This document shows, piece by piece, positions 1-55,988 of a stretch of 55,988 nt of DNA; position 1 is the stretch's first letter; each line of letters opens with the position of its first letter. Source of the DNA: a virus (Duplodnaviria; Caudoviricetes); IMG/VR virus record IMGVR_UViG_3300025141_000115, positions 1 to 55,988 of that record; one strand, written 5' to 3'. The position numbers and the translations under genes are program-made. The notes under the pieces were generated by a model. That model did not search any database. It saw nothing but the letters and a program-made list of their open reading frames with translations, and was not told the DNA's origin.

Positions 1-1250
1 AAATTTTGGTAAGCATTAAAGTCTAAAGTAATACTTCCTGTGTTTGACGTATCAGTTAAAGTTGCTGGAATGGCCGCTTTCCCAAATGTTGTCATCTGGT
101 TCTCATCAACTGATATGGCGGGTGTAGTACCAACCGCTGAACCTAGTCCTATCACAAGGTCATCAGCACTATCATCAAGGCCAATATAATAGTCTTGAGC
201 ATTGCCGTTATAAACCAGCTTGGTATCTTCAGCCGTTCCATCACCTATGGTTACAGATGCCGCAGGAAGTACAACAGCTTGATTCTCGTCTATTGTAATT
301 GCTGGCGTTGTACCTACTGTTGAACCAAGGCCAATAACTAAATCGTCCGCGCTATCATCAAGTCCTATATAAAAATCTTGAGCGTTTCCATCAAAGACAA
401 GTTTAGTATCGGCAGCCGCACCATCACCAATCGTCACTGAATCATCGTCCAGAGTAAGGATTGAGTTCGTTCCAACTGTTGATCCCACACCGACAACTAG
501 CTTATCTGCGCTATCATCCAGACCCATGTAAAAATCTTTAGCATTACCATCATAAATTAATATGGTGTCTTCAGCCGTTCCATCACCAATTGTGGCTTTA
601 GCTGCCGGAAGAACCACCGCTTGGTTTTCATCAATACTAATGGCAGGGGTTGTTCCCACCGCTGAACCTAATCCTATGACAAGATCATCTGCGCTATCGT
701 CTAAGCCCATGTAGTAATCTTGGGCGTTACCGTCAAATACAATCTTGGTATCTTCAGCCGTTCCATCACCAATTATGATAGAATCAGAAACGTATAAATT
801 AGCTAAAGCATCGACTACAGCAGCACCACTACCCGCTCCATCGCAGTAAACCACAGCAGTTTTACCATTAGGAACGGTTATATTTGCCCCAGAACCCTGA
901 GAAAGAATAACGCTGTATGGACCACTTGAACCTGAATCCGTAGTTGCGTTTATAATTATGAAAAAGGCTGCCGTAGTATTTGGAGCTATTGTTACAGTAT
1001 TGTTTGCCCCTAAAGCACCTGTAAATTTAATTACACGATACATTCCATCCTGAAGGTTCTCCGTTCCTGATCCAGGAGAAGCCTCTCGAACTGTTAGTGT
1101 ATGAGTTGATCCAGAAAGACCTACCGCCTTGTATGCCGCGATACGATCAAGGATATCTAGATTGTGGTTTGTTGTCGTACCCCACGCACCAGACTGCTCT
1201 CCGGATCCTATTTTTTCTATTCCGTAACTTGTTGTATATGTAGATGCCAT
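1..1250 (-). CDS. Tail fibre/spike protein, 5' part (runs off window start; absent from ORF track)
   Basis: ATG at 1250, open to position 1: MASTYTTSYGIEKIGSGEQSGAWGTTTNHNLDILD... (typical podovirus fibre N-terminus) followed by four ~55-60 aa repeats IGDGTAEDTKIVFDGNAQDYYMGLDDSADDLVIGLGS. Confidence 0.85.
   Translation of the reverse strand, partial: MASTYTTSYGIEKIGSGEQSGAWGTTTNHNLDILDRIAAYKAVGLSGSTHTLTVREASPGSGTENLQDGMYRVIKFTGALGANNTVTIAPNTTAAFFIIINATTDSGSSGPYSVILSQGSGANITVPNGKTAVVYCDGAGSGAAVVDALANLYVSDSIIIGDGTAEDTKIVFDGNAQDYYMGLDDSADDLVIGLGSAVGTTPAISIDENQAVVLPAAKATIGDGTAEDTILIYDGNAKDFYMGLDDSADKLVVGVGSTVGTNSILTLDDDSVTIGDGAAADTKLVFDGNAQDFYIGLDDSADDLVIGLGSTVGTTPAITIDENQAVVLPAASVTIGDGTAEDTKLVYNGNAQDYYIGLDDSADDLVIGLGSAVGTTPAISVDENQMTTFGKAAIPATLTDTSNTGSITLDFNAYQN
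100..778 (-). repeat. Four tandem coding repeats (~160-180 bp) in tail fibre
   Basis: Recurrent tcttcagccgttccatcacc and gcgctatcatc blocks at ~170-250, ~350-430, ~510-590, ~690-770. Confidence 0.85.
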
Positions 1251-1262
1251 GACCTTATCCTA

Positions 1263-1652
1263 TTATGCCGCTATGTCTGTCCAATTTGGCGTTTGTGTTG
1301 TACTTACCTCACTCCAACTTGCCGATTGAGAGGGGTCTATAACAGACCATATCATCGGAGATCCAACAGAGGCTACTGCTGACACCCCCTCAACTCTTTG
1401 TATAATATCAACTTCAGCAGATCCAATCTGAGCTTCTGATGAGACACCAGAAGGCGTAAGTAAAGAATTTGTTACAAGAGTCGGTGACCCAACAGCCGTT
1501 GCCGATGAAACACCCGTAGCATTTGTAACAAATGCTATAGTTACGGAACCTATACTGGCCGAAGAAGATACGCCTGTGACTTCAACAGGAAGTGGGTAGC
1601 CCCATGTCCCCTGATTCCACGTTCCTCTATTCCAGCCAGTTATACTTGACAT
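1263..1652 (-). CDS. Virion structural protein (S/T/G-rich, Trp motifs)
   Basis: GWNRGTWNQGTWG and VTGVSS repeats; coupled in late operon. Confidence 0.7.
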   Translation of the reverse strand: MSSITGWNRGTWNQGTWGYPLPVEVTGVSSSASIGSVTIAFVTNATGVSSATAVGSPTLVTNSLLTPSGVSSEAQIGSAEVDIIQRVEGVSAVASVGSPMIWSVIDPSQSASWSEVSTTQTPNWTDIAA

Positions 1653-2161
1653 TATGCAATCCTAATTATTGCGCTATTTGCGTCATTGGTAGGCCATTGG
1701 ATTGTAAAGTCTCCTGCGCTTGAAGCCTTATCGCCACCAAAATTTATCACAGCTACCGAAGGGTCGGCTGCGTGATTCGTTGTAGACCCTGTTCCAGCCG
1801 TGCTTAATGTACTATTATATATCAAAGCACCCCTCGCACTACTTATAGTGGAACTAGACCAAGTTGTATCCGCTGCATCAACAAAGGCTGTTGGTACAGA
1901 ACTACTGTTGTCTCCTAAACCAATCGTCACGCTGGCAAAAGTTGTTCCTCCAGCAGTGTAGTTTGTTCCGCTAACTTCGTTGCTTGTTGTGTAACCCGTA
2001 GTATCAGCATCAATAGAAGAACTATTAGTAAACATAGCCACTTTAAAGGTATCTGCGCCAATTGCGCTTGATCCCGTTCTCGTATGCGCGGTCAAAAAAT
2101 GTATACCCGCTAGTATCTCTCTTTTAAATGTTCCACATATAGCGGATGTACCGATAGCCAT
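1652..2161 (-). CDS. Virion structural (tail-associated) protein
   Basis: TFKVAMFT..., SARGALIYN, NFGGDK...GDFTIQWP pattern common in marine phage tail modules. Confidence 0.7.
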   Translation of the reverse strand: MAIGTSAICGTFKREILAGIHFLTAHTRTGSSAIGADTFKVAMFTNSSSIDADTTGYTTSNEVSGTNYTAGGTTFASVTIGLGDNSSSVPTAFVDAADTTWSSSTISSARGALIYNSTLSTAGTGSTTNHAADPSVAVINFGGDKASSAGDFTIQWPTNDANSAIIRIA

Positions 2162-2162
2162 A

Positions 2163-2453
2163 TCAAAGTCTCCTTATTATCTCAGCTATATCATCATGAC
2201 CTTGCTGTTTCATCAAAGCCCAAATAGACGTTCTCTCACTGTTTGCCATACTTTTCATATAATATATTAGGATTTCTTTCAACTTATCTCTATGAGCCAT
2301 AGCTTGATCTCGTATGACAGGAGGAGCGTTTTCACTAACAGACATTATCTTATTCAACGCCATATCGGCTATTTGTTCCGGACTATGTCCACCGTCATGG
2401 GAAGTATAAACCATAACATTTCCAAGTTCAGAACCTCCACTTGCATCAAGCAT
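2163..2453 (-). CDS. Conserved phage hypothetical protein
   Basis: Coupled ORF in late operon, GHSPEQIA...APPVIRDQA. Confidence 0.65.
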   Translation of the reverse strand: MLDASGGSELGNVMVYTSHDGGHSPEQIADMALNKIMSVSENAPPVIRDQAMAHRDKLKEILIYYMKSMANSERTSIWALMKQQGHDDIAEIIRRL

Positions 2454-3109
2454 TACTCAACTTCTCTCCTAAGTCTATCATATCTATATTGATCTCGAGT
2501 ATCTCTACCTTCACCAAGATTCTTTAACCATTTAACAGCTTCTTGAAATCTACCATTGTAAATATTAAGTAATTGATCCTCGCCTTTCATAAAAGTATAT
2601 GCCTCAACTAAAGATCCGTACAGCATTGCTAATTCAGCATTAGTAGCCAGCCAAGTTGTGCCACCATCTGCCCCTGCCGTGAGCGAAGCGGGTCGATAGA
2701 TGTAGTGCAACTCCATAGTATAATTGGAGTCAGGAGTTGGCGCCATTATAAAGGAACTATCGTCCCAATCCGCATAATAAAGAGGAACGCCAGTTGAGGA
2801 AGGATTGGGCGTATAATCCTGAACAAAAGTAGTGTGTTTGTATAGTAGAAATTCATTTTTAGAACTGTTAACAACACTAAGAGACATCGGAGCTAAGAAG
2901 TCATTAGGTTTAGCTAAAAACTTGTTAGAAGAACTTGCCGTACCTGATTGATATTTACGGAAAACATCTAGCTGGACCTCTTTAAAGATACGTTCTTCCG
3001 CATTTATTATAAATCTAGATAGCTGGCTAACAAACGTACTTTCTGTATTCTGAGTGTAATCCTGTATTGCTGTCTTTAAAGTTGCAAATGTATACGCCAT
3101 ATTAAGCAC
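2453..3109 (-). CDS. Head-tail adaptor / tail tubular-like protein
   Basis: LKTAIQDY, FIINAEERI, APTPDSNY, LYGSLVEAYTFMKG pattern. Confidence 0.7.
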   Translation of the reverse strand: MLNMAYTFATLKTAIQDYTQNTESTFVSQLSRFIINAEERIFKEVQLDVFRKYQSGTASSSNKFLAKPNDFLAPMSLSVVNSSKNEFLLYKHTTFVQDYTPNPSSTGVPLYYADWDDSSFIMAPTPDSNYTMELHYIYRPASLTAGADGGTTWLATNAELAMLYGSLVEAYTFMKGEDQLLNIYNGRFQEAVKWLKNLGEGRDTRDQYRYDRLRREVE

Positions 3110-3635
3110 TCACCGTTACTGGACCGGCGGAAGCAAATGAACCGCCACCTTTTATACTTCCTATAGTAGCTGTTTCTGAAGAACCACTACTACTTACATT
3201 AAAACTATAACTATCGGATTGATTATCACCAGATCCTGCTATCTTAGTTATACTGTATCCTGTGCTGTATTCTATAGCAGATGATGTAAACCCGTCAAAA
3301 TTTGATACACTTCTAAATCGTACTATGTCTCCTGTATCTCTGGAGTGGCCTGGTTCCGTAACTGTAATAACCGCAGAACCGGAACTTCCTGACTTAAAAG
3401 CACCATCTTCCAATAATACTTCTACCGCAGGTTCCGTTCTATCAGGTCTTGGATTTCTTATAGCTTCAGGGTCTGCAACAGCACGCCTAGGATTCAACTG
3501 TGGCTGCTTGGTTTCAAACTCATCCCTTCCTACTATTGCTCCCGTCCATTCTTTAAGCATATCCCTAACTCTATACGCTCTTCCAGAACGATCAGATATG
3601 CCCATGGCATGTTTTCCTGATGCATACCTAGGCAT
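3102..3635 (-). CDS. Virion protein with C-terminal beta-rich module
   Basis: ISDRSG...KEWTG...PQL...RPD N-terminus; ITVTEPGH..TGDIVRF module also seen in the 50396-52681 protein. Confidence 0.65.
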   Translation of the reverse strand: MPRYASGKHAMGISDRSGRAYRVRDMLKEWTGAIVGRDEFETKQPQLNPRRAVADPEAIRNPRPDRTEPAVEVLLEDGAFKSGSSGSAVITVTEPGHSRDTGDIVRFRSVSNFDGFTSSAIEYSTGYSITKIAGSGDNQSDSYSFNVSSSGSSETATIGSIKGGGSFASAGPVTVSA

Positions 3636-4537
3636 TACGTCACACTCAACGTAGCATAAGTTGGAACAAGGCGGAGGGCTGTCCTTTCGCCATCTTCAGC
3701 CGCCGCTCGAGCAAATTCTTCTTCATAAATATCCTTTAATACCCCTATTCTTTGAGGGGATTTTTTAACAGATATGTAATAAGCAAGACCAGCCGTTAAA
3801 CAAGGGAGAAATCTAAAGGGGACATCGGCAGTATTAATACCGTCATCAGCATCATCCATCCTTTTAACTCTATAATACACTAATTGATCCGTAGAATTTT
3901 CGGGAGTATTCCATAAGGTTATGGTTGGAGTTATCTGTCTATCCACATAAAACTGAGAAGCTCTGCCTTGAGAAGTCTTATCGGGAAGACCTAAGTAATC
4001 TGACCTCCCTATTCTTGTTAGGCTTATATCAGTACCACTTCTTCTAGAAACAACCTCTAAGACATCTACTGTTGATTGAACATCAGTAAGACTAGGGTTT
4101 GAGGACACAGTTGTTGTAGCACTGCTCGATGAACCAGTAATTGTTTCAGATGCTGTAAAGTCACCTGTAGGAACCGTTATAGTCATAGTGGTTGACGTTG
4201 GTTTAGTAATTATGCTGGCTGTAACGCCACTGGTCCCCCCAGTAATTGTTTCGCCTACAGAAAAACTACCTGAAGCACCAACCGTTAATGTAATAGTTCC
4301 AATGGGATAGGTAGCAACAGAAGAAGATGAAGATAACTGTGCTAACGTTTGAGTTACTTGCTCTACTGTCCAAAGATTTAAGCCTCTATTTGCCCATTCA
4401 GCAAACAGTATATTCAAAGACCTTCTAGCTGTGGCGGCATCATAACCTGTACGAAGTTCTAGACCACATCTTTCAAAGGCTTCTTCTGTAATCTCAGCCA
4501 TGTTCAAATTAAAATCAGTCGATCCAGAAGTTGCCAT
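3635..4537 (-). CDS. Head-tail adaptor (tail tubular A / P22 gp4-like) with internal S/T-rich insertion
   Basis: EEAFERCG...ARRSLNILFAEWANRGLNLWT; VPFRFLPCLTAGLAYY; duplicated FSVGETITG/FTASETITG insert. Confidence 0.7.
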   Translation of the reverse strand: MATSGSTDFNLNMAEITEEAFERCGLELRTGYDAATARRSLNILFAEWANRGLNLWTVEQVTQTLAQLSSSSSVATYPIGTITLTVGASGSFSVGETITGGTSGVTASIITKPTSTTMTITVPTGDFTASETITGSSSSATTTVSSNPSLTDVQSTVDVLEVVSRRSGTDISLTRIGRSDYLGLPDKTSQGRASQFYVDRQITPTITLWNTPENSTDQLVYYRVKRMDDADDGINTADVPFRFLPCLTAGLAYYISVKKSPQRIGVLKDIYEEEFARAAAEDGERTALRLVPTYATLSVT

Positions 4538-4559
4538 TTTAATCTCCTAAAGGATTATA

Positions 4560-4799
4560 TCACCCTTTCATTAAAGAATCTATTTTGTTTTCTAACCGAT
4601 CAAACCGATCATGAAGCCTAGATAAATCTTCAGCGAGATCATATTTTGAAACGTATTCTTTAGCAACTTCTTCCCTAGTCTTGTTTAGAAGAATATCTAG
4701 ACGTTGAACCGTAGCGTGATGACTTTTAAGAAAAAATAAAGAAATGGCCCCAGCCAATGTAAGAACACCGTTCCACAAATATGAGGTCATCTCATCCAT
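4560..4799 (-). CDS. Small membrane-anchored coiled-coil protein
   Basis: N-terminal hydrophobic segment, C-terminal DRLENKID. Confidence 0.65.
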   Translation of the reverse strand: MDEMTSYLWNGVLTLAGAISLFFLKSHHATVQRLDILLNKTREEVAKEYVSKYDLAEDLSRLHDRFDRLENKIDSLMKG

Positions 4800-4800
4800 C

Positions 4801-5205
4801 TCAGTACGATTTAATCACTTCTACAACAATACTATAGCTATCACCTGAACTGTGACCTGCCGTAGTCAGTAGAATATCACCTGTCACACCACTTCCCGCA
4901 TAGTTTGGAAGACCCGCAACTTGTCCGGATAAGTCTATCGTATCCGTATAGTCAGCGGGTAGCCCTATTGCTACAACATTCGTTGTCGCATCATATAAGA
5001 GAGTTGCCGACATGCCTACTGTGGAAAAAGTAATCTTACTTATGCTAATAGATGATACTGCGTCACCTTGAGCGTTGTTAGAGAGAGTAGACATATCTAT
5101 CTTCTTAACTGCCGACTCTCCCGTTCCATCGCTAAGATTGGTTAAATAGAAAACCGCTTTTCTATCGCCATCTTGTAGCTTTGTTGCACTAACCGCATCT
5201 GCCAT
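4801..5205 (-). CDS. Virion structural protein
   Basis: SDGTGES...TGDILLTT pattern; late operon; SD aaggag. Confidence 0.65.
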   Translation of the reverse strand: MADAVSATKLQDGDRKAVFYLTNLSDGTGESAVKKIDMSTLSNNAQGDAVSSISISKITFSTVGMSATLLYDATTNVVAIGLPADYTDTIDLSGQVAGLPNYAGSGVTGDILLTTAGHSSGDSYSIVVEVIKSY

Positions 5206-5233
5206 AACTTACTCCTTAGTTACCTTCAATTAA

Positions 5234-5782
5234 TTAAGCTACTTGTACATACTCAATTATAAAGGTAAAAGAGCCAGCCGTAGTAGCATCTACAGTATTA
5301 GTAATATTACAGTAGATAGTACGCTCTGCTGATGTATATTGTACAGAAGCTGGGGCTGTAGTAGTGTCTTGCGTTTGAAGAACAAGAGATGTTGTTGTAA
5401 CGTTTCCGACAACAACAGTTGTACCCGCATCCAATATTTCATCTGTCTGAGCGGCAACAATCTGAGCACCTGAACTAGATGTACCAACCTCGTAGCCAAT
5501 ATCACCAGAACCAATAACAGGTGATGTAACACAAAAGATTTTAATGTCTGTGATAATTGTATTGGCTGGCTGAGTAAACTCACCAATCGCAGGGCTGTCT
5601 CCAGCGGTGGTGTTAACCGTAACACCTGTGGCAAAACCTACGTGCTTAACGTATTTATCTGTAACAATACCTGTAGCGGCAATGTCACAAGTTGTTGTCT
5701 CAGCACCAGTTGTAGAATTAACATTAATTACTTCAAAACCGTTTTCGGAACGGACGGGACCGTTAAAAGTTGTATTACCCAT
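5234..5782 (-). CDS. Capsid decoration/spike-like protein
   Basis: MGNTTFNGPVRSENGF N-terminus, directly downstream of MCP; beta-rich. Confidence 0.65.
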   Translation of the reverse strand: MGNTTFNGPVRSENGFEVINVNSTTGAETTTCDIAATGIVTDKYVKHVGFATGVTVNTTAGDSPAIGEFTQPANTIITDIKIFCVTSPVIGSGDIGYEVGTSSSGAQIVAAQTDEILDAGTTVVVGNVTTTSLVLQTQDTTTAPASVQYTSAERTIYCNITNTVDATTAGSFTFIIEYVQVA

Positions 5783-5862
5783 AGTACCCTCCTTACAAAG
5801 GTTTAGCCCTAGAGTCTTGTAAGCGTCTGCTGGGTCAGTCGCTAGGGCTTAGATATCCCAGA
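5783..5862 (-). ncRNA. Structured cis-RNA downstream of MCP, probable Mu-gpT-DE motif
   Basis: Stem agccctag/ctagggct (5805-5812, 5842-5849); extra pairings cttacaa/ttgtaag (5792-5798, 5817-5823, overlapping SD) and ctggg/cccag; position matches the described Mu-gpT downstream element. Confidence 0.6.
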
Positions 5863-5865
5863 AAA

Positions 5866-5894
5866 TCGGGGGGAAAAACTCCCCCCTTTTTTTC
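5866..5894 (-). terminator. Rho-independent terminator after MCP
   Basis: gggggg-aaaaact-cccccc hairpin flanked by A/T tracts. Confidence 0.7.
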
Positions 5895-5895
5895 A

Positions 5896-6804
5896 CTATG
5901 CTCCAGGTGAGCCAAATACACAACGTGGGTCAGAGTAACCGAAGCTATAACGCTCACGGGCTTTGTACCGCACATTACCTGTATCAAAATCACCTTCCAT
6001 CTTAGTGGACATAGGCATACGCTCGAAGTGAACGAAACCTCTTGGTGCATCCGTCTTAATAAAGAATGCATCTGAGTCCGTAAGATAGTGGTTAACAACA
6101 TAGCCTTGCGGAAGCATACCCATGTTCCGTGTAGCGTTAATGTCGTTATCCGCAGTACCGGGACGAAGCGTAGTTTCAAGAAGACGATCCGCAACAAATT
6201 GTAATGCTGGCGGAACAATCAACTTCATACCACGTACCGATACTTTAAGACCACGCTCATCAACAAATGCAGCGACATCAATCAAAGCATTTTCCAGACT
6301 TGTTTCGTTCAAGTCGGCTGCAGTAGACGGCTCGTTACGAAGGTCATTGTTGTTAACAAGTGGGTGATCTGTAGCACACAACTCTTTACCATCTCCACCT
6401 GTATAAGTGGAATCAAAAGCGTTGTTAAGCACGGAAGCTGCTTTCACCTGTTTGGTGTTAGCCATGCTACGTGCCAAAGCTTTTGTGTAACGAGAAGCAA
6501 GACGATCATAAAGATTATCTTCAATCGCTTCCTCAGTAATAGAGAAAGCAAGAGCGATAGTCTCATGAGTGTATCTTGCAGTGTATGCTTCTTGGGCATC
6601 ATCAAAACTAACTGCTGAACCCTCTGATTTAACGGGTGCTGACCCAAAACCAGAAAGCATTACTTCTTCCTCGAAAGCCCTTTCCGAAGATTCCGTATCA
6701 AAAATTTCAGCAGCTTCATTATCATACCTAGCGTACTCTAACCCAAATAAGGCATTGAGGCCAGGCTCTAGCTCTTTAGCTAGTTGTGCTCTACTTATAG
6801 CCAT
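5896..6804 (-). CDS. Major capsid protein (Mu gpT-like, HK97 fold)
   Basis: MAISRAQLAKELEPGLNALFGLEY; KLIVPPAL; GDFDTGNVRYKARERYSFGYSDPR. Confidence 0.92.
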   Translation of the reverse strand: MAISRAQLAKELEPGLNALFGLEYARYDNEAAEIFDTESSERAFEEEVMLSGFGSAPVKSEGSAVSFDDAQEAYTARYTHETIALAFSITEEAIEDNLYDRLASRYTKALARSMANTKQVKAASVLNNAFDSTYTGGDGKELCATDHPLVNNNDLRNEPSTAADLNETSLENALIDVAAFVDERGLKVSVRGMKLIVPPALQFVADRLLETTLRPGTADNDINATRNMGMLPQGYVVNHYLTDSDAFFIKTDAPRGFVHFERMPMSTKMEGDFDTGNVRYKARERYSFGYSDPRCVFGSPGA

Positions 6805-6816
6805 TTCTCAATTCTC

Positions 6817-7461
6817 CTATACGCCAGTGGTTGAAGGTGTACCAGATGCAATGGACCCAACAGGTGCATTGAACGGGTTGTTCAACCTTACGATTGCGCC
6901 GATTCCGGCAGATGCAAAATCTTCGTTCTCAGGATCTTCAACCCATCCTAAGACACGTAGTCCCAAGCTGTTGGTTGTAGCAAGAGTACTGATAGCCAAA
7001 CGACCTAGTGAAACACCAGTAGCATCTGTACCCGTTATACCTGTAGAAAGATTTCCGTTTAGAAAGACACTTGCGCGAGCAGTTGCCTTACTTGTCCACG
7101 AAGCATCCGTAGCAATTACATATAGCTGATTAGGATCATCTACAATAAATGCTTTAACTGGATGATTACTATCTGCACCTGATCCAGGCCAGTAGTTACT
7201 CCATGTTGTTTTTCCAGTGACGCTAGAAACATACTCACATCCTTGAAATACGCCTAGATGACTGACAGTTCCACCAGCAGCGTTAGCTGTATGGTCGATA
7301 TATCCAGAAGCAAGAGGGATAACCAATTGTCCGTGATAGATCTTGTCACTGTTGTCGGAAGCGATTTCATAAGGAGTATATCCCGTAAGGCCAGTGGAAT
7401 TGGCTCCTCCACCTAATTTACTTAGGGGGCGAAGACCAAAACTTCCATTTGAATTAGCCAT
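6817..7461 (-). CDS. Capsid-associated (cement/minor head) protein
   Basis: FGLRP...GVFQGCEY...VDDPN; immediately upstream of MCP. Confidence 0.7.
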   Translation of the reverse strand: MANSNGSFGLRPLSKLGGGANSTGLTGYTPYEIASDNSDKIYHGQLVIPLASGYIDHTANAAGGTVSHLGVFQGCEYVSSVTGKTTWSNYWPGSGADSNHPVKAFIVDDPNQLYVIATDASWTSKATARASVFLNGNLSTGITGTDATGVSLGRLAISTLATTNSLGLRVLGWVEDPENEDFASAGIGAIVRLNNPFNAPVGSIASGTPSTTGV

Positions 7462-7472
7462 TTAGTTTTCTC

Positions 7473-7958
7473 CTAGTCCTCTTTTTGAGGACCTCCAAAA
7501 GTTACACTTGAACTCCTATCAGGTTTACTGATAGGCATTGCCGGATGTTGTTCTCGAGCTAACTCGTTATCAACAGCCGTCATCTGATCCCGCGCCATAT
7601 TGCGGAAATAATCTTGCCGTTGCGAAACCGTTTCAAGAGGAACCCTTGCTAGAAGAAGACCGCCTACTCCAATAACTCCTGCATGTTTACCGTCTTCAAC
7701 GGTAGGAATATCAAAGTCAGGAAACTCTTCTCCACGGACCAGTTCATAACCCTCACGGGATCTGGCTGATACGTTTTTTCTATCATCGAAGCCCATAACA
7801 CTTTCCCTGATCCATCGGTGTTTATAACCTTCCGGTGCAGGGGGCGCATCCAACATGGATGGGGGCCTCCACGGTTCCTTGCGTGCTTCTTTAACACGGG
7901 TTTCATTGCCACGGGGCGTCCTTGGTGACTTTTGGCGAGTTGTGTTCTCTTCGTTCAT
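7473..7958 (-). CDS. Conserved head-module hypothetical protein
   Basis: WRPPSMLDAP..PEGYKHRWIR; IGVGGLLLAR. Confidence 0.7.
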   Translation of the reverse strand: MNEENTTRQKSPRTPRGNETRVKEARKEPWRPPSMLDAPPAPEGYKHRWIRESVMGFDDRKNVSARSREGYELVRGEEFPDFDIPTVEDGKHAGVIGVGGLLLARVPLETVSQRQDYFRNMARDQMTAVDNELAREQHPAMPISKPDRSSSVTFGGPQKED

Positions 7959-7967
7959 GATTAACTC

Positions 7968-8861
7968 CTATTTTACGTATTTAGCGTATTCTTCAAGTGG
8001 TACATTTAGCTTCTTCGCAATAGCAACTTGAGAGGATGTTAATCGCACAGTTTTACGTCCACCTCTATTGCGGGATGCGGAAGTTTCGGCTGACGCAACC
8101 TTTTTACTTCCACCCGTTTTCGGCTTATTCCCAAATTTATGAGGAAATTCAGTTATAAGCCTCTTATCAAGCTCAGAATAATACTCATCTGACTGTGGGT
8201 CAAACTGTTCATCCTCAACTAAACGTCTATGAATGCCAAAAGCGGCATATGTCATAACTTCATCAGTGCCAAACCACTCATTTTTAGACGCCCAATCCTC
8301 TGCCTTGGGGTCTGGTTGGGCAACAGGCTGTTGTTGTAGCTGTTGTTGTGGCTGCACCGCAGGTAGGGCTGTTTCTTCTTTTTCATCCTCAGAAACCTTT
8401 TTAAGCTTACCTTTCTCAACAGCAAGTTGAGATAAAGCCTCTTGAACCTCAACTATTTTGTCGATGTCTCCGGTCTCATGGGCTTCTTTAAGTAATTGCT
8501 TTGCAGCTTGTATTTGCGTAGTGACGCGAGTGTCAAATTCCTCTTGAAACCCTTTATCTAAGCTTTCCAAGCGTACCTTGAGCTTCTCGTTCTCGTCCCT
8601 AACGTTTTCAGCATATTGAACAGCCGACTGTTTCTGTCGCTCTTCCTCTCGAAATCGTTTAGTAAGCTTATCAATTCTGGTTTTTACCCCTGAACTGTAC
8701 TCTTCAAGCTCTTCTTCAGAAGCGGGTTCCTCTTCTTGCACAACTTCAGGAGCGGGTTCCTCTTTTACCTCCTCTTTTTTCGGTTTCTCCGAAATATCAA
8801 TGTCTACAGCAGATTCTTCCGAATCTCCTATATCTACTTTTTTTTCTTCAAGGTCTTCCAT
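7968..8861 (-). CDS. Putative scaffolding protein
   Basis: Acidic coiled coil, PDPKAEDWASKNEWFG, C-terminal VRLTSSQVAIAKKLNVPLEEYAKY; upstream of MCP. Confidence 0.75.
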   Translation of the reverse strand: MEDLEEKKVDIGDSEESAVDIDISEKPKKEEVKEEPAPEVVQEEEPASEEELEEYSSGVKTRIDKLTKRFREEERQKQSAVQYAENVRDENEKLKVRLESLDKGFQEEFDTRVTTQIQAAKQLLKEAHETGDIDKIVEVQEALSQLAVEKGKLKKVSEDEKEETALPAVQPQQQLQQQPVAQPDPKAEDWASKNEWFGTDEVMTYAAFGIHRRLVEDEQFDPQSDEYYSELDKRLITEFPHKFGNKPKTGGSKKVASAETSASRNRGGRKTVRLTSSQVAIAKKLNVPLEEYAKYVK

Positions 8862-8884
8862 AGCGTGATCTCCACGATTTATTT

Positions 8885-9343
8885 CTAGACATGCTTAATG
8901 TCATCAGGTTCCAAAATAGTAGCTATAACTTCGTCATCATTAATGATGCGAACTTCGCCACCGTCAATCTTAAAACGAGCACCAGCATATCGGCCAATGC
9001 ATATCCAATCGCCTTCCTTGCACCATGAAGCACCTTCTTCCCCAAACTTATGGGGATCTTGGTACGCCAAAGGCCCAACCTTCAAAACATAAGCTACAAC
9101 GGTAGCTAACGCTTCACGGTCACGAACTTGATCAGGAATTAAAACACCACCGTCACTGGTTGCTTTACCCGCATATGGCATAACTAAAATACGCCATCCA
9201 GTGGGTTGAGGTAGTCTTTCACTTAGGGATACATCTAACAAAGAAGGATCGAGAACTCTTTCATCTTTCTTAACGTAGGCACTTTTCTTTTTCTCTTTCT
9301 CTTTCTCAGCTACATGATCAGGTACATATAGAGTTTTTGTCAT
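8885..9343 (-). CDS. groES: Co-chaperonin GroES-like protein
   Basis: PQPTGWRILV, GGVLIP, VGPLAY, RYAG, RIINDDEVIA. Confidence 0.85.
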   Translation of the reverse strand: MTKTLYVPDHVAEKEKEKKKSAYVKKDERVLDPSLLDVSLSERLPQPTGWRILVMPYAGKATSDGGVLIPDQVRDREALATVVAYVLKVGPLAYQDPHKFGEEGASWCKEGDWICIGRYAGARFKIDGGEVRIINDDEVIATILEPDDIKHV

Positions 9344-9534
9344 TCTTTCTCCTGTTTATCTAAAAAATCTTTAATCTCTTGCTCTGCATATTCAAGCCCC
9401 TTTAACTCACCTACAAGTTCTTTATAGGCTTCTAAGTCTTGGGGTTGTCCGTGAAGGATAGCATCCTTAGTTAGTTCTGCACGGCTCTGAATTGATTTTA
9501 AAACGTTATAAGCAAACGTAGTAGGGTCACTCAT
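9340..9534 (-). CDS. Hypothetical protein
   Basis: Coupled ORF; YKELVGELKGL. Confidence 0.65.
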   Translation of the reverse strand: MSDPTTFAYNVLKSIQSRAELTKDAILHGQPQDLEAYKELVGELKGLEYAEQEIKDFLDKQEKE

Positions 9535-9821
9535 TAATGAACACCTTTGAAACCTCTTCCTTTAATCGCGGCGCCACCCATAAACATTTTTTTAGGCTTG
9601 CCATGCATTCCACCTTCCATGTAGCCCATCTCATCGTCCATCGTTCCGCCCATGTTGCGTTTAGCGGAAGAAATTGCTTCTCCAACAGGCATCTCATTAT
9701 CAACAACATTATAGCCAATAACATTCCCATCTTGATCCGTTACAGATATAACCTTTCCGGCTTCTGATTCGGCATAAGCATTGGCTTCTGATTCTTTTGT
9801 AAACATAACTCCTGGGGGCAT
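9534..9821 (-). CDS. Small protein with three xxGG motifs
   Basis: RNMGG, YMEGG, MFMGG; TAATG coupling. Confidence 0.65.
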   Translation of the reverse strand: MPPGVMFTKESEANAYAESEAGKVISVTDQDGNVIGYNVVDNEMPVGEAISSAKRNMGGTMDDEMGYMEGGMHGKPKKMFMGGAAIKGRGFKGVH

Positions 9822-10006
9822 TAGAACATCCTCGTGTTTTTGGCGATACCGCCATCGTTTCGTTTCATGTATCCACCCATAGCGTTTTTATTTCCAAAAA
9901 TCTTTTTTACAACACTAGGGGAAAGAATTTTCTTTATCTTGTCCAGATCAATTTGACGAGCCTCCCTAGCTGTTTTCCCTTTAAACCTTCCGGCCTTGTA
10001 AGCCAT
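9821..10006 (-). CDS. Mini-protein with constant C-terminal tag (copy 3)
   Basis: Ends YMKRNDGGIAKNTRMF; TAATG overlaps both sides. Confidence 0.7.
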   Translation of the reverse strand: MAYKAGRFKGKTAREARQIDLDKIKKILSPSVVKKIFGNKNAMGGYMKRNDGGIAKNTRMF

Positions 10007-10215
10007 TAGAATACCCTCGTGTTTTTGGCGATACCGCCATCATTGCGTTTAATATAGCTCTCAACTGAACCGCCATCTTTCCTTGGGGTTACACCTGTTT
10101 TAAAGCTATTTTTCCAAGCTCTCATCACTCTATCGAAATTTTTTGGATTTGGAGACGCTTTAAGTAAAAGACTCATGGCTTTCTGTAACCTTACCTCATC
10201 TTCTTTAGAAGACAT
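10006..10215 (-). CDS. Mini-protein with constant C-terminal tag (copy 2)
   Basis: Ends YIKRNDGGIAKNTRVF; TAATG overlaps. Confidence 0.7.
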   Translation of the reverse strand: MSSKEDEVRLQKAMSLLLKASPNPKNFDRVMRAWKNSFKTGVTPRKDGGSVESYIKRNDGGIAKNTRVF

Positions 10216-10436
10216 TAGAATACCCTCGTGTTTTTGGCGATACCGCCATCATTGCGTTTCATGTATAGTTCTTCAGATGCGACTTGACCACGGGCGCGAT
10301 CTGCATCAGAAATAGTTTTGGCGCTCTCGCCAAGTATTTCCCTTAACATTCTGGCGCGATCAACATCAGAAATAGTTTTGTCTGCGTTTAATTTATTAAT
10401 ACGCATACGATCAACATCAGAAATAGTTTTAGCCAT
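10215..10436 (-). CDS. Mini-protein with 3x KTISD[V/A]DR and constant C-terminal tag (copy 1)
   Basis: Internal triple repeat; ends YMKRNDGGIAKNTRVF. Confidence 0.7.
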   Translation of the reverse strand: MAKTISDVDRMRINKLNADKTISDVDRARMLREILGESAKTISDADRARGQVASEELYMKRNDGGIAKNTRVF

Positions 10437-10672
10437 TAGAAGGTTCCTTTTCCATCGTTATCGTTGAAATAACGACCACGAATTTGAAACTCAGTTCCCT
10501 GTATTAACTGCTCAGTTCCACGATCAAGTTTTTTACGACCCCACTCGATGTGCTCTTCTTCAGCAGAGCCACCTTTAGCATAACCATTCATTTTTTTAGC
10601 TTTATCCATAAGACTACTCGCCTTTCCTTTAGAAATACCCATTTGCCTAGACATTTGATTTATACCAGCCAT
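10436..10672 (-). CDS. Small basic protein with YAKGG motif
   Basis: SD aggaga; ends NDNDGKGTF; coupled to the array. Confidence 0.65.
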   Translation of the reverse strand: MAGINQMSRQMGISKGKASSLMDKAKKMNGYAKGGSAEEEHIEWGRKKLDRGTEQLIQGTEFQIRGRYFNDNDGKGTF

Positions 10673-10681
10673 GCTATTCTC

Positions 10682-10780
10682 CTAATGATTACATACCGGG
10701 CAAGAACACTCAGGACAATTACTACCATCACAATGGCACTCATGTCCACAGTCAATGCACTTGCTATCATCATTTACCAT
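10682..10780 (-). CDS. Metallothionein-like Cys/His-rich peptide (32 aa; not in ORF track)
   Basis: MVNDDSKCIDCGHECHCDGSNCPECSCPVCNH: 8 Cys, 3 His. Confidence 0.6.
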   Translation of the reverse strand: MVNDDSKCIDCGHECHCDGSNCPECSCPVCNH

Positions 10781-10794
10781 TACCTGATCCCATT

Positions 10795-10810
10795 CGTTTC
10801 ACGTGAAACA
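10795..10810. promoter_or_regulatory. parS-like palindrome
   Basis: cgtttcacgtgaaaca, 15/16 match to consensus TGTTTCACGTGAAACA, intergenic. Confidence 0.7.
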
Positions 10811-10894
10811 GTCAAAAAACATTTTCCAAACCATCATTTTTTTTCTCACAGTATTAAAAGTAAAATAGCAAAAATAATCTCTCCACCAAACATC

Positions 10895-13306
10895 TTAGTT
10901 ACCCCTTCCCGGCGGTTGGCTTCCATACTCTTTACCCATAGTATTAATACGTTCAAGGTTTACATCGGCTCTTAGAAGCGCAATATCTTCTTGGGAATCC
11001 ATCTTGTCTCGATCAATCTCCTGTCTCTCTGCTTCCCTCTTATTTTCAAACTCCTGCTTAACAGCAAACTCTTGGGCTTTTCGCTCAATGTCCATGGACT
11101 TTATGTCAAGCTCCTTGGATCTCAACTGAACAAGAGGATCCACCTCTCCTTCAGGCGGTGGCATAAGAGCAGCCATAACTTCTTCGGTGTATTGGGCTAT
11201 AAGCTGTGCGACCTTGGACTCTATGTCCACTTGAGGCTCCGGTTGACCCATTTGTGCAGCGTTCTGTGCATTAACAGTTGCTTCGGCCATCGCTACTCCC
11301 CTTGCTTTAAGTGCAATATGCTCACAAAGATGCGCTTGTAGTAAACCAAAGACGGGTGGGGTTGTTGAAGGTATAGGCGTCATCATAAAAGCTATATGCG
11401 ACTGTATATGGGCGTCATGATCCTGCGTTGGGAAAGCTTGTAGCATTTCCTGTATGATTGATCTCGCATTTTCGATAGCAGGGTCCATAGGTTGAGGCAC
11501 TGGGGGCGTAGGTAATATAGCTTCTATGTTCTGAACTCCTATTGCCTCGTAAATACGCTTATACGCCTCATACAAATTGTGCATCTGTGGATTTGTCTGG
11601 GCAAGCTCCAATTGAGTCTGTGCCATCGCCAATCGCTGTGACATCGAAAAGATATTAGGATCAGAAACAGGTATAACGTCAATGCGGTCATCGAAATCTG
11701 CCTGTTTTATAGTGGCATCCGCACCATGGATATTGTAGGGGTACATAGGTGGTAAAGATTCAGCAAAAATCTTAGCCAACATCCTAAATTCCTGTTTTTG
11801 AGCGTAATGCATACGCTTATGGATGGCGGACATGACCTTAGAACCACGCTCCAAGAGCGCAACAGTCGTTCCAACCGCCGCTTGCTGGTTTCCATCACCT
11901 ACCTGAAGGTCGGCAATGGCCGCGAAACGTCTTCCGGCGTCCACTACGAAGCCTAATAGCTGTGTTAGTGTCGGGCTTGGTTCCTTGTACGGTAACGGGA
12001 GTATACTGTCTCGAAGAGCACCACCGGGTACATCAATATCGCGAAACTCACCAGGAGAAAGAGGCTCGTCAGCATCACGAATCCGTATACCACGAGCTTT
12101 AAAGCCAGCAGGAAGATTAGCCAAAGTACCTGCATCAATTAATTGCCTCAAAATAGATGTTGCGGAGCGTCCTAGCCCCCCAATCATGTGTAAAAGTCCA
12201 AATCCATAAAAACCTAGCCCCGGCAGGAATTTATAGTGCGTAAAATACTGTATTTTTTTGTAATATTCGTCATTTTCTTCCCAATTCCTACGAATTGAGA
12301 GTACTTTTGAGCTTCCTTCGTCAATTGTGACAATATAAGGAAGCTTTATACCAGTTGTTTCGTTATCAAGGGGGCTTCTGTGCTCAAATCCCTTTAAATC
12401 CAGGTCAACATGCATCTCCAGAAGCGTACAATCGTCCCCTTCTGCCGTTTTTGAGATGCCCATAAGCTCTCTTTCCTTCCCACGAAGCTCATCATCGCTC
12501 TCATAAGCCCTCAATTCGACATCTCTATAGAAACCTGCAGCCTGAAACTTGCGTACAGAGTTCTCCGACATACGTGTAACATGCGTAATACGTGATGCAG
12601 ACTGCAAATCCGTTGCGTTATAAGGTACGACTAGGTCATCTGCTGCCACAAAACGGGAAACGGCACGGTCTAATATGTCATCGAAGTAGGTTTTCTTGAA
12701 AGCACTACCTGCAAGGGGGAGATAGAACAGTAAACGATCCATTTCTGGGTCGTATTCTTCCATAACATTCATTATTTGATAATTCATAAAGTCAGAAACA
12801 CGCTGGGACTGCGCTTCAACCTCAGAGGTTAACGCTCCAAGGATCAATGTCCTTACAGGACCGGAACTTGGAAGCAATTCCTTGTAAGCTTGCGCCTGAA
12901 ACTGTGTAACCGCTTCTGCAATAACCGGATGTGTAACACCACTGGCCCCTCTGAAAGGTTCTTCCCTGTCCTCGTACTTAACTCCTAGAAGATCCAGGCC
13001 ATTACGATAAGATTCTTCCCAATCATCACGGCTCGTCTTGTCATCTTCATAATATCCTGTGAGTTCTGATGAAATATCCATCAGGTCGCGTTCATCCAGA
13101 ATCTCTGCAAGGTTGGCATCCTGCTCTGCTAATAATTCCTCTTGAACAGCGTCCTCAAAATTCAAAACTACGGAGCCATCTTCTTCCTCGATGACCTCTG
13201 TAGGTTCCTCAATAACTTCAATCTCTTCCTCTTCCTCCACGAAATCATCCGTGAAGCCCTGTGCGGGCATCGCATTATCTATAAGAGATATGGGTGTGTC
13301 GGCCAT
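10895..13306 (-). CDS. Portal protein (P22-like)
   Basis: 803 aa; FYLPLAGSAFKK, LRQLIDAGTLANLPAGFK, VGTTVALLE; downstream of terL. Confidence 0.9.
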   Translation of the reverse strand: MADTPISLIDNAMPAQGFTDDFVEEEEEIEVIEEPTEVIEEEDGSVVLNFEDAVQEELLAEQDANLAEILDERDLMDISSELTGYYEDDKTSRDDWEESYRNGLDLLGVKYEDREEPFRGASGVTHPVIAEAVTQFQAQAYKELLPSSGPVRTLILGALTSEVEAQSQRVSDFMNYQIMNVMEEYDPEMDRLLFYLPLAGSAFKKTYFDDILDRAVSRFVAADDLVVPYNATDLQSASRITHVTRMSENSVRKFQAAGFYRDVELRAYESDDELRGKERELMGISKTAEGDDCTLLEMHVDLDLKGFEHRSPLDNETTGIKLPYIVTIDEGSSKVLSIRRNWEENDEYYKKIQYFTHYKFLPGLGFYGFGLLHMIGGLGRSATSILRQLIDAGTLANLPAGFKARGIRIRDADEPLSPGEFRDIDVPGGALRDSILPLPYKEPSPTLTQLLGFVVDAGRRFAAIADLQVGDGNQQAAVGTTVALLERGSKVMSAIHKRMHYAQKQEFRMLAKIFAESLPPMYPYNIHGADATIKQADFDDRIDVIPVSDPNIFSMSQRLAMAQTQLELAQTNPQMHNLYEAYKRIYEAIGVQNIEAILPTPPVPQPMDPAIENARSIIQEMLQAFPTQDHDAHIQSHIAFMMTPIPSTTPPVFGLLQAHLCEHIALKARGVAMAEATVNAQNAAQMGQPEPQVDIESKVAQLIAQYTEEVMAALMPPPEGEVDPLVQLRSKELDIKSMDIERKAQEFAVKQEFENKREAERQEIDRDKMDSQEDIALLRADVNLERINTMGKEYGSQPPGRGN

Positions 13307-13713
13307 TATTTAGATACCCCTTTAAATTTTTCAAAACTGCGGAGTCCGCCCAAGCCAAGCATCCCCAAAAGAACTGGCATCATAACAGATAAATCCATTG
13401 CAGGTAACTGTACCAGATAACCTGCTTGCGCCAGTATAAAAACCAGTATCGGCTGCAGAACATAAGTATAAGCTAAAGCAACACCGCATGTCCACCCCAC
13501 AAAGGGGCGCCATCCGGCCACAAACATAGAACGGTGCTGTCCTTCCGCTTTATTTATGTCTAGCTGCGCTAAATCGATCTGGGCTAAGTGCTTTGTAAGC
13601 TCCGCTTCTATTTCTCTTTTTGCCTTGGCGGCCGCTTCTTTATCCTCTGGAAGAAAACGACCTACAACATCCCCTATAACGGGAAGAAGTTTTGGTATCA
13701 AGGCAGCAATCAT
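13306..13713 (-). CDS. Holin, GTA 3TM family
   Basis: FVAGWRPFVGWTCG...LGMLGLGGLRSFEK. Confidence 0.85.
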   Translation of the reverse strand: MIAALIPKLLPVIGDVVGRFLPEDKEAAAKAKREIEAELTKHLAQIDLAQLDINKAEGQHRSMFVAGWRPFVGWTCGVALAYTYVLQPILVFILAQAGYLVQLPAMDLSVMMPVLLGMLGLGGLRSFEKFKGVSK

Positions 13714-14021
13714 TTTTTATTACTCATGTAAGCGGTCATTCCCATATAAGCGCCAACCACGCCCGCCTGACCAATGTAGAATAATCCGAATAAGTCAGAT
13801 AAAGCCTTTATACGTGTGTCTGAGAAAAAAGGCAAGAAAACAGCGCACGTAAAAAACAGCATGGACCACATAGCAACCCAAGCCATCTTTCTTTGAGCAT
13901 CCGCTTTTTCATGTTTTTGAAAAGCATCTGATATTAAAAGTTCCTCGTCTGTGACAACTCCGTCACCATCGAGGTCAAACTCATTATGCACGCTGTCTCT
14001 CTGAAGTTTTTTCTGAACCAT
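13710..14021 (-). CDS. Membrane protein with EF-hand-like loop
   Basis: DLDGDGVVTDEE then two hydrophobic helices. Confidence 0.7.
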   Translation of the reverse strand: MVQKKLQRDSVHNEFDLDGDGVVTDEELLISDAFQKHEKADAQRKMAWVAMWSMLFFTCAVFLPFFSDTRIKALSDLFGLFYIGQAGVVGAYMGMTAYMSNKK

Positions 14022-14033
14022 AATCTGGAACAG

Positions 14034-14198
14034 TTAGCTTGGGCCTTTTTCTTTTAGAAAGAAGCCTCCTGCCGACACTACTATTCCTACAATAGAGATA
14101 GTAGTAATATCAAGTAATACGCCAGCGCCTATCAGTATAACGCCAACAGCTACACATGTTGACGGCTCAATAGCACGGTCTTTAATCCATCCTAGCAT
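14034..14198 (-). CDS. Small 2-TM membrane protein (54 aa; not in ORF track)
   Basis: MLGWIKDRAIEPSTCVAVGVILIGAGVLLDITTISIVGIVVSAGGFFLKEKGPS; SD aggaga. Confidence 0.65.
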   Translation of the reverse strand: MLGWIKDRAIEPSTCVAVGVILIGAGVLLDITTISIVGIVVSAGGFFLKEKGPS

Positions 14199-14207
14199 TA
14201 ACATCTC

Positions 14208-15668
14208 CTAATAATATTGACGTAAATATGGAACTTCGGTAATTTCGTCATCTTCTTCGTCTGAGTCAAGTCTTACAAAGCCCCCTTTACGGTATCTAAT
14301 AAGTGCCATCGACATACTGTCGCAGTAATCGTCATTATCCCCATAGGGAAACGCCGCACATTCATCAATTACCTCCTCCGCAAAACGGCGGGTGGGCGCC
14401 CAAACCTTGCCGGACTCGAAAATAGGTGCGACCATATGCATCCTTGTATGTTTATCACGGCCCTTGGACGGGGTATAGTTTACCACGGGAATACCCGTTG
14501 CCCGTAATTCGTCCGTGAGCGGTGTACCTGTAGCCTTCGCCTCGATAATCACCATGTCCGGCTCCCAGTAGTTGTACTCCTGAAGTGCTTTCGCCTTTAA
14601 TTCGGGAAAGTCCCACCGTCCACGCTGGGCATCCATCAGTATGATACTCTCCGGATCCGCCTCGTTTGGCTTAAACACTCCCCAAGTAGTAATGGCGGAG
14701 TAATCCGCCGTCTCCTTCTTCGAGAACGCCGTATCATAACTTTGCATAATATAACTTACCGGAGGAATCTCTTTCTTCTCCCACTTGTTCCACCACTCCT
14801 TCTTTATAATGGCCCCCTCTTCCGCCGTAGGATTCTGCTGCCACTGAGCATTCCACTTGCCCAAAGACAACGAAGCCTTGACCTTGAGCAATTCCTCTTT
14901 CTTCCAGAACTCCGGCCACAATATGTTATCGCTAGGAAGAATGGCAGGAAACTCTACGATGTCCCACTGATCCGCCAGTACATCAGACCCCTGCGCCTTG
15001 AGAAGTTTTCCAGTAAGATCTTTAAGTGACCACCGTGTCATTACAACAACTATAGACCCCCCAGGCTGGAGCCTCTGCCGTGGACCAGAAGTGTACCACT
15101 CGTAAGCACTTTCCATGGCCGTCTCAGAAAGTGCGTCCTGCTCAGAATGCGGATCATCAATAATCAGCAAATCCGCACCACGTCCTGTAATCGCACCGCC
15201 AACACCTGCCGCATAGTATTCCCCACCTTGGCCCGTTTCCCATCGACCCGCTGCCTTGGAATCAATCCGTAAATCCACATCAGGAAAAATATCCTTATAA
15301 ATTTGTAGCTCCATAAGGTTCCGCACCTTTCTTCCGAAACGCACCGCCAATTCCGCCGTATGGGTTGTCTGGATAATTTTAAGCGCAGGATTTTTACCTA
15401 TAAGCCAAGCCGGAAGTAAATAAGACGCAAATTCCGATTTTGTATGACGGGGGGGCATATTGACAATGATCCGTGAACCAGGGTTTTCGGACAACTTTTC
15501 AAACAAAACTGCAATTTTTTTATGATGGGTCCCCTCTATGAATCCTTCGTAAACATACTTTACAAAGACCATAAAATCTTTCTGGGCTTTTTCTCGAATA
15601 ATCAGCTTCTGCTGCTGTTCTTCTAAAGCAAGAACTTCTCGCATTACATCTTCTGAAGCATTAAGCAT
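14208..15668 (-). CDS. terL: Terminase large subunit
   Basis: NMPPRHTKS (Walker A), LLIIDDP (Walker B), SYDTA..ADYSA and DDYCDS nuclease motifs. Confidence 0.95.
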   Translation of the reverse strand: MLNASEDVMREVLALEEQQQKLIIREKAQKDFMVFVKYVYEGFIEGTHHKKIAVLFEKLSENPGSRIIVNMPPRHTKSEFASYLLPAWLIGKNPALKIIQTTHTAELAVRFGRKVRNLMELQIYKDIFPDVDLRIDSKAAGRWETGQGGEYYAAGVGGAITGRGADLLIIDDPHSEQDALSETAMESAYEWYTSGPRQRLQPGGSIVVVMTRWSLKDLTGKLLKAQGSDVLADQWDIVEFPAILPSDNILWPEFWKKEELLKVKASLSLGKWNAQWQQNPTAEEGAIIKKEWWNKWEKKEIPPVSYIMQSYDTAFSKKETADYSAITTWGVFKPNEADPESIILMDAQRGRWDFPELKAKALQEYNYWEPDMVIIEAKATGTPLTDELRATGIPVVNYTPSKGRDKHTRMHMVAPIFESGKVWAPTRRFAEEVIDECAAFPYGDNDDYCDSMSMALIRYRKGGFVRLDSDEEDDEITEVPYLRQYY

Positions 15669-15677
15669 TAAACAATC

Positions 15678-15896
15678 TCAATGGTTATTGGTCCACGGTC
15701 CAATGTTCTTTGTGTTAATAGTAACACAAACACTGTTCACAGACACAACAGGCATGGGACCCGCAACAAAGTCCTTTATCATCTGAGCCGTGCGGACCCA
15801 ACAATCCGGAAGTTCCTCATAGGGACCCTTCTCATCATCAAGCTGGATAGGAGATGGGAACCCAAGAACAGTTATTATTACAATAGCCTTAAACAT
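15678..15896 (-). CDS. Hypothetical protein
   Basis: Hydrophobic N-terminus, GPY..C..R; precedes terL. Confidence 0.55.
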   Translation of the reverse strand: MFKAIVIITVLGFPSPIQLDDEKGPYEELPDCWVRTAQMIKDFVAGPMPVVSVNSVCVTINTKNIGPWTNNH

Positions 15897-16027
15897 GAGG
15901 TTACATTACACCGGATCATGGTCCAATGACAAGTAGTTCAAATTATTTGTGTCAAACACTATCTTCCGTTGCACGTCAGATAGTGGGGCGCCCGATTTTG
16001 GCTGCCGGAAATTGTCGCGTCCGATTT

Positions 16028-16062
16028 GAAAAATCGGTGCTAGGTTTAAGTACCTAGCACCG
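16028..16062 (-). terminator. Rho-independent terminator
   Basis: cggtgctagg/cctagcaccg 10-bp stem followed by T-tract on minus strand. Confidence 0.7.
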
Positions 16063-16073
16063 TTGTTGATTAG

Positions 16074-16403
16074 TTATTCTTCATAATAAAGATTTAAGTA
16101 TAATGGATACCCGCTCATTTCTTGTCGAACACCATGCATTCTTTTTTTATCGCCATTAATAATGGCGTCGGCCATATCCATTCCCATTTGAAAAATCCAT
16201 GCGTGTTGTTCATCCATGCGAGAAGTGGCATTGTTATACATAAAGCTCCAATGTTCTACTCTCTCTTGCAGACGTTTTACTTTTTCCGCTTCATGTTTTA
16301 GACGTTCCACCGCCCATTTTTCCCTTTTTATTTCAAAATTTTGACGGTGCTTTTCGCGCCTTGCTAAAGCTTGTTTCATGTTTTCTTCTAATTGTTTTGT
16401 CAT
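16074..16403 (-). CDS. Hypothetical early protein
   Basis: SD gaaaggaaa; coiled coil. Confidence 0.6.
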   Translation of the reverse strand: MTKQLEENMKQALARREKHRQNFEIKREKWAVERLKHEAEKVKRLQERVEHWSFMYNNATSRMDEQHAWIFQMGMDMADAIINGDKKRMHGVRQEMSGYPLYLNLYYEE

Positions 16404-16406
16404 GTG

Positions 16407-16751
16407 CTTTTCCTTTCAAAAAAAAACGGGAGGGAATATTCCCTCCCATGGTTTTATTTTATTACTTTGCGGAATGTGATCATGCCATATGAATTAGCAT
16501 AATCCATTGTATAGCCTAATAGTGTAAGGCGTTTCATTTCCTCTAAATAGTTCGGATCGGATGCGTCGACCATGACAAGGCTAGGCATCTCTTGATATTC
16601 TTGGGTAACAACCTCAATCAATGGATCATCACCAGCAAGCACGCCATGCGTATTTTGGTGATCGGTGGTTGCTTTGATATTGTCAGTTAATATTGTCATT
16701 ACTTTTCCTTTCAAAAAAAAGCGGGAGGGAATATTCCCTCCCATGGTTTTA
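16407..16751 (-). repeat. Duplicated 50-bp hairpin+SD linker (16407-16456, 16702-16751)
   Basis: cttttcctttcaaaaaaaa[a/g]cgggagggaatattccctcccatggtttta, 49/50 identical. Confidence 0.95.
16454..16699 (-). CDS. Hypothetical early protein (start reassigned to MTILTD)
   Basis: SD within duplicated linker. Confidence 0.6.
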   Translation of the reverse strand: MTILTDNIKATTDHQNTHGVLAGDDPLIEVVTQEYQEMPSLVMVDASDPNYLEEMKRLTLLGYTMDYANSYGMITFRKVIK

Positions 16752-17081
16752 CTTTTTTGTTTTAGTAAATGTCACGCTATGGCGTGAAGGTTTTGTTTTT
16801 TTGGAAAGTTTAATTAACCTCTCAGCGTGTTCTTTATCGCAAACAACATTAAAAATTGTACTAATGTTTTCAGCCAATAAATCATAATCTAGATTAGTAG
16901 ATTTACCAGCTTGAATTGTTGCTTTGAAAGCATCGCCAAAGATTTCGCCGATACCATGATCATTACGCAAAACGTCTAAATGATCATTGCAAGCTTTCCA
17001 AATTGCTTTGGATTGACCAGCAAAATCTACAAAGTCTTTTTGCTTGGTTATTGTTTTTTTCTCAAAAGTAAATGTTTTCAT
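16749..17081 (-). CDS. Hypothetical early protein (start reassigned to MKTFTF)
   Basis: SD aagagg; downstream of promoter 17137-17165. Confidence 0.6.
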   Translation of the reverse strand: MKTFTFEKKTITKQKDFVDFAGQSKAIWKACNDHLDVLRNDHGIGEIFGDAFKATIQAGKSTNLDYDLLAENISTIFNVVCDKEHAERLIKLSKKTKPSRHSVTFTKTKK

Positions 17082-17136
17082 TTTTAACCTCTTAATTTTG
17101 TTTACGCTATAGCGTTTGTCGCTATAACTACACATA

Positions 17137-17165
17137 GTTATACACCCATCTTATCCCATGGTCAA
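17137..17165 (-). promoter_or_regulatory. Sigma70-like promoter
   Basis: TTGACC-17bp-TATAAC. Confidence 0.7.
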
Positions 17166-17330
17166 TAGACTAATGCAAAATAATTGCATTTTTTTTGAAT
17201 TATTTTTAGCTGTAAATGTTGCTATTTCGTTCTACCGGCTCCTTTTTCTATTTTAGTGAAATAGCAATTAAGATCTATTCTTATTTTCTATTTTAGTGAA
17301 ATAGCAAGAACCAGGGGCAGGTCCTTATCT

Positions 17331-17405
17331 ACTATATACGTATACGTATATAGTTGGCACGCCAACCGTTGACGATTTGAAGCCCGACCCGACCCGACCC
17401 GACCA
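17331..17405. repeat. CCCGA element A (24-bp palindrome + (CCCGA)4)
   Basis: actatatacgtatacgtatatagt at 17331-17354; cccgacccgacccgacccga from 17383. Confidence 0.9.
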
Positions 17406-17414
17406 GCCGGACAC

Positions 17415-17441
17415 AAAAAAAGGGCGCCCCGAAGGACGCCC
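17415..17441 (-). terminator. UUCG-tetraloop terminator
   Basis: Minus strand GGGCGTCC-TTCG-GGGCGCCC-TTTTTTT; identical copy at 17989-18015. Confidence 0.85.
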
Positions 17442-17460
17442 CAATAACCGATAACCCGAT

Positions 17461-17763
17461 TTATTCTACTTGGTTAAGTGTTCCAGTAAAACCACGGTCG
17501 CGTTCCACTTTCAATCCGAATGTACCCGTGAGTTGTTCTAACTCAGATAACCTAAACGTGCCTAGTTCTTTCTCAAGACCATGCACCATTCCATAGAGTA
17601 GGAAGTCACCGTTTTCCTCCTTACGGCCTTCGGTCACATACCATGTCCAGTTAGACCATGGAGTAAACATTTTAAATGCGATTGGAATATCTTCCGAAGG
17701 TGTTTCGGAAAAAGTGCCTAAAGGTGGCAAGCTCTTCTCAATTTCTTTTGTCATTAATTGCAT
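17461..17763 (-). CDS. DUF2958-like protein
   Basis: KMFTPWSNWTWYVTE...GLEKELGTFRLSEL...VERDRGF. Confidence 0.75.
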   Translation of the reverse strand: MQLMTKEIEKSLPPLGTFSETPSEDIPIAFKMFTPWSNWTWYVTEGRKEENGDFLLYGMVHGLEKELGTFRLSELEQLTGTFGLKVERDRGFTGTLNQVE

Positions 17764-17799
17764 AATATAACCTTTCATATATGAGTTGTTGACATTGAC

Positions 17800-17828
17800 A
17801 TCGTACCACATAATCCCATTAGAGTAAA
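17800..17828 (-). promoter_or_regulatory. Sigma70-like promoter
   Basis: TTTACT-17bp-TACGAT. Confidence 0.6.
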
Positions 17829-17890
17829 ACATTATTTTTTGCTATCGTGAGTTAGATATATGCTAACGGCTCGCGCCCAACCGCGAAGCT

Positions 17891-17980
17891 CTCGAGGATA
17901 ATATATATATATATAGTCCGTACCCGTCCTATAGTGGGCGGTTCATCGTCCGCTGCCAATAAGCCCGACCCGACCCGACA
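17891..17980. repeat. CCCGA element B
   Basis: ctcgaggataat-(AT)n-agtccgtacccgtcctatag..gtccgctgcca..(CCCGA)3. Confidence 0.9.
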
Positions 17981-17988
17981 TCGAGCAT

Positions 17989-18015
17989 AAAAAAAGGGCG
18001 CCCCGAAGGACGCCC
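17989..18015 (-). terminator. UUCG-tetraloop terminator (copy 2)
   Basis: Same hairpin as 17415-17441. Confidence 0.85.
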
Positions 18016-18037
18016 GTCAAGTTTGGGAGGTTAAACT

Positions 18038-18229
18038 CTAATCATATAGCATTGCCATTTCATCTTGCCAATGATCTTCGGCAGCGGTATCAACTGCATA
18101 GGCTGGGGTCATGCCATCATCAAAATAATCCCTCCAGTTTGCGTCCGGCATATCATGCAGACCTAACCCAAGTGTCGATTGTACAATGCTATCGCATTTA
18201 TTCATCCATTCCTTGAAATTCTTGTCCAT
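18038..18229 (-). CDS. Small acidic phage protein (DUF5419-like)
   Basis: FKEWM...GLGLHDMPDANWRDYFDDGMTP..A. Confidence 0.6.
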   Translation of the reverse strand: MDKNFKEWMNKCDSIVQSTLGLGLHDMPDANWRDYFDDGMTPAYAVDTAAEDHWQDEMAMLYD

Positions 18230-18375
18230 TAGAATAACTCCCATAAAATTGAAAGATAAGCGAGGGCGAATGCTCCCGCCAATACTTTAACGCAAACACC
18301 AAGGTGTCGCATCTTGCGATCCCATCGTTTAGCTTCCTGCCATGCATCGAACTCTCTTGTTAAATCTTGCATCAT
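18229..18375 (-). CDS. Small membrane protein (48 aa; not in ORF track)
   Basis: MMQDLTREFDAWQEAKRWDRKMRHLGVCVKVLAGAFALAYLSILWELF; overlaps both neighbours. Confidence 0.55.
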   Translation of the reverse strand: MMQDLTREFDAWQEAKRWDRKMRHLGVCVKVLAGAFALAYLSILWELF

Positions 18376-18596
18376 GAAACCCCCTTGTTAGGTAAGTGAA
18401 AAATATTACGAGCATTGGGATAATCCTCAAGCAAATCTTCTTCGCTATTATACAAGTCTTTGCTCATTGGTTTATCACCAGTTCCACCGCATTCGTAGCA
18501 ATCAATATCACGAGAACTAGGATCGTTAGGTTCACGGTCGGAAAGAACACCATCCCCTCCGCAATCAGGACAATCTACTCTAAAAAAATAAGTCAT
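18372..18596 (-). CDS. DnaJ-type zinc-finger small protein
   Basis: CPDCGGDG and CYECGGTG. Confidence 0.7.
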   Translation of the reverse strand: MTYFFRVDCPDCGGDGVLSDREPNDPSSRDIDCYECGGTGDKPMSKDLYNSEEDLLEDYPNARNIFHLPNKGVS

Positions 18597-18778
18597 TTTA
18601 TAACCTCTATTTTTGTATAATAATCCCCTTCACACCATTCAGCCCAGCCCTCACGCCAATCGCTCTTATCGTAAGGGGTAAATTCGTCAGAGTGGTCTCG
18701 GTTTATTTCTTCTAGAATTTCCCTGACCGACCACTTGAAAATCTTACCAGTTTCTATTTCTCTTATTTTGTATTTCAT
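18593..18778 (-). CDS. Hypothetical early protein
   Basis: SD gaaagg; ILEEINRDHSDE...DWREGW. Confidence 0.6.
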   Translation of the reverse strand: MKYKIREIETGKIFKWSVREILEEINRDHSDEFTPYDKSDWREGWAEWCEGDYYTKIEVIK

Positions 18779-18799
18779 TTTATAACCTTTCATTGTTTG

Positions 18800-18839
18800 T
18801 TGACTATTACAGTCTAATGGAATAATATGGGAGGGTCAA
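18800..18839. promoter_or_regulatory. Overlapping divergent sigma70-like promoters
   Basis: +: TTGACT-17-TAATAT (18800-18828); -: TTGACC-17-TAGACT (18839-18811); genes diverge here. Confidence 0.7.
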
Positions 18840-18861
18840 CAATTAAATGAGAGGATTAATC

Positions 18862-19134
18862 ATGAGTACAACGGATTACGAAAAATTCTTTTTTCTATAT
18901 GACGAAGGGATAAAACTAAATGATTTTCTGCAATGGGGATCTGCAAAGCAGGTCGCCAATGAAAATGCCATAGTTCTTGAAGCTGAACGGATAGCCAAGG
19001 AACAAGGGCGTTCTGAGGAATTGCAAAAGCTTTTCGATAAATGCGACAAAGCGACCGCGGACGAATGTCTAGAATGGCTATTGGATTTCTTTGGTATAAG
19101 AGAGAAATTTTATTCTCTAGATGGGGAGGATTAA
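18862..19134 (+). CDS. Hypothetical early protein
   Basis: SD gagagg, MSTTDY start. Confidence 0.6.
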   Translation: MSTTDYEKFFFLYDEGIKLNDFLQWGSAKQVANENAIVLEAERIAKEQGRSEELQKLFDKCDKATADECLEWLLDFFGIREKFYSLDGED

Positions 19135-19136
19135 TC

Positions 19137-19559
19137 ATGAGTACAAGAGCAGTTTATTCTTTTTACGGAAGCAGTCCAGTGGTTCACGTTTACAAGCACT
19201 GGGACAATTATCCATCTATGGGCGTTCGGTTTATTCATAACGCCCTAGACTATGCGTGGAAATTGCCACGCTATGAGAACGATGAATTTTCCGGAGCATT
19301 TGTGGGCGCGAATAAAGATAAGCGCAGATCAGATAGGGATGGCGGTGGCATTCGTTTGATTAGTGGAGATTTGCAGCCATGGGAATTTTCAAGTGATAGT
19401 CAATACTGGTACAAGATCAGGCGGGAGAAATCCGGTCTTGATCTCAACATTGAAATCTTTGAAACAAATTGGTTAAACGGAACTAACAGAAATAAAATAA
19501 CATGGCATGGTAGTTTGACTGATGCGCTCGAGGATTTTCCAATGAGGATTTCCTGCTAG
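19137..19559 (+). CDS. Conserved phage hypothetical protein
   Basis: MSTRA...VYKHWDNYP pattern; SD ggagg. Confidence 0.65.
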   Translation: MSTRAVYSFYGSSPVVHVYKHWDNYPSMGVRFIHNALDYAWKLPRYENDEFSGAFVGANKDKRRSDRDGGGIRLISGDLQPWEFSSDSQYWYKIRREKSGLDLNIEIFETNWLNGTNRNKITWHGSLTDALEDFPMRISC

Positions 19560-19599
19560 CTTCAGAATATGTAATCAACAAATAAAGAAAGGGAAACTG

Positions 19600-19626
19600 C
19601 GGAGCCGGCTTGGCTCCGTTTTTTTA
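19600..19626 (+). terminator. Rho-independent terminator
   Basis: cggagcc-ggctt-ggctccg + ttttttt. Confidence 0.8.
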
Positions 19627-19627
19627 T

Positions 19628-19784
19628 GTCCGCTGCCATTGGCTGGCCCCAGTCGCTCGAGGATAATAATATATTATTATATAGTACGTACCCGTCCTAT
19701 AGGGGCGCGACCCATTGAAGCCCGACCCGACCCGAACCCGACCCGAACCCGAACCCGACCCGACCAACAACCAAGCCCGACCGA
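19628..19784. repeat. CCCGA element C
   Basis: gtccgctgcca; ctcgagg + 18-bp palindrome ataataatatattattat; agtacgtacccgtcctatag; eight tandem CCCGA(A) units from 19721. Confidence 0.9.
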
Positions 19785-19800
19785 TACTAATAATATTTTA

Positions 19801-19829
19801 TTGACCATGGTAATGCATGGTGATATATT
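19801..19829 (+). promoter_or_regulatory. Sigma70-like promoter
   Basis: TTGACC-17bp-TATATT. Confidence 0.7.
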
Positions 19830-19863
19830 GAACGGGTCAATAACTTTTAACGGAGAATTTACA

Positions 19864-20607
19864 ATGATACAATTTAAACGTTTCTTTTCTACTGATTCCG
19901 CCAAAGCAATTAAAGCGGATAAATACGGATATCTAAACGGTATTAATTATATGGCGCCTCATACTACGGGCGGAGCTTTTGATTTATGCGGGAAGTCTTC
20001 CGCAGGTTGTCGGTCGCTATGTTTAGGTTTCTATTCCGGTCAAGCAGCCATGGTTAAAGATTTAGAGAACGGGACTAATAGCGTCCGTGATTCCCGTGTT
20101 CGTAAAGCACAATACTTTATGAACGACCGCCACGCATTTATGGCGGAAATGGTCGGGCATATATCCAAGCTTATTAAAACCGCTAAACGTAAAGATAAAA
20201 AGTTATGCGTTCGTTTAAACGGGTCAACGGACCTTGCGTTTGAATCTATGAAAATCAAACAGACTAATAATAAAACGGTTGCGGATTTATTCCCGCATAC
20301 TCAATTCGTAGATTATACCAAACATTTAAAACGGTTACTTAACAAAAACCGTCCGGCCAATTATCATTTGACCTTTAGTTTATCGGAAGAAAACAAGGCA
20401 GAAGCCAAAAAAGCTTTGAAGCTTGGTTTTAATGTCGCGGTTGTTTTCGGTCACGGGTTGCCAAAAGAATATTTAGGTTACCCAGTAATTGACGGGACGG
20501 AACACGATTTACGCCATCTTGACCCAAAGGGCGTAATTGTCGGTCTTGACCCAAAAGGGGCGAAAGCCAAAAACGATGAAACTGGTTTTGTAGTAAGGGA
20601 TTATTAA
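19864..20607 (+). CDS. GP88-like Cys-cluster (radical-SAM-like) protein; start reassigned to MIQFKR
   Basis: C-x6-C-x3-C, VRLNGSTD, QFVDYTK, NYHLTFS, IDGTEHDLR; SD ggaga. Confidence 0.7.
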   Translation: MIQFKRFFSTDSAKAIKADKYGYLNGINYMAPHTTGGAFDLCGKSSAGCRSLCLGFYSGQAAMVKDLENGTNSVRDSRVRKAQYFMNDRHAFMAEMVGHISKLIKTAKRKDKKLCVRLNGSTDLAFESMKIKQTNNKTVADLFPHTQFVDYTKHLKRLLNKNRPANYHLTFSLSEENKAEAKKALKLGFNVAVVFGHGLPKEYLGYPVIDGTEHDLRHLDPKGVIVGLDPKGAKAKNDETGFVVRDY

Positions 20608-20609
20608 AA

Positions 20610-20774
20610 ATGGAAAATTTATTTGAAGAACTATTGCCAGAAATAGAAGAGATTGCCCAAGCTTTGGGCGTCTCTTACAATCGGGCGGAGAAAATACAGG
20701 ACGTTGTTCTAGAAGCTTGCGTTAAGAGTGAGGGCAACTATGTCGGAAACGGATTTATTGTTGAGAGGTTTTAG
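20610..20774 (+). CDS. Small HTH-like protein (54 aa; not in ORF track)
   Basis: MENLFEELLPEIEEIAQALGVSYNRAEKIQ... Confidence 0.5.
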   Translation: MENLFEELLPEIEEIAQALGVSYNRAEKIQDVVLEACVKSEGNYVGNGFIVERF

Positions 20775-20776
20775 AA

Positions 20777-21022
20777 ATGAAAAAAATATTAAAAAACAAA
20801 ACGGAAGCGGACGCCATAGCAGAAACAGCGGACGGTTTACTCGATAATATGGCGGAGGACGGTTTGCAACAATCCAATAATTTCGAGGATATGGAAAGTG
20901 TTCGCGATTTGATAAGAGAAGTAAAAACTTTTCCGCATACTTTAGAGTTTCATACTGGAGAAGAGTATCAATTTGAAGTAGCCAAAGAACAAGCTTTCGA
21001 TTTTAGAGCGGACGGTTGTTGA
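20777..21022 (+). CDS. Hypothetical acidic protein
   Basis: SD gagagg; operon continuity. Confidence 0.55.
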   Translation: MKKILKNKTEADAIAETADGLLDNMAEDGLQQSNNFEDMESVRDLIREVKTFPHTLEFHTGEEYQFEVAKEQAFDFRADGC

Positions 21023-21071
21023 CACTCCAAAGTAGTCCGCTCACGGACCTGCGGTCTCCGCTGCAGGTCCA

Positions 21072-21120
21072 ATTTTCCGCCCAACCGTCTTATTTCCTTT
21101 CAACGGTTGGGCGGATTTTC
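21072..21120. terminator. Bidirectional terminator-like hairpin between convergent genes
   Basis: tccgcccaaccg...cggttgggcgga stem. Confidence 0.6.
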
Positions 21121-21665
21121 TATACCCCAGGCCCTGGCCAGGTGCCTCGAACCCGTCCATCGAGGCCGACCCCTCCACCGTCCACGGACACCGACCCGAC
21201 CCCCGACCCGACCAACCCCGACCCGACCCGATGGGGCCTGTCTTCCCCGACCCGACCCCGACTGATCCCGATCAATGACCCGACCAACCCCGACCAATCG
21301 TCCCCCGACCAGAGGCAAGGGGCCACGGTTCCCGAACCATTGGCGTGTAAGCCGTGGGTCACCAACTCCCGACCATGATCCCCGCCAAACAAATATAGGT
21401 TAGGGGACAAGAGGGGGTGTACCAAGAAAAAACTTACCCCTCCAGATTTATAATGGGCGTAATTCCAAGCAACTTGATGGGATGAGATATTTATTCGGTT
21501 AGTTTTGGTTACTTTAAGTTCAATCCAGAAAGAACAACCTTCCGCACATATATATACGTCAGGAATGCCACCGCCATAACGGTTTTCAATTCTTGTTACT
21601 TGCCAGTGAAGGGGAATCTTTTCTTTCAATCTGTTCCAAAACAGTGTCTCTGGTTTTTGTGTCAT
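21120..21665 (-). CDS. Holliday junction resolvase / VRR-NUC-like PD-(D/E)XK nuclease
   Basis: RIEN..GGGIPDV...FWIELK...HQVAW; Gly-rich tail reads through repeats. Confidence 0.8.
   Translation of the reverse strand: MTQKPETLFWNRLKEKIPLHWQVTRIENRYGGGIPDVYICAEGCSFWIELKVTKTNRINISSHQVAWNYAHYKSGGVSFFLVHPLLSPNLYLFGGDHGRELVTHGLHANGSGTVAPCLWSGDDWSGLVGSLIGISRGRVGEDRPHRVGSGLVGSGVGSVSVDGGGVGLDGRVRGTWPGPGV
21160..21375. repeat. CCCGA element D (largest cluster)
   Basis: More than a dozen CCCGA/CCCCGA units, all same strand. Confidence 0.9.
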
Positions 21666-22176
21666 TTAAGACCTCATAGTCTGCATCCGTAAAAATATTA
21701 GGATGATTTTGTCTAAGTTCTTTTAAACGGTTTTCTATTTCATCACGGTTCATATTTTCAATAGCATGAAAGTGACTTGTCTCGCGTCTATCAGTAGTAA
21801 GACCCCCCAGAGCACTTCGCGTTTTTTCAGCGTTAATTGCAGCAGAGAAATGTCCCGCTTCTTCCGCTCCGATAGAAAGTTCAGTAAGTCTTTTTAATTG
21901 TCCTAAAAGAGTAACTCCATATTTCTTTTCTCTATCCTCTCTAAGTTCCGAAATATAATCAGCAACATGGGGAAACAAACTAACGTCCAAAAGTTTATGT
22001 GCTTGGACCTTGGCACAGTCAGAAGCGTAACCTGCAAGTCTGGCACATTCCGCATTACTATGCGTACCATCAACAAAATGTCTGGCAAATTCTTTTTGTC
22101 GGTTGGTCAGTTTCCTGCCGTGAGTTTCTTCAATCTCTTCGGCTCTAGTCTCAATCTTTCTTTTCATGTTCTCCAT
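21586..22176 (-). CDS. terS: Terminase small subunit
   Basis: LTNRQKEFARHFV..SNAECARLAGY HTH; FSAAINAE. Confidence 0.8.
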   Translation of the reverse strand: MENMKRKIETRAEEIEETHGRKLTNRQKEFARHFVDGTHSNAECARLAGYASDCAKVQAHKLLDVSLFPHVADYISELREDREKKYGVTLLGQLKRLTELSIGAEEAGHFSAAINAEKTRSALGGLTTDRRETSHFHAIENMNRDEIENRLKELRQNHPNIFTDADYEVLNDTKTRDTVLEQIERKDSPSLASNKN

Positions 22177-22245
22177 CCTATATACTAGCGTTTAACAATT
22201 AAAGTTTTTTTTTTACAAAATTCAAAAGGTGGCGGATCAGTAAAG

Positions 22246-22366
22246 TGTAACGGATAGACCCTTTTTGTAACGAAGTGTAACGTGATTGTAACGAGTAAAA
22301 ATTCCTACAATGGACAGTGGTCAATGGTTACAGAGCAACAAAACTTTTTTCGTTACACTTTTACAC
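22246..22366. repeat. TGTAACG iteron-like cluster
   Basis: Direct copies at 22246, 22266, 22276, 22287; inverted at 22327, 22351, 22361. Confidence 0.85.
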
Positions 22367-22438
22367 TTTTTTATAAATTTTTTTCACTTTTCAAAAACTT
22401 TTTCTTCAGATGCCAGTATATAGGGATTAGGAAGAAAC

Positions 22439-22467
22439 TTGCGTTATTCCATGTAATATGGTAGCTT
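22439..22467 (+). promoter_or_regulatory. Sigma70-like promoter
   Basis: TTGCGT-17bp-TAGCTT upstream of SD gaaaggag. Confidence 0.55.
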
Positions 22468-22498
22468 ACATAATCACACAAACATAGAAAGGAGAAAT

Positions 22499-22909
22499 GT
22501 GATGGAAAGATTTACTAAAGGTGATCTAAAAGTAATCAGAGTGGCGATCAATACGGCACTTCGAGAAGTTGAAGAAGCTCATGGTATCAAGCTCAACATA
22601 GGCAACATATCATTTGATGACACTACGTTTCGCACAAAATTGGAAGCGTCCATTGTCAATGAATCTGGTGTCGTTGAGGACAGACAGCGTACAGATTTCA
22701 CAAAATACGCGACTATGTATGATCTCAATCCTGAGTGGTTAGACAAAGAAATCGTTCTTGGCGATGACACATTTACTGTCACGGGTTTAAATACCAAAGC
22801 TTCCAAGAATGTTGTTCGCATTGAAAAGGAAAATGGGGATATACATATATGCCCCGCAAAAAACCTGATACATTATTTCAATAATAATATTCGTGTTAAG
22901 GTTGCATAA
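22499..22909 (+). CDS. Hypothetical protein
   Basis: Strong SD; first gene of rightward operon. Confidence 0.65.
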   Translation: MMERFTKGDLKVIRVAINTALREVEEAHGIKLNIGNISFDDTTFRTKLEASIVNESGVVEDRQRTDFTKYATMYDLNPEWLDKEIVLGDDTFTVTGLNTKASKNVVRIEKENGDIHICPAKNLIHYFNNNIRVKVA

Positions 22910-22954
22910 CTAACGGGGGGTTCACGCCCCCCACTTCCTTGAAAGGGAAACATC

Positions 22955-23716
22955 ATGATAAAAGATCACGTTATTTCATTATACGATTACACGGGGGAAG
23001 CATTGCGTCCATGGGCAGAGGCCGGATATCAATGTTTCGCTTACGACATTCAACATAAGCCAAGCCCGATGGGTGAATTGGAACCCGCAAGCGGTATTGC
23101 TTTTAAGGGCAAAGGTCATATTTTCAAGATCCATGCTGATCTTTATGACGAAAGCGTTCTTATGAAAATCGCGGGGCGTCACATGAACAATGCAAAATTC
23201 CTATCTGCGTTCCCTCCATGCACCGACCTGAGTTCAGCGGGTGCGAGATGGTGGAAGGACAAAGAAAAGGAAAATCCTTTGTTTCAGGTATTCGCCCGAC
23301 ATAATGTTGTGGCTTGTCAGCACTTGGCAGACACTTTGGACTGTCGTTATTATATAGAAAATCCAGTGGGGGCATTGAGCACTTTATGGCGTAAACCGAA
23401 CCACACTTTTAACCCATGTGATTACGGTGGTTATTTGCCGGAAGATGATGTTCATCCTCAGTATCCAGATTACATCCCTCCCCGTGACGCCTATAGAAAG
23501 AAGACTTGTCTATGGTCGGGGAACCGTTTTCAAATGCCAGAAATTAACCCCGTTCAGTATGAGACACTTGTATACGAGCGGAAAGACCCCACCAAAAGTG
23601 GGAACTTCTCACCCGTCCATGGTCGCACGGGTGGTAAATCACTGAAGACCAAAAACATTCGTTCGGCAACGCCCCGTGGTTTTGCCAGAGCGGTGTTCAA
23701 ACACAATAGTCATTAG
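22955..23716 (+). CDS. Phage Dcm-like C5 cytosine methyltransferase (divergent)
   Basis: ISLYD.TG, AFPPCTDL (catalytic PC), IENPVG, KKTCLW, RSATPRGFA. Confidence 0.75.
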   Translation: MIKDHVISLYDYTGEALRPWAEAGYQCFAYDIQHKPSPMGELEPASGIAFKGKGHIFKIHADLYDESVLMKIAGRHMNNAKFLSAFPPCTDLSSAGARWWKDKEKENPLFQVFARHNVVACQHLADTLDCRYYIENPVGALSTLWRKPNHTFNPCDYGGYLPEDDVHPQYPDYIPPRDAYRKKTCLWSGNRFQMPEINPVQYETLVYERKDPTKSGNFSPVHGRTGGKSLKTKNIRSATPRGFARAVFKHNSH

Positions 23717-23730
23717 AAAGGAGAAATCAA

Positions 23731-23976
23731 ATGGCGATAGCAAAACCAACTTCTAAGAAACGTAAACCTTACGGTAAACGTCAGAAGACTTACTATTGGG
23801 ATTGGAAGACAAGGTTAAACGCTGAACAGTACATCGAAAAGCTTTGCGGTGTATTGGAAAGTCCCTTGGATTCCATGTACCAAATGGATGGCAACATGAT
23901 GATTTCCGACTATCACGAATTGATTAGTGGGTTACATCATATCCGCAACCGCAATGAGAAACCTAGTCGTGGTTGA
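23731..23976 (+). CDS. Hypothetical protein
   Basis: SD gaaaggag. Confidence 0.6.
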   Translation: MAIAKPTSKKRKPYGKRQKTYYWDWKTRLNAEQYIEKLCGVLESPLDSMYQMDGNMMISDYHELISGLHHIRNRNEKPSRG

Positions 23977-24193
23977 GGTAATCAACATTGGTGATAAGTG
24001 CGTAGAGTGCGGTGAAGACACCGCATTCGGCACTGGAAAGTTCATCAATCGTGTCTGTGCTGAAGTTCAGGAAAGTGTGGATCATGATAGGATTGAGGGA
24101 TATATGTGCGGTGATTGCTTATCCAAAGCGGAAGAGGAGTGGGCGGAATGTTCTGAAGCGGAAGAGGAGTTTGAGAAATGCATATCCATATAG
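23954..24193 (+). CDS. Zinc-finger protein, paralog 1 (start uncertain)
   Basis: CVECGEDTAFGTGKFINR...YMCGDC. Confidence 0.6.
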   Translation: MRNLVVVEVINIGDKCVECGEDTAFGTGKFINRVCAEVQESVDHDRIEGYMCGDCLSKAEEEWAECSEAEEEFEKCISI

Positions 24194-24546
24194 ATAATAA
24201 ATGTGTAGAGTGCGGTGAGGACACCGCATTCGGCACTAAAAAATTCATCAATCGCATTCCAGTAGACCATCCGGCCTATGAAATATGGGCAAAGGATAAA
24301 CAATATATGTGTGGTCATTGCGTTTCCGAAGCTGATGAAGAGTGGCCTCTTTTTCATGAGGGGATTTCCCCCGTCAGGGAAATGAAAATCAAGATGGCAC
24401 AGAAACTTGTCCGGCAAGCTGTTGAAACCTATGCGGAAGAAGCACGGGGCAACGGTATGTCGGTTTCTGATTATTTTGATTTGAAACAAGCAATGGAAAG
24501 CATTGATGAATTAATTCTTAGATATACGGAAGGAGATGATGAATGA
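24178..24546 (+). CDS. Zinc-finger protein, paralog 2
   Basis: CVECGEDTAFGTKKFINR...YMCGHC. Confidence 0.6.
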   Translation: MHIHIDNKCVECGEDTAFGTKKFINRIPVDHPAYEIWAKDKQYMCGHCVSEADEEWPLFHEGISPVREMKIKMAQKLVRQAVETYAEEARGNGMSVSDYFDLKQAMESIDELILRYTEGDDE

Positions 24547-24851
24547 GTAAAATGAGTCAACTCGCTCATGAGATGGATGAGTGCAATACATTTTCAGCAT
24601 GGTCAGCGGACGGTAAAACCGAAGTCCAACTGGAAGCCCCAATCAATCCTGATAGACTTGATCAGGGGAACTACATCAACAATTCAGACACTGTTGTCGA
24701 TGAAAGAGTTGATGTGGACGATTACCCGATTGACGGCTCAATATGTTTTCTTGAACCGCATGAAATCCACACAATACATTTCCTCAGTGAGAACACTGAT
24801 GATGAGTACGACAGGAATGTTCTTAAAAAACTTTATGAGAGGATCAAGTAA
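24543..24851 (+). CDS. Hypothetical acidic protein
   Basis: ATGA coupling, SD aaggag. Confidence 0.55.
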   Translation: MSKMSQLAHEMDECNTFSAWSADGKTEVQLEAPINPDRLDQGNYINNSDTVVDERVDVDDYPIDGSICFLEPHEIHTIHFLSENTDDEYDRNVLKKLYERIK

Positions 24852-25246
24852 TGGTGGGTATTCTCAGGGAGTCCACCTTACTGTCTTCTTTAGAAGACAT
24901 CGTGGGTCAAATGCAGATGGGTAAGCTTGATGATCAACAAGTTCATGACATTCTTTCTAACGTTACAAACCCGTATCCTCAAGATTTCGGAAAACCAAAC
25001 AAGGAAGAAAGTTCTGGAGGTGCTATCTGTTATTTAACAGAAGGTGAATTGGATCTCCTTTGTTTTCTCAGTGACAAGCGTTCCGATGAGCCACGAGATA
25101 TGGCAGTGCTTGATTCTTTAGAAAGTTTTTTAGACGATCTTAAAAGGGTTATCAAGAATGTGAAGTTAGACACGGAACGGGTTATTCATGACGATGAAAG
25201 AGAAGAGCTTAAAAAAATTTGGGAAAGGGCAAGAAAATGGGATTAG
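24851..25246 (+). CDS. Hypothetical acidic protein
   Basis: TAATG coupling; ICYLTEGELDLLCFLS resembles ICFLEPHEIHTIHFLS of previous ORF. Confidence 0.55.
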   Translation: MVGILRESTLLSSLEDIVGQMQMGKLDDQQVHDILSNVTNPYPQDFGKPNKEESSGGAICYLTEGELDLLCFLSDKRSDEPRDMAVLDSLESFLDDLKRVIKNVKLDTERVIHDDEREELKKIWERARKWD

Positions 25247-25306
25247 AATATTATCTGTTAGTGTTTCTTGGTGGAGCAGTTTTAGTTCTGCTGCAGAATT
25301 TATAAA

Positions 25307-26173
25307 ATGTTGAAAACTCTCGATTTGTTCAGTGGTATTGGTGGCTTCGCAGTTGGTCTTGAGGCCACCAATTTTTTTAAAACAACGTGCTTCGTGGAGC
25401 AGGAGCCGTATTGCCAAGCGGTTTTACGGCATCACTGGCCCGAAGTTCCAATTTTAGGAGATATAAAAAATGTCAAAAGATCCGACCTCCCCGACCCCGA
25501 CCCAGATGTCATTCTTGGAGGATTCCCCTGCCAGCCTTTCAGTCAAGCCGGACATCAAAAGGCCCAATCCGACTCCCGACATCTCTGGCCGGAAATGTTT
25601 AGGCTCATCAAAGAGTGTAGGCCGACTTGGGTTATTGGAGAAAACGTTATTGGAATCGTCAAATTGGGCTTGGACGAAGTACTCACTGACTTGGAGAACG
25701 AAGGCTACGCCACAAGGACGTTTAATATTCCAGCTTGCGCGGTTGGCGCCCCGCACCTCCGGCAAAGAGTCTGGATTATTGCACACTCCGACAGCAAAGG
25801 GGAACCAGATGGCTCCATCGATGCTAAAGCACAAGGGGAATTGGGCAACAGGGATACGGGAACGAGGCCAGAAGATGTGGCCGACCCCCAGAGTGAGCGA
25901 CACGGAAGGGGGAGTAGTGAAGAATGTGGAAATGAACAACGGATCATTCTCCCGAAGGAACAAGAAGGGGGAACGATGGGGAGTGAAGCTGAAGGATGCG
26001 GTGAACCATACCGACCCGAACAGTGGTGGGAGTTTGAACCCTCAGTGGGTCGCTTGGCTCATGGGGTACAAAACAGAGTATCTCAAATCCGTGCCTTGGG
26101 AAACTCAATCATCCCGCAAATCGCGAAGGAAATAGGTGATGCCATTAAAAAATCTGAAGAAAGCTTTTTATAA
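25307..26173 (+). CDS. C5 cytosine methyltransferase, alpha-type chain
   Basis: Motifs I LDLFSGIGG, IV GGFPCQPFS, VI GENV, VIII RQRVWI, X ALGNSIIP; motif IX not evident. Confidence 0.9.
   Translation: MLKTLDLFSGIGGFAVGLEATNFFKTTCFVEQEPYCQAVLRHHWPEVPILGDIKNVKRSDLPDPDPDVILGGFPCQPFSQAGHQKAQSDSRHLWPEMFRLIKECRPTWVIGENVIGIVKLGLDEVLTDLENEGYATRTFNIPACAVGAPHLRQRVWIIAHSDSKGEPDGSIDAKAQGELGNRDTGTRPEDVADPQSERHGRGSSEECGNEQRIILPKEQEGGTMGSEAEGCGEPYRPEQWWEFEPSVGRLAHGVQNRVSQIRALGNSIIPQIAKEIGDAIKKSEESFL
25470..26135 (+). CDS. Nested +1-frame MTase beta-type chain
   Basis: Own SD aggag at 25456-25460; LHTP/WPTP motifs and GSLNPQWVAWLMGY (motif IX-like). Confidence 0.7.
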   Translation: MSKDPTSPTPTQMSFLEDSPASLSVKPDIKRPNPTPDISGRKCLGSSKSVGRLGLLEKTLLESSNWAWTKYSLTWRTKATPQGRLIFQLARLAPRTSGKESGLLHTPTAKGNQMAPSMLKHKGNWATGIRERGQKMWPTPRVSDTEGGVVKNVEMNNGSFSRRNKKGERWGVKLKDAVNHTDPNSGGSLNPQWVAWLMGYKTEYLKSVPWETQSSRKSRRK

Positions 26174-26411
26174 GTTTCAGTTAAAATACCCGACCGGAAA
26201 GGATTTTAACCCGACTATCCGTAGGCTTATCGAACTTGTGAATAAATCTAAAATGAGTAGCTCACAAGTTTGTCTTAAAGCTGGAATAAACGTTAATACT
26301 ATAACGGGATGGAGGAACAATAGAAGAAATCCAAGTTTAGAAAATTTCCAGGCGGTGTTGAAAGTTTTAGGGTATAAATTAGTTATTAGATCAATTAACG
26401 CAAAGGATTAG
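26136..26411 (+). CDS. XRE-family HTH regulator
   Basis: VCLKAGINVNTITGWRNNRRNPSLENFQAVLKVLGYKL. Confidence 0.8.
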   Translation: MMPLKNLKKAFYKFQLKYPTGKDFNPTIRRLIELVNKSKMSSSQVCLKAGINVNTITGWRNNRRNPSLENFQAVLKVLGYKLVIRSINAKD

Positions 26412-26413
26412 TT

Positions 26414-26728
26414 ATGACCTCCAAACGGCAGCGGATGAAAAATCGAAGACATAATGTAACAAATATTATTGAGACAACCACGGACAAATATTATGTGTCT
26501 TTTGGCATTGATCCAGAAGCTTTAAACATCGGAGAAGTGTTTATAAGAGGATCAAAAATAGGGAGCGACATGGATATATTACTGGATGATGCTACTGTGG
26601 TATTATCTTTAGCTTTGCAATACGGAGTGCCTTTGGAACAATTGGTACACAGTCTCCATAGCGGTCGAGAGGGCGGGGGTGAGTCTATCTTGGCTAAAAC
26701 AATAGCTTTAATGAAGGAAAACTTATGA
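26414..26728 (+). CDS. Standalone TSCPD-like domain (class II RNR C-terminal)
   Basis: GEVFI.GSKIGSDMD...LSLALQYGVPLE. Confidence 0.7.
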   Translation: MTSKRQRMKNRRHNVTNIIETTTDKYYVSFGIDPEALNIGEVFIRGSKIGSDMDILLDDATVVLSLALQYGVPLEQLVHSLHSGREGGGESILAKTIALMKENL

Positions 26729-27006
26729 AGAAATTTTTAATTGGTTCGTTGGCAGTGATCTCTTTATCAGCCTGTTCTGCTGGGTGGCAACACGCTAACC
26801 ATAACGATGGTGGTTATGTTTGGGTTGGTTGTCATGTAATACATAAAAATCCTGTCAATTGTTATCCGGCTCCCGACAAGTGCGCCTATGCATTTGGACC
26901 GGAAGGTGATAAAAAGGTAGGACAGAAGATCTATTTTAAACAAGTCGATGCGTATGGGAAGGTCGGAACTCCTTTAACAGCCCGACCATGCCGGGAAGGT
27001 GAGTAA
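26725..27006 (+). CDS. Putative lipoprotein
   Basis: MKKFLIGSLAVISLSAC lipobox; Cys-rich mature part. Confidence 0.65.
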   Translation: MKKFLIGSLAVISLSACSAGWQHANHNDGGYVWVGCHVIHKNPVNCYPAPDKCAYAFGPEGDKKVGQKIYFKQVDAYGKVGTPLTARPCREGE

Positions 27007-27194
27007 TGAAACGTAGACAAAGCGATAAAGAATGGGATTACGATAAGATAGATGCCCAACGTAATGAGGAATGGAACGGTATCCATAAACTTATTACCGA
27101 TCATAAGGTTGAGAAACGTGTTACTGCGGAAGAAATAGCCAAGCGTAATGCTATTTTTTACAACCATGTTGAAATCAACAAGGAATATAAATGA
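27006..27194 (+). CDS. Hypothetical protein
   Basis: Coupled to both neighbours. Confidence 0.55.
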   Translation: MKRRQSDKEWDYDKIDAQRNEEWNGIHKLITDHKVEKRVTAEEIAKRNAIFYNHVEINKEYK

Positions 27195-27817
27195 TTGAGG
27201 CAGCAATTGTCTGTCTAGCTCTCAATCTCTATCATGAAGCTAGAGGTGAACCTGTAATAGGCCAAATTGCGGTATCTCAGGTCGTTTTAAACCGTGTCAA
27301 GGATAAAAGATATCCAAACACGGTATGTGGGGTGGTGCGCCAAGCAAGATACTCAAAAACCAGTAAGCTTCCCTTGCGTCATCAATGCCAATTTAGCTGG
27401 TTCTGTGATGGTAAATCTGATAAACCTAGGGATAAGCGAGCTTTTAAATGGTCTTATGATCTCTCGAAAAGAGTTCTATTGGGTGAGTTCAGCGATTTAG
27501 TTGGCGGTGCGACCCATTATCATTCTGTAAAAGTCAACCCCAATTGGGCTATAAAGAAGAAAAGAGTTACTAAAATAGGGGATCACATATTTCACAAATG
27601 GACAATGGACAATGGCACAGAAAAAACAAAAAATTCACCTACCAAAAAAGAGATCACGAAGAAGGAAACGGTTAAAACCGTTAAACATGAGGAAAAGATT
27701 GGGACCGAAATCAGGGTGGAGAGGTATGAAGAAAAGAAAGAGAGGTCAGGGTGCATAAAGAATGCAGATGGTGTGATATGCTGGTTGATGAGGAGAATTG
27801 TTTCGCGGATCCTATAG
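27191..27817 (+). CDS. Cell wall hydrolase, SleB/Hydrolase_2 family (long C-terminal read-through)
   Basis: CLALNLYHEARGEP, VVLNRV, CQFSWFCDG, GATHYH, IGDHIF. Confidence 0.9.
   Translation: MIEAAIVCLALNLYHEARGEPVIGQIAVSQVVLNRVKDKRYPNTVCGVVRQARYSKTSKLPLRHQCQFSWFCDGKSDKPRDKRAFKWSYDLSKRVLLGEFSDLVGGATHYHSVKVNPNWAIKKKRVTKIGDHIFHKWTMDNGTEKTKNSPTKKEITKKETVKTVKHEEKIGTEIRVERYEEKKERSGCIKNADGVICWLMRRIVSRIL
27612..27758 (+). CDS. Highly basic 48-aa protein, out of frame within SleB tail (not in ORF track)
   Basis: MAQKKQKIHLPKKRSRRRKRLKPLNMRKRLGPKSGWRGMKKRKRGQGA. Confidence 0.55.
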   Translation: MAQKKQKIHLPKKRSRRRKRLKPLNMRKRLGPKSGWRGMKKRKRGQGA

Positions 27818-27921
27818 TAGGAGGGGATTGGACTATTTGGATGTGTAGTTGCGGAAAATTTATACGCGATGATCAGTTATACGATAATCAGGACATTTCT
27901 TTAAGCGCATCCAGTTCATAA
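27751..27921 (+). CDS. Small zinc-binding protein (GTG start; not in ORF track)
   Basis: CRWC...CSCG; SD gagagg. Confidence 0.4.
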   Translation: MHKECRWCDMLVDEENCFADPIVGGDWTIWMCSCGKFIRDDQLYDNQDISLSASSS

Positions 27922-28130
27922 CCCATACACTTTAGAAGCTGTTCTATTTTATAAATGGATGGCTCTTTAATCTTGTTGCGTTCATAATTCTCAATGGTAC
28001 TCGTACCAACACCGGACAACATAGAAAGTTCTGGCCGTGTTAGACCAGATTCTTTCCTTATTGAGATTAATATTCCCGACCAATGATCCGGTAGTTTGTC
28101 CATATTCCAGTTTGTCATCTTTAGCATCAT
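27888..28130 (-). CDS. XRE-family HTH regulator
   Basis: IRKESGLTRPELSMLSGVGTSTIENYERNKIKEPS. Confidence 0.85.
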   Translation of the reverse strand: MMLKMTNWNMDKLPDHWSGILISIRKESGLTRPELSMLSGVGTSTIENYERNKIKEPSIYKIEQLLKCMGYELDALKEMS

Positions 28131-28174
28131 ACATTCATAGCATGAAACCTTTCAAGAAAACAATATGATAATGG

Positions 28175-28441
28175 CTAGTGTTGGGTTCCGTTCCCGCAGG
28201 AATGAAGCCATGACTCAAAAGTCAAAGACTCCTCCCCCGCTGCTATCCCCAGTGTAATAGTGAGAAGCTTGGACATAACAAAGCAAGCGTGTTGTACCCC
28301 CAAAGCTTCGCTTCCCTGTTCGAGAGCGACCCTGAAAAGAACAACGGCTCTTTCCTCTTGGGATAAAGTACTTGGGTGATTCATCACAAATTCTCTCGTA
28401 TTTTCGTAGAACTCTTCGTAAGCCTTTGCGTCATTTTCCAT
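28175..28441 (-). CDS. Hypothetical protein (probable start MENDAK)
   Basis: Overlaps end of RHH gene. Confidence 0.5.
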   Translation of the reverse strand: MENDAKAYEEFYENTREFVMNHPSTLSQEERAVVLFRVALEQGSEALGVQHACFVMSKLLTITLGIAAGEESLTFESWLHSCGNGTQH

Positions 28442-28619
28442 TACAATCAATCCCAAATGCACGCCACATTTCTTTGTCAGTAGGCATGTCTTCAACGAGA
28501 TCAACTAAGAACGCTATCTGCTGTGCAGGGGAGCGTTGGTTTTTCTCAGAAAGCTTCCATAGCTTTTCCCAAGTCGGAACGGGAACCGCTACACTTTTGT
28601 ATTTTCTTATATCAGGCAT
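28431..28619 (-). CDS. Ribbon-helix-helix DNA-binding protein
   Basis: KYKSVAVP..TWEKLWKLSEKNQRSPAQQIAFLV. Confidence 0.7.
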   Translation of the reverse strand: MPDIRKYKSVAVPVPTWEKLWKLSEKNQRSPAQQIAFLVDLVEDMPTDKEMWRAFGIDCNGK

Positions 28620-28678
28620 TTAATAATTCCTTCTAGTTAAGTTTAAGTTAGGTTAAGTTCAAGTTAAAAGTATTAGTT

Positions 28679-29281
28679 TTATACTCCTTTCAAATTTAAA
28701 CAGGTTTGTTCTTCGAGCTTCTCGAACCATCGTAACAACCTTGGTAGGTTCTTATCTGGTCCGAAAGCTAAGAAAGTACCATCACAGGAATCAGCCCCAA
28801 GTATAGATATTAGGCTCAATCTGCGATAACTGTTGACCCGACCAACGTGGAGCCATTTTCGGTTTCTTTTCGCTTCGCCCATAATATCTGCCGCCGACTG
28901 CGACAATTTCCACGTTGTTGTGCCTCCTATAAAGAGACAATCAAATTCCTCCCAAGGTAAATTCTTGGTCGCACCGTCCTGTGCAATAAAAGCAGATTTA
29001 TATCCAATGCTTCTAATTTTTGGTAGCAAGGGCAAAGATCTTTCTAATGTTTCTTTTGCGTTCCCGACAACATCTGGAGCGGTAGCAAACAGGCAAGTTT
29101 CCCTAGGAAATTTATCCAACCAATCCAGGTACTTATCATCGGAATACAAATCGGGTCTTGCAAAGCATCCGTTGTCCGCAGCCCAAACTTTATTGTTTCC
29201 AATAGCTTGCTTCCCGACATTAAAGCTCATCATTAACCCAATGTCGGGGTGCTCTACAGACTTACCGCTAAGATAGATCAT
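28679..29281 (-). CDS. TGT/DpdA-like base-exchange transglycosylase
   Basis: ADNGCF, APDVVG, FIAQDG, LFIGG, LHVGRVN, ADSCDGT; ATGA-coupled to VUT gene. Confidence 0.65.
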   Translation of the reverse strand: MIYLSGKSVEHPDIGLMMSFNVGKQAIGNNKVWAADNGCFARPDLYSDDKYLDWLDKFPRETCLFATAPDVVGNAKETLERSLPLLPKIRSIGYKSAFIAQDGATKNLPWEEFDCLFIGGTTTWKLSQSAADIMGEAKRNRKWLHVGRVNSYRRLSLISILGADSCDGTFLAFGPDKNLPRLLRWFEKLEEQTCLNLKGV

Positions 29282-29757
29282 CTTTTTTTGATCATCCACC
29301 ATACAACTAATGCGCCAGCCATCTTAGCTATTGTCATTAGTATTACATTTAAATAAGAAAAATGCCCTATCATGTATAAGAACACCGAACTATCAACGGG
29401 TGTTGCCGCCACACTTGATATAAGAACACGTTGATGGAAAGGTTGCCATGTCCAGCTATAAACAAGCCAATCAATCAATTCAGAAATAAAGAAAGCAACT
29501 ACCGAAGCTAAAGCAACATAGGGATCAGCCATCGCCCAAGATAAAAACCCAGCAAATAACATAGCAACAATAACACGATGCCCTATTTCTTTCTGTGCGT
29601 AATCTCGAGCAACAAATATTAAACCAACAACTAAAGACATTGGAGGAAACATTTCTCCAAACAAAGGAACCAGAGGTACAACTGTAAATCCAATATTAAC
29701 TAAAACAATTAGAACAATGTACCCAATAGTGTATTTATATTCCTTAACGTAATCCAT
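29278..29757 (-). CDS. YhhQ/VUT-family membrane transporter (queuosine-precursor uptake-like)
   Basis: Multi-TM; FVARDYAQ, ALASVVAFFISELIDWLVY, VDSSVFL. Confidence 0.8.
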   Translation of the reverse strand: MDYVKEYKYTIGYIVLIVLVNIGFTVVPLVPLFGEMFPPMSLVVGLIFVARDYAQKEIGHRVIVAMLFAGFLSWAMADPYVALASVVAFFISELIDWLVYSWTWQPFHQRVLISSVAATPVDSSVFLYMIGHFSYLNVILMTIAKMAGALVVWWMIKKR

Positions 29758-29770
29758 TTCTTTCTCCTTT

Positions 29771-30088
29771 TTAAAAGGGTATGCTATCGTAATCAATTCC
29801 ACCGGAAGAATAGAGGGCTACGTTACCAAAGTTATCGGGGGCGTAACCACCATCCAATACCCATTTTCCATCTTCTATCCGGCAATTTTTAAATATCTTA
29901 TCGCCCGCACAAGCGAGTAAATAACGTATTGTGTCAGGTAAATTATAATCTTCATCAAAATTGAATGAGTCTATTCTTAGGTCAATCGTAATAGAAGGGA
30001 AATCCTGAACTTCTTCCCAATCAGGATGAGGGGGTTCACCATCATCATTAGAATTTTTTCTAGGAACAAATTCCACAATATTATCCAT
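29771..30088 (-). CDS. Hypothetical acidic protein
   Basis: SD aaggag. Confidence 0.55.
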   Translation of the reverse strand: MDNIVEFVPRKNSNDDGEPPHPDWEEVQDFPSITIDLRIDSFNFDEDYNLPDTIRYLLACAGDKIFKNCRIEDGKWVLDGGYAPDNFGNVALYSSGGIDYDSIPF

Positions 30089-30099
30089 TTTATTCTCCT

Positions 30100-30264
30100 T
30101 TATTCATAAGCCTCGTTAATATCTTTGGTCTTAGGATCATCAGCCTTGTACCTACCCTTCTTAGTTCTGGAACGTTTCTTCTTTGTCTTGCGTTCAGGTT
30201 CAAATTCCAGCACAAAGAAACTGGCGCACAAGTCACGAAATGTTTTAACGTCTGAAAGTTTCAT
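30100..30264 (-). CDS. Small basic protein (54 aa; not in ORF track)
   Basis: ...RSRTKKGRYKADDPKTKDINEAYE; SD gaggag. Confidence 0.6.
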   Translation of the reverse strand: MKLSDVKTFRDLCASFFVLEFEPERKTKKKRSRTKKGRYKADDPKTKDINEAYE

Positions 30265-30276
30265 AATTAGTCTCCT

Positions 30277-31716
30277 CTATAAAAGCCATTGTTTAAATCC
30301 TTCGCCCATAACCTGGCTAGCGACATCCATCTTGCTACGCAGAGCTTTGACAATTCTTTCATCGATGGTCCCTTCTGCGATTAAATCTACATAAGTGACC
30401 GTGTTCCGTTGTCCAATCCTATGCGCCCGATCTTCACTTTGCATACGCACCGCCAGATCAAAGCTGTTAGAAAAATAAATCACGTTCTGGGCTGCCGTTA
30501 GAGTTAGCCCATAACCTCCGGTCTGTGGGTTCCCTATAAAGAATTGAGCATCCCCGTTCTGGAACCTCTCGACTGCCTTAACCCTTGCTTCATCGGAAGT
30601 GTCTCCAAAGTAATCTACGGCTGTCCCAGATCCATAAACTTTATTTAATTCTTTTGTTATGCGTTGAACGTCATAACGGAACCTCGACCATATTATTGAC
30701 TTGCCGTCCATCTCTTCTAGGCATTGCATAAGTTCTTTTATACGATTGTCCTCAATCTCAATTAACTCCCCATAATCCGATTTAGTATGTCCGGAGAGAA
30801 CCTGTTGCATCCTGAGTAACTGAGTCATCACGTTTGGAGCGGTCATAAACTCATCATCGTTTATGTTGGCTAACGCAAACTCTTTTAGTTCTCTGTAGAT
30901 ACGATCCTGTTCAGGTGTTAAGGAAACAGCCCTCTGTGTGTAGACTTTTTCAGGAAGATCAAGGCATTCCTCTTTTGTTATTCTTGAAGAAAAAGTTTTC
31001 AAAAGAGTCGATAGATCTTCTAAGTTTCTATACCCAACTACTAAATTAAAAGAATGACTACCCACAGTTCTTTTTTTCATGATGCTATATCGGTATTGAA
31101 ACTGAAAATAATTATTACCGCAGTCTCCCAATAAATTTTCATCCATAAAATTACACTGCGCCCATAAATCTAAAGGCGATTGGGTAACAGGAAACCCCGT
31201 TAATATTCTACGGTACTTCGCAAGCTTGCCTATTTTTATAAGAGCCTTAGTTCTTCGAGCTTTCGGGCTTTTAATAGCCGTTGACTCATCTACCGCTAGG
31301 AGGGACGTAGAAGCCTTCAGGAGCGACTCTAAATATTTCTTACCTTTGTCAGTGGACAATGCTTCAACGTTCATTAGGAACACTCTGAAGACCTCTGAGG
31401 GGGTTAGAAAACCATTTAACTTCTCTTTATTAGACTTTGTACTGGCAGGACTCCATACCGCAACATCCTTCTGTATACGATCTGGAAGATGAGCCGGTAT
31501 TTCCAAGTTTGCCCAATTCCGAAAGACACCTTTAGGGGCTATTACTATAAAAGTGTCGATCTCATTTTTCTCATAAAGAATAGCAGCGTTGTCGATACAA
31601 ACTTTAGATTTCCCTGTACCCATCTCCATAAGAAATGCCCAGTTGACTTTGTTCCAACATCGTTTAAGAACATCATCTTGGTGTTGGTACGGTTTTGTTT
31701 TATATTCATATGCCAT
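30277..31716 (-). CDS. SNF2-family helicase
   Basis: MEMGTGKS, VDEST, LTGFP, QSEDRAHRIGQ. Confidence 0.92.
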   Translation of the reverse strand: MAYEYKTKPYQHQDDVLKRCWNKVNWAFLMEMGTGKSKVCIDNAAILYEKNEIDTFIVIAPKGVFRNWANLEIPAHLPDRIQKDVAVWSPASTKSNKEKLNGFLTPSEVFRVFLMNVEALSTDKGKKYLESLLKASTSLLAVDESTAIKSPKARRTKALIKIGKLAKYRRILTGFPVTQSPLDLWAQCNFMDENLLGDCGNNYFQFQYRYSIMKKRTVGSHSFNLVVGYRNLEDLSTLLKTFSSRITKEECLDLPEKVYTQRAVSLTPEQDRIYRELKEFALANINDDEFMTAPNVMTQLLRMQQVLSGHTKSDYGELIEIEDNRIKELMQCLEEMDGKSIIWSRFRYDVQRITKELNKVYGSGTAVDYFGDTSDEARVKAVERFQNGDAQFFIGNPQTGGYGLTLTAAQNVIYFSNSFDLAVRMQSEDRAHRIGQRNTVTYVDLIAEGTIDERIVKALRSKMDVASQVMGEGFKQWLL

Positions 31717-31727
31717 GATCGATGGAT

Positions 31728-31777
31728 ATTATAGTCCATCATTTAATATTTGCAATATAAAATTTACATGTTATAGT
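31728..31777. promoter_or_regulatory. Divergent promoters sharing one palindromic -35 (TTGCAA)
   Basis: +: TTGCAA-16-TATAGT; -: TTGCAA-16-TATAAT. Confidence 0.6.
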
Positions 31778-31799
31778 GTTTTTCAGAAAGGAGAGAATA

Positions 31800-32123
31800 A
31801 TGGCTGTTTACGTTACGCAAGAAAATCCTCGAGTTGATATCTTATCAGCTAACAAGTGGGGTGATCTTGTTCCTCTTGCATCTCCTTTCGATCAGATTCA
31901 CATAAATCCTGGACGCATAGTTTCTCAATTACGGAGAAAGCTAAAGGGCTTTAGTGATGAAGATTGGTTATTAGCAATGGGGGATCCAGCCATCATCGGT
32001 GTTGCATTCGCAATTGCCGCAGACGCTAACCGTGGGCGTGTCGGCTTATTGAAATGGGATAAGATCGAGAAATCTTATTACCCCGTTAAGATAAGTGTTC
32101 GCGGTGGCATTACAGAACTTTAA
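31800..32123 (+). CDS. Conserved replication-module hypothetical protein
   Basis: VYVTQE, DWLLAMGDP, LLKWD; SD gaaaggag. Confidence 0.7.
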   Translation: MAVYVTQENPRVDILSANKWGDLVPLASPFDQIHINPGRIVSQLRRKLKGFSDEDWLLAMGDPAIIGVAFAIAADANRGRVGLLKWDKIEKSYYPVKISVRGGITEL

Positions 32124-32144
32124 CCCTGAAGAGGAGATACTTTA

Positions 32145-32714
32145 ATGACTGACGAAGATGTATGGAGTGCGATTGACGCTGATGCAAGTCTCTTTGAAGG
32201 TCTTACAACGGAAGGGGGTGGGGAATTAAGTGACCTCATTCGCCAAGTTGTAGGAGTGGAGAAGACAGTTGCAAAAGTTGAAGAAGAACTGAAGAGTCTA
32301 AAGAAAAGACGCGACAGTTATCTATTCGACCTAATTCCTGCAAAGATGCAAGAGGTCGGAATGGACAAGGTAGTTGTAGAAGGACACACTGTTAGTCTTT
32401 CTACATTTGTTTCTGGCACGTTGCCAAAAGACCCTATTCAAAGGGATGTAGCTTTTTCACATCTTAGAGAGATTGGTTGTTCTGATTTTATAAAGAACGA
32501 AGTGAAAGTTTCGTTTGGAATAAAGGAAGACAATATAGCTAAGAGTGTTCAGGCTGATCTTGAAGAGCAAGGTCATGACACAACAGCCAAGACATGGGTT
32601 GAACCTATGACGCTCAAAAAGTTGTTACGTGAGCGTGTAGAGAACAACGAAGAAATCGACCTTGAAATTTTTAACGCACATATTGGAACCGTAGCCAAGA
32701 TAAAAGGAGCATAA
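32145..32714 (+). CDS. Conserved replication-module protein (coiled coil)
   Basis: IPAKMQEVG...FIKNEV...VEPMTLK. Confidence 0.7.
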   Translation: MTDEDVWSAIDADASLFEGLTTEGGGELSDLIRQVVGVEKTVAKVEEELKSLKKRRDSYLFDLIPAKMQEVGMDKVVVEGHTVSLSTFVSGTLPKDPIQRDVAFSHLREIGCSDFIKNEVKVSFGIKEDNIAKSVQADLEEQGHDTTAKTWVEPMTLKKLLRERVENNEEIDLEIFNAHIGTVAKIKGA

Positions 32715-32718
32715 AATC

Positions 32719-33498
32719 ATGACTGCAACAAAAAAAGAAACGTTACCTGCCGAACTAGACGCATTATTTGCGGAAGACTCTGGAAAAGGTTTTGAGGAAG
32801 TTACCTCTGCTGACATCCAGATACCTTTTTTAAGAATAATACAACAAATGTCTCCACAGATTAATAAGAAAGAAGCTGGCTTTATTGAAGGGGCTTCTGG
32901 TGGTGACATCTTTAACACTGTGACCAACAAGTATTGGGACGGTGAAGAGGGTGTTGTAGTAATTCCTGTTTACTTCCAGATGAAATGTTTGGAGTTTGTG
33001 CCAAGAGATCAAGGTGGTGGTTTCGTAGGCGAGTTGTCGGCTTCCTCAAAGGAAGTGGCAAGCGCAGAACGTAATCATGAAACGGGAATGGAAATGCTTT
33101 CCAGTGGGAACGAACTTGTTCGTACTGCTCAGTATTACATTAAGATTGTTCATGAGGATGGAACGTTAGAAAATGCAATTGTGGACATGAAGAAAACACA
33201 ATTGAAAAAGTCTCGACTTTGGATGTCTATGCAGATGATGCAGAAACGTAACGGTATAACCTTACCCTCTTACGCCTGTACTTATCGTTTGAAGACTGTT
33301 GAGGACGGGAATGATAAAGGAAGCTGGAATACTTGGTCGATAGCCCATGAGGGGATGATCCCAAGTGTAGAAGCTTATAACGATTGCAAAGAACTACATG
33401 GAAGTATCTCCAGTGGTGCATTGCAGATAGCTCCTCCCCCAAGTGATGAGTTATTAGAGAGTCCGAAGACTTCTTCTGAAGACGATATTCCGTTTTAA
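32719..33498 (+). CDS. Putative ssDNA-binding/annealing protein
   Basis: IPFLRIIQ.MSPQ, MKKTQLKKSR.W, acidic DDIPF C-terminus. Confidence 0.75.
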   Translation: MTATKKETLPAELDALFAEDSGKGFEEVTSADIQIPFLRIIQQMSPQINKKEAGFIEGASGGDIFNTVTNKYWDGEEGVVVIPVYFQMKCLEFVPRDQGGGFVGELSASSKEVASAERNHETGMEMLSSGNELVRTAQYYIKIVHEDGTLENAIVDMKKTQLKKSRLWMSMQMMQKRNGITLPSYACTYRLKTVEDGNDKGSWNTWSIAHEGMIPSVEAYNDCKELHGSISSGALQIAPPPSDELLESPKTSSEDDIPF

Positions 33499-33505
33499 AT
33501 AGGGG

Positions 33506-33542
33506 AACGCCCCTATCTTATGTGAGGTAGGGGCGTATTTTT
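33506..33542 (+). terminator. Terminator-like hairpin
   Basis: acgcccctat...gtaggggcgt + ttttt. Confidence 0.65.
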
Positions 33543-33543
33543 G

Positions 33544-35079
33544 ATGAGTACAGCAGAGAGATTTTCAGCCCTATTTAGAGGCTATAGTGGAGCGCACGGG
33601 CAAACTACTGTCTTGGACACTCAACGCGAAGGCAAGAAAAAAGCAAAAAGTTTCTTGGTCAGGGAACCGTTGACCCTTGATCTTGTAGAACAGCACTTGG
33701 AAGGTAAGCGCGGAGTAGGGAGCGTTCCAATAGATGAGACTAATGGATGTTACTTTGGCGCATTAGACATTGACGATTATAGTTTAGACTTGGTTGCCCT
33801 TTATAAGAAGGTTGAGCGTTTGAAGCTCCCTCTAGTAATGTGTCGATCTAAGTCGGGTGGCGCACATTTATTTCTATTCATGGAGGAGAAAACACCAGCG
33901 TCAGAGATACGCGATAAGTTATCAGAGTTTGCATCTGCCTTGGGGTGGGGAACTTGTGAGATATTTCCTAAACAAGAAGAAGTAATTGTAGAGCGAGGGG
34001 ATGTCGGTAACTTTATAAATCTTCCCTACTTTAACGCTAAGTATACAACTAGATACGCCTTAGATAAGAAAGGTGAAAGCCTTACACTCGAAGAGTTTCT
34101 AGAAAGAGCGGAATCTAGAAAAATTGACTTTAAGACTTTATCTGAATGCAAGGCTAGTGCGGACGATACGGTACTACCCTTGGGGCCTCCGTGCCTTCAG
34201 CAGATAGCTGAGTCTGGAATACCGGAAGGATGCCGTAACAATACTTTATTAAACATAGGCGTTTACTACAGAAAGGTTGATCCATCTAACTGGAAGCAGC
34301 TTCTAGAAAAGGCAAATCAGCAGTATTGCAGTCCGCCTGTTCCGGCGAGTGAGATTGTGACCATACAAAGCCAACTTGAAAAAAAAGAATATATGTACAC
34401 CTGTAAGCAAGAGCCATTGCATAGTCATTGCAACAAAGCGTTATGCAAGACTAGAAAGTATGGAATTGGCAGTGGTCAGGGAACCGCGACTATTGGTGGT
34501 TTGACCGTTGTAGAGTCAGAACCTCCCGTTTGGTTCGTAGATGTAGACGGCTCTAGGCTAGAGTTATCAACAAAGCAATTGCAATTGCAGATGGAGTTTC
34601 AACGAGCGTGTATGGAACAGATGTACAAGATGCCAGCCAAGGTTAAAGATAGCGATTGGCGTGATTTAATAGACATTCTTTTAGGTAACGCGACCCATGT
34701 ATCCGTGCCGGAAGAATTAACAAACAAGGGTCAGTTTATTGAGCTTCTTGAGATGTATTGCACATCGAGAATTAAAGCCCAAAGCCCTGAAGAGATCATG
34801 ACGGGCAAGCCATGGACAGAGGACGGTGTTACTTACTTTAAATTAACGGGTCTTCAAGAGTTTTTGAAGCGTCATAATTTTACCAGTTATACCAGAGGTC
34901 AGGTTACAGAAAGACTTAAAGAATTAAACAACGGTGATGATTCGACTAAAAATTATAGATTTAAAGACACTAATGACAATTGGAAGTCGGTAAGGGTTTG
35001 GTATATACCTGAAATGGATAAGGCTGAAGTAGAGTTACCTGACATTACCTTTGAAGAAGATCAGGATATTCCGTTTTGA
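33544..35079 (+). CDS. AEP-family primase with PriCT-like domain
   Basis: ALDID, SKSGGAHLFLF, GNFINLPY, PPCL, EGCRNNTL. Confidence 0.85.
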   Translation: MSTAERFSALFRGYSGAHGQTTVLDTQREGKKKAKSFLVREPLTLDLVEQHLEGKRGVGSVPIDETNGCYFGALDIDDYSLDLVALYKKVERLKLPLVMCRSKSGGAHLFLFMEEKTPASEIRDKLSEFASALGWGTCEIFPKQEEVIVERGDVGNFINLPYFNAKYTTRYALDKKGESLTLEEFLERAESRKIDFKTLSECKASADDTVLPLGPPCLQQIAESGIPEGCRNNTLLNIGVYYRKVDPSNWKQLLEKANQQYCSPPVPASEIVTIQSQLEKKEYMYTCKQEPLHSHCNKALCKTRKYGIGSGQGTATIGGLTVVESEPPVWFVDVDGSRLELSTKQLQLQMEFQRACMEQMYKMPAKVKDSDWRDLIDILLGNATHVSVPEELTNKGQFIELLEMYCTSRIKAQSPEEIMTGKPWTEDGVTYFKLTGLQEFLKRHNFTSYTRGQVTERLKELNNGDDSTKNYRFKDTNDNWKSVRVWYIPEMDKAEVELPDITFEEDQDIPF

Positions 35080-36605
35080 TTGAAGAGAAGACAATCCTTG
35101 GCCCACCGGGAACAGGGAAAACCCAAACCAACTCTAATCTTGTGCGCGATTGTATTAAGAATGGCATGGACCCTTTCAAGATTGCCTGTGTATCGTTTAC
35201 CAGAAAGGCAGCGCAAGAAAGCAGAGAGCGTGTATGCTTGGATTTAGGTCTCGAAGAAGACAGCCTTCCTTATTTTCAAACGCTTCACTCAATGGCTTTT
35301 AGAGCGGGGGGCTATAAGGTTGACGATGTTGTTACAGCTAAAGATTTTGCCAAGATAGGTAAGTCCGTGGGCCTGAGTTTTACGAACTCTAATAAAACAG
35401 CCAGAGAGAGTGACTTCGATATTATTGGGTATTCTCAGGGAGATGCCTACATGTCTATCTACCAGACATCCAGGAGTTTGCAAAATTCTTTGGAGGATTG
35501 TTTTAGAGAAGCAGAGAACTACGATTTACACTGGACAGAACTAACCAGACTTGTTGATGCTTACGAAAGCTACAAAAAGGCAAAGAAGAAAATAGACTTT
35601 ACGGACATGATCGAGGGCTTTGTAAAGCGTGACGATCCCCCCAATTTAGATGCTTTGTTTGTTGATGAAGCACAAGACTTGTCCACCCTACAATGGGCCA
35701 TGGTCAATGTACTGAGGGAGACGCCTAAGTTTCAGGTATTTACGGGTGATGACGATCAAGCCATAATGGGATTCCAAGGGGCTGATGTTAAGGCTTTCTT
35801 AACGGCTACAGAAAAGAAGGAAGTACTAACACAGTCTTATAGATTACCTAAACGGGTTTGGGATCAAGCCCAACGAATAGCTTTACAGATAGAAGACAGA
35901 GCACCCAAGACATGGTCACCAAAGGATGAAGAAGGTTCTGTCCATTATCACCAGAACTTTGGGGACGTCCCGTTTGAGGAGGGTGATTGGTGCGTCTTAG
36001 CCAGAACTAACCATATAGCTAATTTTTATGCCAGCCAGCTTGAAGAAGAAGGTTGGGTATATAGTCGTAATGGTAAAACAAGTATACATCCCCAGACATA
36101 TGACGCGATTATGTCTTGGGAGGATCTGGTTAAAGGCAGAAGCATAACCGTACCAGCTTTAAAAAACATGTATGGTTTTATGAAAGTGGGAACTGATTAT
36201 AAGAAAGGCTATGGTCCACGGGCTAAATGCTTTATTACTTTAGATTCAGAACAATTGATAGATATGTCTTTTGCTGAAGCAAATCTTGGCTTAAAGTGGG
36301 GTAACGATACTAGATGGCACAAAGCGTTATCTAAAATAGACTTGGATACAAAAAATTATGTACTTAATGCCTTGCGGAGAGGAGATAACGTTAAACATCC
36401 CAGAATAAAAGTAAGCACCATACACTCAATGAAGGGAGGAGAAAGTGATAACATTCTTGTTATTACCGATCTATCTTACGCCTCATGGAAACAATATCAA
36501 AAAAATCCATCAATTGAGCATCGTGTTTTTTATGTCGCTGTAACAAGAGCTAAAAAATCATTGCACATTCTAGAACCTACGACACGGAGATACTACGAGA
36601 TATGA
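35076..36605 (+). CDS. UvrD/Rep-like SF1 helicase
   Basis: GPPGTGKT, VDEAQD, GDDDQAI, TIHSMKGGE, YVAVTRAK. Confidence 0.92.
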   Translation: MIEEKTILGPPGTGKTQTNSNLVRDCIKNGMDPFKIACVSFTRKAAQESRERVCLDLGLEEDSLPYFQTLHSMAFRAGGYKVDDVVTAKDFAKIGKSVGLSFTNSNKTARESDFDIIGYSQGDAYMSIYQTSRSLQNSLEDCFREAENYDLHWTELTRLVDAYESYKKAKKKIDFTDMIEGFVKRDDPPNLDALFVDEAQDLSTLQWAMVNVLRETPKFQVFTGDDDQAIMGFQGADVKAFLTATEKKEVLTQSYRLPKRVWDQAQRIALQIEDRAPKTWSPKDEEGSVHYHQNFGDVPFEEGDWCVLARTNHIANFYASQLEEEGWVYSRNGKTSIHPQTYDAIMSWEDLVKGRSITVPALKNMYGFMKVGTDYKKGYGPRAKCFITLDSEQLIDMSFAEANLGLKWGNDTRWHKALSKIDLDTKNYVLNALRRGDNVKHPRIKVSTIHSMKGGESDNILVITDLSYASWKQYQKNPSIEHRVFYVAVTRAKKSLHILEPTTRRYYEI

Positions 36606-36823
36606 AGAAGGATAATGTAAACCACCCCCCACATTACACCAATGGAGAAATTGAGTGTCTGGATGCCGTCAAATCGGCATTAGGTAAAGAGGGTTTTAAC
36701 GCTTATTTAAAGGGGCAGATCATTAAATATTTGTGGAGAATGGACTATAAAGGAAAGCGGATGGAAGACGCTGAAAAGGCGCAGTTCTATACTAATAAAT
36801 TAGTTACAGAATTAAAAGGATAG
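36602..36823 (+). CDS. DUF3310 (T7 gp1.7-like nucleotide kinase-like) protein
   Basis: VNHPPHY..GEIECLD...IKYLWR...ED..KA. Confidence 0.85.
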   Translation: MKKDNVNHPPHYTNGEIECLDAVKSALGKEGFNAYLKGQIIKYLWRMDYKGKRMEDAEKAQFYTNKLVTELKG

Positions 36824-36827
36824 TAGT

Positions 36828-38756
36828 ATGCAAGAAGATTTGTTTGATGAGACAACTTGGACTCCGCCAGACGTACTTCCAGATTTATCCGGTGAAAAAA
36901 TAATAGCCATTGACGTTGAGACACGTGACCCAAATTTAATCAGTAAAGGGCCGGGATGGTCAAGGGACGATGGTCAGTTGATAGGGATAGCTGTAGCAGC
37001 GGAAGGATGGAATGCTTACTTGCCTATTGCCCATGAGGGCGGCGGTAACATGTCTAAGAATACGGTTTGCCGTTGGATGCAAGACCAACTTAATCACGGT
37101 ATGGATGTGGTGTTCCATAATGCTCAATACGATTTAGGATGGTTACTATCAGAAGGTATAGAGATAAAGGGCAAGGTTCTGGACACTATGATTGCCGCTC
37201 CATTGCTCGATGAAAACAGATTTAGCTACTCTCTTAATGCTTTAGGATCTACTTACCTTGGCGAAAAGAAACAAGAGTATGATCTAAAAAGGGCAGCCGA
37301 TCAGCATGGCGTTGACGCTAAGAAAGATATGTGGAAGCTTCCAGCGGCAAGAGTTGCCTCATATGCTGAGACGGACGCTAGACTTACTTTAAACTTATGG
37401 CACATTCTTATAGACAAACTTTCTCAGGAAAATTGCGATAACGTCTTGGAGATGGAGTTATCTTTACTTCCTGTGATATTTCAGATGCGCCGTAAGGGGG
37501 TTAGAGTAGATCTTGACAAAGCGGATAAAACTAAAAAGTTTTTAGAAAACAAAGAAAAGAAACTTCTTAAAAAGATACATGATGAGACTAATGTTTGGCT
37601 AGAGCCGTGGAACGCCACGTCTTTAGCAAGTGTGTTTGATTTTCTCAATCTTAAATACGAAAGAACAGCTAAAACGGAAGCCCCCAGTTTTACTAAGCAC
37701 TTTCTAAAAAACAATTCCCACCCCATTGCAAAAACAGTTTTAGAAATTCGTGAGTACAACAAGGCCAACACTACTTTTGTGGACACCGTACTTAACCATC
37801 AGTACAAGGGCCGAATCCATTGCCAGTTTAACCAGTTGAGATCTGATGATGGGGGTACGGTATCCGGTAGGTTTTCTTCGAGCCATCCTAACTTACAGCA
37901 AGTTCCAGCTAAACATCCTGAAATCAAAAAGATGATACGGGGATTATTCATACCGGAAGAAGGGTGCAAATGGGGAAGTTTTGATTACAGCGCTCAAGAA
38001 CCTAGATGGCTTATGCATTACGCTTCCAAGAACCCTAGTACGAGGGATAACGAAAAGGTTGTTGAAATAGTAAATCAGTACCAGAATACCGATTTAGATT
38101 TTCATCAGATGGTTGCTGACATTGCAGATGTGGATCGAAGTACGGCCAAGGTTATTAACTTGGGTATCATGTACGGTATGGGCATTGGTAAATTAGCTAG
38201 TATTATGGGCGATATTGAGTTTTCAGAAGCCAAGGCTATACGCAATGATTACGATGAAAAAGTTCCTTTTATTAAGGAAATGGCTTCATCTGTTATGAAG
38301 GTAGCGTCCGAAAGACAAGAGATTAAAACCTTGTTGGGCAGAAAGTGCCGATTTCCAATGCGTGAACTTAAAGGCTATAACAAGGGGTCAAGCTCTCTAA
38401 TTCATAAAGACCGCCTCGAGGAGCGGTGGGAAGATGTAATGGCTACTCCATTAGAAGAGCGTGATCAGGGGTGGAAGTCTTTAGACCCAGCGCGGTATCA
38501 AGTAGCTTTTACCTACAAGTCATTAAATAGATTGATTCAGGCGTCCTCTGCTGATCAGACCAAGATGGCAATGATGGTATGCGTTGAGAAGGGTTACTTG
38601 CCTATGCTGACGGTGCATGATGAACTTTGCTTTTCAATTGAAAACGATGAGCAAGTAGCTGAGATAAAATATCTCATGGAGAATTGCGTTCCTGATATGG
38701 CAATACCATCGGTTATCGATACGGGCATCGGCACGGATTGGGGTAATGCGAAATAA
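36828..38756 (+). CDS. polA: Family A DNA polymerase with 3'-5' exonuclease
   Basis: DVET, HNAQYD, YAETDA; motif A DYSAQEPR, B RSTAKVINLGIMYG, C TVHDEL. Confidence 0.95.
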   Translation: MQEDLFDETTWTPPDVLPDLSGEKIIAIDVETRDPNLISKGPGWSRDDGQLIGIAVAAEGWNAYLPIAHEGGGNMSKNTVCRWMQDQLNHGMDVVFHNAQYDLGWLLSEGIEIKGKVLDTMIAAPLLDENRFSYSLNALGSTYLGEKKQEYDLKRAADQHGVDAKKDMWKLPAARVASYAETDARLTLNLWHILIDKLSQENCDNVLEMELSLLPVIFQMRRKGVRVDLDKADKTKKFLENKEKKLLKKIHDETNVWLEPWNATSLASVFDFLNLKYERTAKTEAPSFTKHFLKNNSHPIAKTVLEIREYNKANTTFVDTVLNHQYKGRIHCQFNQLRSDDGGTVSGRFSSSHPNLQQVPAKHPEIKKMIRGLFIPEEGCKWGSFDYSAQEPRWLMHYASKNPSTRDNEKVVEIVNQYQNTDLDFHQMVADIADVDRSTAKVINLGIMYGMGIGKLASIMGDIEFSEAKAIRNDYDEKVPFIKEMASSVMKVASERQEIKTLLGRKCRFPMRELKGYNKGSSSLIHKDRLEERWEDVMATPLEERDQGWKSLDPARYQVAFTYKSLNRLIQASSADQTKMAMMVCVEKGYLPMLTVHDELCFSIENDEQVAEIKYLMENCVPDMAIPSVIDTGIGTDWGNAK

Positions 38757-38758
38757 TT

Positions 38759-38789
38759 AAAAAAAGGGCAGCCCCAGAAGGACTGCCCC
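38759..38789 (-). terminator. Terminator at convergent junction, related to 17415/17989 hairpins
   Basis: aaaaaaagggcagccccagaaggactgccc. Confidence 0.75.
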
Positions 38790-38809
38790 AAGTTGGTGGT
38801 GGATAAAAA

Positions 38810-39043
38810 CTATTGTTTTTCGGAATAAACTTCGCTAGTGTTATTAGCAAGTTCGTCTAACTCAAGAATAGACCAGTAATGTTGAGCACTGGGAAGTAAC
38901 CTAATAGACTTTAGACCACTACTAGGTTCTCGCGTTGCACGGTAAAGTCTAGCGGCCATGCTACGGGAGTGTTCCCCAAATAAATAACAACAAGCTTCTT
39001 TAGTCGTTAGTAAACGGGGTTTATTAGTCTTGTTTAGATCCAT
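38810..39043 (-). CDS. Excisionase/MerR-like HTH DNA-binding protein
   Basis: RLLTTKEACCYLFG...RLYR; SD gaaaggg. Confidence 0.6.
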   Translation of the reverse strand: MDLNKTNKPRLLTTKEACCYLFGEHSRSMAARLYRATREPSSGLKSIRLLPSAQHYWSILELDELANNTSEVYSEKQ

Positions 39044-39173
39044 AATATGAACCCTTTCTTGTAATTTAACGGTGCAATATGCTCCGTTTTCTGACAAGAA
39101 ATATCACATAATGTATTTTAAATTTAAAGATGCGGTTTGTGTAAAGTTGTGTACTTTTGTAGACAGATGATGT

Positions 39174-39494
39174 TTATGGTTTTGGATTTATGAGGTCCGG
39201 AACGAAAATAACTTTATTATCCTTGCCAACATAAGCTAATATAACGTTTAATTTTTTTTGAAGTTTACTACGAGTTCTGTATATACGGGCAGGTTTTTTG
39301 CGTTTAGGATTAACTCTAGACGAATCTGTTTTTGCATCTATAAGAAAAACTTTTCCTTCTTTATTAACGGCAATAATGTCTATGGGGCCTTGTTGATGAA
39401 CTACGGGGGAGAAAACGTAATAACCCATGTTTACTAGATGAGCGGCTGCTATAAGCTCTGATCTAGTACCTTTCTGATGGGTTATTTCAGGCAC
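39174..39494 (-). CDS. PD-(D/E)XK endonuclease
   Basis: KGTRSELIA, GPIDII, IDAKT. Confidence 0.75.
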   Translation of the reverse strand: MPEITHQKGTRSELIAAAHLVNMGYYVFSPVVHQQGPIDIIAVNKEGKVFLIDAKTDSSRVNPKRKKPARIYRTRSKLQKKLNVILAYVGKDNKVIFVPDLINPKP

Positions 39495-40179
39495 TTAAAC
39501 TTGCAATGCCCCCTTTAGCATAAAAATCGCCCCAATCATACGTTTCTCCAGTTGAGGTTGTTCCTGTATCTTCAGTATATCCCCAATTATCAAACGAATG
39601 CTGTGTTGGGGGGAGATTTGGATTAACCCAAGGAGCGGCTTTGGCGCCCGGTGGAGCAGCGATTGTGCCTCTTTCAACAGGTGCTATGGGTGGTGGTCCT
39701 ACAACAGGTGGTCCTTGCCAATCATCAATATCTATATCTCTACTAGCAAGGTATCTTCTGAACAATGGGTCTAAATCAGGACGGGTGGTAGGTCCGCTAA
39801 AAAGAGAAGCTATTCCGCCAACATAAGGTAATGATCTAGCAAATGTTCCTAGACCTGTAGTTCCCCTTCCATACTTAGCTAAGTCATCTATTTTTTGTTG
39901 ATCATACTCTTCGCTCATTCTAGATATATCGTAAATACCTTTTCCAGCGGCAAGAACGGGATTTAAATTAATAACATTAGCTAAATCTAATGCGGTTATT
40001 CCCTTACTAACAATATCACCAACAGTTTTAGCAGCTTCTACAGGATCTTTAGAAACATTACCTAAAGCATTTTCTCCAATAGCTTGACTAAGAGTACTTT
40101 TATTAGTTGTCGGATTCATTCTATTCTCATAGTCTCTAAGCATAGAGGCTAGGTTACTTTTATCCATTATATCAACCAT
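39487..40179 (-). CDS. Hypothetical protein ending in YAKGGIASL
   Basis: Coupled ORF at end of late operon. Confidence 0.6.
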   Translation of the reverse strand: MVDIMDKSNLASMLRDYENRMNPTTNKSTLSQAIGENALGNVSKDPVEAAKTVGDIVSKGITALDLANVINLNPVLAAGKGIYDISRMSEEYDQQKIDDLAKYGRGTTGLGTFARSLPYVGGIASLFSGPTTRPDLDPLFRRYLASRDIDIDDWQGPPVVGPPPIAPVERGTIAAPPGAKAAPWVNPNLPPTQHSFDNWGYTEDTGTTSTGETYDWGDFYAKGGIASLSA

Positions 40180-40577
40180 TAAAAAGGAATCCTTCCACGA
40201 ATCATGATCTTTCTGGGCCTATATCTATCGTAATCGAAACCAAGAGTTCGGCCTTGAGAATCTGTTAAACTTGCACCACCACCCGTAGGTTTACCACCAG
40301 AATAAATTTCTTTGTTTCCTTCTGGCGAAGTTACTTGATTTCTAAACCCGTATCCTTGGGCCATTAGACTTAAAATATAATCTCGTATAGGAATTTCAGT
40401 ACTTATTTGACCGCTTGCCCCAGCATGGCTACCCGACCAATCATTTCCATAGTTCTTCGTTCCTGAATAAGAACCCTCACCTTGAAGTCTTGTTCTTTCC
40501 GCTAAAGCTCTTAACAAAGCAACTATTCCCCCTTGCATAGGAGCTTGTCTAGGTCGCTGTTGATCTGTATCAGCCAT
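40179..40577 (-). CDS. Hypothetical beta-rich protein (start reassigned to MADTDQ)
   Basis: SD aaggag, TAATG coupling; MQGGIV motif; C-terminal Phe. Confidence 0.55.
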   Translation of the reverse strand: MADTDQQRPRQAPMQGGIVALLRALAERTRLQGEGSYSGTKNYGNDWSGSHAGASGQISTEIPIRDYILSLMAQGYGFRNQVTSPEGNKEIYSGGKPTGGGASLTDSQGRTLGFDYDRYRPRKIMIRGRIPF

Positions 40578-40708
40578 TAGATAGGTGCTCCTTGACAACA
40601 ATCACCGTCAGTTATGCACTTGCAATCAGCGCATTGGTAGTGTCCATGGACCCAGGTCTTTGGTTTATCGCACCCGCATTTAGGGCAGATTATCCCAGTT
40701 ACTACCAT
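40577..40708 (-). CDS. Cys-rich 43-aa peptide (not in ORF track)
   Basis: MVVTGIICPKCGCDKPKTWVHGHYQCADCKCITDGDCCQGAPI. Confidence 0.6.
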   Translation of the reverse strand: MVVTGIICPKCGCDKPKTWVHGHYQCADCKCITDGDCCQGAPI

Positions 40709-41126
40709 CGAATCGTAAGGATATTCCTCTGTTATCTCTTCCTGCATAACTGCAATGTACCCAACCGGAGTTAGGATCTCCTTCCTTATAAAACTCTAAA
40801 ATTAATTGATCAAATTCTACATTGTCCTTGATCCATAAAGCAACGTCCATGTTTGGGACGCCCTTAACCTCAAAATCAACAGCCTCTCCTTTTATGTGCT
40901 GTGATTTATCGGAGGATCCAATCTTTCTGTTTAGCTCCAGACACCTGAACCCGCTCGAGGGATAGATAGGAACATTGTAACGGTATCGAATAGGCTCCAA
41001 TACTAAGTCACATAACTTGGTGAGTTTAGCTATCTCCGGCGCATGGGGGGTGTTGTCGATGCCCAGCCGTGCCGCAGTATCAGACCGTGTTAACTCTTCC
41101 AAGGTAAAATGTTTTGAAAGTTGCAT
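40680..41126 (-). CDS. Endolysin, peptidase M15A
   Basis: SGFRC..LN..IG..SQH.KGEAVD...WVHCS. Confidence 0.9.
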   Translation of the reverse strand: MQLSKHFTLEELTRSDTAARLGIDNTPHAPEIAKLTKLCDLVLEPIRYRYNVPIYPSSGFRCLELNRKIGSSDKSQHIKGEAVDFEVKGVPNMDVALWIKDNVEFDQLILEFYKEGDPNSGWVHCSYAGRDNRGISLRFDGSNWDNLP

Positions 41127-41279
41127 TTAGTCCTCTTCTTTTCGTGCTCTGTACACAACCACCACGGCTTCGCATTCGGGGTTCATACAGTCAAATGTTT
41201 TTTCCAGATCAAAATCTTCATCATCAAGATCATCATCTTCTCTGTGTAAGAGTTCATTATCACAAAAATAACAGTTCAT
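41127..41279 (-). CDS. Small acidic zinc-binding protein (50 aa; not in ORF track)
   Basis: MNCYFCDNELL...DCMNPECEA. Confidence 0.55.
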   Translation of the reverse strand: MNCYFCDNELLHREDDDLDDEDFDLEKTFDCMNPECEAVVVVYRARKEED

Positions 41280-44200
41280 CATGGGCCGACTCCCAGTAGC
41301 TTATTAATCTCTGTCTGCCGCAGAGAATCAACCTCAGTTCCGCGTACGGTTGGGTTGGCTGGATTATAGATATCCAAAACTTCTTTAGGAGTTTCAGGCA
41401 AAGGTCTAAGACCTTCTTTCGGTGAAGTTGCGTAATTAATAACTTTCCCGCTAGGATCATAAGACTCTTCTGTTACTACTCGCACCTCCTCTTTCAAAGG
41501 CTCCAACACGGCTCCACTGGCGGCTGTTTGAGATACAGTTTCTTGAATAATTGGTAATAATTTATTGTTCCAATAATACATTACCTTACCACTTTCTTTT
41601 AGCTCTTTTCTAGATGGCAATTTGGCTCCAGCAGCTATCATAGCGTCATAATCGGCAGATCTAACAGAAGGGGAAGAAATCAGCTTTAAAAAAGTTTTAT
41701 TTCTAAAAAGCTTAGAAAGAACTTTAGGGACAAGAGTTAAACTTGCGTAAGTACCTATTGCAGCTAATGCAGGTCCAGCTAAGTATCCAAGAGTTAGAAT
41801 GGCAAGACCTGATGACACTGCCGCAGTACCTAACGCAGCCGATCTCGCAATTCTAGCAGTTGGACCGACTAGCGCACCTAAACCTTTAAAAGAAGCATCT
41901 GAAACTGTCACACTATCATCAGCTAATCTCATCAATCTTTTAACTTGATCTGCCCCTAAGATAGCATTCAAACCACCGCTTTTATTCATCTCAGTAATAG
42001 CTTTTGAAAATTCCCTTCCCCAAGTACCTGATTGTACTGCTGTTGCATCTAGAGTAGTCTTAGAAAGAAGCATCTGCATAGCAGTATCTCTTAGTCCTCC
42101 GGCCTTATCTATTTCAGCATCTCCTATAACTTTTCTTATTTTATTAAAGGCATTAGGACTATTTAAAATTTCTGTTATAACTGCTTGAGGATTTTCTATT
42201 GTACCTGAGTTAATTGCTTTAAAAGCTGCTAATTTTCCGCCCTCATTTGCTTCATCAACAATTGTTTTTAATCGAAGTAGGGAGTCTTTCAAAGGTGAAT
42301 CGGTAAATTTAGGAATGCTTTTAATTAACTCGTCTTGTTGTCCTGCTCCCAATAAATATGTTTTGTTTAGTGTATTTCTAAGAACAGAAGCGGCATCTTT
42401 ACCAAATAAAGTATTTTGGACATCTTCGCCTAAAGCAAAAAACTTCTGTGAGAACTGTGTTAAATCTGTTCGGCCTTGAACGTCTTTAGATTTAGATATA
42501 CTTTGTTCTATCCATGTTTTAGCCAACCCGTTTCTAGCAGCTTCTCTAACTGCCATAGGGTCACCTCCAGCCAACGCAAGTCTGCGAAGTTGCTCTAACG
42601 TTTCTCCGTATTCTTTCAGGTGTATTTGAGTAAAGATATCGTCTTTACCTAACTTATTTATAAACTCACTTACCTTTGGTACTGTTCCTTCTGGAAAAAA
42701 GTTATCAATTATTTTGTTGGCTTCTGCTAATTGCCCTTGGTTTACCAGCTTAGAGATATTTTCTATAACTCCTGACGCCCCTTTTTTGGATAATTCCCCA
42801 GCAGATTCTCCTCTTGGAGTTACTGCTTCTAAATAAGTCTTTAATTGGGGTGCGTTTCCTGCTTTTACTACAGTTTCAGCTACGTCTATGTTACTAGACC
42901 AAAACTTATCTTTAACTGTTTTTATAATAGTATTAATGGCAAGATTATTAAAGTCCTCCTGTCCTTTTGTATAATATTCAGCCGCCTTTTTCCACGCACC
43001 TAACCCTTGTCTTAAAGAATCAGAAGTCAAAGGCCCCCAACCAAGTTTAAAAACGTTTCCGTTGTCTAGTTGAACTGTTCTAGTTCCATTAGCCAAATCA
43101 TCGGACAACTGGATGAATTTGGCATCTATTGTGTCATCAACAGCTTTTATAATACGAGATATACCGGCTTGAGCAGCGGAAGCAATTAACTCAGGATCCT
43201 TATAACTTAAACTTAAAGCTTGTTTTAATTGTTGTAACTGTTGAAGACCCATTGTAGGTGTTTTTTCAATCACATCAAACAATAGACCCTTATACTGAAC
43301 AAAAGCATTACTACCCTTAAGGTCTTTTACAGCTTGTTGTATACCCGCCATTGAAAAAGTTGTTGCTTCCTCTCCTATTAAATCTTCTGCATTTTTATAC
43401 AACTTACTAGATTGAGCCTGAAACATTTTAGAAACCATAGGTAACAATTCTGCAAATTCAGATGGATACCCTTCTCTAGGATTGTATGATTTCTGGATTG
43501 TTTCTAATCTTTTTCCTATTACATCTCTTAAGATTCTTTGGCTATACGAGATAGCTTGTTCTGGATCAGACATTGTTTTATTTACAACTTGAGCTATTTC
43601 CTTACTTTGAGCTTCAAACATAGCTTCAGCTTGTTCTTTAGGTAGTTTTCCATCCCTGACATCTCTTAATATTTTTGTAATCCAAGCAGTGTTTGCCTTT
43701 CCTATTGAGGGGTCAGGAACTACTTTTTCAGCAATAGCCAAAGCTGTTTGCCCTGGTCTTTCTAGTCCAGAAACTGCGCCAATAGTTGGTTTTGCTCCTT
43801 GATTAATTAACTCTCTAGCGGCAGCTTTAGCTTCTTCTACTGCTACTTTTTCTGGGTCGAGTCTAAGGCCAATAGAAGTGGTAAGTTTTTCTAGTTTTGT
43901 CATAGCCTCTTTTGTTTTCATTTTCCCAGTAGGGTCTCGAGCTATCACAGCGTCTACAGCCTCACCACTTACTGTTGGACCAGCCCCTTTAAAGAGCTTT
44001 TGCAGACCTTTAAAAGCTAATCTGCCGCCACCCTCAAAAAGACCGTATTTAGTTCCTGTCCAAGCTACGTTTTCTGCAACTTCACCAAAGGATTCTGTGT
44101 TGTAGCCTTCTATTTGATCTATAAGTTCATCTACACCTTTTACTATTGCAACTGCTCCACCCACAATAGCCATCGCAGGAAGCATTGCTGTTGTTCCCAT

Positions 44201-44749
44201 TATAGCAAGACCCGTTCCTAATCCTGTTATGAGAGCAGGACCTTCTTCTCCTATAAAATCTGCTGTGTCTGGCCCCCATGTAAAACCGGGCTTATCAACA
44301 TAAACAAACCCACTGTCTTGCAACCCCAGTTCTGCTCTTTTTTCAGGAGCTACTTTACTTTGGTCAACCATAAAAACTCCAGGTTGCGGTTCTTGAATAG
44401 CTTCAGCACCCAAAGTTGTAGCTAAAAAATGTCTTTGATCCTCAACATTATCGGCTCTTCCGAAGTTATACCTAAAAGTTAAATCTTCAATTTCTCCCAT
44501 TTCTCTGTATGATCTAACTTCTTGCTGAGAAGCTTCAGGGGGCGGGGTTCCTTGGTCAGGGGGCGGTGGGGCATTGCCCATGCCTGAGTCAATAATGTCT
44601 TCATCCATTAAACGGTAATCAAACCCCTCATCTGGATTATAGTTAGGATCTATCTTTTTTAATTGTTCTAACTCAGCATCCGTAATGGTATCACCTGCAA
44701 TTTCTATTTCCGCAGGTCCGCCTGGAGTCATCATGTTAATAATAGCCAT
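41279..44749 (-). CDS. Large internal virion / DNA ejection protein
   Basis: 1156 aa, helical, two hydrophobic G/A-rich segments; last of four large ORFs after nozzle. Confidence 0.7.
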   Translation of the reverse strand: MAIINMMTPGGPAEIEIAGDTITDAELEQLKKIDPNYNPDEGFDYRLMDEDIIDSGMGNAPPPPDQGTPPPEASQQEVRSYREMGEIEDLTFRYNFGRADNVEDQRHFLATTLGAEAIQEPQPGVFMVDQSKVAPEKRAELGLQDSGFVYVDKPGFTWGPDTADFIGEEGPALITGLGTGLAIMGTTAMLPAMAIVGGAVAIVKGVDELIDQIEGYNTESFGEVAENVAWTGTKYGLFEGGGRLAFKGLQKLFKGAGPTVSGEAVDAVIARDPTGKMKTKEAMTKLEKLTTSIGLRLDPEKVAVEEAKAAARELINQGAKPTIGAVSGLERPGQTALAIAEKVVPDPSIGKANTAWITKILRDVRDGKLPKEQAEAMFEAQSKEIAQVVNKTMSDPEQAISYSQRILRDVIGKRLETIQKSYNPREGYPSEFAELLPMVSKMFQAQSSKLYKNAEDLIGEEATTFSMAGIQQAVKDLKGSNAFVQYKGLLFDVIEKTPTMGLQQLQQLKQALSLSYKDPELIASAAQAGISRIIKAVDDTIDAKFIQLSDDLANGTRTVQLDNGNVFKLGWGPLTSDSLRQGLGAWKKAAEYYTKGQEDFNNLAINTIIKTVKDKFWSSNIDVAETVVKAGNAPQLKTYLEAVTPRGESAGELSKKGASGVIENISKLVNQGQLAEANKIIDNFFPEGTVPKVSEFINKLGKDDIFTQIHLKEYGETLEQLRRLALAGGDPMAVREAARNGLAKTWIEQSISKSKDVQGRTDLTQFSQKFFALGEDVQNTLFGKDAASVLRNTLNKTYLLGAGQQDELIKSIPKFTDSPLKDSLLRLKTIVDEANEGGKLAAFKAINSGTIENPQAVITEILNSPNAFNKIRKVIGDAEIDKAGGLRDTAMQMLLSKTTLDATAVQSGTWGREFSKAITEMNKSGGLNAILGADQVKRLMRLADDSVTVSDASFKGLGALVGPTARIARSAALGTAAVSSGLAILTLGYLAGPALAAIGTYASLTLVPKVLSKLFRNKTFLKLISSPSVRSADYDAMIAAGAKLPSRKELKESGKVMYYWNNKLLPIIQETVSQTAASGAVLEPLKEEVRVVTEESYDPSGKVINYATSPKEGLRPLPETPKEVLDIYNPANPTVRGTEVDSLRQTEINKLLGVGP

Positions 44750-47382
44750 TACGATGGACCTTTTGGAGGAACTAAGCTAAAGCGTAGTTTTTTTGTTGTT
44801 TTTTCATCAAAAGGCTTAATTTCTCTCCCAACAGATATCATTTCTTGTTGATAAATTTTATGTATATCGAGGTAAGAATTTCTAATAACATTGCTTACTT
44901 GGCTAAGAGCTTTTCGAACACTTGCTTCACTCGTAAATATATTTGTTGTTAAAGATCCTATTACGTCTTTGCCATTAATATCCTTATCTATTTGATACCC
45001 CAATGCTCTAGCAACCCTAACTCTGTCTGCGTCAGAAATAGTTTTTCCACTTTCTCCTAAAATCATTGGAGTTATTTTAGCAAGTGTTAAACGACCTTGT
45101 GCTTCAAACGCTGTTTGCGGTGAATACTTTTGCCCTACTCCTAAAGCGTAATCGCGAAGCAGTGCTGCTCCAGGAACGCCATCTTCAGCAAAGGCTTGTG
45201 CGGCGTCACCAACTCTACTCATAATATTACCAATAGGACCTACTAGAGATGCCTTACCTTTAGCTTTATCAGTTAACTGATATAATTTTTGTAACTCGTC
45301 ATATATGTTTCTATAGCCGCCAGCTAAACGTTGATACTCTCCTGTAAATCTTTGTACATCGTTTTCGTCAGCCACTGATCCTAAATTAATTATTTCCTTT
45401 TCTTCCATTTTACCTGTATCTGGGTTTTTAACTTTAACCGTACGTATCATTCCCAACGCTTTAGCATCTGCTAAGTTTTTAGGAAGCATTATCTTTCCTG
45501 CGGATGTTAAGGTTAGTCTAGGAAGCCCTATTTCGCTTTTGTATGCCGCAAAGGGCTTTGGAGGATTGTTATCTCTCTTCATATATTTGTTGTACAGTTC
45601 GGCTCGAATTTTTCGGTCTTTTAAAGTTGGCTTACCTGTAATAGTTTTTTGTAAATCTAATTTTTTTATTAAGGATTGAGGATACATTTTAAGATCAGGG
45701 TTTCTTTTCTTTAATAAATTATACTCGTCTCGCGTCATACTTCGAGGGCTAAGAGGAGGAATCTTTTTTCCATTTGCAAGTGTTTGCCATTTTGGTCCAC
45801 TTACATAATCAATTATTTTTCTTCCTTCTTTAGCGATTTCCCTTTTCTCTGCTCTTTCTTCCCTAAGAATTTGTAATTCTTCACCCAGTACAAGCTTACC
45901 TATTTCTGTTTGCCTATTCCGTTTTGCGGCCTTTTGTTTCATTCCAAAATTTATCAATCCAGGAAGAGCCTTTTGCATACCATCTGATATATTTTTCAAA
46001 GCGTTTGGAGATTCTCCACCAGCTATCGAAGCGCCCAGCATAGCTATTAATAAACCTTGTGTTTGTGGGTCTTCTTCAACGGCTGGAATTAAAGCCTCAA
46101 TGCGTTTTCTAAGTGAGTCCATGTTGGTAGGCTTACCTTCCACCAAATCTTGACCCGTTGAAACCAAATCTTCTGAAACAGCCAGTTGTAAGTTTTCATC
46201 GGTTTCAGGGCCATTAAGTTTAAACGCACTAATTAAAACATCAGAATTTACAAGCTTCGAATCACCTTTATCATTGTTAACGACAATAGGATTGTCACCT
46301 GTTGTCATTGTTCCATCAGCACCAACTGCTCCGCCTTCTCCACCCATCATGTCAGAAGCTTCTACTACAGCCTCCACAGCATCGGTTTCGGTATTTTTGT
46401 TAGTAGCTTCCGCTAAATTAGCAAACAGTTGGTTCTGCTCATTAATTTCTTTATTCGTTGCTACTGTAGGTGGTCCTTCACCTTGGTCACCTGAACTATC
46501 AAAAACAGGAGGAAGCGCTTTAGCAGTAACAGCAATCTCAGGAGCAGCAGACCCATCCGGTGCTGCACCAAGTGGGGCTTCCATATCTTGCTTACTAACC
46601 TCAACTACCGAAGCATCGCCCGGCGGGCTGGCAGGACCGCCTATGTTTGGCTTTTCAACCTGTGGTACAGGTTTGGTTAAAGCACTCTCAGCTATATTTA
46701 CGATAGCTTCTTCACCGGGACTTGGTGCGTTTATATCTATCGCTGGTTGTTTAAAAACGCTTAAAGGTTGCTTTATCAGTTCCATATAATTTTTAATGTC
46801 TTCTTCAGGATAACCCATCTGTCTCATTTGTTCAGGAGTCATATTAATTTTTTGCGCTACTTCAACAGAAGGTGGTTTTCTATCAAAAGGAGAAGAAATT
46901 TGTCTATCTGCATCCGTTAGAGTACCCATCTTTACATTGTTTTGGGCAGCCTCATAAGCTTTTAGATCTACGCCGGGCCTTAAAGGTAAAGGACCTCCCT
47001 GTTCTGTTCCTTTGTATAACCTAACTGCTTGGGCTACTTTAGGATCGTTCATAAAAGATGACTGCTCGACTGCCCTTATCTCATCAGCATTTGCAGTTCC
47101 ATTTAAAACTTTAGCAATAACATTGTTAACGCCTCCACTACCAAATTTGGCGATTCCACCTTGGTTGAAAACGTAATTAGGTTGCATGTTAACAGCCGCC
47201 CCACCTTGGGCCATGGACAGTGTACCACCGCCCATGTCTGATAGAGCATCGTTACTGACTGCATCTACAAGGGAAGGGGACGAAGCTAAAATACCAGATG
47301 CCTTCGGGGTAGGGGGAACCATCCCACCGTTATTAAACATATGGCGTCTAGCTAAAACTGATTGGATTGTCCTGTTTCTCAT
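44749..47382 (-). CDS. Internal virion / DNA ejection protein
   Basis: 877 aa; N-terminal xxGG motifs, disordered middle, ILGESGKTISDADR. Confidence 0.7.
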   Translation of the reverse strand: MRNRTIQSVLARRHMFNNGGMVPPTPKASGILASSPSLVDAVSNDALSDMGGGTLSMAQGGAAVNMQPNYVFNQGGIAKFGSGGVNNVIAKVLNGTANADEIRAVEQSSFMNDPKVAQAVRLYKGTEQGGPLPLRPGVDLKAYEAAQNNVKMGTLTDADRQISSPFDRKPPSVEVAQKINMTPEQMRQMGYPEEDIKNYMELIKQPLSVFKQPAIDINAPSPGEEAIVNIAESALTKPVPQVEKPNIGGPASPPGDASVVEVSKQDMEAPLGAAPDGSAAPEIAVTAKALPPVFDSSGDQGEGPPTVATNKEINEQNQLFANLAEATNKNTETDAVEAVVEASDMMGGEGGAVGADGTMTTGDNPIVVNNDKGDSKLVNSDVLISAFKLNGPETDENLQLAVSEDLVSTGQDLVEGKPTNMDSLRKRIEALIPAVEEDPQTQGLLIAMLGASIAGGESPNALKNISDGMQKALPGLINFGMKQKAAKRNRQTEIGKLVLGEELQILREERAEKREIAKEGRKIIDYVSGPKWQTLANGKKIPPLSPRSMTRDEYNLLKKRNPDLKMYPQSLIKKLDLQKTITGKPTLKDRKIRAELYNKYMKRDNNPPKPFAAYKSEIGLPRLTLTSAGKIMLPKNLADAKALGMIRTVKVKNPDTGKMEEKEIINLGSVADENDVQRFTGEYQRLAGGYRNIYDELQKLYQLTDKAKGKASLVGPIGNIMSRVGDAAQAFAEDGVPGAALLRDYALGVGQKYSPQTAFEAQGRLTLAKITPMILGESGKTISDADRVRVARALGYQIDKDINGKDVIGSLTTNIFTSEASVRKALSQVSNVIRNSYLDIHKIYQQEMISVGREIKPFDEKTTKKLRFSLVPPKGPS

Positions 47383-48425
47383 TAAGTTAACCTTCCAAAC
47401 AGTTCCCCAAATGGATTACTTAACGCTTTATTAACCCCAAGAGCGCCTATCCCAACTCCAATTGCTTGAGATAGAGGACTTGGATCAGGAGCGGCTTTAG
47501 CCGTCAATGTGTTTTGAGCAGAACCGATAGTAGGTTTAAAAATATCACTCATAAAGCTAACACGCTGAAACGGTTCGTATTGCTGGGCCAAGGCGTTTGC
47601 TCTAGAAGCATCAAGAATTGCCTGTTCCTGGGTTTGTGCTAAACCACCAAGTTGGGTTTGTGCCTGTATCTGGTTCTGCAACATATTCTGTCCCGTTGTT
47701 CCAAGATTAGCTTGCGCTATGCCAAGCTGACCCATAGCACTTCCGCCTCTAATAGCTTCCTGACTTCTAGCTTGACCAATGCCAGCTAGTAAATTAGCTA
47801 CTCCTTGCTGGCGTTTTTGTTGGTTTTCAAAAGCTGTCTGGGAAGCATTAGTCGCTTGATTAAAGTTACGGGCGTAATCCTCAAATATCCTACGGCTTTG
47901 CATATCCATTAGGTTTCTGTCTAACTCCGCTAGTTGAAGACTTCCTCTGTCTCCACCTAACGCTCCAATGCCAGCTTGTCGAGAAGTAATTCCCTGACGC
48001 TGTATGTCTGCTTGGCGTTGCATTTCAGCGAGAGCGGCCTGTGTTACGTTTTCTTGGTACGGATTCATAAAAGGATCAAGAGTAGCCTGATCAGGAGTGT
48101 ACATCTGACCTGCACCAGCGGCCTGTGTTCCGGCGTCCGTGAACAATTGATTTACGCCAGACAGTCCGGATTGTAATGACCCTATACCACTGCCAATGGT
48201 TCCTGTGGCGTCTGTTAAGTAATCTTGGTATTGCCCAAGACCTTGACCAGCAGCTATGGCAGATGTGGTAAGTGGGTCCATCGGGGATATTTGTCGGGCT
48301 GCACCAACCTCTGCTAAATTAGTAGGCGTCTCCCCAAGCAATCGAGCTTGGTCTAATATAGCTCTGCCAGCTTCTTCAATATAAGGAGCTTGCCTAAGAG
48401 TTTGGGTTGTTTGTGTAACAGCCAT
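47382..48425 (-). CDS. Gln/Ala/Gly-rich ejection protein
   Basis: FMNPYQENV, GALGGDRG, YEPFQRVSF. Confidence 0.7.
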   Translation of the reverse strand: MAVTQTTQTLRQAPYIEEAGRAILDQARLLGETPTNLAEVGAARQISPMDPLTTSAIAAGQGLGQYQDYLTDATGTIGSGIGSLQSGLSGVNQLFTDAGTQAAGAGQMYTPDQATLDPFMNPYQENVTQAALAEMQRQADIQRQGITSRQAGIGALGGDRGSLQLAELDRNLMDMQSRRIFEDYARNFNQATNASQTAFENQQKRQQGVANLLAGIGQARSQEAIRGGSAMGQLGIAQANLGTTGQNMLQNQIQAQTQLGGLAQTQEQAILDASRANALAQQYEPFQRVSFMSDIFKPTIGSAQNTLTAKAAPDPSPLSQAIGVGIGALGVNKALSNPFGELFGRLT

Positions 48426-49906
48426 TATACTGCCCTCTCAAATTTATTCATCATATCATACATCCTTGCCGCGCCTAAATCACGATCACCGTTACCAGCA
48501 TTCCTAACAGCTTGCGCTGTCATTACAAACTCACCGTCCGAAAGCATCGCTGGTATACTATCCGAAGTTCCTGACCCCGGCCCTTTTATTTCTCCACCAG
48601 CCGCAGCCATTACACCTTGAGGCAGCACACCCGTTAACGCTTGAGGCTGTATGTTCATAGGGGCTGCTAAATTATTTGTAGACGGATTATTAATTGAAGC
48701 TAATTGAATGCCGGATGATGGTTTACCGTAATTAAGATCATGCCATCTGTCCACAGCATTTCGAGACAGAGTTGGAAACGCTGCCTTCATTTGTTCCCGT
48801 GTCCTAACAGGGCTTAAACCCGCTTCGGCACGAAGCCTTTGTCCTTCAGGTGTATTAATGAAATCAGGGTTATTGGCCTTTCCAGCTAAGTAAGCCTCAT
48901 ACGCTGTTCGTTGAGGATTTGTCATATTCTTAACATCTTCTTCCGTTACTTCTGGATCATCTGAAAAAGCATATGATGCTCCCGCACCAAGACCACCTAC
49001 TATAAGATTGCTACCTAAATTAGTTTGTGCAAAGTCTTTAAAATTTTGTTTACTAAAGAAAGGAGCTTTTTTAGCAGCGTCAGTAGTTGCTATGCCTGAT
49101 GTGGTTTTATACGTATCGTCTATAACAATTTTACCTCCTGGGCCTACCCTTACTGTTGTTTCTGGAGCAGAAGCACCAGTTTTTGTAGCGCCAGCTTGTG
49201 ATAAAGTCGTTGCTCCAGCTTCAGGGTTATAAGTTGGAAGAATGGTGGGATTTTTATAAAAACTTCCGGTTCCTAAACCGCCTTCGGTGATACCGCCAAA
49301 AATACCTTGGCTTAAAGGATTTTGTGGTCCGGAACTAAATAAGTTACCTGCCGCTTGAAAAGGAGCCATTGCACCCTTTGTCAGACCGCCCATAAAAGTT
49401 TGTCCCGGTACGTTAGATAATCCGCCAAAAATACCTTGAGTTAAAGCACCACCTGCATAAGCCATACCAGCAGCCTTTAACGCATCACCCCAAGATCCAC
49501 CCTGAAGTTTGGCTGTAAGTCCTGAAGCTATAAGACCGCCGATTCCCGGTGCAATAAGATTACCTATGATAGGTGCGGCAACAGGAAGAACCTTCTTAAA
49601 CACTTTCTTAACAGCCTTAAATATCTTCTTAAAGAAAAACTCCGGCTGACCTGTTATAGGGTTGATAGAGTTAAGGTCGTTCCCCACAACATACCTGTTG
49701 GGATCCGTAACGCCCATAGACCTCATCTGACTGAACAATGCATCTTTTAATTGAGGGTTTGCGTCTAGTATCTCACCGGGAACAACTGTCTCGCCTTCTG
49801 CCGCATGGACCATATAGTTATCACCATAACGACCTAACGTAGCTAAACCATTAGCTAGGGATTGAGCGGTGGGTTCACCATTAAGTTTTATGTTTGATTC
49901 CATCAT
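48425..49906 (-). CDS. Internal virion protein
   Basis: GRYGD..VH...INPITGQPEF; GPGSGTSDSIPAMLSDGEFV. Confidence 0.75.
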   Translation of the reverse strand: MMESNIKLNGEPTAQSLANGLATLGRYGDNYMVHAAEGETVVPGEILDANPQLKDALFSQMRSMGVTDPNRYVVGNDLNSINPITGQPEFFFKKIFKAVKKVFKKVLPVAAPIIGNLIAPGIGGLIASGLTAKLQGGSWGDALKAAGMAYAGGALTQGIFGGLSNVPGQTFMGGLTKGAMAPFQAAGNLFSSGPQNPLSQGIFGGITEGGLGTGSFYKNPTILPTYNPEAGATTLSQAGATKTGASAPETTVRVGPGGKIVIDDTYKTTSGIATTDAAKKAPFFSKQNFKDFAQTNLGSNLIVGGLGAGASYAFSDDPEVTEEDVKNMTNPQRTAYEAYLAGKANNPDFINTPEGQRLRAEAGLSPVRTREQMKAAFPTLSRNAVDRWHDLNYGKPSSGIQLASINNPSTNNLAAPMNIQPQALTGVLPQGVMAAAGGEIKGPGSGTSDSIPAMLSDGEFVMTAQAVRNAGNGDRDLGAARMYDMMNKFERAV

Positions 49907-50229
49907 CGAGATACCTCTAATACGCTTGCAAACGCCATGATTTTGGACGCAGTGTCGCAGTTAAGTATAAATAAGTCTCCAGCCTCAAGGACATAAGGTC
50001 CTTCAAGAGCCGTTGACGTAGCTAACGTTGCTATACTTTCTTTCTTCAACGTAACTGTTGCAGAAGCAGAGCTATCTGTGATTTTACTATATACCACAAT
50101 AGTCCCGCTATGGCTATTATACAAATTAATGTTCTTAATAAGAGCTTCTGTTGCGTCTGGACAGGTGTAAATTGTGACATCTCCCGTTGAGCCAACCGTA
50201 GTTAATATATTTTTATACGTTGAAGCCAT
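49903..50229 (-). CDS. Virion structural protein
   Basis: TIYTCP...VLEAGD...SVLEV. Confidence 0.65.
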   Translation of the reverse strand: MASTYKNILTTVGSTGDVTIYTCPDATEALIKNINLYNSHSGTIVVYSKITDSSASATVTLKKESIATLATSTALEGPYVLEAGDLFILNCDTASKIMAFASVLEVSR

Positions 50230-50396
50230 TATTCAAAAAACCAACTTAATGCCCTGCTACTGTCTTTACCCTCTATTTCCACCGGAAATTCCTTCTTTGT
50301 AAGAGCCATCTCAATGTCTCGAAGTATCCGCTGGTAAGTATTTGAATCGTATTCTGTAGGCGCATCTGGAAAACTATGGTCTAAAAGACTGCCCAT
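50229..50396 (-). CDS. Small tail-associated protein (55 aa; not in ORF track)
   Basis: MGSLLDHSFPDAPTEYDSNTYQRILRDIE...SWFFE; TAATG coupling both sides. Confidence 0.65.
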   Translation of the reverse strand: MGSLLDHSFPDAPTEYDSNTYQRILRDIEMALTKKEFPVEIEGKDSSRALSWFFE

Positions 50397-52681
50397 TATC
50401 TCCTCCCATCCGGACGAAGACCCAACCGTAAGTCACCAAGCGTCCAAGTTAAATCCGTTGTAGAACTCTGTATTCGTATAGCAGCTTGCCGTGATCTGGA
50501 TCTTAAAAAAGATTGTTGCGTAGAAGACGTAACAGCATTTGTAGAATTTGTTGCTAAAGAATCTCCAGGATAGTTCCTTGTTTTTACTATGTAATCTACG
50601 GATGCATCTGCATCACTGCTCGTTATGTCTACATCAGGTATAAGCCGATCCATAAACATGAACTGCTCACCGTCACCCAAATCAAAATCTGCGGATTCTA
50701 TAAACGAAGTCATAGGGGACCCGTCATTATCATCACCAGATTCATGTATAAAAACATAATTGACATCACTGCTTTGCCCACAAGCTCTAGGATTATCATG
50801 TATACTATAGTCTACCCAAGCTGTTCTTGCTAAAGTACCAATATCCCATGTCCCTTCGGTATAGTTAAACTTAACATATCTATCTATTTCAGTCGAATCT
50901 GAAGAAGCATAAAACCAGAAAACCTCATGGAACATGCGGTTGGAACCGCCAAAAAACTTAAAGCTTTGATCAAGGTTTATATCGTCAAACACATATCTGA
51001 GAACAGTACATGGGATAACCTGCACGCTTCCAGCGTAAGCGTAGAAATTTTCCCTGTCCATCCAGAATACTTTATCTCCGATAGTCACAGATGTGTTTGG
51101 ACCAAGAATTGAGACGTTACCCGCAACCAATGTAAAAGAGAACACAATATCTCCCCCCACATATCTCATGGCGTGCAAATTAGAATCAGTCCAAATTAGT
51201 ATTTCCTGCCGTGTTCTTTGAGCGGATATTATCTCTGACCCTGATGAAATTCTCTGGCTTCCTGCCGTGTTTGCCACTTCAGGCGTCCAATTAAAAGGAG
51301 CCTCTTGACTTGACCATCGAACCATAAGTAAATCCTGATCTGTCTCATCCTTGGCGTTACATCCGAAACAAACAACGTGCCTGTCCGCTCCAGAAATCAT
51401 AATTCTTCTCGTTATGGTTGGTGCGTCAGATGCCCCTGATTGGGACGAAAGAGTTGTTGCCCTGTTCGTGAGACCAAGCGTCTTGTCCCAGTAGTAAGGC
51501 GCACCATCATAAACATTAAACAGTAAATCTTCTCCCCAGTTATCCTGGGAATACAGCCTTATATTAGAACCTGTCTCAGCAGACGTAGCCGAAGATTCTC
51601 CCCATCCTACAAAATCGTTAGCCTCTTTTACGTTAACACCGTCTGAGTGAGCGGCGGCAGTTGTTCCTCTGGCCCCTCGAGCAACTCCGGCATTTATTGT
51701 ATCTGATGATTTACCCGTATACTGGATAAGTTCATCACCAATAAGCATTAATCCTACAAAGGTCACACTGGCCCCGCTAGAAGAACTAGCTGCTGTTGTC
51801 CCGTCATCTCCCCGTGTCAATGTTCCAAACGTATTACCGGAAATGGTTCCATACCGGATTTTTTCGCTTCCTATTAATATTGTTCCTTTACTAGGAAAAC
51901 CACTTGTGCTGGCAACCGTAATTGTTGTGTCTGAAGCAGTACGGTTTTCAGCAGTTGTTGTAGACGCTGTTTCAAAACTTGAAGCACTTGTTAGCGTAAA
52001 AGATGTGTCTGAATCACTAATGCCACCGCTGTCATTAAGGGTGGTCTGGGCGTAACCTGTTGATAAACCACCCCATAAACCCGCACTGAAACCTGTTCCA
52101 CTGACTACCGTACTTAAACCTGTATTAATCTGGTAGGTCGCTACTACAGAAGATCCTCCTCCTGAAGTCGATCCAGAACTGGCTGTACCAGCCGTGGTGA
52201 TTGTGTAAGAGTTAGAATCAATTACGGTTACCTGATGTTCCGTGTTCAGTTGTGCGGCAGTAATGCCGTCTGTTGTGGTAGCACCGCTTAATGTTACATA
52301 GTCATTGGTCACCGCACCATGGGCAGGAGCCGTAACCGTAACGACTGCACTACTCGCGCTTCCTGTCTTTAAAGGGTTTGTTCCAAGTGTCGTGGTGACT
52401 CGTATAGGGGTAACATCATTATAGCCACCGCCTTCTTCAATATAGAACTTGGTTTCCGTACCAAGGCCCATGTACTTAGAACCGTCAAGGGCTGCCCATA
52501 CATGAAGGGAACGCCCTACACCATTGATGGTGTTACTGCTCAACCGTTCCCAACCCCCCATCTTTTCAGGACGGCCTTTACGGAACCGTATAAGGTCAGA
52601 GTTGTACCATCCGTTTTCATCGCCGTAGGAAGTTGTTTCTCTGTTTACACCCGGCTTAAAAGTGATCTTAGTTAGAGGCAT
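50396..52681 (-). CDS. Tail nozzle / DNA stabilization protein (P22 gp10-like) with inserted domains
   Basis: FKPGVNRE..RFRKGRPEKMGGW; RWSSQE; GTLARTAW; C-terminal RPDGRR. Confidence 0.75.
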   Translation of the reverse strand: MPLTKITFKPGVNRETTSYGDENGWYNSDLIRFRKGRPEKMGGWERLSSNTINGVGRSLHVWAALDGSKYMGLGTETKFYIEEGGGYNDVTPIRVTTTLGTNPLKTGSASSAVVTVTAPAHGAVTNDYVTLSGATTTDGITAAQLNTEHQVTVIDSNSYTITTAGTASSGSTSGGGSSVVATYQINTGLSTVVSGTGFSAGLWGGLSTGYAQTTLNDSGGISDSDTSFTLTSASSFETASTTTAENRTASDTTITVASTSGFPSKGTILIGSEKIRYGTISGNTFGTLTRGDDGTTAASSSSGASVTFVGLMLIGDELIQYTGKSSDTINAGVARGARGTTAAAHSDGVNVKEANDFVGWGESSATSAETGSNIRLYSQDNWGEDLLFNVYDGAPYYWDKTLGLTNRATTLSSQSGASDAPTITRRIMISGADRHVVCFGCNAKDETDQDLLMVRWSSQEAPFNWTPEVANTAGSQRISSGSEIISAQRTRQEILIWTDSNLHAMRYVGGDIVFSFTLVAGNVSILGPNTSVTIGDKVFWMDRENFYAYAGSVQVIPCTVLRYVFDDINLDQSFKFFGGSNRMFHEVFWFYASSDSTEIDRYVKFNYTEGTWDIGTLARTAWVDYSIHDNPRACGQSSDVNYVFIHESGDDNDGSPMTSFIESADFDLGDGEQFMFMDRLIPDVDITSSDADASVDYIVKTRNYPGDSLATNSTNAVTSSTQQSFLRSRSRQAAIRIQSSTTDLTWTLGDLRLGLRPDGRR

Positions 52682-52685
52682 AGGG

Positions 52686-53351
52686 CTACTCTTCTAATTC
52701 TGGCCAATCAAATAAGATGCCTGACTTCTTACCATCTTTATCCCAAGATACAAACAGAGCTATAAATGCATCCATATCTTTTGCATCCGTAATAGCTTTC
52801 TCCATCTCAGTAGCTTTAGTTCTTATAGCCGCTCTCCATGTAGCTATCTTAGTTGGTATAGCTGTTCCTGCATCAGCCTTACGAATTACAGCCCAATCTG
52901 TTTGAGCTAGTAAAGAACCTTGTTGCTGTTTAACTTGATCAATGTACCCAGAACGTATACCTTTAACTTTAACTACATTACCATCAGAGTCTTTATAGTC
53001 TTCCATCTTAGCTGTGTAGTTTTTACCTTCACCTTCTTTAATATCTTTACCTAAGATTTCTTTACCATCTTTATCAAGATAGATGCTTTCACCATCAGAA
53101 TCCTTAGATTGAACTTGCCTATTATAGTCATCTAGAGATTTGGCTGTAATATTAGATACACCCCCAAGTCCATTATCTATCCAGTTATAAAATCTACTAT
53201 CTGGTCTAGCCTCTAGAGTAATCTCCTCTATGTTCATAGACTTTTTATAGTCAGCATCCCAAATGTTCCAGTTAGGTGGTTGTTGGTTGCCGTCCTTATC
53301 TGTCCAACCCCTTCCCGGTTTTATTTCCGTTGTCTTATTGTACAACCACAT
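52686..53351 (-). CDS. Tail fibre assembly chaperone-like protein
   Basis: LLAQTDWAVIRKA...WRAAIR; downstream of fibre. Confidence 0.7.
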   Translation of the reverse strand: MWLYNKTTEIKPGRGWTDKDGNQQPPNWNIWDADYKKSMNIEEITLEARPDSRFYNWIDNGLGGVSNITAKSLDDYNRQVQSKDSDGESIYLDKDGKEILGKDIKEGEGKNYTAKMEDYKDSDGNVVKVKGIRSGYIDQVKQQQGSLLAQTDWAVIRKADAGTAIPTKIATWRAAIRTKATEMEKAITDAKDMDAFIALFVSWDKDGKKSGILFDWPELEE

Positions 53352-53360
53352 TTTCTTCTC

Positions 53361-53870
53361 CTACTTTTTCATATTAGATACAATTAACCAAAAAGCTATT
53401 ATACCACTTATCCCTACAAGTATAATACCTCCGATATACTCAAGAACCTTATATATCTTATCCCACTTCTTTTTTTCTTTTTTTCTTGCCTTCTCCATTC
53501 TTTTTTCGTGGGCTTCTATTCTTATTCTTCTTTCCTCAATAATCTCTCCCCAAGTGTCGGGTCCAAATCTTTTGTTTATCATACGCCTCACAAGGTCTAA
53601 CTGTTCTTCTGCGAGTTTTTCTTCTATCGTTTCCTTCGCTATTGCTCCTAATGAAAAGGCTTCTCCTGAAGAACCTAATCTTTTACCTATAAAATTATCC
53701 CACTTACTCGCTATGGGATGTGATTTCGTATGAACTTGTTTAGTTCCAGTAATTACTGAGTCAATCTGGTCTGCTATTTCAGATACATCTCTACAAGTTC
53801 CAATTACACTCTTAATCCCCTTAACCGCGCTGTTTACTAAAGCGATTCCTGCCAAAACTTCTGCGACCAT
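53361..53870 (-). CDS. Hypothetical protein with C-terminal TM
   Basis: RFGPDTW; hydrophobic C-terminus. Confidence 0.6.
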   Translation of the reverse strand: MVAEVLAGIALVNSAVKGIKSVIGTCRDVSEIADQIDSVITGTKQVHTKSHPIASKWDNFIGKRLGSSGEAFSLGAIAKETIEEKLAEEQLDLVRRMINKRFGPDTWGEIIEERRIRIEAHEKRMEKARKKEKKKWDKIYKVLEYIGGIILVGISGIIAFWLIVSNMKK

Positions 53871-53879
53871 AACATTTCT

Positions 53880-55988
53880 CTATCTTCCAGCTATAATTCT
53901 ACCATCTGTATCAATGATGGGTGTTCCTATTGCCATGTATATATATGTATAAGACGAATTAGAATCACTACTTACTCTTTGTTTTATCCCTCCTGTTACT
54001 ATATCCATAGTAGCACTGCTATATTCAGCATTAGTTAGATCGGGATGTAGTTCTTTAGTTACTACATTATATGGATTTCGTGCAGTATCTCTAAGAAACC
54101 AACTTTGAGTATGGTCCACACTTTTTATTAAAGTCCATACAGGTTGAATAGGGACACCAAGACTATTAAGTGTTGGAATAAATGTTCCGTCTGCATTTCC
54201 ATTGCCTTCATATGACCCTATGCTAATAAATTGAGAGTCTGCAAAAGCATAAACAATAGCATCTTTACTTGCAGCAGCAGTACTTCCAGCACTTAAACCT
54301 AATACTGTACTTGTTGGTAAAGATGCTCCAAATACATTTGATCCACTATTAACCTGTGCAGCATTAGTAAATAAAATATAGTCGGTGGTATCTGACATTG
54401 TAGCTCTAGCATGAATTACCCAGTTATCAGTAGCTTCTAAACCTTTAACTATAATAAACTTTGGTATTGCACCTAATCCATGACCAATAGTAAAATCACC
54501 ACTTGCAGGAACAGGAACTAAACTTACACTTAAACCTAATGTAGTATCTACAAGTGTTCTGGTAGTGTTTACAGTTCCAGCTTCATTAGATGATCCGCTA
54601 CCAGTAGCCTCTGCCATAAAATTCCAGAGAACATAGGATTCGGCACTTGTGTTGACTTGAACATCATCGCCAATTTGAACACCAGCAGATAGAAATTGTT
54701 GAACTGTCTCTACGTTTGTAACTTCAATATCGGTAGTGTTAGAGTGTATATCTTTAGTCACACCACGCACACGATCAAACAGCATATGGTTGTCTGTGGC
54801 ATCTCTGTTCTTGATCCAGCTAAATGCTGAGATGAATTGCTCTGTATCTGTCATATTGTCTTGTGATAAAGCTGAATAACCAGTGGGTGCTGAATAACTC
54901 CACAAAGATGAATCAAATTGCATATCAGTTGTAAATGAATCGTACTGATTAATATAAGGATAAAGAATTGGTTCATGTGCAATAGTAAAAGCAGACCCTG
55001 CTCCAGTTGTAGCAGTAGGATCAGAACTCATTAGCCATGTGTTGTTCTTGGCAAAATAGATATACCCATTATCCATATCCACGGCTACACCAATTTTATC
55101 TCCATTAGTAAAAGTCGTTGTTGTCCAATCTGCATTTTTGTATGTAGTTGCGCCATAAATTGATCCGTAACTTGAATAACCATAGGCATTATTATTTGTC
55201 GAAGAACTATTAGCTGTGCTTGTGTTAGGATTTGTGACACCATAAATAATACCATCACTAGCACTAGATGTAATGTGACATTCCCAGTACCATTTCCCCG
55301 ACCTCATAGGAATGGTTCCAAATACTACTCTCCAAGCCGCTGACTTATCATCAAGCGTCCTATTACCATTAGATAAACTTATACCCGACCCTGCTCTATT
55401 TGGGTCTAGTGTTGCCCAATTGACAGTCGGTGTATCAGATACTTGAGCCACACTATTAATATTTGTAAAGTCATTGGTATTTCCAGATTCATCGTCACCT
55501 ACGTTCCCACTATCTGCATAATCTAGGAAGAATCCTGCGCTACCAAAAGTAAGACCAGATATATCTTTCGGTATCCATCTATTTGTGCTGGTATCTGTTT
55601 GACCAAAACTACTAGGAGTTAGCTGACTTCCAGTAATATAGGCAGTTTGGGCTAAGTAGCCATTCCACTCATAACTACTACCATCATTATGTATACCAAC
55701 ATAATGTGCTGTACTATCTACTCCCCATGCAAGACTAGCACTTGAGCTTGGATAGTTTGCAGTTCCAAAAGATGTTTCTTGAACACCATTGATGTACACT
55801 TTTATTCTATCTGCTGTTGTACCTTGAGTTGTATCTACTGCTACTAATAGATGATACCACTGACTAGTATCTTCAAAAGTTCTAGTTGTAATAAGGTCAT
55901 TCCAGATACTGACTACTAGCTGGTTGGACGTATTCAGCTTAACAACAAACCATGTTGACTCACTGTTAGATGAACCATTTTTTGTACT
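53880..55988 (-). CDS. Tail fibre / receptor-binding protein, LamG + SPRY-like domains (5' end beyond window)
   Basis: Frame stays open upstream of 55799 (SQWYHLLVAVDTTQGTTADRIKVYING); SGKWYWE, IGVAVDMDNG, HGLGAIP, SYEGNG. Confidence 0.85.
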   Translation of the reverse strand, partial: STKNGSSNSESTWFVVKLNTSNQLVVSIWNDLITTRTFEDTSQWYHLLVAVDTTQGTTADRIKVYINGVQETSFGTANYPSSSASLAWGVDSTAHYVGIHNDGSSYEWNGYLAQTAYITGSQLTPSSFGQTDTSTNRWIPKDISGLTFGSAGFFLDYADSGNVGDDESGNTNDFTNINSVAQVSDTPTVNWATLDPNRAGSGISLSNGNRTLDDKSAAWRVVFGTIPMRSGKWYWECHITSSASDGIIYGVTNPNTSTANSSSTNNNAYGYSSYGSIYGATTYKNADWTTTTFTNGDKIGVAVDMDNGYIYFAKNNTWLMSSDPTATTGAGSAFTIAHEPILYPYINQYDSFTTDMQFDSSLWSYSAPTGYSALSQDNMTDTEQFISAFSWIKNRDATDNHMLFDRVRGVTKDIHSNTTDIEVTNVETVQQFLSAGVQIGDDVQVNTSAESYVLWNFMAEATGSGSSNEAGTVNTTRTLVDTTLGLSVSLVPVPASGDFTIGHGLGAIPKFIIVKGLEATDNWVIHARATMSDTTDYILFTNAAQVNSGSNVFGASLPTSTVLGLSAGSTAAASKDAIVYAFADSQFISIGSYEGNGNADGTFIPTLNSLGVPIQPVWTLIKSVDHTQSWFLRDTARNPYNVVTKELHPDLTNAEYSSATMDIVTGGIKQRVSSDSNSSYTYIYMAIGTPIIDTDGRIIAGR

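What the first reader, a model, noticed from the sequence alone, without database searches (positions are those of the whole stretch)
10215..10436. Mini-protein mimics a 14-aa segment of an ejection protein encoded 35 kb away
Seen: ILGESAKTISDADR (10296-10337) vs ILGESGKTISDADR (45022-45063, 877-aa protein): 13/14 identical, yet 8 of the 13 identical residues use different codons, so similarity is kept at protein level. The mini-protein repeats the KTISD.DR core three times and carries the array tag. Inference: multivalent mimic of an ejectosome interface - placeholder/chaperone during assembly, decoy for a host sensor, or superinfection-exclusion peptide.
Basis: partly seen in the sequence, partly recalled or inferred. 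Interest (0 to 1): 0.85.

Follow-up and report, generated by a model that had tools for sequence, protein, structure and literature searches.

The report
Tagged mini-protein repeating an ejection-protein motif
A 73-residue phage gene strings together three copies of the one invariant motif of a large DNA-ejection-type protein and adds a tail shared with its neighbour genes; it belongs to a widespread, undescribed family of marine-phage mini-proteins whose job is still unknown.

Summary
ORF 10215-10436(-) encodes 3x KTISD(V/A)DR plus the tail YMKRNDGGIAKNTRVF. The 877-aa ORF 44749-47382(-) carries ILGESGKTISDADRVR. The match is 13 of 14 residues, and 8 of the 13 identical residues use different codons.

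The motif is the only invariant block of the big-protein family. That protein sits between a gp14-like and a gp16-like gene, the gp15 position.

The mini-protein belongs to a real family. It has 47 clusters at 50% identity and 72 IMG/VR loci, with 1-4 repeats by my pattern. In 56 of 60 loci it lies between the portal and GroES-like genes. It is accessory: a near-identical contig lacks exactly this cassette.

All six records of at least 28 kb that hold a mini also hold a big homologue. Two near-complete genomes have the big protein alone.

The motif therefore acts as a self-contained short linear motif. My best reading (about 0.4) is a tag-loaded small core or ejection accessory whose repeats occupy the site that the big protein's motif binds. 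Strict co-variation was not found. No partner was identified. No paper holds the motif.

The parts
10215..10436 (-). Mini-gene, 73 aa plus stop: three TISDxDR units and a C-terminal tail. TAATG stop/start overlaps at both ends, and AAGGA lies 8 nt before the ATG.
   Evidence: Family of 47 clusters and 72 loci.
10404..10431 (-). Repeat unit 1 (AKTISDVDRM)
   Evidence: family D2
10353..10380 (-). Repeat unit 2 (DKTISDVDRAR)
   Evidence: family D2
10293..10320 (-). Repeat unit 3 (core of ILGESAKTISDADRAR), the unit closest to the big protein
10218..10265 (-). C-terminal tail YMKRNDGGIAKNTRVF, shared with the 69-aa and 61-aa neighbour genes
   Evidence: (D1)
9534..10780 (-). Array of small genes between the portal and the 64-aa/GroES-like genes (32, 78, 73, 69, 61 and 95 aa)
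   Evidence: Same layout in Pelagibacter phage HTVC027P gp44-gp54, all annotated hypothetical.
10895..13306 (-). Portal protein (803 aa)
   Evidence: phrog_1216 E 6.8e-51; Pfam SU10_portal
44749..47382 (-). 877-aa protein at the gp15 position of the ejection-gene trio
45022..45063 (-). ILGESGKTISDADR, the invariant block of the 877-aa family
47382..48425 (-). 347-aa protein upstream of the 877-aa gene (gp14 position)
   Evidence: phrog_4287 'DNA ejection protein' E 9.2e-6
41279..44749 (-). 1156-aa protein directly downstream (gp16 position)
   Evidence: No family hit.
8885..9343 (-). GroES-like co-chaperonin that closes the array
   Evidence: phrog_3188 E 4e-15

Best explanation
Shown: the 73-aa ORF is a genuine, conserved late gene and an accessory member of the small-gene array that follows the portal gene in a large group of uncultured marine podoviruses. 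It has two modules. The first is three tandem units of about 19 aa, each a polar loop (..GES[GA]KTIS) followed by a helix (D.DR.R..). These units copy the one invariant block of the 600-980 aa protein encoded between the gp14-like and gp16-like ejection genes. The second is a 16-aa C-terminal tail shared with neighbouring array genes.

Inferred: the same residues (E, S/G, G, K/R, T, I, S, D, x, D, R) are held constant in two unrelated settings, once inside a large helical protein and in tandem inside a mini-protein with no confident fold. Synonymous sites are randomised. The block therefore behaves as a self-contained short linear motif, that is, a peptide that binds something.

Most likely mechanism (inferred, not shown): the tail loads or docks the mini-protein at the portal/core. 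The repeats then occupy, with avidity, the same site(s) that the big protein's motif binds. The mini-protein would work as an optional adaptor, filler or competitor in the internal core or ejectosome, in the manner of the small T7 core protein gp6.7.
For: Motif identity and protein-level conservation.

The motif is the only invariant block in the big family. This holds in 12 full-length homologues down to 27% identity. It also holds in 23 C-terminal fragments at 14-37% identity, where the invariant columns are P361 L364 E366 G368 T370 I371 S372 D373 D375 R376 G384. The motif occurs once per ORF in the 36 IMG/VR loci with a large ORF.

Gene order p761-p493-p347-big-p1156 was seen in full in 4 of the 8 loci tested, and L106 showed the same order without a p1156 hit. 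A 585-1183 aa ORF follows directly in all 37 rows. p347 matches phrog 'DNA ejection protein'. The review PMC8954989 (passages read) says gp15-like proteins are assigned by size (431-982 aa) and synteny.

Mini family: 47 clusters with E<=1e-3 among 1.84e9 representatives; 72 of 121 pattern stretches confirmed in IMG/VR; 41 distinct proteins, with 1 to 4 repeats in 12, 13, 12 and 4 of them. Per-position profiles of 140 distinct mini units and 30 distinct big units agree over L-L-G-E-S-G-[KR]-T-I-S-D-A-D-R-x-R.

Reciprocal detection: the big-protein profile finds the mini in G006 at E 1.9e-8. The mini-only profile finds the big motif in 10 of 10 records.

One-way dependence: 6 of 6 records of at least 28 kb with a mini also have a big homologue (window; G006; G007; the contig shared by L094 and L163; G009 and G010). 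G008 (100% complete) and G014 (91%) have the big protein without a mini.

Context: 56 of 60 loci place the mini between the portal and the p64/GroES/scaffold genes on the same strand.

Modularity: the repeats also occur fused to the two other C-terminal modules of the array.

Local structure is the same in both proteins: a loop over GESGKTIS, then a helix from D.DR (AF2; both low confidence).

Precedent: T7 gp6.7 is an 88-aa core protein whose two loops bind the portal barrel and gp15 and bridge the symmetry mismatch (PMC11784390; abstract, sections 6 and 9 read).
Against: No evidence that the mini-protein is in the virion. No proteomics exist, and the nearest cultured phages (HTVC027P, CRP-901) have neither protein.

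No partner was identified.

No strict co-variation in 6 same-record pairs. Minis favour R (65%) and bigs favour K (80%) before the T.

The conserved residues are polar or charged. That fits a non-protein ligand as well as it fits a protein interface.

The gene is dispensable. L001 lacks it (98.6% and 92.7% nt identity on its two flanks), and so do two near-complete genomes with the big protein.

In 4 of 60 loci the mini lies elsewhere: between TerL and the portal, or beyond the p1156 gene on the other strand.

The assignment of the 877-aa protein as gp15-like rests on position and size only. Foldseek and PDB sequence searches found nothing.
Confidence: 0.4

Rival explanations
1. Shared ligand-binding repeat, not mimicry. 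The unit is a small independent module that binds a non-protein ligand such as a cation, a phosphate group, DNA, the envelope or the membrane. The big protein carries one copy and the mini-proteins carry several for avidity. They do not compete for a protein site.
For: The conserved positions are E, S, G, K/R, T, S, D, D, R, polar and charged. Tandem copy number varies from 1 to 4, and the unit is fused to three different C-terminal modules, as is usual for polymer- or surface-binding repeats. Nine of 25 family members give sub-threshold Pfam DUF1707 'SHOCT-like' hits over the first 15 profile positions. SHOCT-like bihelical domains are predicted to anchor proteins at the membrane (PMC11237479, passages read).
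Against: The DUF1707 hits reach at most 18.7 bits against a cut-off of 27.6. The window's own mini gives none, and the DUF1707 model finds nothing in the window at E<=1. The unit is net acidic or neutral, which is poor for DNA or membrane binding. A Walker-A reading fails: the spacing is GxxGKT, and K is R in 65% of mini units. The one-way dependence on the big protein (6 of 6) is not predicted by this reading.
Confidence: 0.25
2. Assembly-only chaperone or placeholder. The mini-protein is made late and transiently occupies the motif's binding site during procapsid or core assembly. It is displaced by the big protein and is absent from mature virions.
For: The gene sits between the portal and GroES-like/scaffold genes and is translationally coupled by TAATG overlaps. 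Multivalency suits a ring-shaped target. T7 gp7.3 is described as a structural scaffold for assembly (PMC11784390, abstract and section 9).
Against: The gene is dispensable in close relatives and absent from complete genomes with the big protein. An essential placeholder would be expected to be universal. There is no direct evidence.
Confidence: 0.13
3. Injected decoy or anti-defence cargo. The array is an arsenal of small proteins loaded through a common tail and delivered with the DNA, like the T4 internal proteins (recalled, not fetched here). This member presents copies of the ejection protein's invariant motif to soak up a host or prophage factor that targets it.
For: The array has a variable payload and a constant tail and is mosaic. 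There is presence/absence polymorphism between near-identical phages. Contigs break and carry loose ends at gene junctions 10003, 10056 and 10433 in 2 of 4 runs laid. Payload modules are shuffled. An invariant motif is a natural target for a host factor.
Against: No host factor is known. No evidence of packaging or injection. No prohead protease family was hit in the head genes scanned, so T4-type processing is not supported. Only this one array member resembles another virion protein.
Confidence: 0.12
4. Neutral by-product. A fragment of the big gene was captured and amplified in a recombination-prone array and has no function.
For: The array recombines at its tail repeats.
Against: Motif positions are as conserved in 140 distinct mini units (S 100%, D 96%, R 93%, I 89%) as in the big proteins, across 47 clusters at 50% identity. 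Synonymous sites are randomised. ORFs are intact and coupled.
Confidence: 0.03

Closest known systems
T7 gp6.7 (and gp7.3), small core and tail-channel proteins of a podovirus (PMC11784390: abstract, sections 6 and 9 read)
   Same: Under 100 aa and largely unstructured. Encoded next to the portal gene. It acts through short linear segments that bind the portal barrel and the gp15 ring, and it copes with the 12-to-8 symmetry mismatch. That is the working model proposed here.
   Different: No sequence comparison with gp6.7 was made. gp6.7 is not a repeat of a gp15 motif and has no tail shared with neighbour genes. Virion location is shown for gp6.7 and unknown here.
T4 internal proteins with a capsid targeting sequence in a hyperplastic locus (recalled; my one literature search for it failed on a term-length error, and was not repeated)
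   Same: A set of small proteins with a constant short targeting peptide and variable bodies, in a locus that differs between close relatives.
   Different: The T4 signal is N-terminal and is cut off by the prohead protease. Here the constant part is C-terminal, and no protease family was hit. Packaging is not shown here.
gp15-like ejection (internal virion) proteins of podoviruses (review PMC8954989, passages read)
   Same: The 877-aa protein lies between a gp14-position gene (phrog 'DNA ejection protein') and a gene of more than 1000 aa. It is within the 431-982 aa range and is predicted to be helix-rich.
   Different: No sequence or fold similarity to any solved structure. The upstream protein (347 aa) is larger than the 181-240 aa given for gp14-likes. 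The invariant LLGESGKTISDxDR block is not described in the passages I read.
Pfam DUF1707 / SHOCT-like bihelical domain
   Same: Its first helix starts with an [R]xSDADRxxV-type cap like the repeat unit. Nine of 25 family members give weak hits to profile positions 3-17.
   Different: Below the gathering score. Only 15 of 53 positions are covered. No hit from the window's own proteins. This is a resemblance of one helix, not membership.

Membership tests
   Three units in the window's ORF. Family profile.
   YMKRNDGGIAKNTRVF. Invariant D63 G64 G65 R71 in 25 aligned members.
   Window. 56 of 60 loci.
gp15-like ejection protein (for the 877-aa partner) | Position between a gp14-like and a larger gp16-like gene; size 431-982 aa (PMC8954989) | tested here: met
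gp15-like ejection protein (for the 877-aa partner) | Sequence or fold similarity to T7 gp15 or P22 gp20 | tested here: not met
   No PDB sequence hit at E<=10. No Foldseek hit at E<=0.001, on a model of pLDDT 64. The Atlas gives only a 0.81 lead to PF16928 Inj_translocase.
T7 gp6.7-type small core adaptor | Present in the virion core; binds the portal barrel and gp15 | not testable with these tools
   No proteomics or structure available.
T4-type internal proteins | Shared targeting peptide removed by a prohead protease | tested here: not met
   The shared peptide is C-terminal. PHROG scans of head-module genes hit no protease family apart from capsid-domain overlaps.
Pfam DUF1707 (SHOCT-like) | Score at or above the gathering cut-off of 27.6 bits over the 53-position model | tested here: not met
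   Best family member 18.7 bits over positions 3-17. The window's mini gives no hit. The model against the whole window gives 0 hits at E<=1.
P-loop (Walker A) NTP-binding motif | GxxxxGK[ST] with invariant K | tested here: not met
   Spacing is GxxGKT. K is replaced by R in 65% of mini units and 20% of big units.

The most novel reading that the evidence does not exclude
The post-portal array is a capsid-loaded, injected arsenal addressed by C-terminal tails. This member is a multivalent decoy that shields the ejection protein's single invariant motif from a host or prophage factor that blocks DNA entry. That would be self-mimicry as counter-defence in some of the ocean's most abundant phages.
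Probability: 0.12. Interest if true: 0.9.

Novelty: new variant of a known kind. Interest (0 to 1): 0.62.

Why it matters
Ejection proteins of short-tailed phages diverge so fast that they are usually recognised only by size and position. Here one 14-22 residue block stays invariant across a family that is otherwise 14-37% identical. The phages also encode optional mini-proteins made of nothing but copies of that block plus an address-like tail.

That singles out the block as a functional peptide. It also gives a ready-made natural probe (the mini-protein) for finding its partner and dissecting core or ejectosome assembly in an abundant but experimentally opaque group of marine phages. The closest cultured portals are Pelagibacter phages HTVC027P and HTVC023P at 53% identity.

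It also shows that the small-gene array after the portal is modular, with payloads swapped between three C-terminal modules. This is worth knowing when annotating the many 'hypothetical' mini-genes of these genomes.

Tried and rejected
Searches that found nothing:
- Phage GenBank collection (tblastn): no match for the 877-aa protein at E<=1e-5 or the mini at E<=1.
- Word-indexed search for short proteins sharing residues 752-800 of the big protein: 14 candidates, none at E<=10. The exhaustive phmmer run then found the family.
- Pfam, PHROGs and NCBIfam on the mini and the 877-aa and 1156-aa proteins: no family. The only hit was a sub-threshold Sigma70_r3 match at residues 155-189 of the 877-aa protein.
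- Foldseek against the PDB with the C-terminal model: nothing at E<=0.001. PDB sequence search with both profiles: nothing meaningful.
- ESM Atlas: only unnamed viral clusters. Weak leads (Inj_translocase 0.81; LTXXQ fold at TM 0.55 on a poor model) were not pursued.
- GTDB genomes: 35 pattern stretches, 1 confirmed relative, on a 6-kb MAG contig. This gave no host clue.

Complex prediction (C-terminal 466 aa of the big protein with the mini, both as alignments): no verdict, score 0.00. This is not evidence either way.

Sequencing runs: no RNA holder is listed. Contigs of 4 DNA runs are fragmented over the array. Parts without cover in X2 and X5 mean nothing.

Ideas considered and dropped:
- Walker A loop (spacing wrong, K to R common).
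- EF-hand or dockerin loop (register off by one; by eye only).
- Helix-hairpin-helix and sigma region 4 first helix (pattern resemblance only, no Pfam hit).
- T4-type LxE protease site (no protease found).
- A motif-like segment at the 1156-aa N-terminus. It turned out to be a different conserved motif, IAGDxPTxEE.
- YMKRDN at residues ~600 of the 877-aa protein as a third shared motif. It is not conserved beyond close relatives, so probably chance.
- Other array members as mimics of other virion proteins: none significant.
- Joining the record's ends into one ORF: the frames do not join.

Supplementary files of the papers were not opened. Gene tables of HTVC023P-type genomes there (PMC9599517) might list these small genes.

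Full report
OBSERVATION

ORF 10215..10436(-) encodes 73 residues. It has three KTISD(V/A)DR units and ends in YMKRNDGGIAKNTRVF. ORF 44749..47382(-) encodes 877 residues and contains ILGESGKTISDADRVRVARALG at residues 774-795.

Unit 3 of the mini-protein (ILGESAKTISDADR) matches it at 13 of 14 positions. Eight of the 13 identical residues use different codons. The number of shared codons is 5, against 4.67 expected if codons were drawn independently from this genome's usage. Nothing is therefore left of any DNA-level relatedness.

Chance does not explain the match. In 200 shuffles of the mini-protein, the best 14-mer match to any other ORF in the window was 6-9 of 14. blastp-short within the window gives E 1.7e-8.

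The three units are also DNA repeats, and the tail lies in a 57-nt repeat shared with the next two genes. The gene starts and ends in TAATG overlaps with its neighbours and has AAGGA 8 nt before the ATG.

THE BIG PROTEIN

Twelve full-length homologues, down to 27% identity, share LGESGKTISD.DRVRVA..LG as their one fully invariant stretch.

A scan of IMG/VR with patterns from that block gave 236 stretches, of which 40 were confirmed relatives. In 36 of those loci the motif occurs once, in an ORF of 301-976 aa. Some of these ORFs are cut by contig ends.

In 23 aligned C-terminal fragments at 14-37% identity, the only invariant columns are P361, L364, E366, G368, T370, I371, S372, D373, D375, R376 and G384.

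The gene always sits in the same place: after relatives of the window's 761-, 493- and 347-aa genes, and directly before a 585-1183 aa ORF (all 37 rows). The 347-aa protein matches PHROG 4287, 'DNA ejection protein'.

A review of ejection proteins says the three genes form a small operon in the order gp14-like, gp15-like, gp16-like. It also says that gp15-likes (431-982 aa) are recognised mostly by size and synteny (PMC8954989, passages read). By that standard the 877-aa protein is the gp15-position protein.

I found no sequence or fold similarity to anything solved. The AF2 model of its last 466 residues is weak, with mean pLDDT 64. It places the motif as helix 344-364, loop 365-372 (GESGKTIS, lowest confidence) and helix 373-382.

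THE MINI-PROTEIN FAMILY

An exhaustive phmmer search of 1.84 billion cluster representatives found 47 proteins at E<=0.001, four of them at E<=1e-10. They are 53-266 aa long. Their sequences show 1-5 units of [LM]L.E[SG][GS][KR][TN]ISD.DR.R followed by Y.[KN]RNDGG[IM]A.KTR.[FY] (alignment).

IMG/VR holds 72 confirmed loci out of 121 pattern stretches. I extracted 41 distinct proteins from them. By my pattern they carry 1, 2, 3 or 4 repeats in 12, 13, 12 and 4 cases.

In 56 of 60 loci the gene lies downstream of the portal and upstream of the 64-aa/GroES-like/scaffold genes, on the same strand. In two loci it lies between the terminase and the portal. In two it lies beyond the 1156-aa homologue on the other strand.

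The repeats also occur fused to the two other C-terminal modules found in the array...NDNGGKGTF and ...GGAIKGKNFxGxF. Payload and tail are therefore separable modules.

Position by position, 140 distinct mini units and 30 distinct big-protein motifs have the same preferences over L-L-G-E-S-G-[KR]-T-I-S-D-A-D-R-x-R. In minis the figures are S 100%, D 96%, R 93% and I 89%. The one systematic difference is R (65%) in minis against K (80%) in bigs before the T.

AF2 on the family alignment gives no confident fold (pLDDT 58, pTM 0.22). It does show the same local pattern: each helix starts at D.DR, the KTIS stretch is loop, and the tail is coil.

DISTRIBUTION

The gene is accessory. Contig L001 is 98.6% identical to the window over the portal side and 92.7% over the other side. 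It passes from the 78-aa gene straight to the 69-aa gene: window 10155-10433 corresponds to only 58 nt there.

Contigs of public marine runs break up across the array. They show loose ends at the gene junctions 10003, 10056 and 10433 in two of the four runs laid, which fits a mosaic region.

All six records of at least 28 kb that hold a mini also hold a big-protein homologue:
- the window itself;
- G006;
- G007;
- the contig shared by L094 and L163;
- G009 and G010.

Two near-complete genomes, G008 (100%) and G014 (91%), have the big protein but no mini. Pelagibacter phage HTVC027P and Roseobacter phage CRP-901 are among the closest cultured portals, at 53% and 47% identity. Neither gave a match to the big-protein profile, and the ORFs of HTVC027P's post-portal array show no TISD unit. 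HTVC027P has the same portal, small-gene array, GroES layout.

Each profile finds the other protein. The big-protein profile hits the mini of G006 at E 1.9e-8. The mini-only profile hits the big motif in 10 of 10 records.

In the six same-record pairs there is no strict co-variation. The core is almost invariant in both proteins, and the variable positions do not track each other.

There is a weak hint. The two records whose big motif has drifted are G009 (LGEGSKNISNIDR) and G010 (GGKITDQER). Their mini repeats have also drifted (RTISRADQ, RTMSDADR; NSISNRDL), but not to the same sequence. The four canonical bigs go with at least one canonical mini unit. Six pairs are too few to lean on.

INTERPRETATION

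A helix cap that merely held the big protein's fold together would have no reason to be preserved, residue for residue, as tandem copies in a mini-protein without a stable fold. The block therefore looks like a self-contained short linear motif. This is inference.

What it binds is unknown. I favour a protein site in the core or ejectosome (confidence 0.4) for three reasons:
- the mini depends on the big protein (6 of 6);
- its usual place is in the portal-scaffold operon;
- T7 gp6.7 sets a precedent. It is an 88-aa core protein whose two loops bind the portal barrel and the gp15 ring and absorb the 12-to-8 mismatch (PMC11784390, sections 6 and 9).

A multivalent copy of the gp15-position protein's own motif could fill or compete for such sites. 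The shared tail would supply the loading or docking function.

The main rival (0.25) is that the unit binds a non-protein ligand and is simply a shared module. The conserved residues are all polar. Nine of 25 members give sub-threshold hits to the first helix of Pfam DUF1707, 'SHOCT-like', a domain type predicted to anchor proteins at membranes (PMC11237479, passages). Membership fails, though: the best score is 18.7 bits against 27.6, there is no hit for the window's mini, and the model finds nothing in the window.

An assembly-only placeholder (0.13), an injected decoy (0.12) and a neutral by-product (0.03) remain possible.

NOVELTY

None of Pfam, PHROGs or NCBIfam has a family for the mini-protein or the 877-aa protein. 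No paper in the searched library contains the motif strings. The papers on HTVC023P-type phages that I searched do not mention the array ('portal', 'small protein', 'ejection' and 'internal virion' each 0 occurrences in PMC9599517).

Small tagged or adaptor proteins in phage heads are a known kind. A mini-protein built from tandem copies of its own ejection protein's signature motif is a new variant of that kind.

Noticed in passing
window 7968-8861 (-), near the C-terminus of the 297-aa scaffold-like protein...SRNRGGRKTVRLTSSQVAIAKKLNVPLEEYAKYVK contains RNRGG-RKTVRL, which resembles the array tail RNDGGIAKKTRVF. The stretch is conserved in relatives' scaffold-like proteins (L008, L181). It may hint that the tails imitate a scaffold docking element. 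Seen by eye only.
   Followed up: no
window 44749-47382 (-), residues 1-170 of the 877-aa protein: The N-terminal region uses the same motif vocabulary as the mini-genes: MFNNGGMV, VFNQGGIAKF (compare tail NDGGIAK) and GTLTDADRQI, a second TISDADR-like unit. Homologue P0005 has it doubled as LTAADRKLTAADRN.
   Followed up: partly
window 9534-10780 and loci L001-L079: Across the relatives of this portal that I looked at, the region after the portal is an array of small basic proteins. They carry 'GG' motifs and aromatic C-termini (...GRNFSGIY...GKGTF...KKGWK...KTRVF). The set differs between close relatives. The output was cut, so I saw only part of the 39 loci listed.
   Followed up: partly
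window 10682-10780 (-): A 32-aa Cys/His-rich ORF (CIDCGHECHCDGSNCPECSCPVCNH) heads the array. Similar ORFs occur in L001, L004 and L056.
   Followed up: no
window 1-1250 and 53880-55988: Both record ends lie inside minus-strand ORFs (416 aa running off the start, 702 aa running in from the end). There is no terminal repeat, and the ends do not join into one frame. The record is probably a permuted or slightly incomplete genome.
   Followed up: partly
L088 16339-16797 (-); L119 906-1391; L120 223-717: In more distant phages the TISD units sit inside longer, very basic proteins full of KKGYAKGG / MGGKVQKM repeats. These proteins lie outside the post-portal position.
   Followed up: partly
window 41279-44749 (-) and homologues: The gp16-position proteins share a conserved N-terminus, MGIIxVxTPxGxxxVxIAGDxPTxEE. 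It is distinct from the TISD motif.
   Followed up: no
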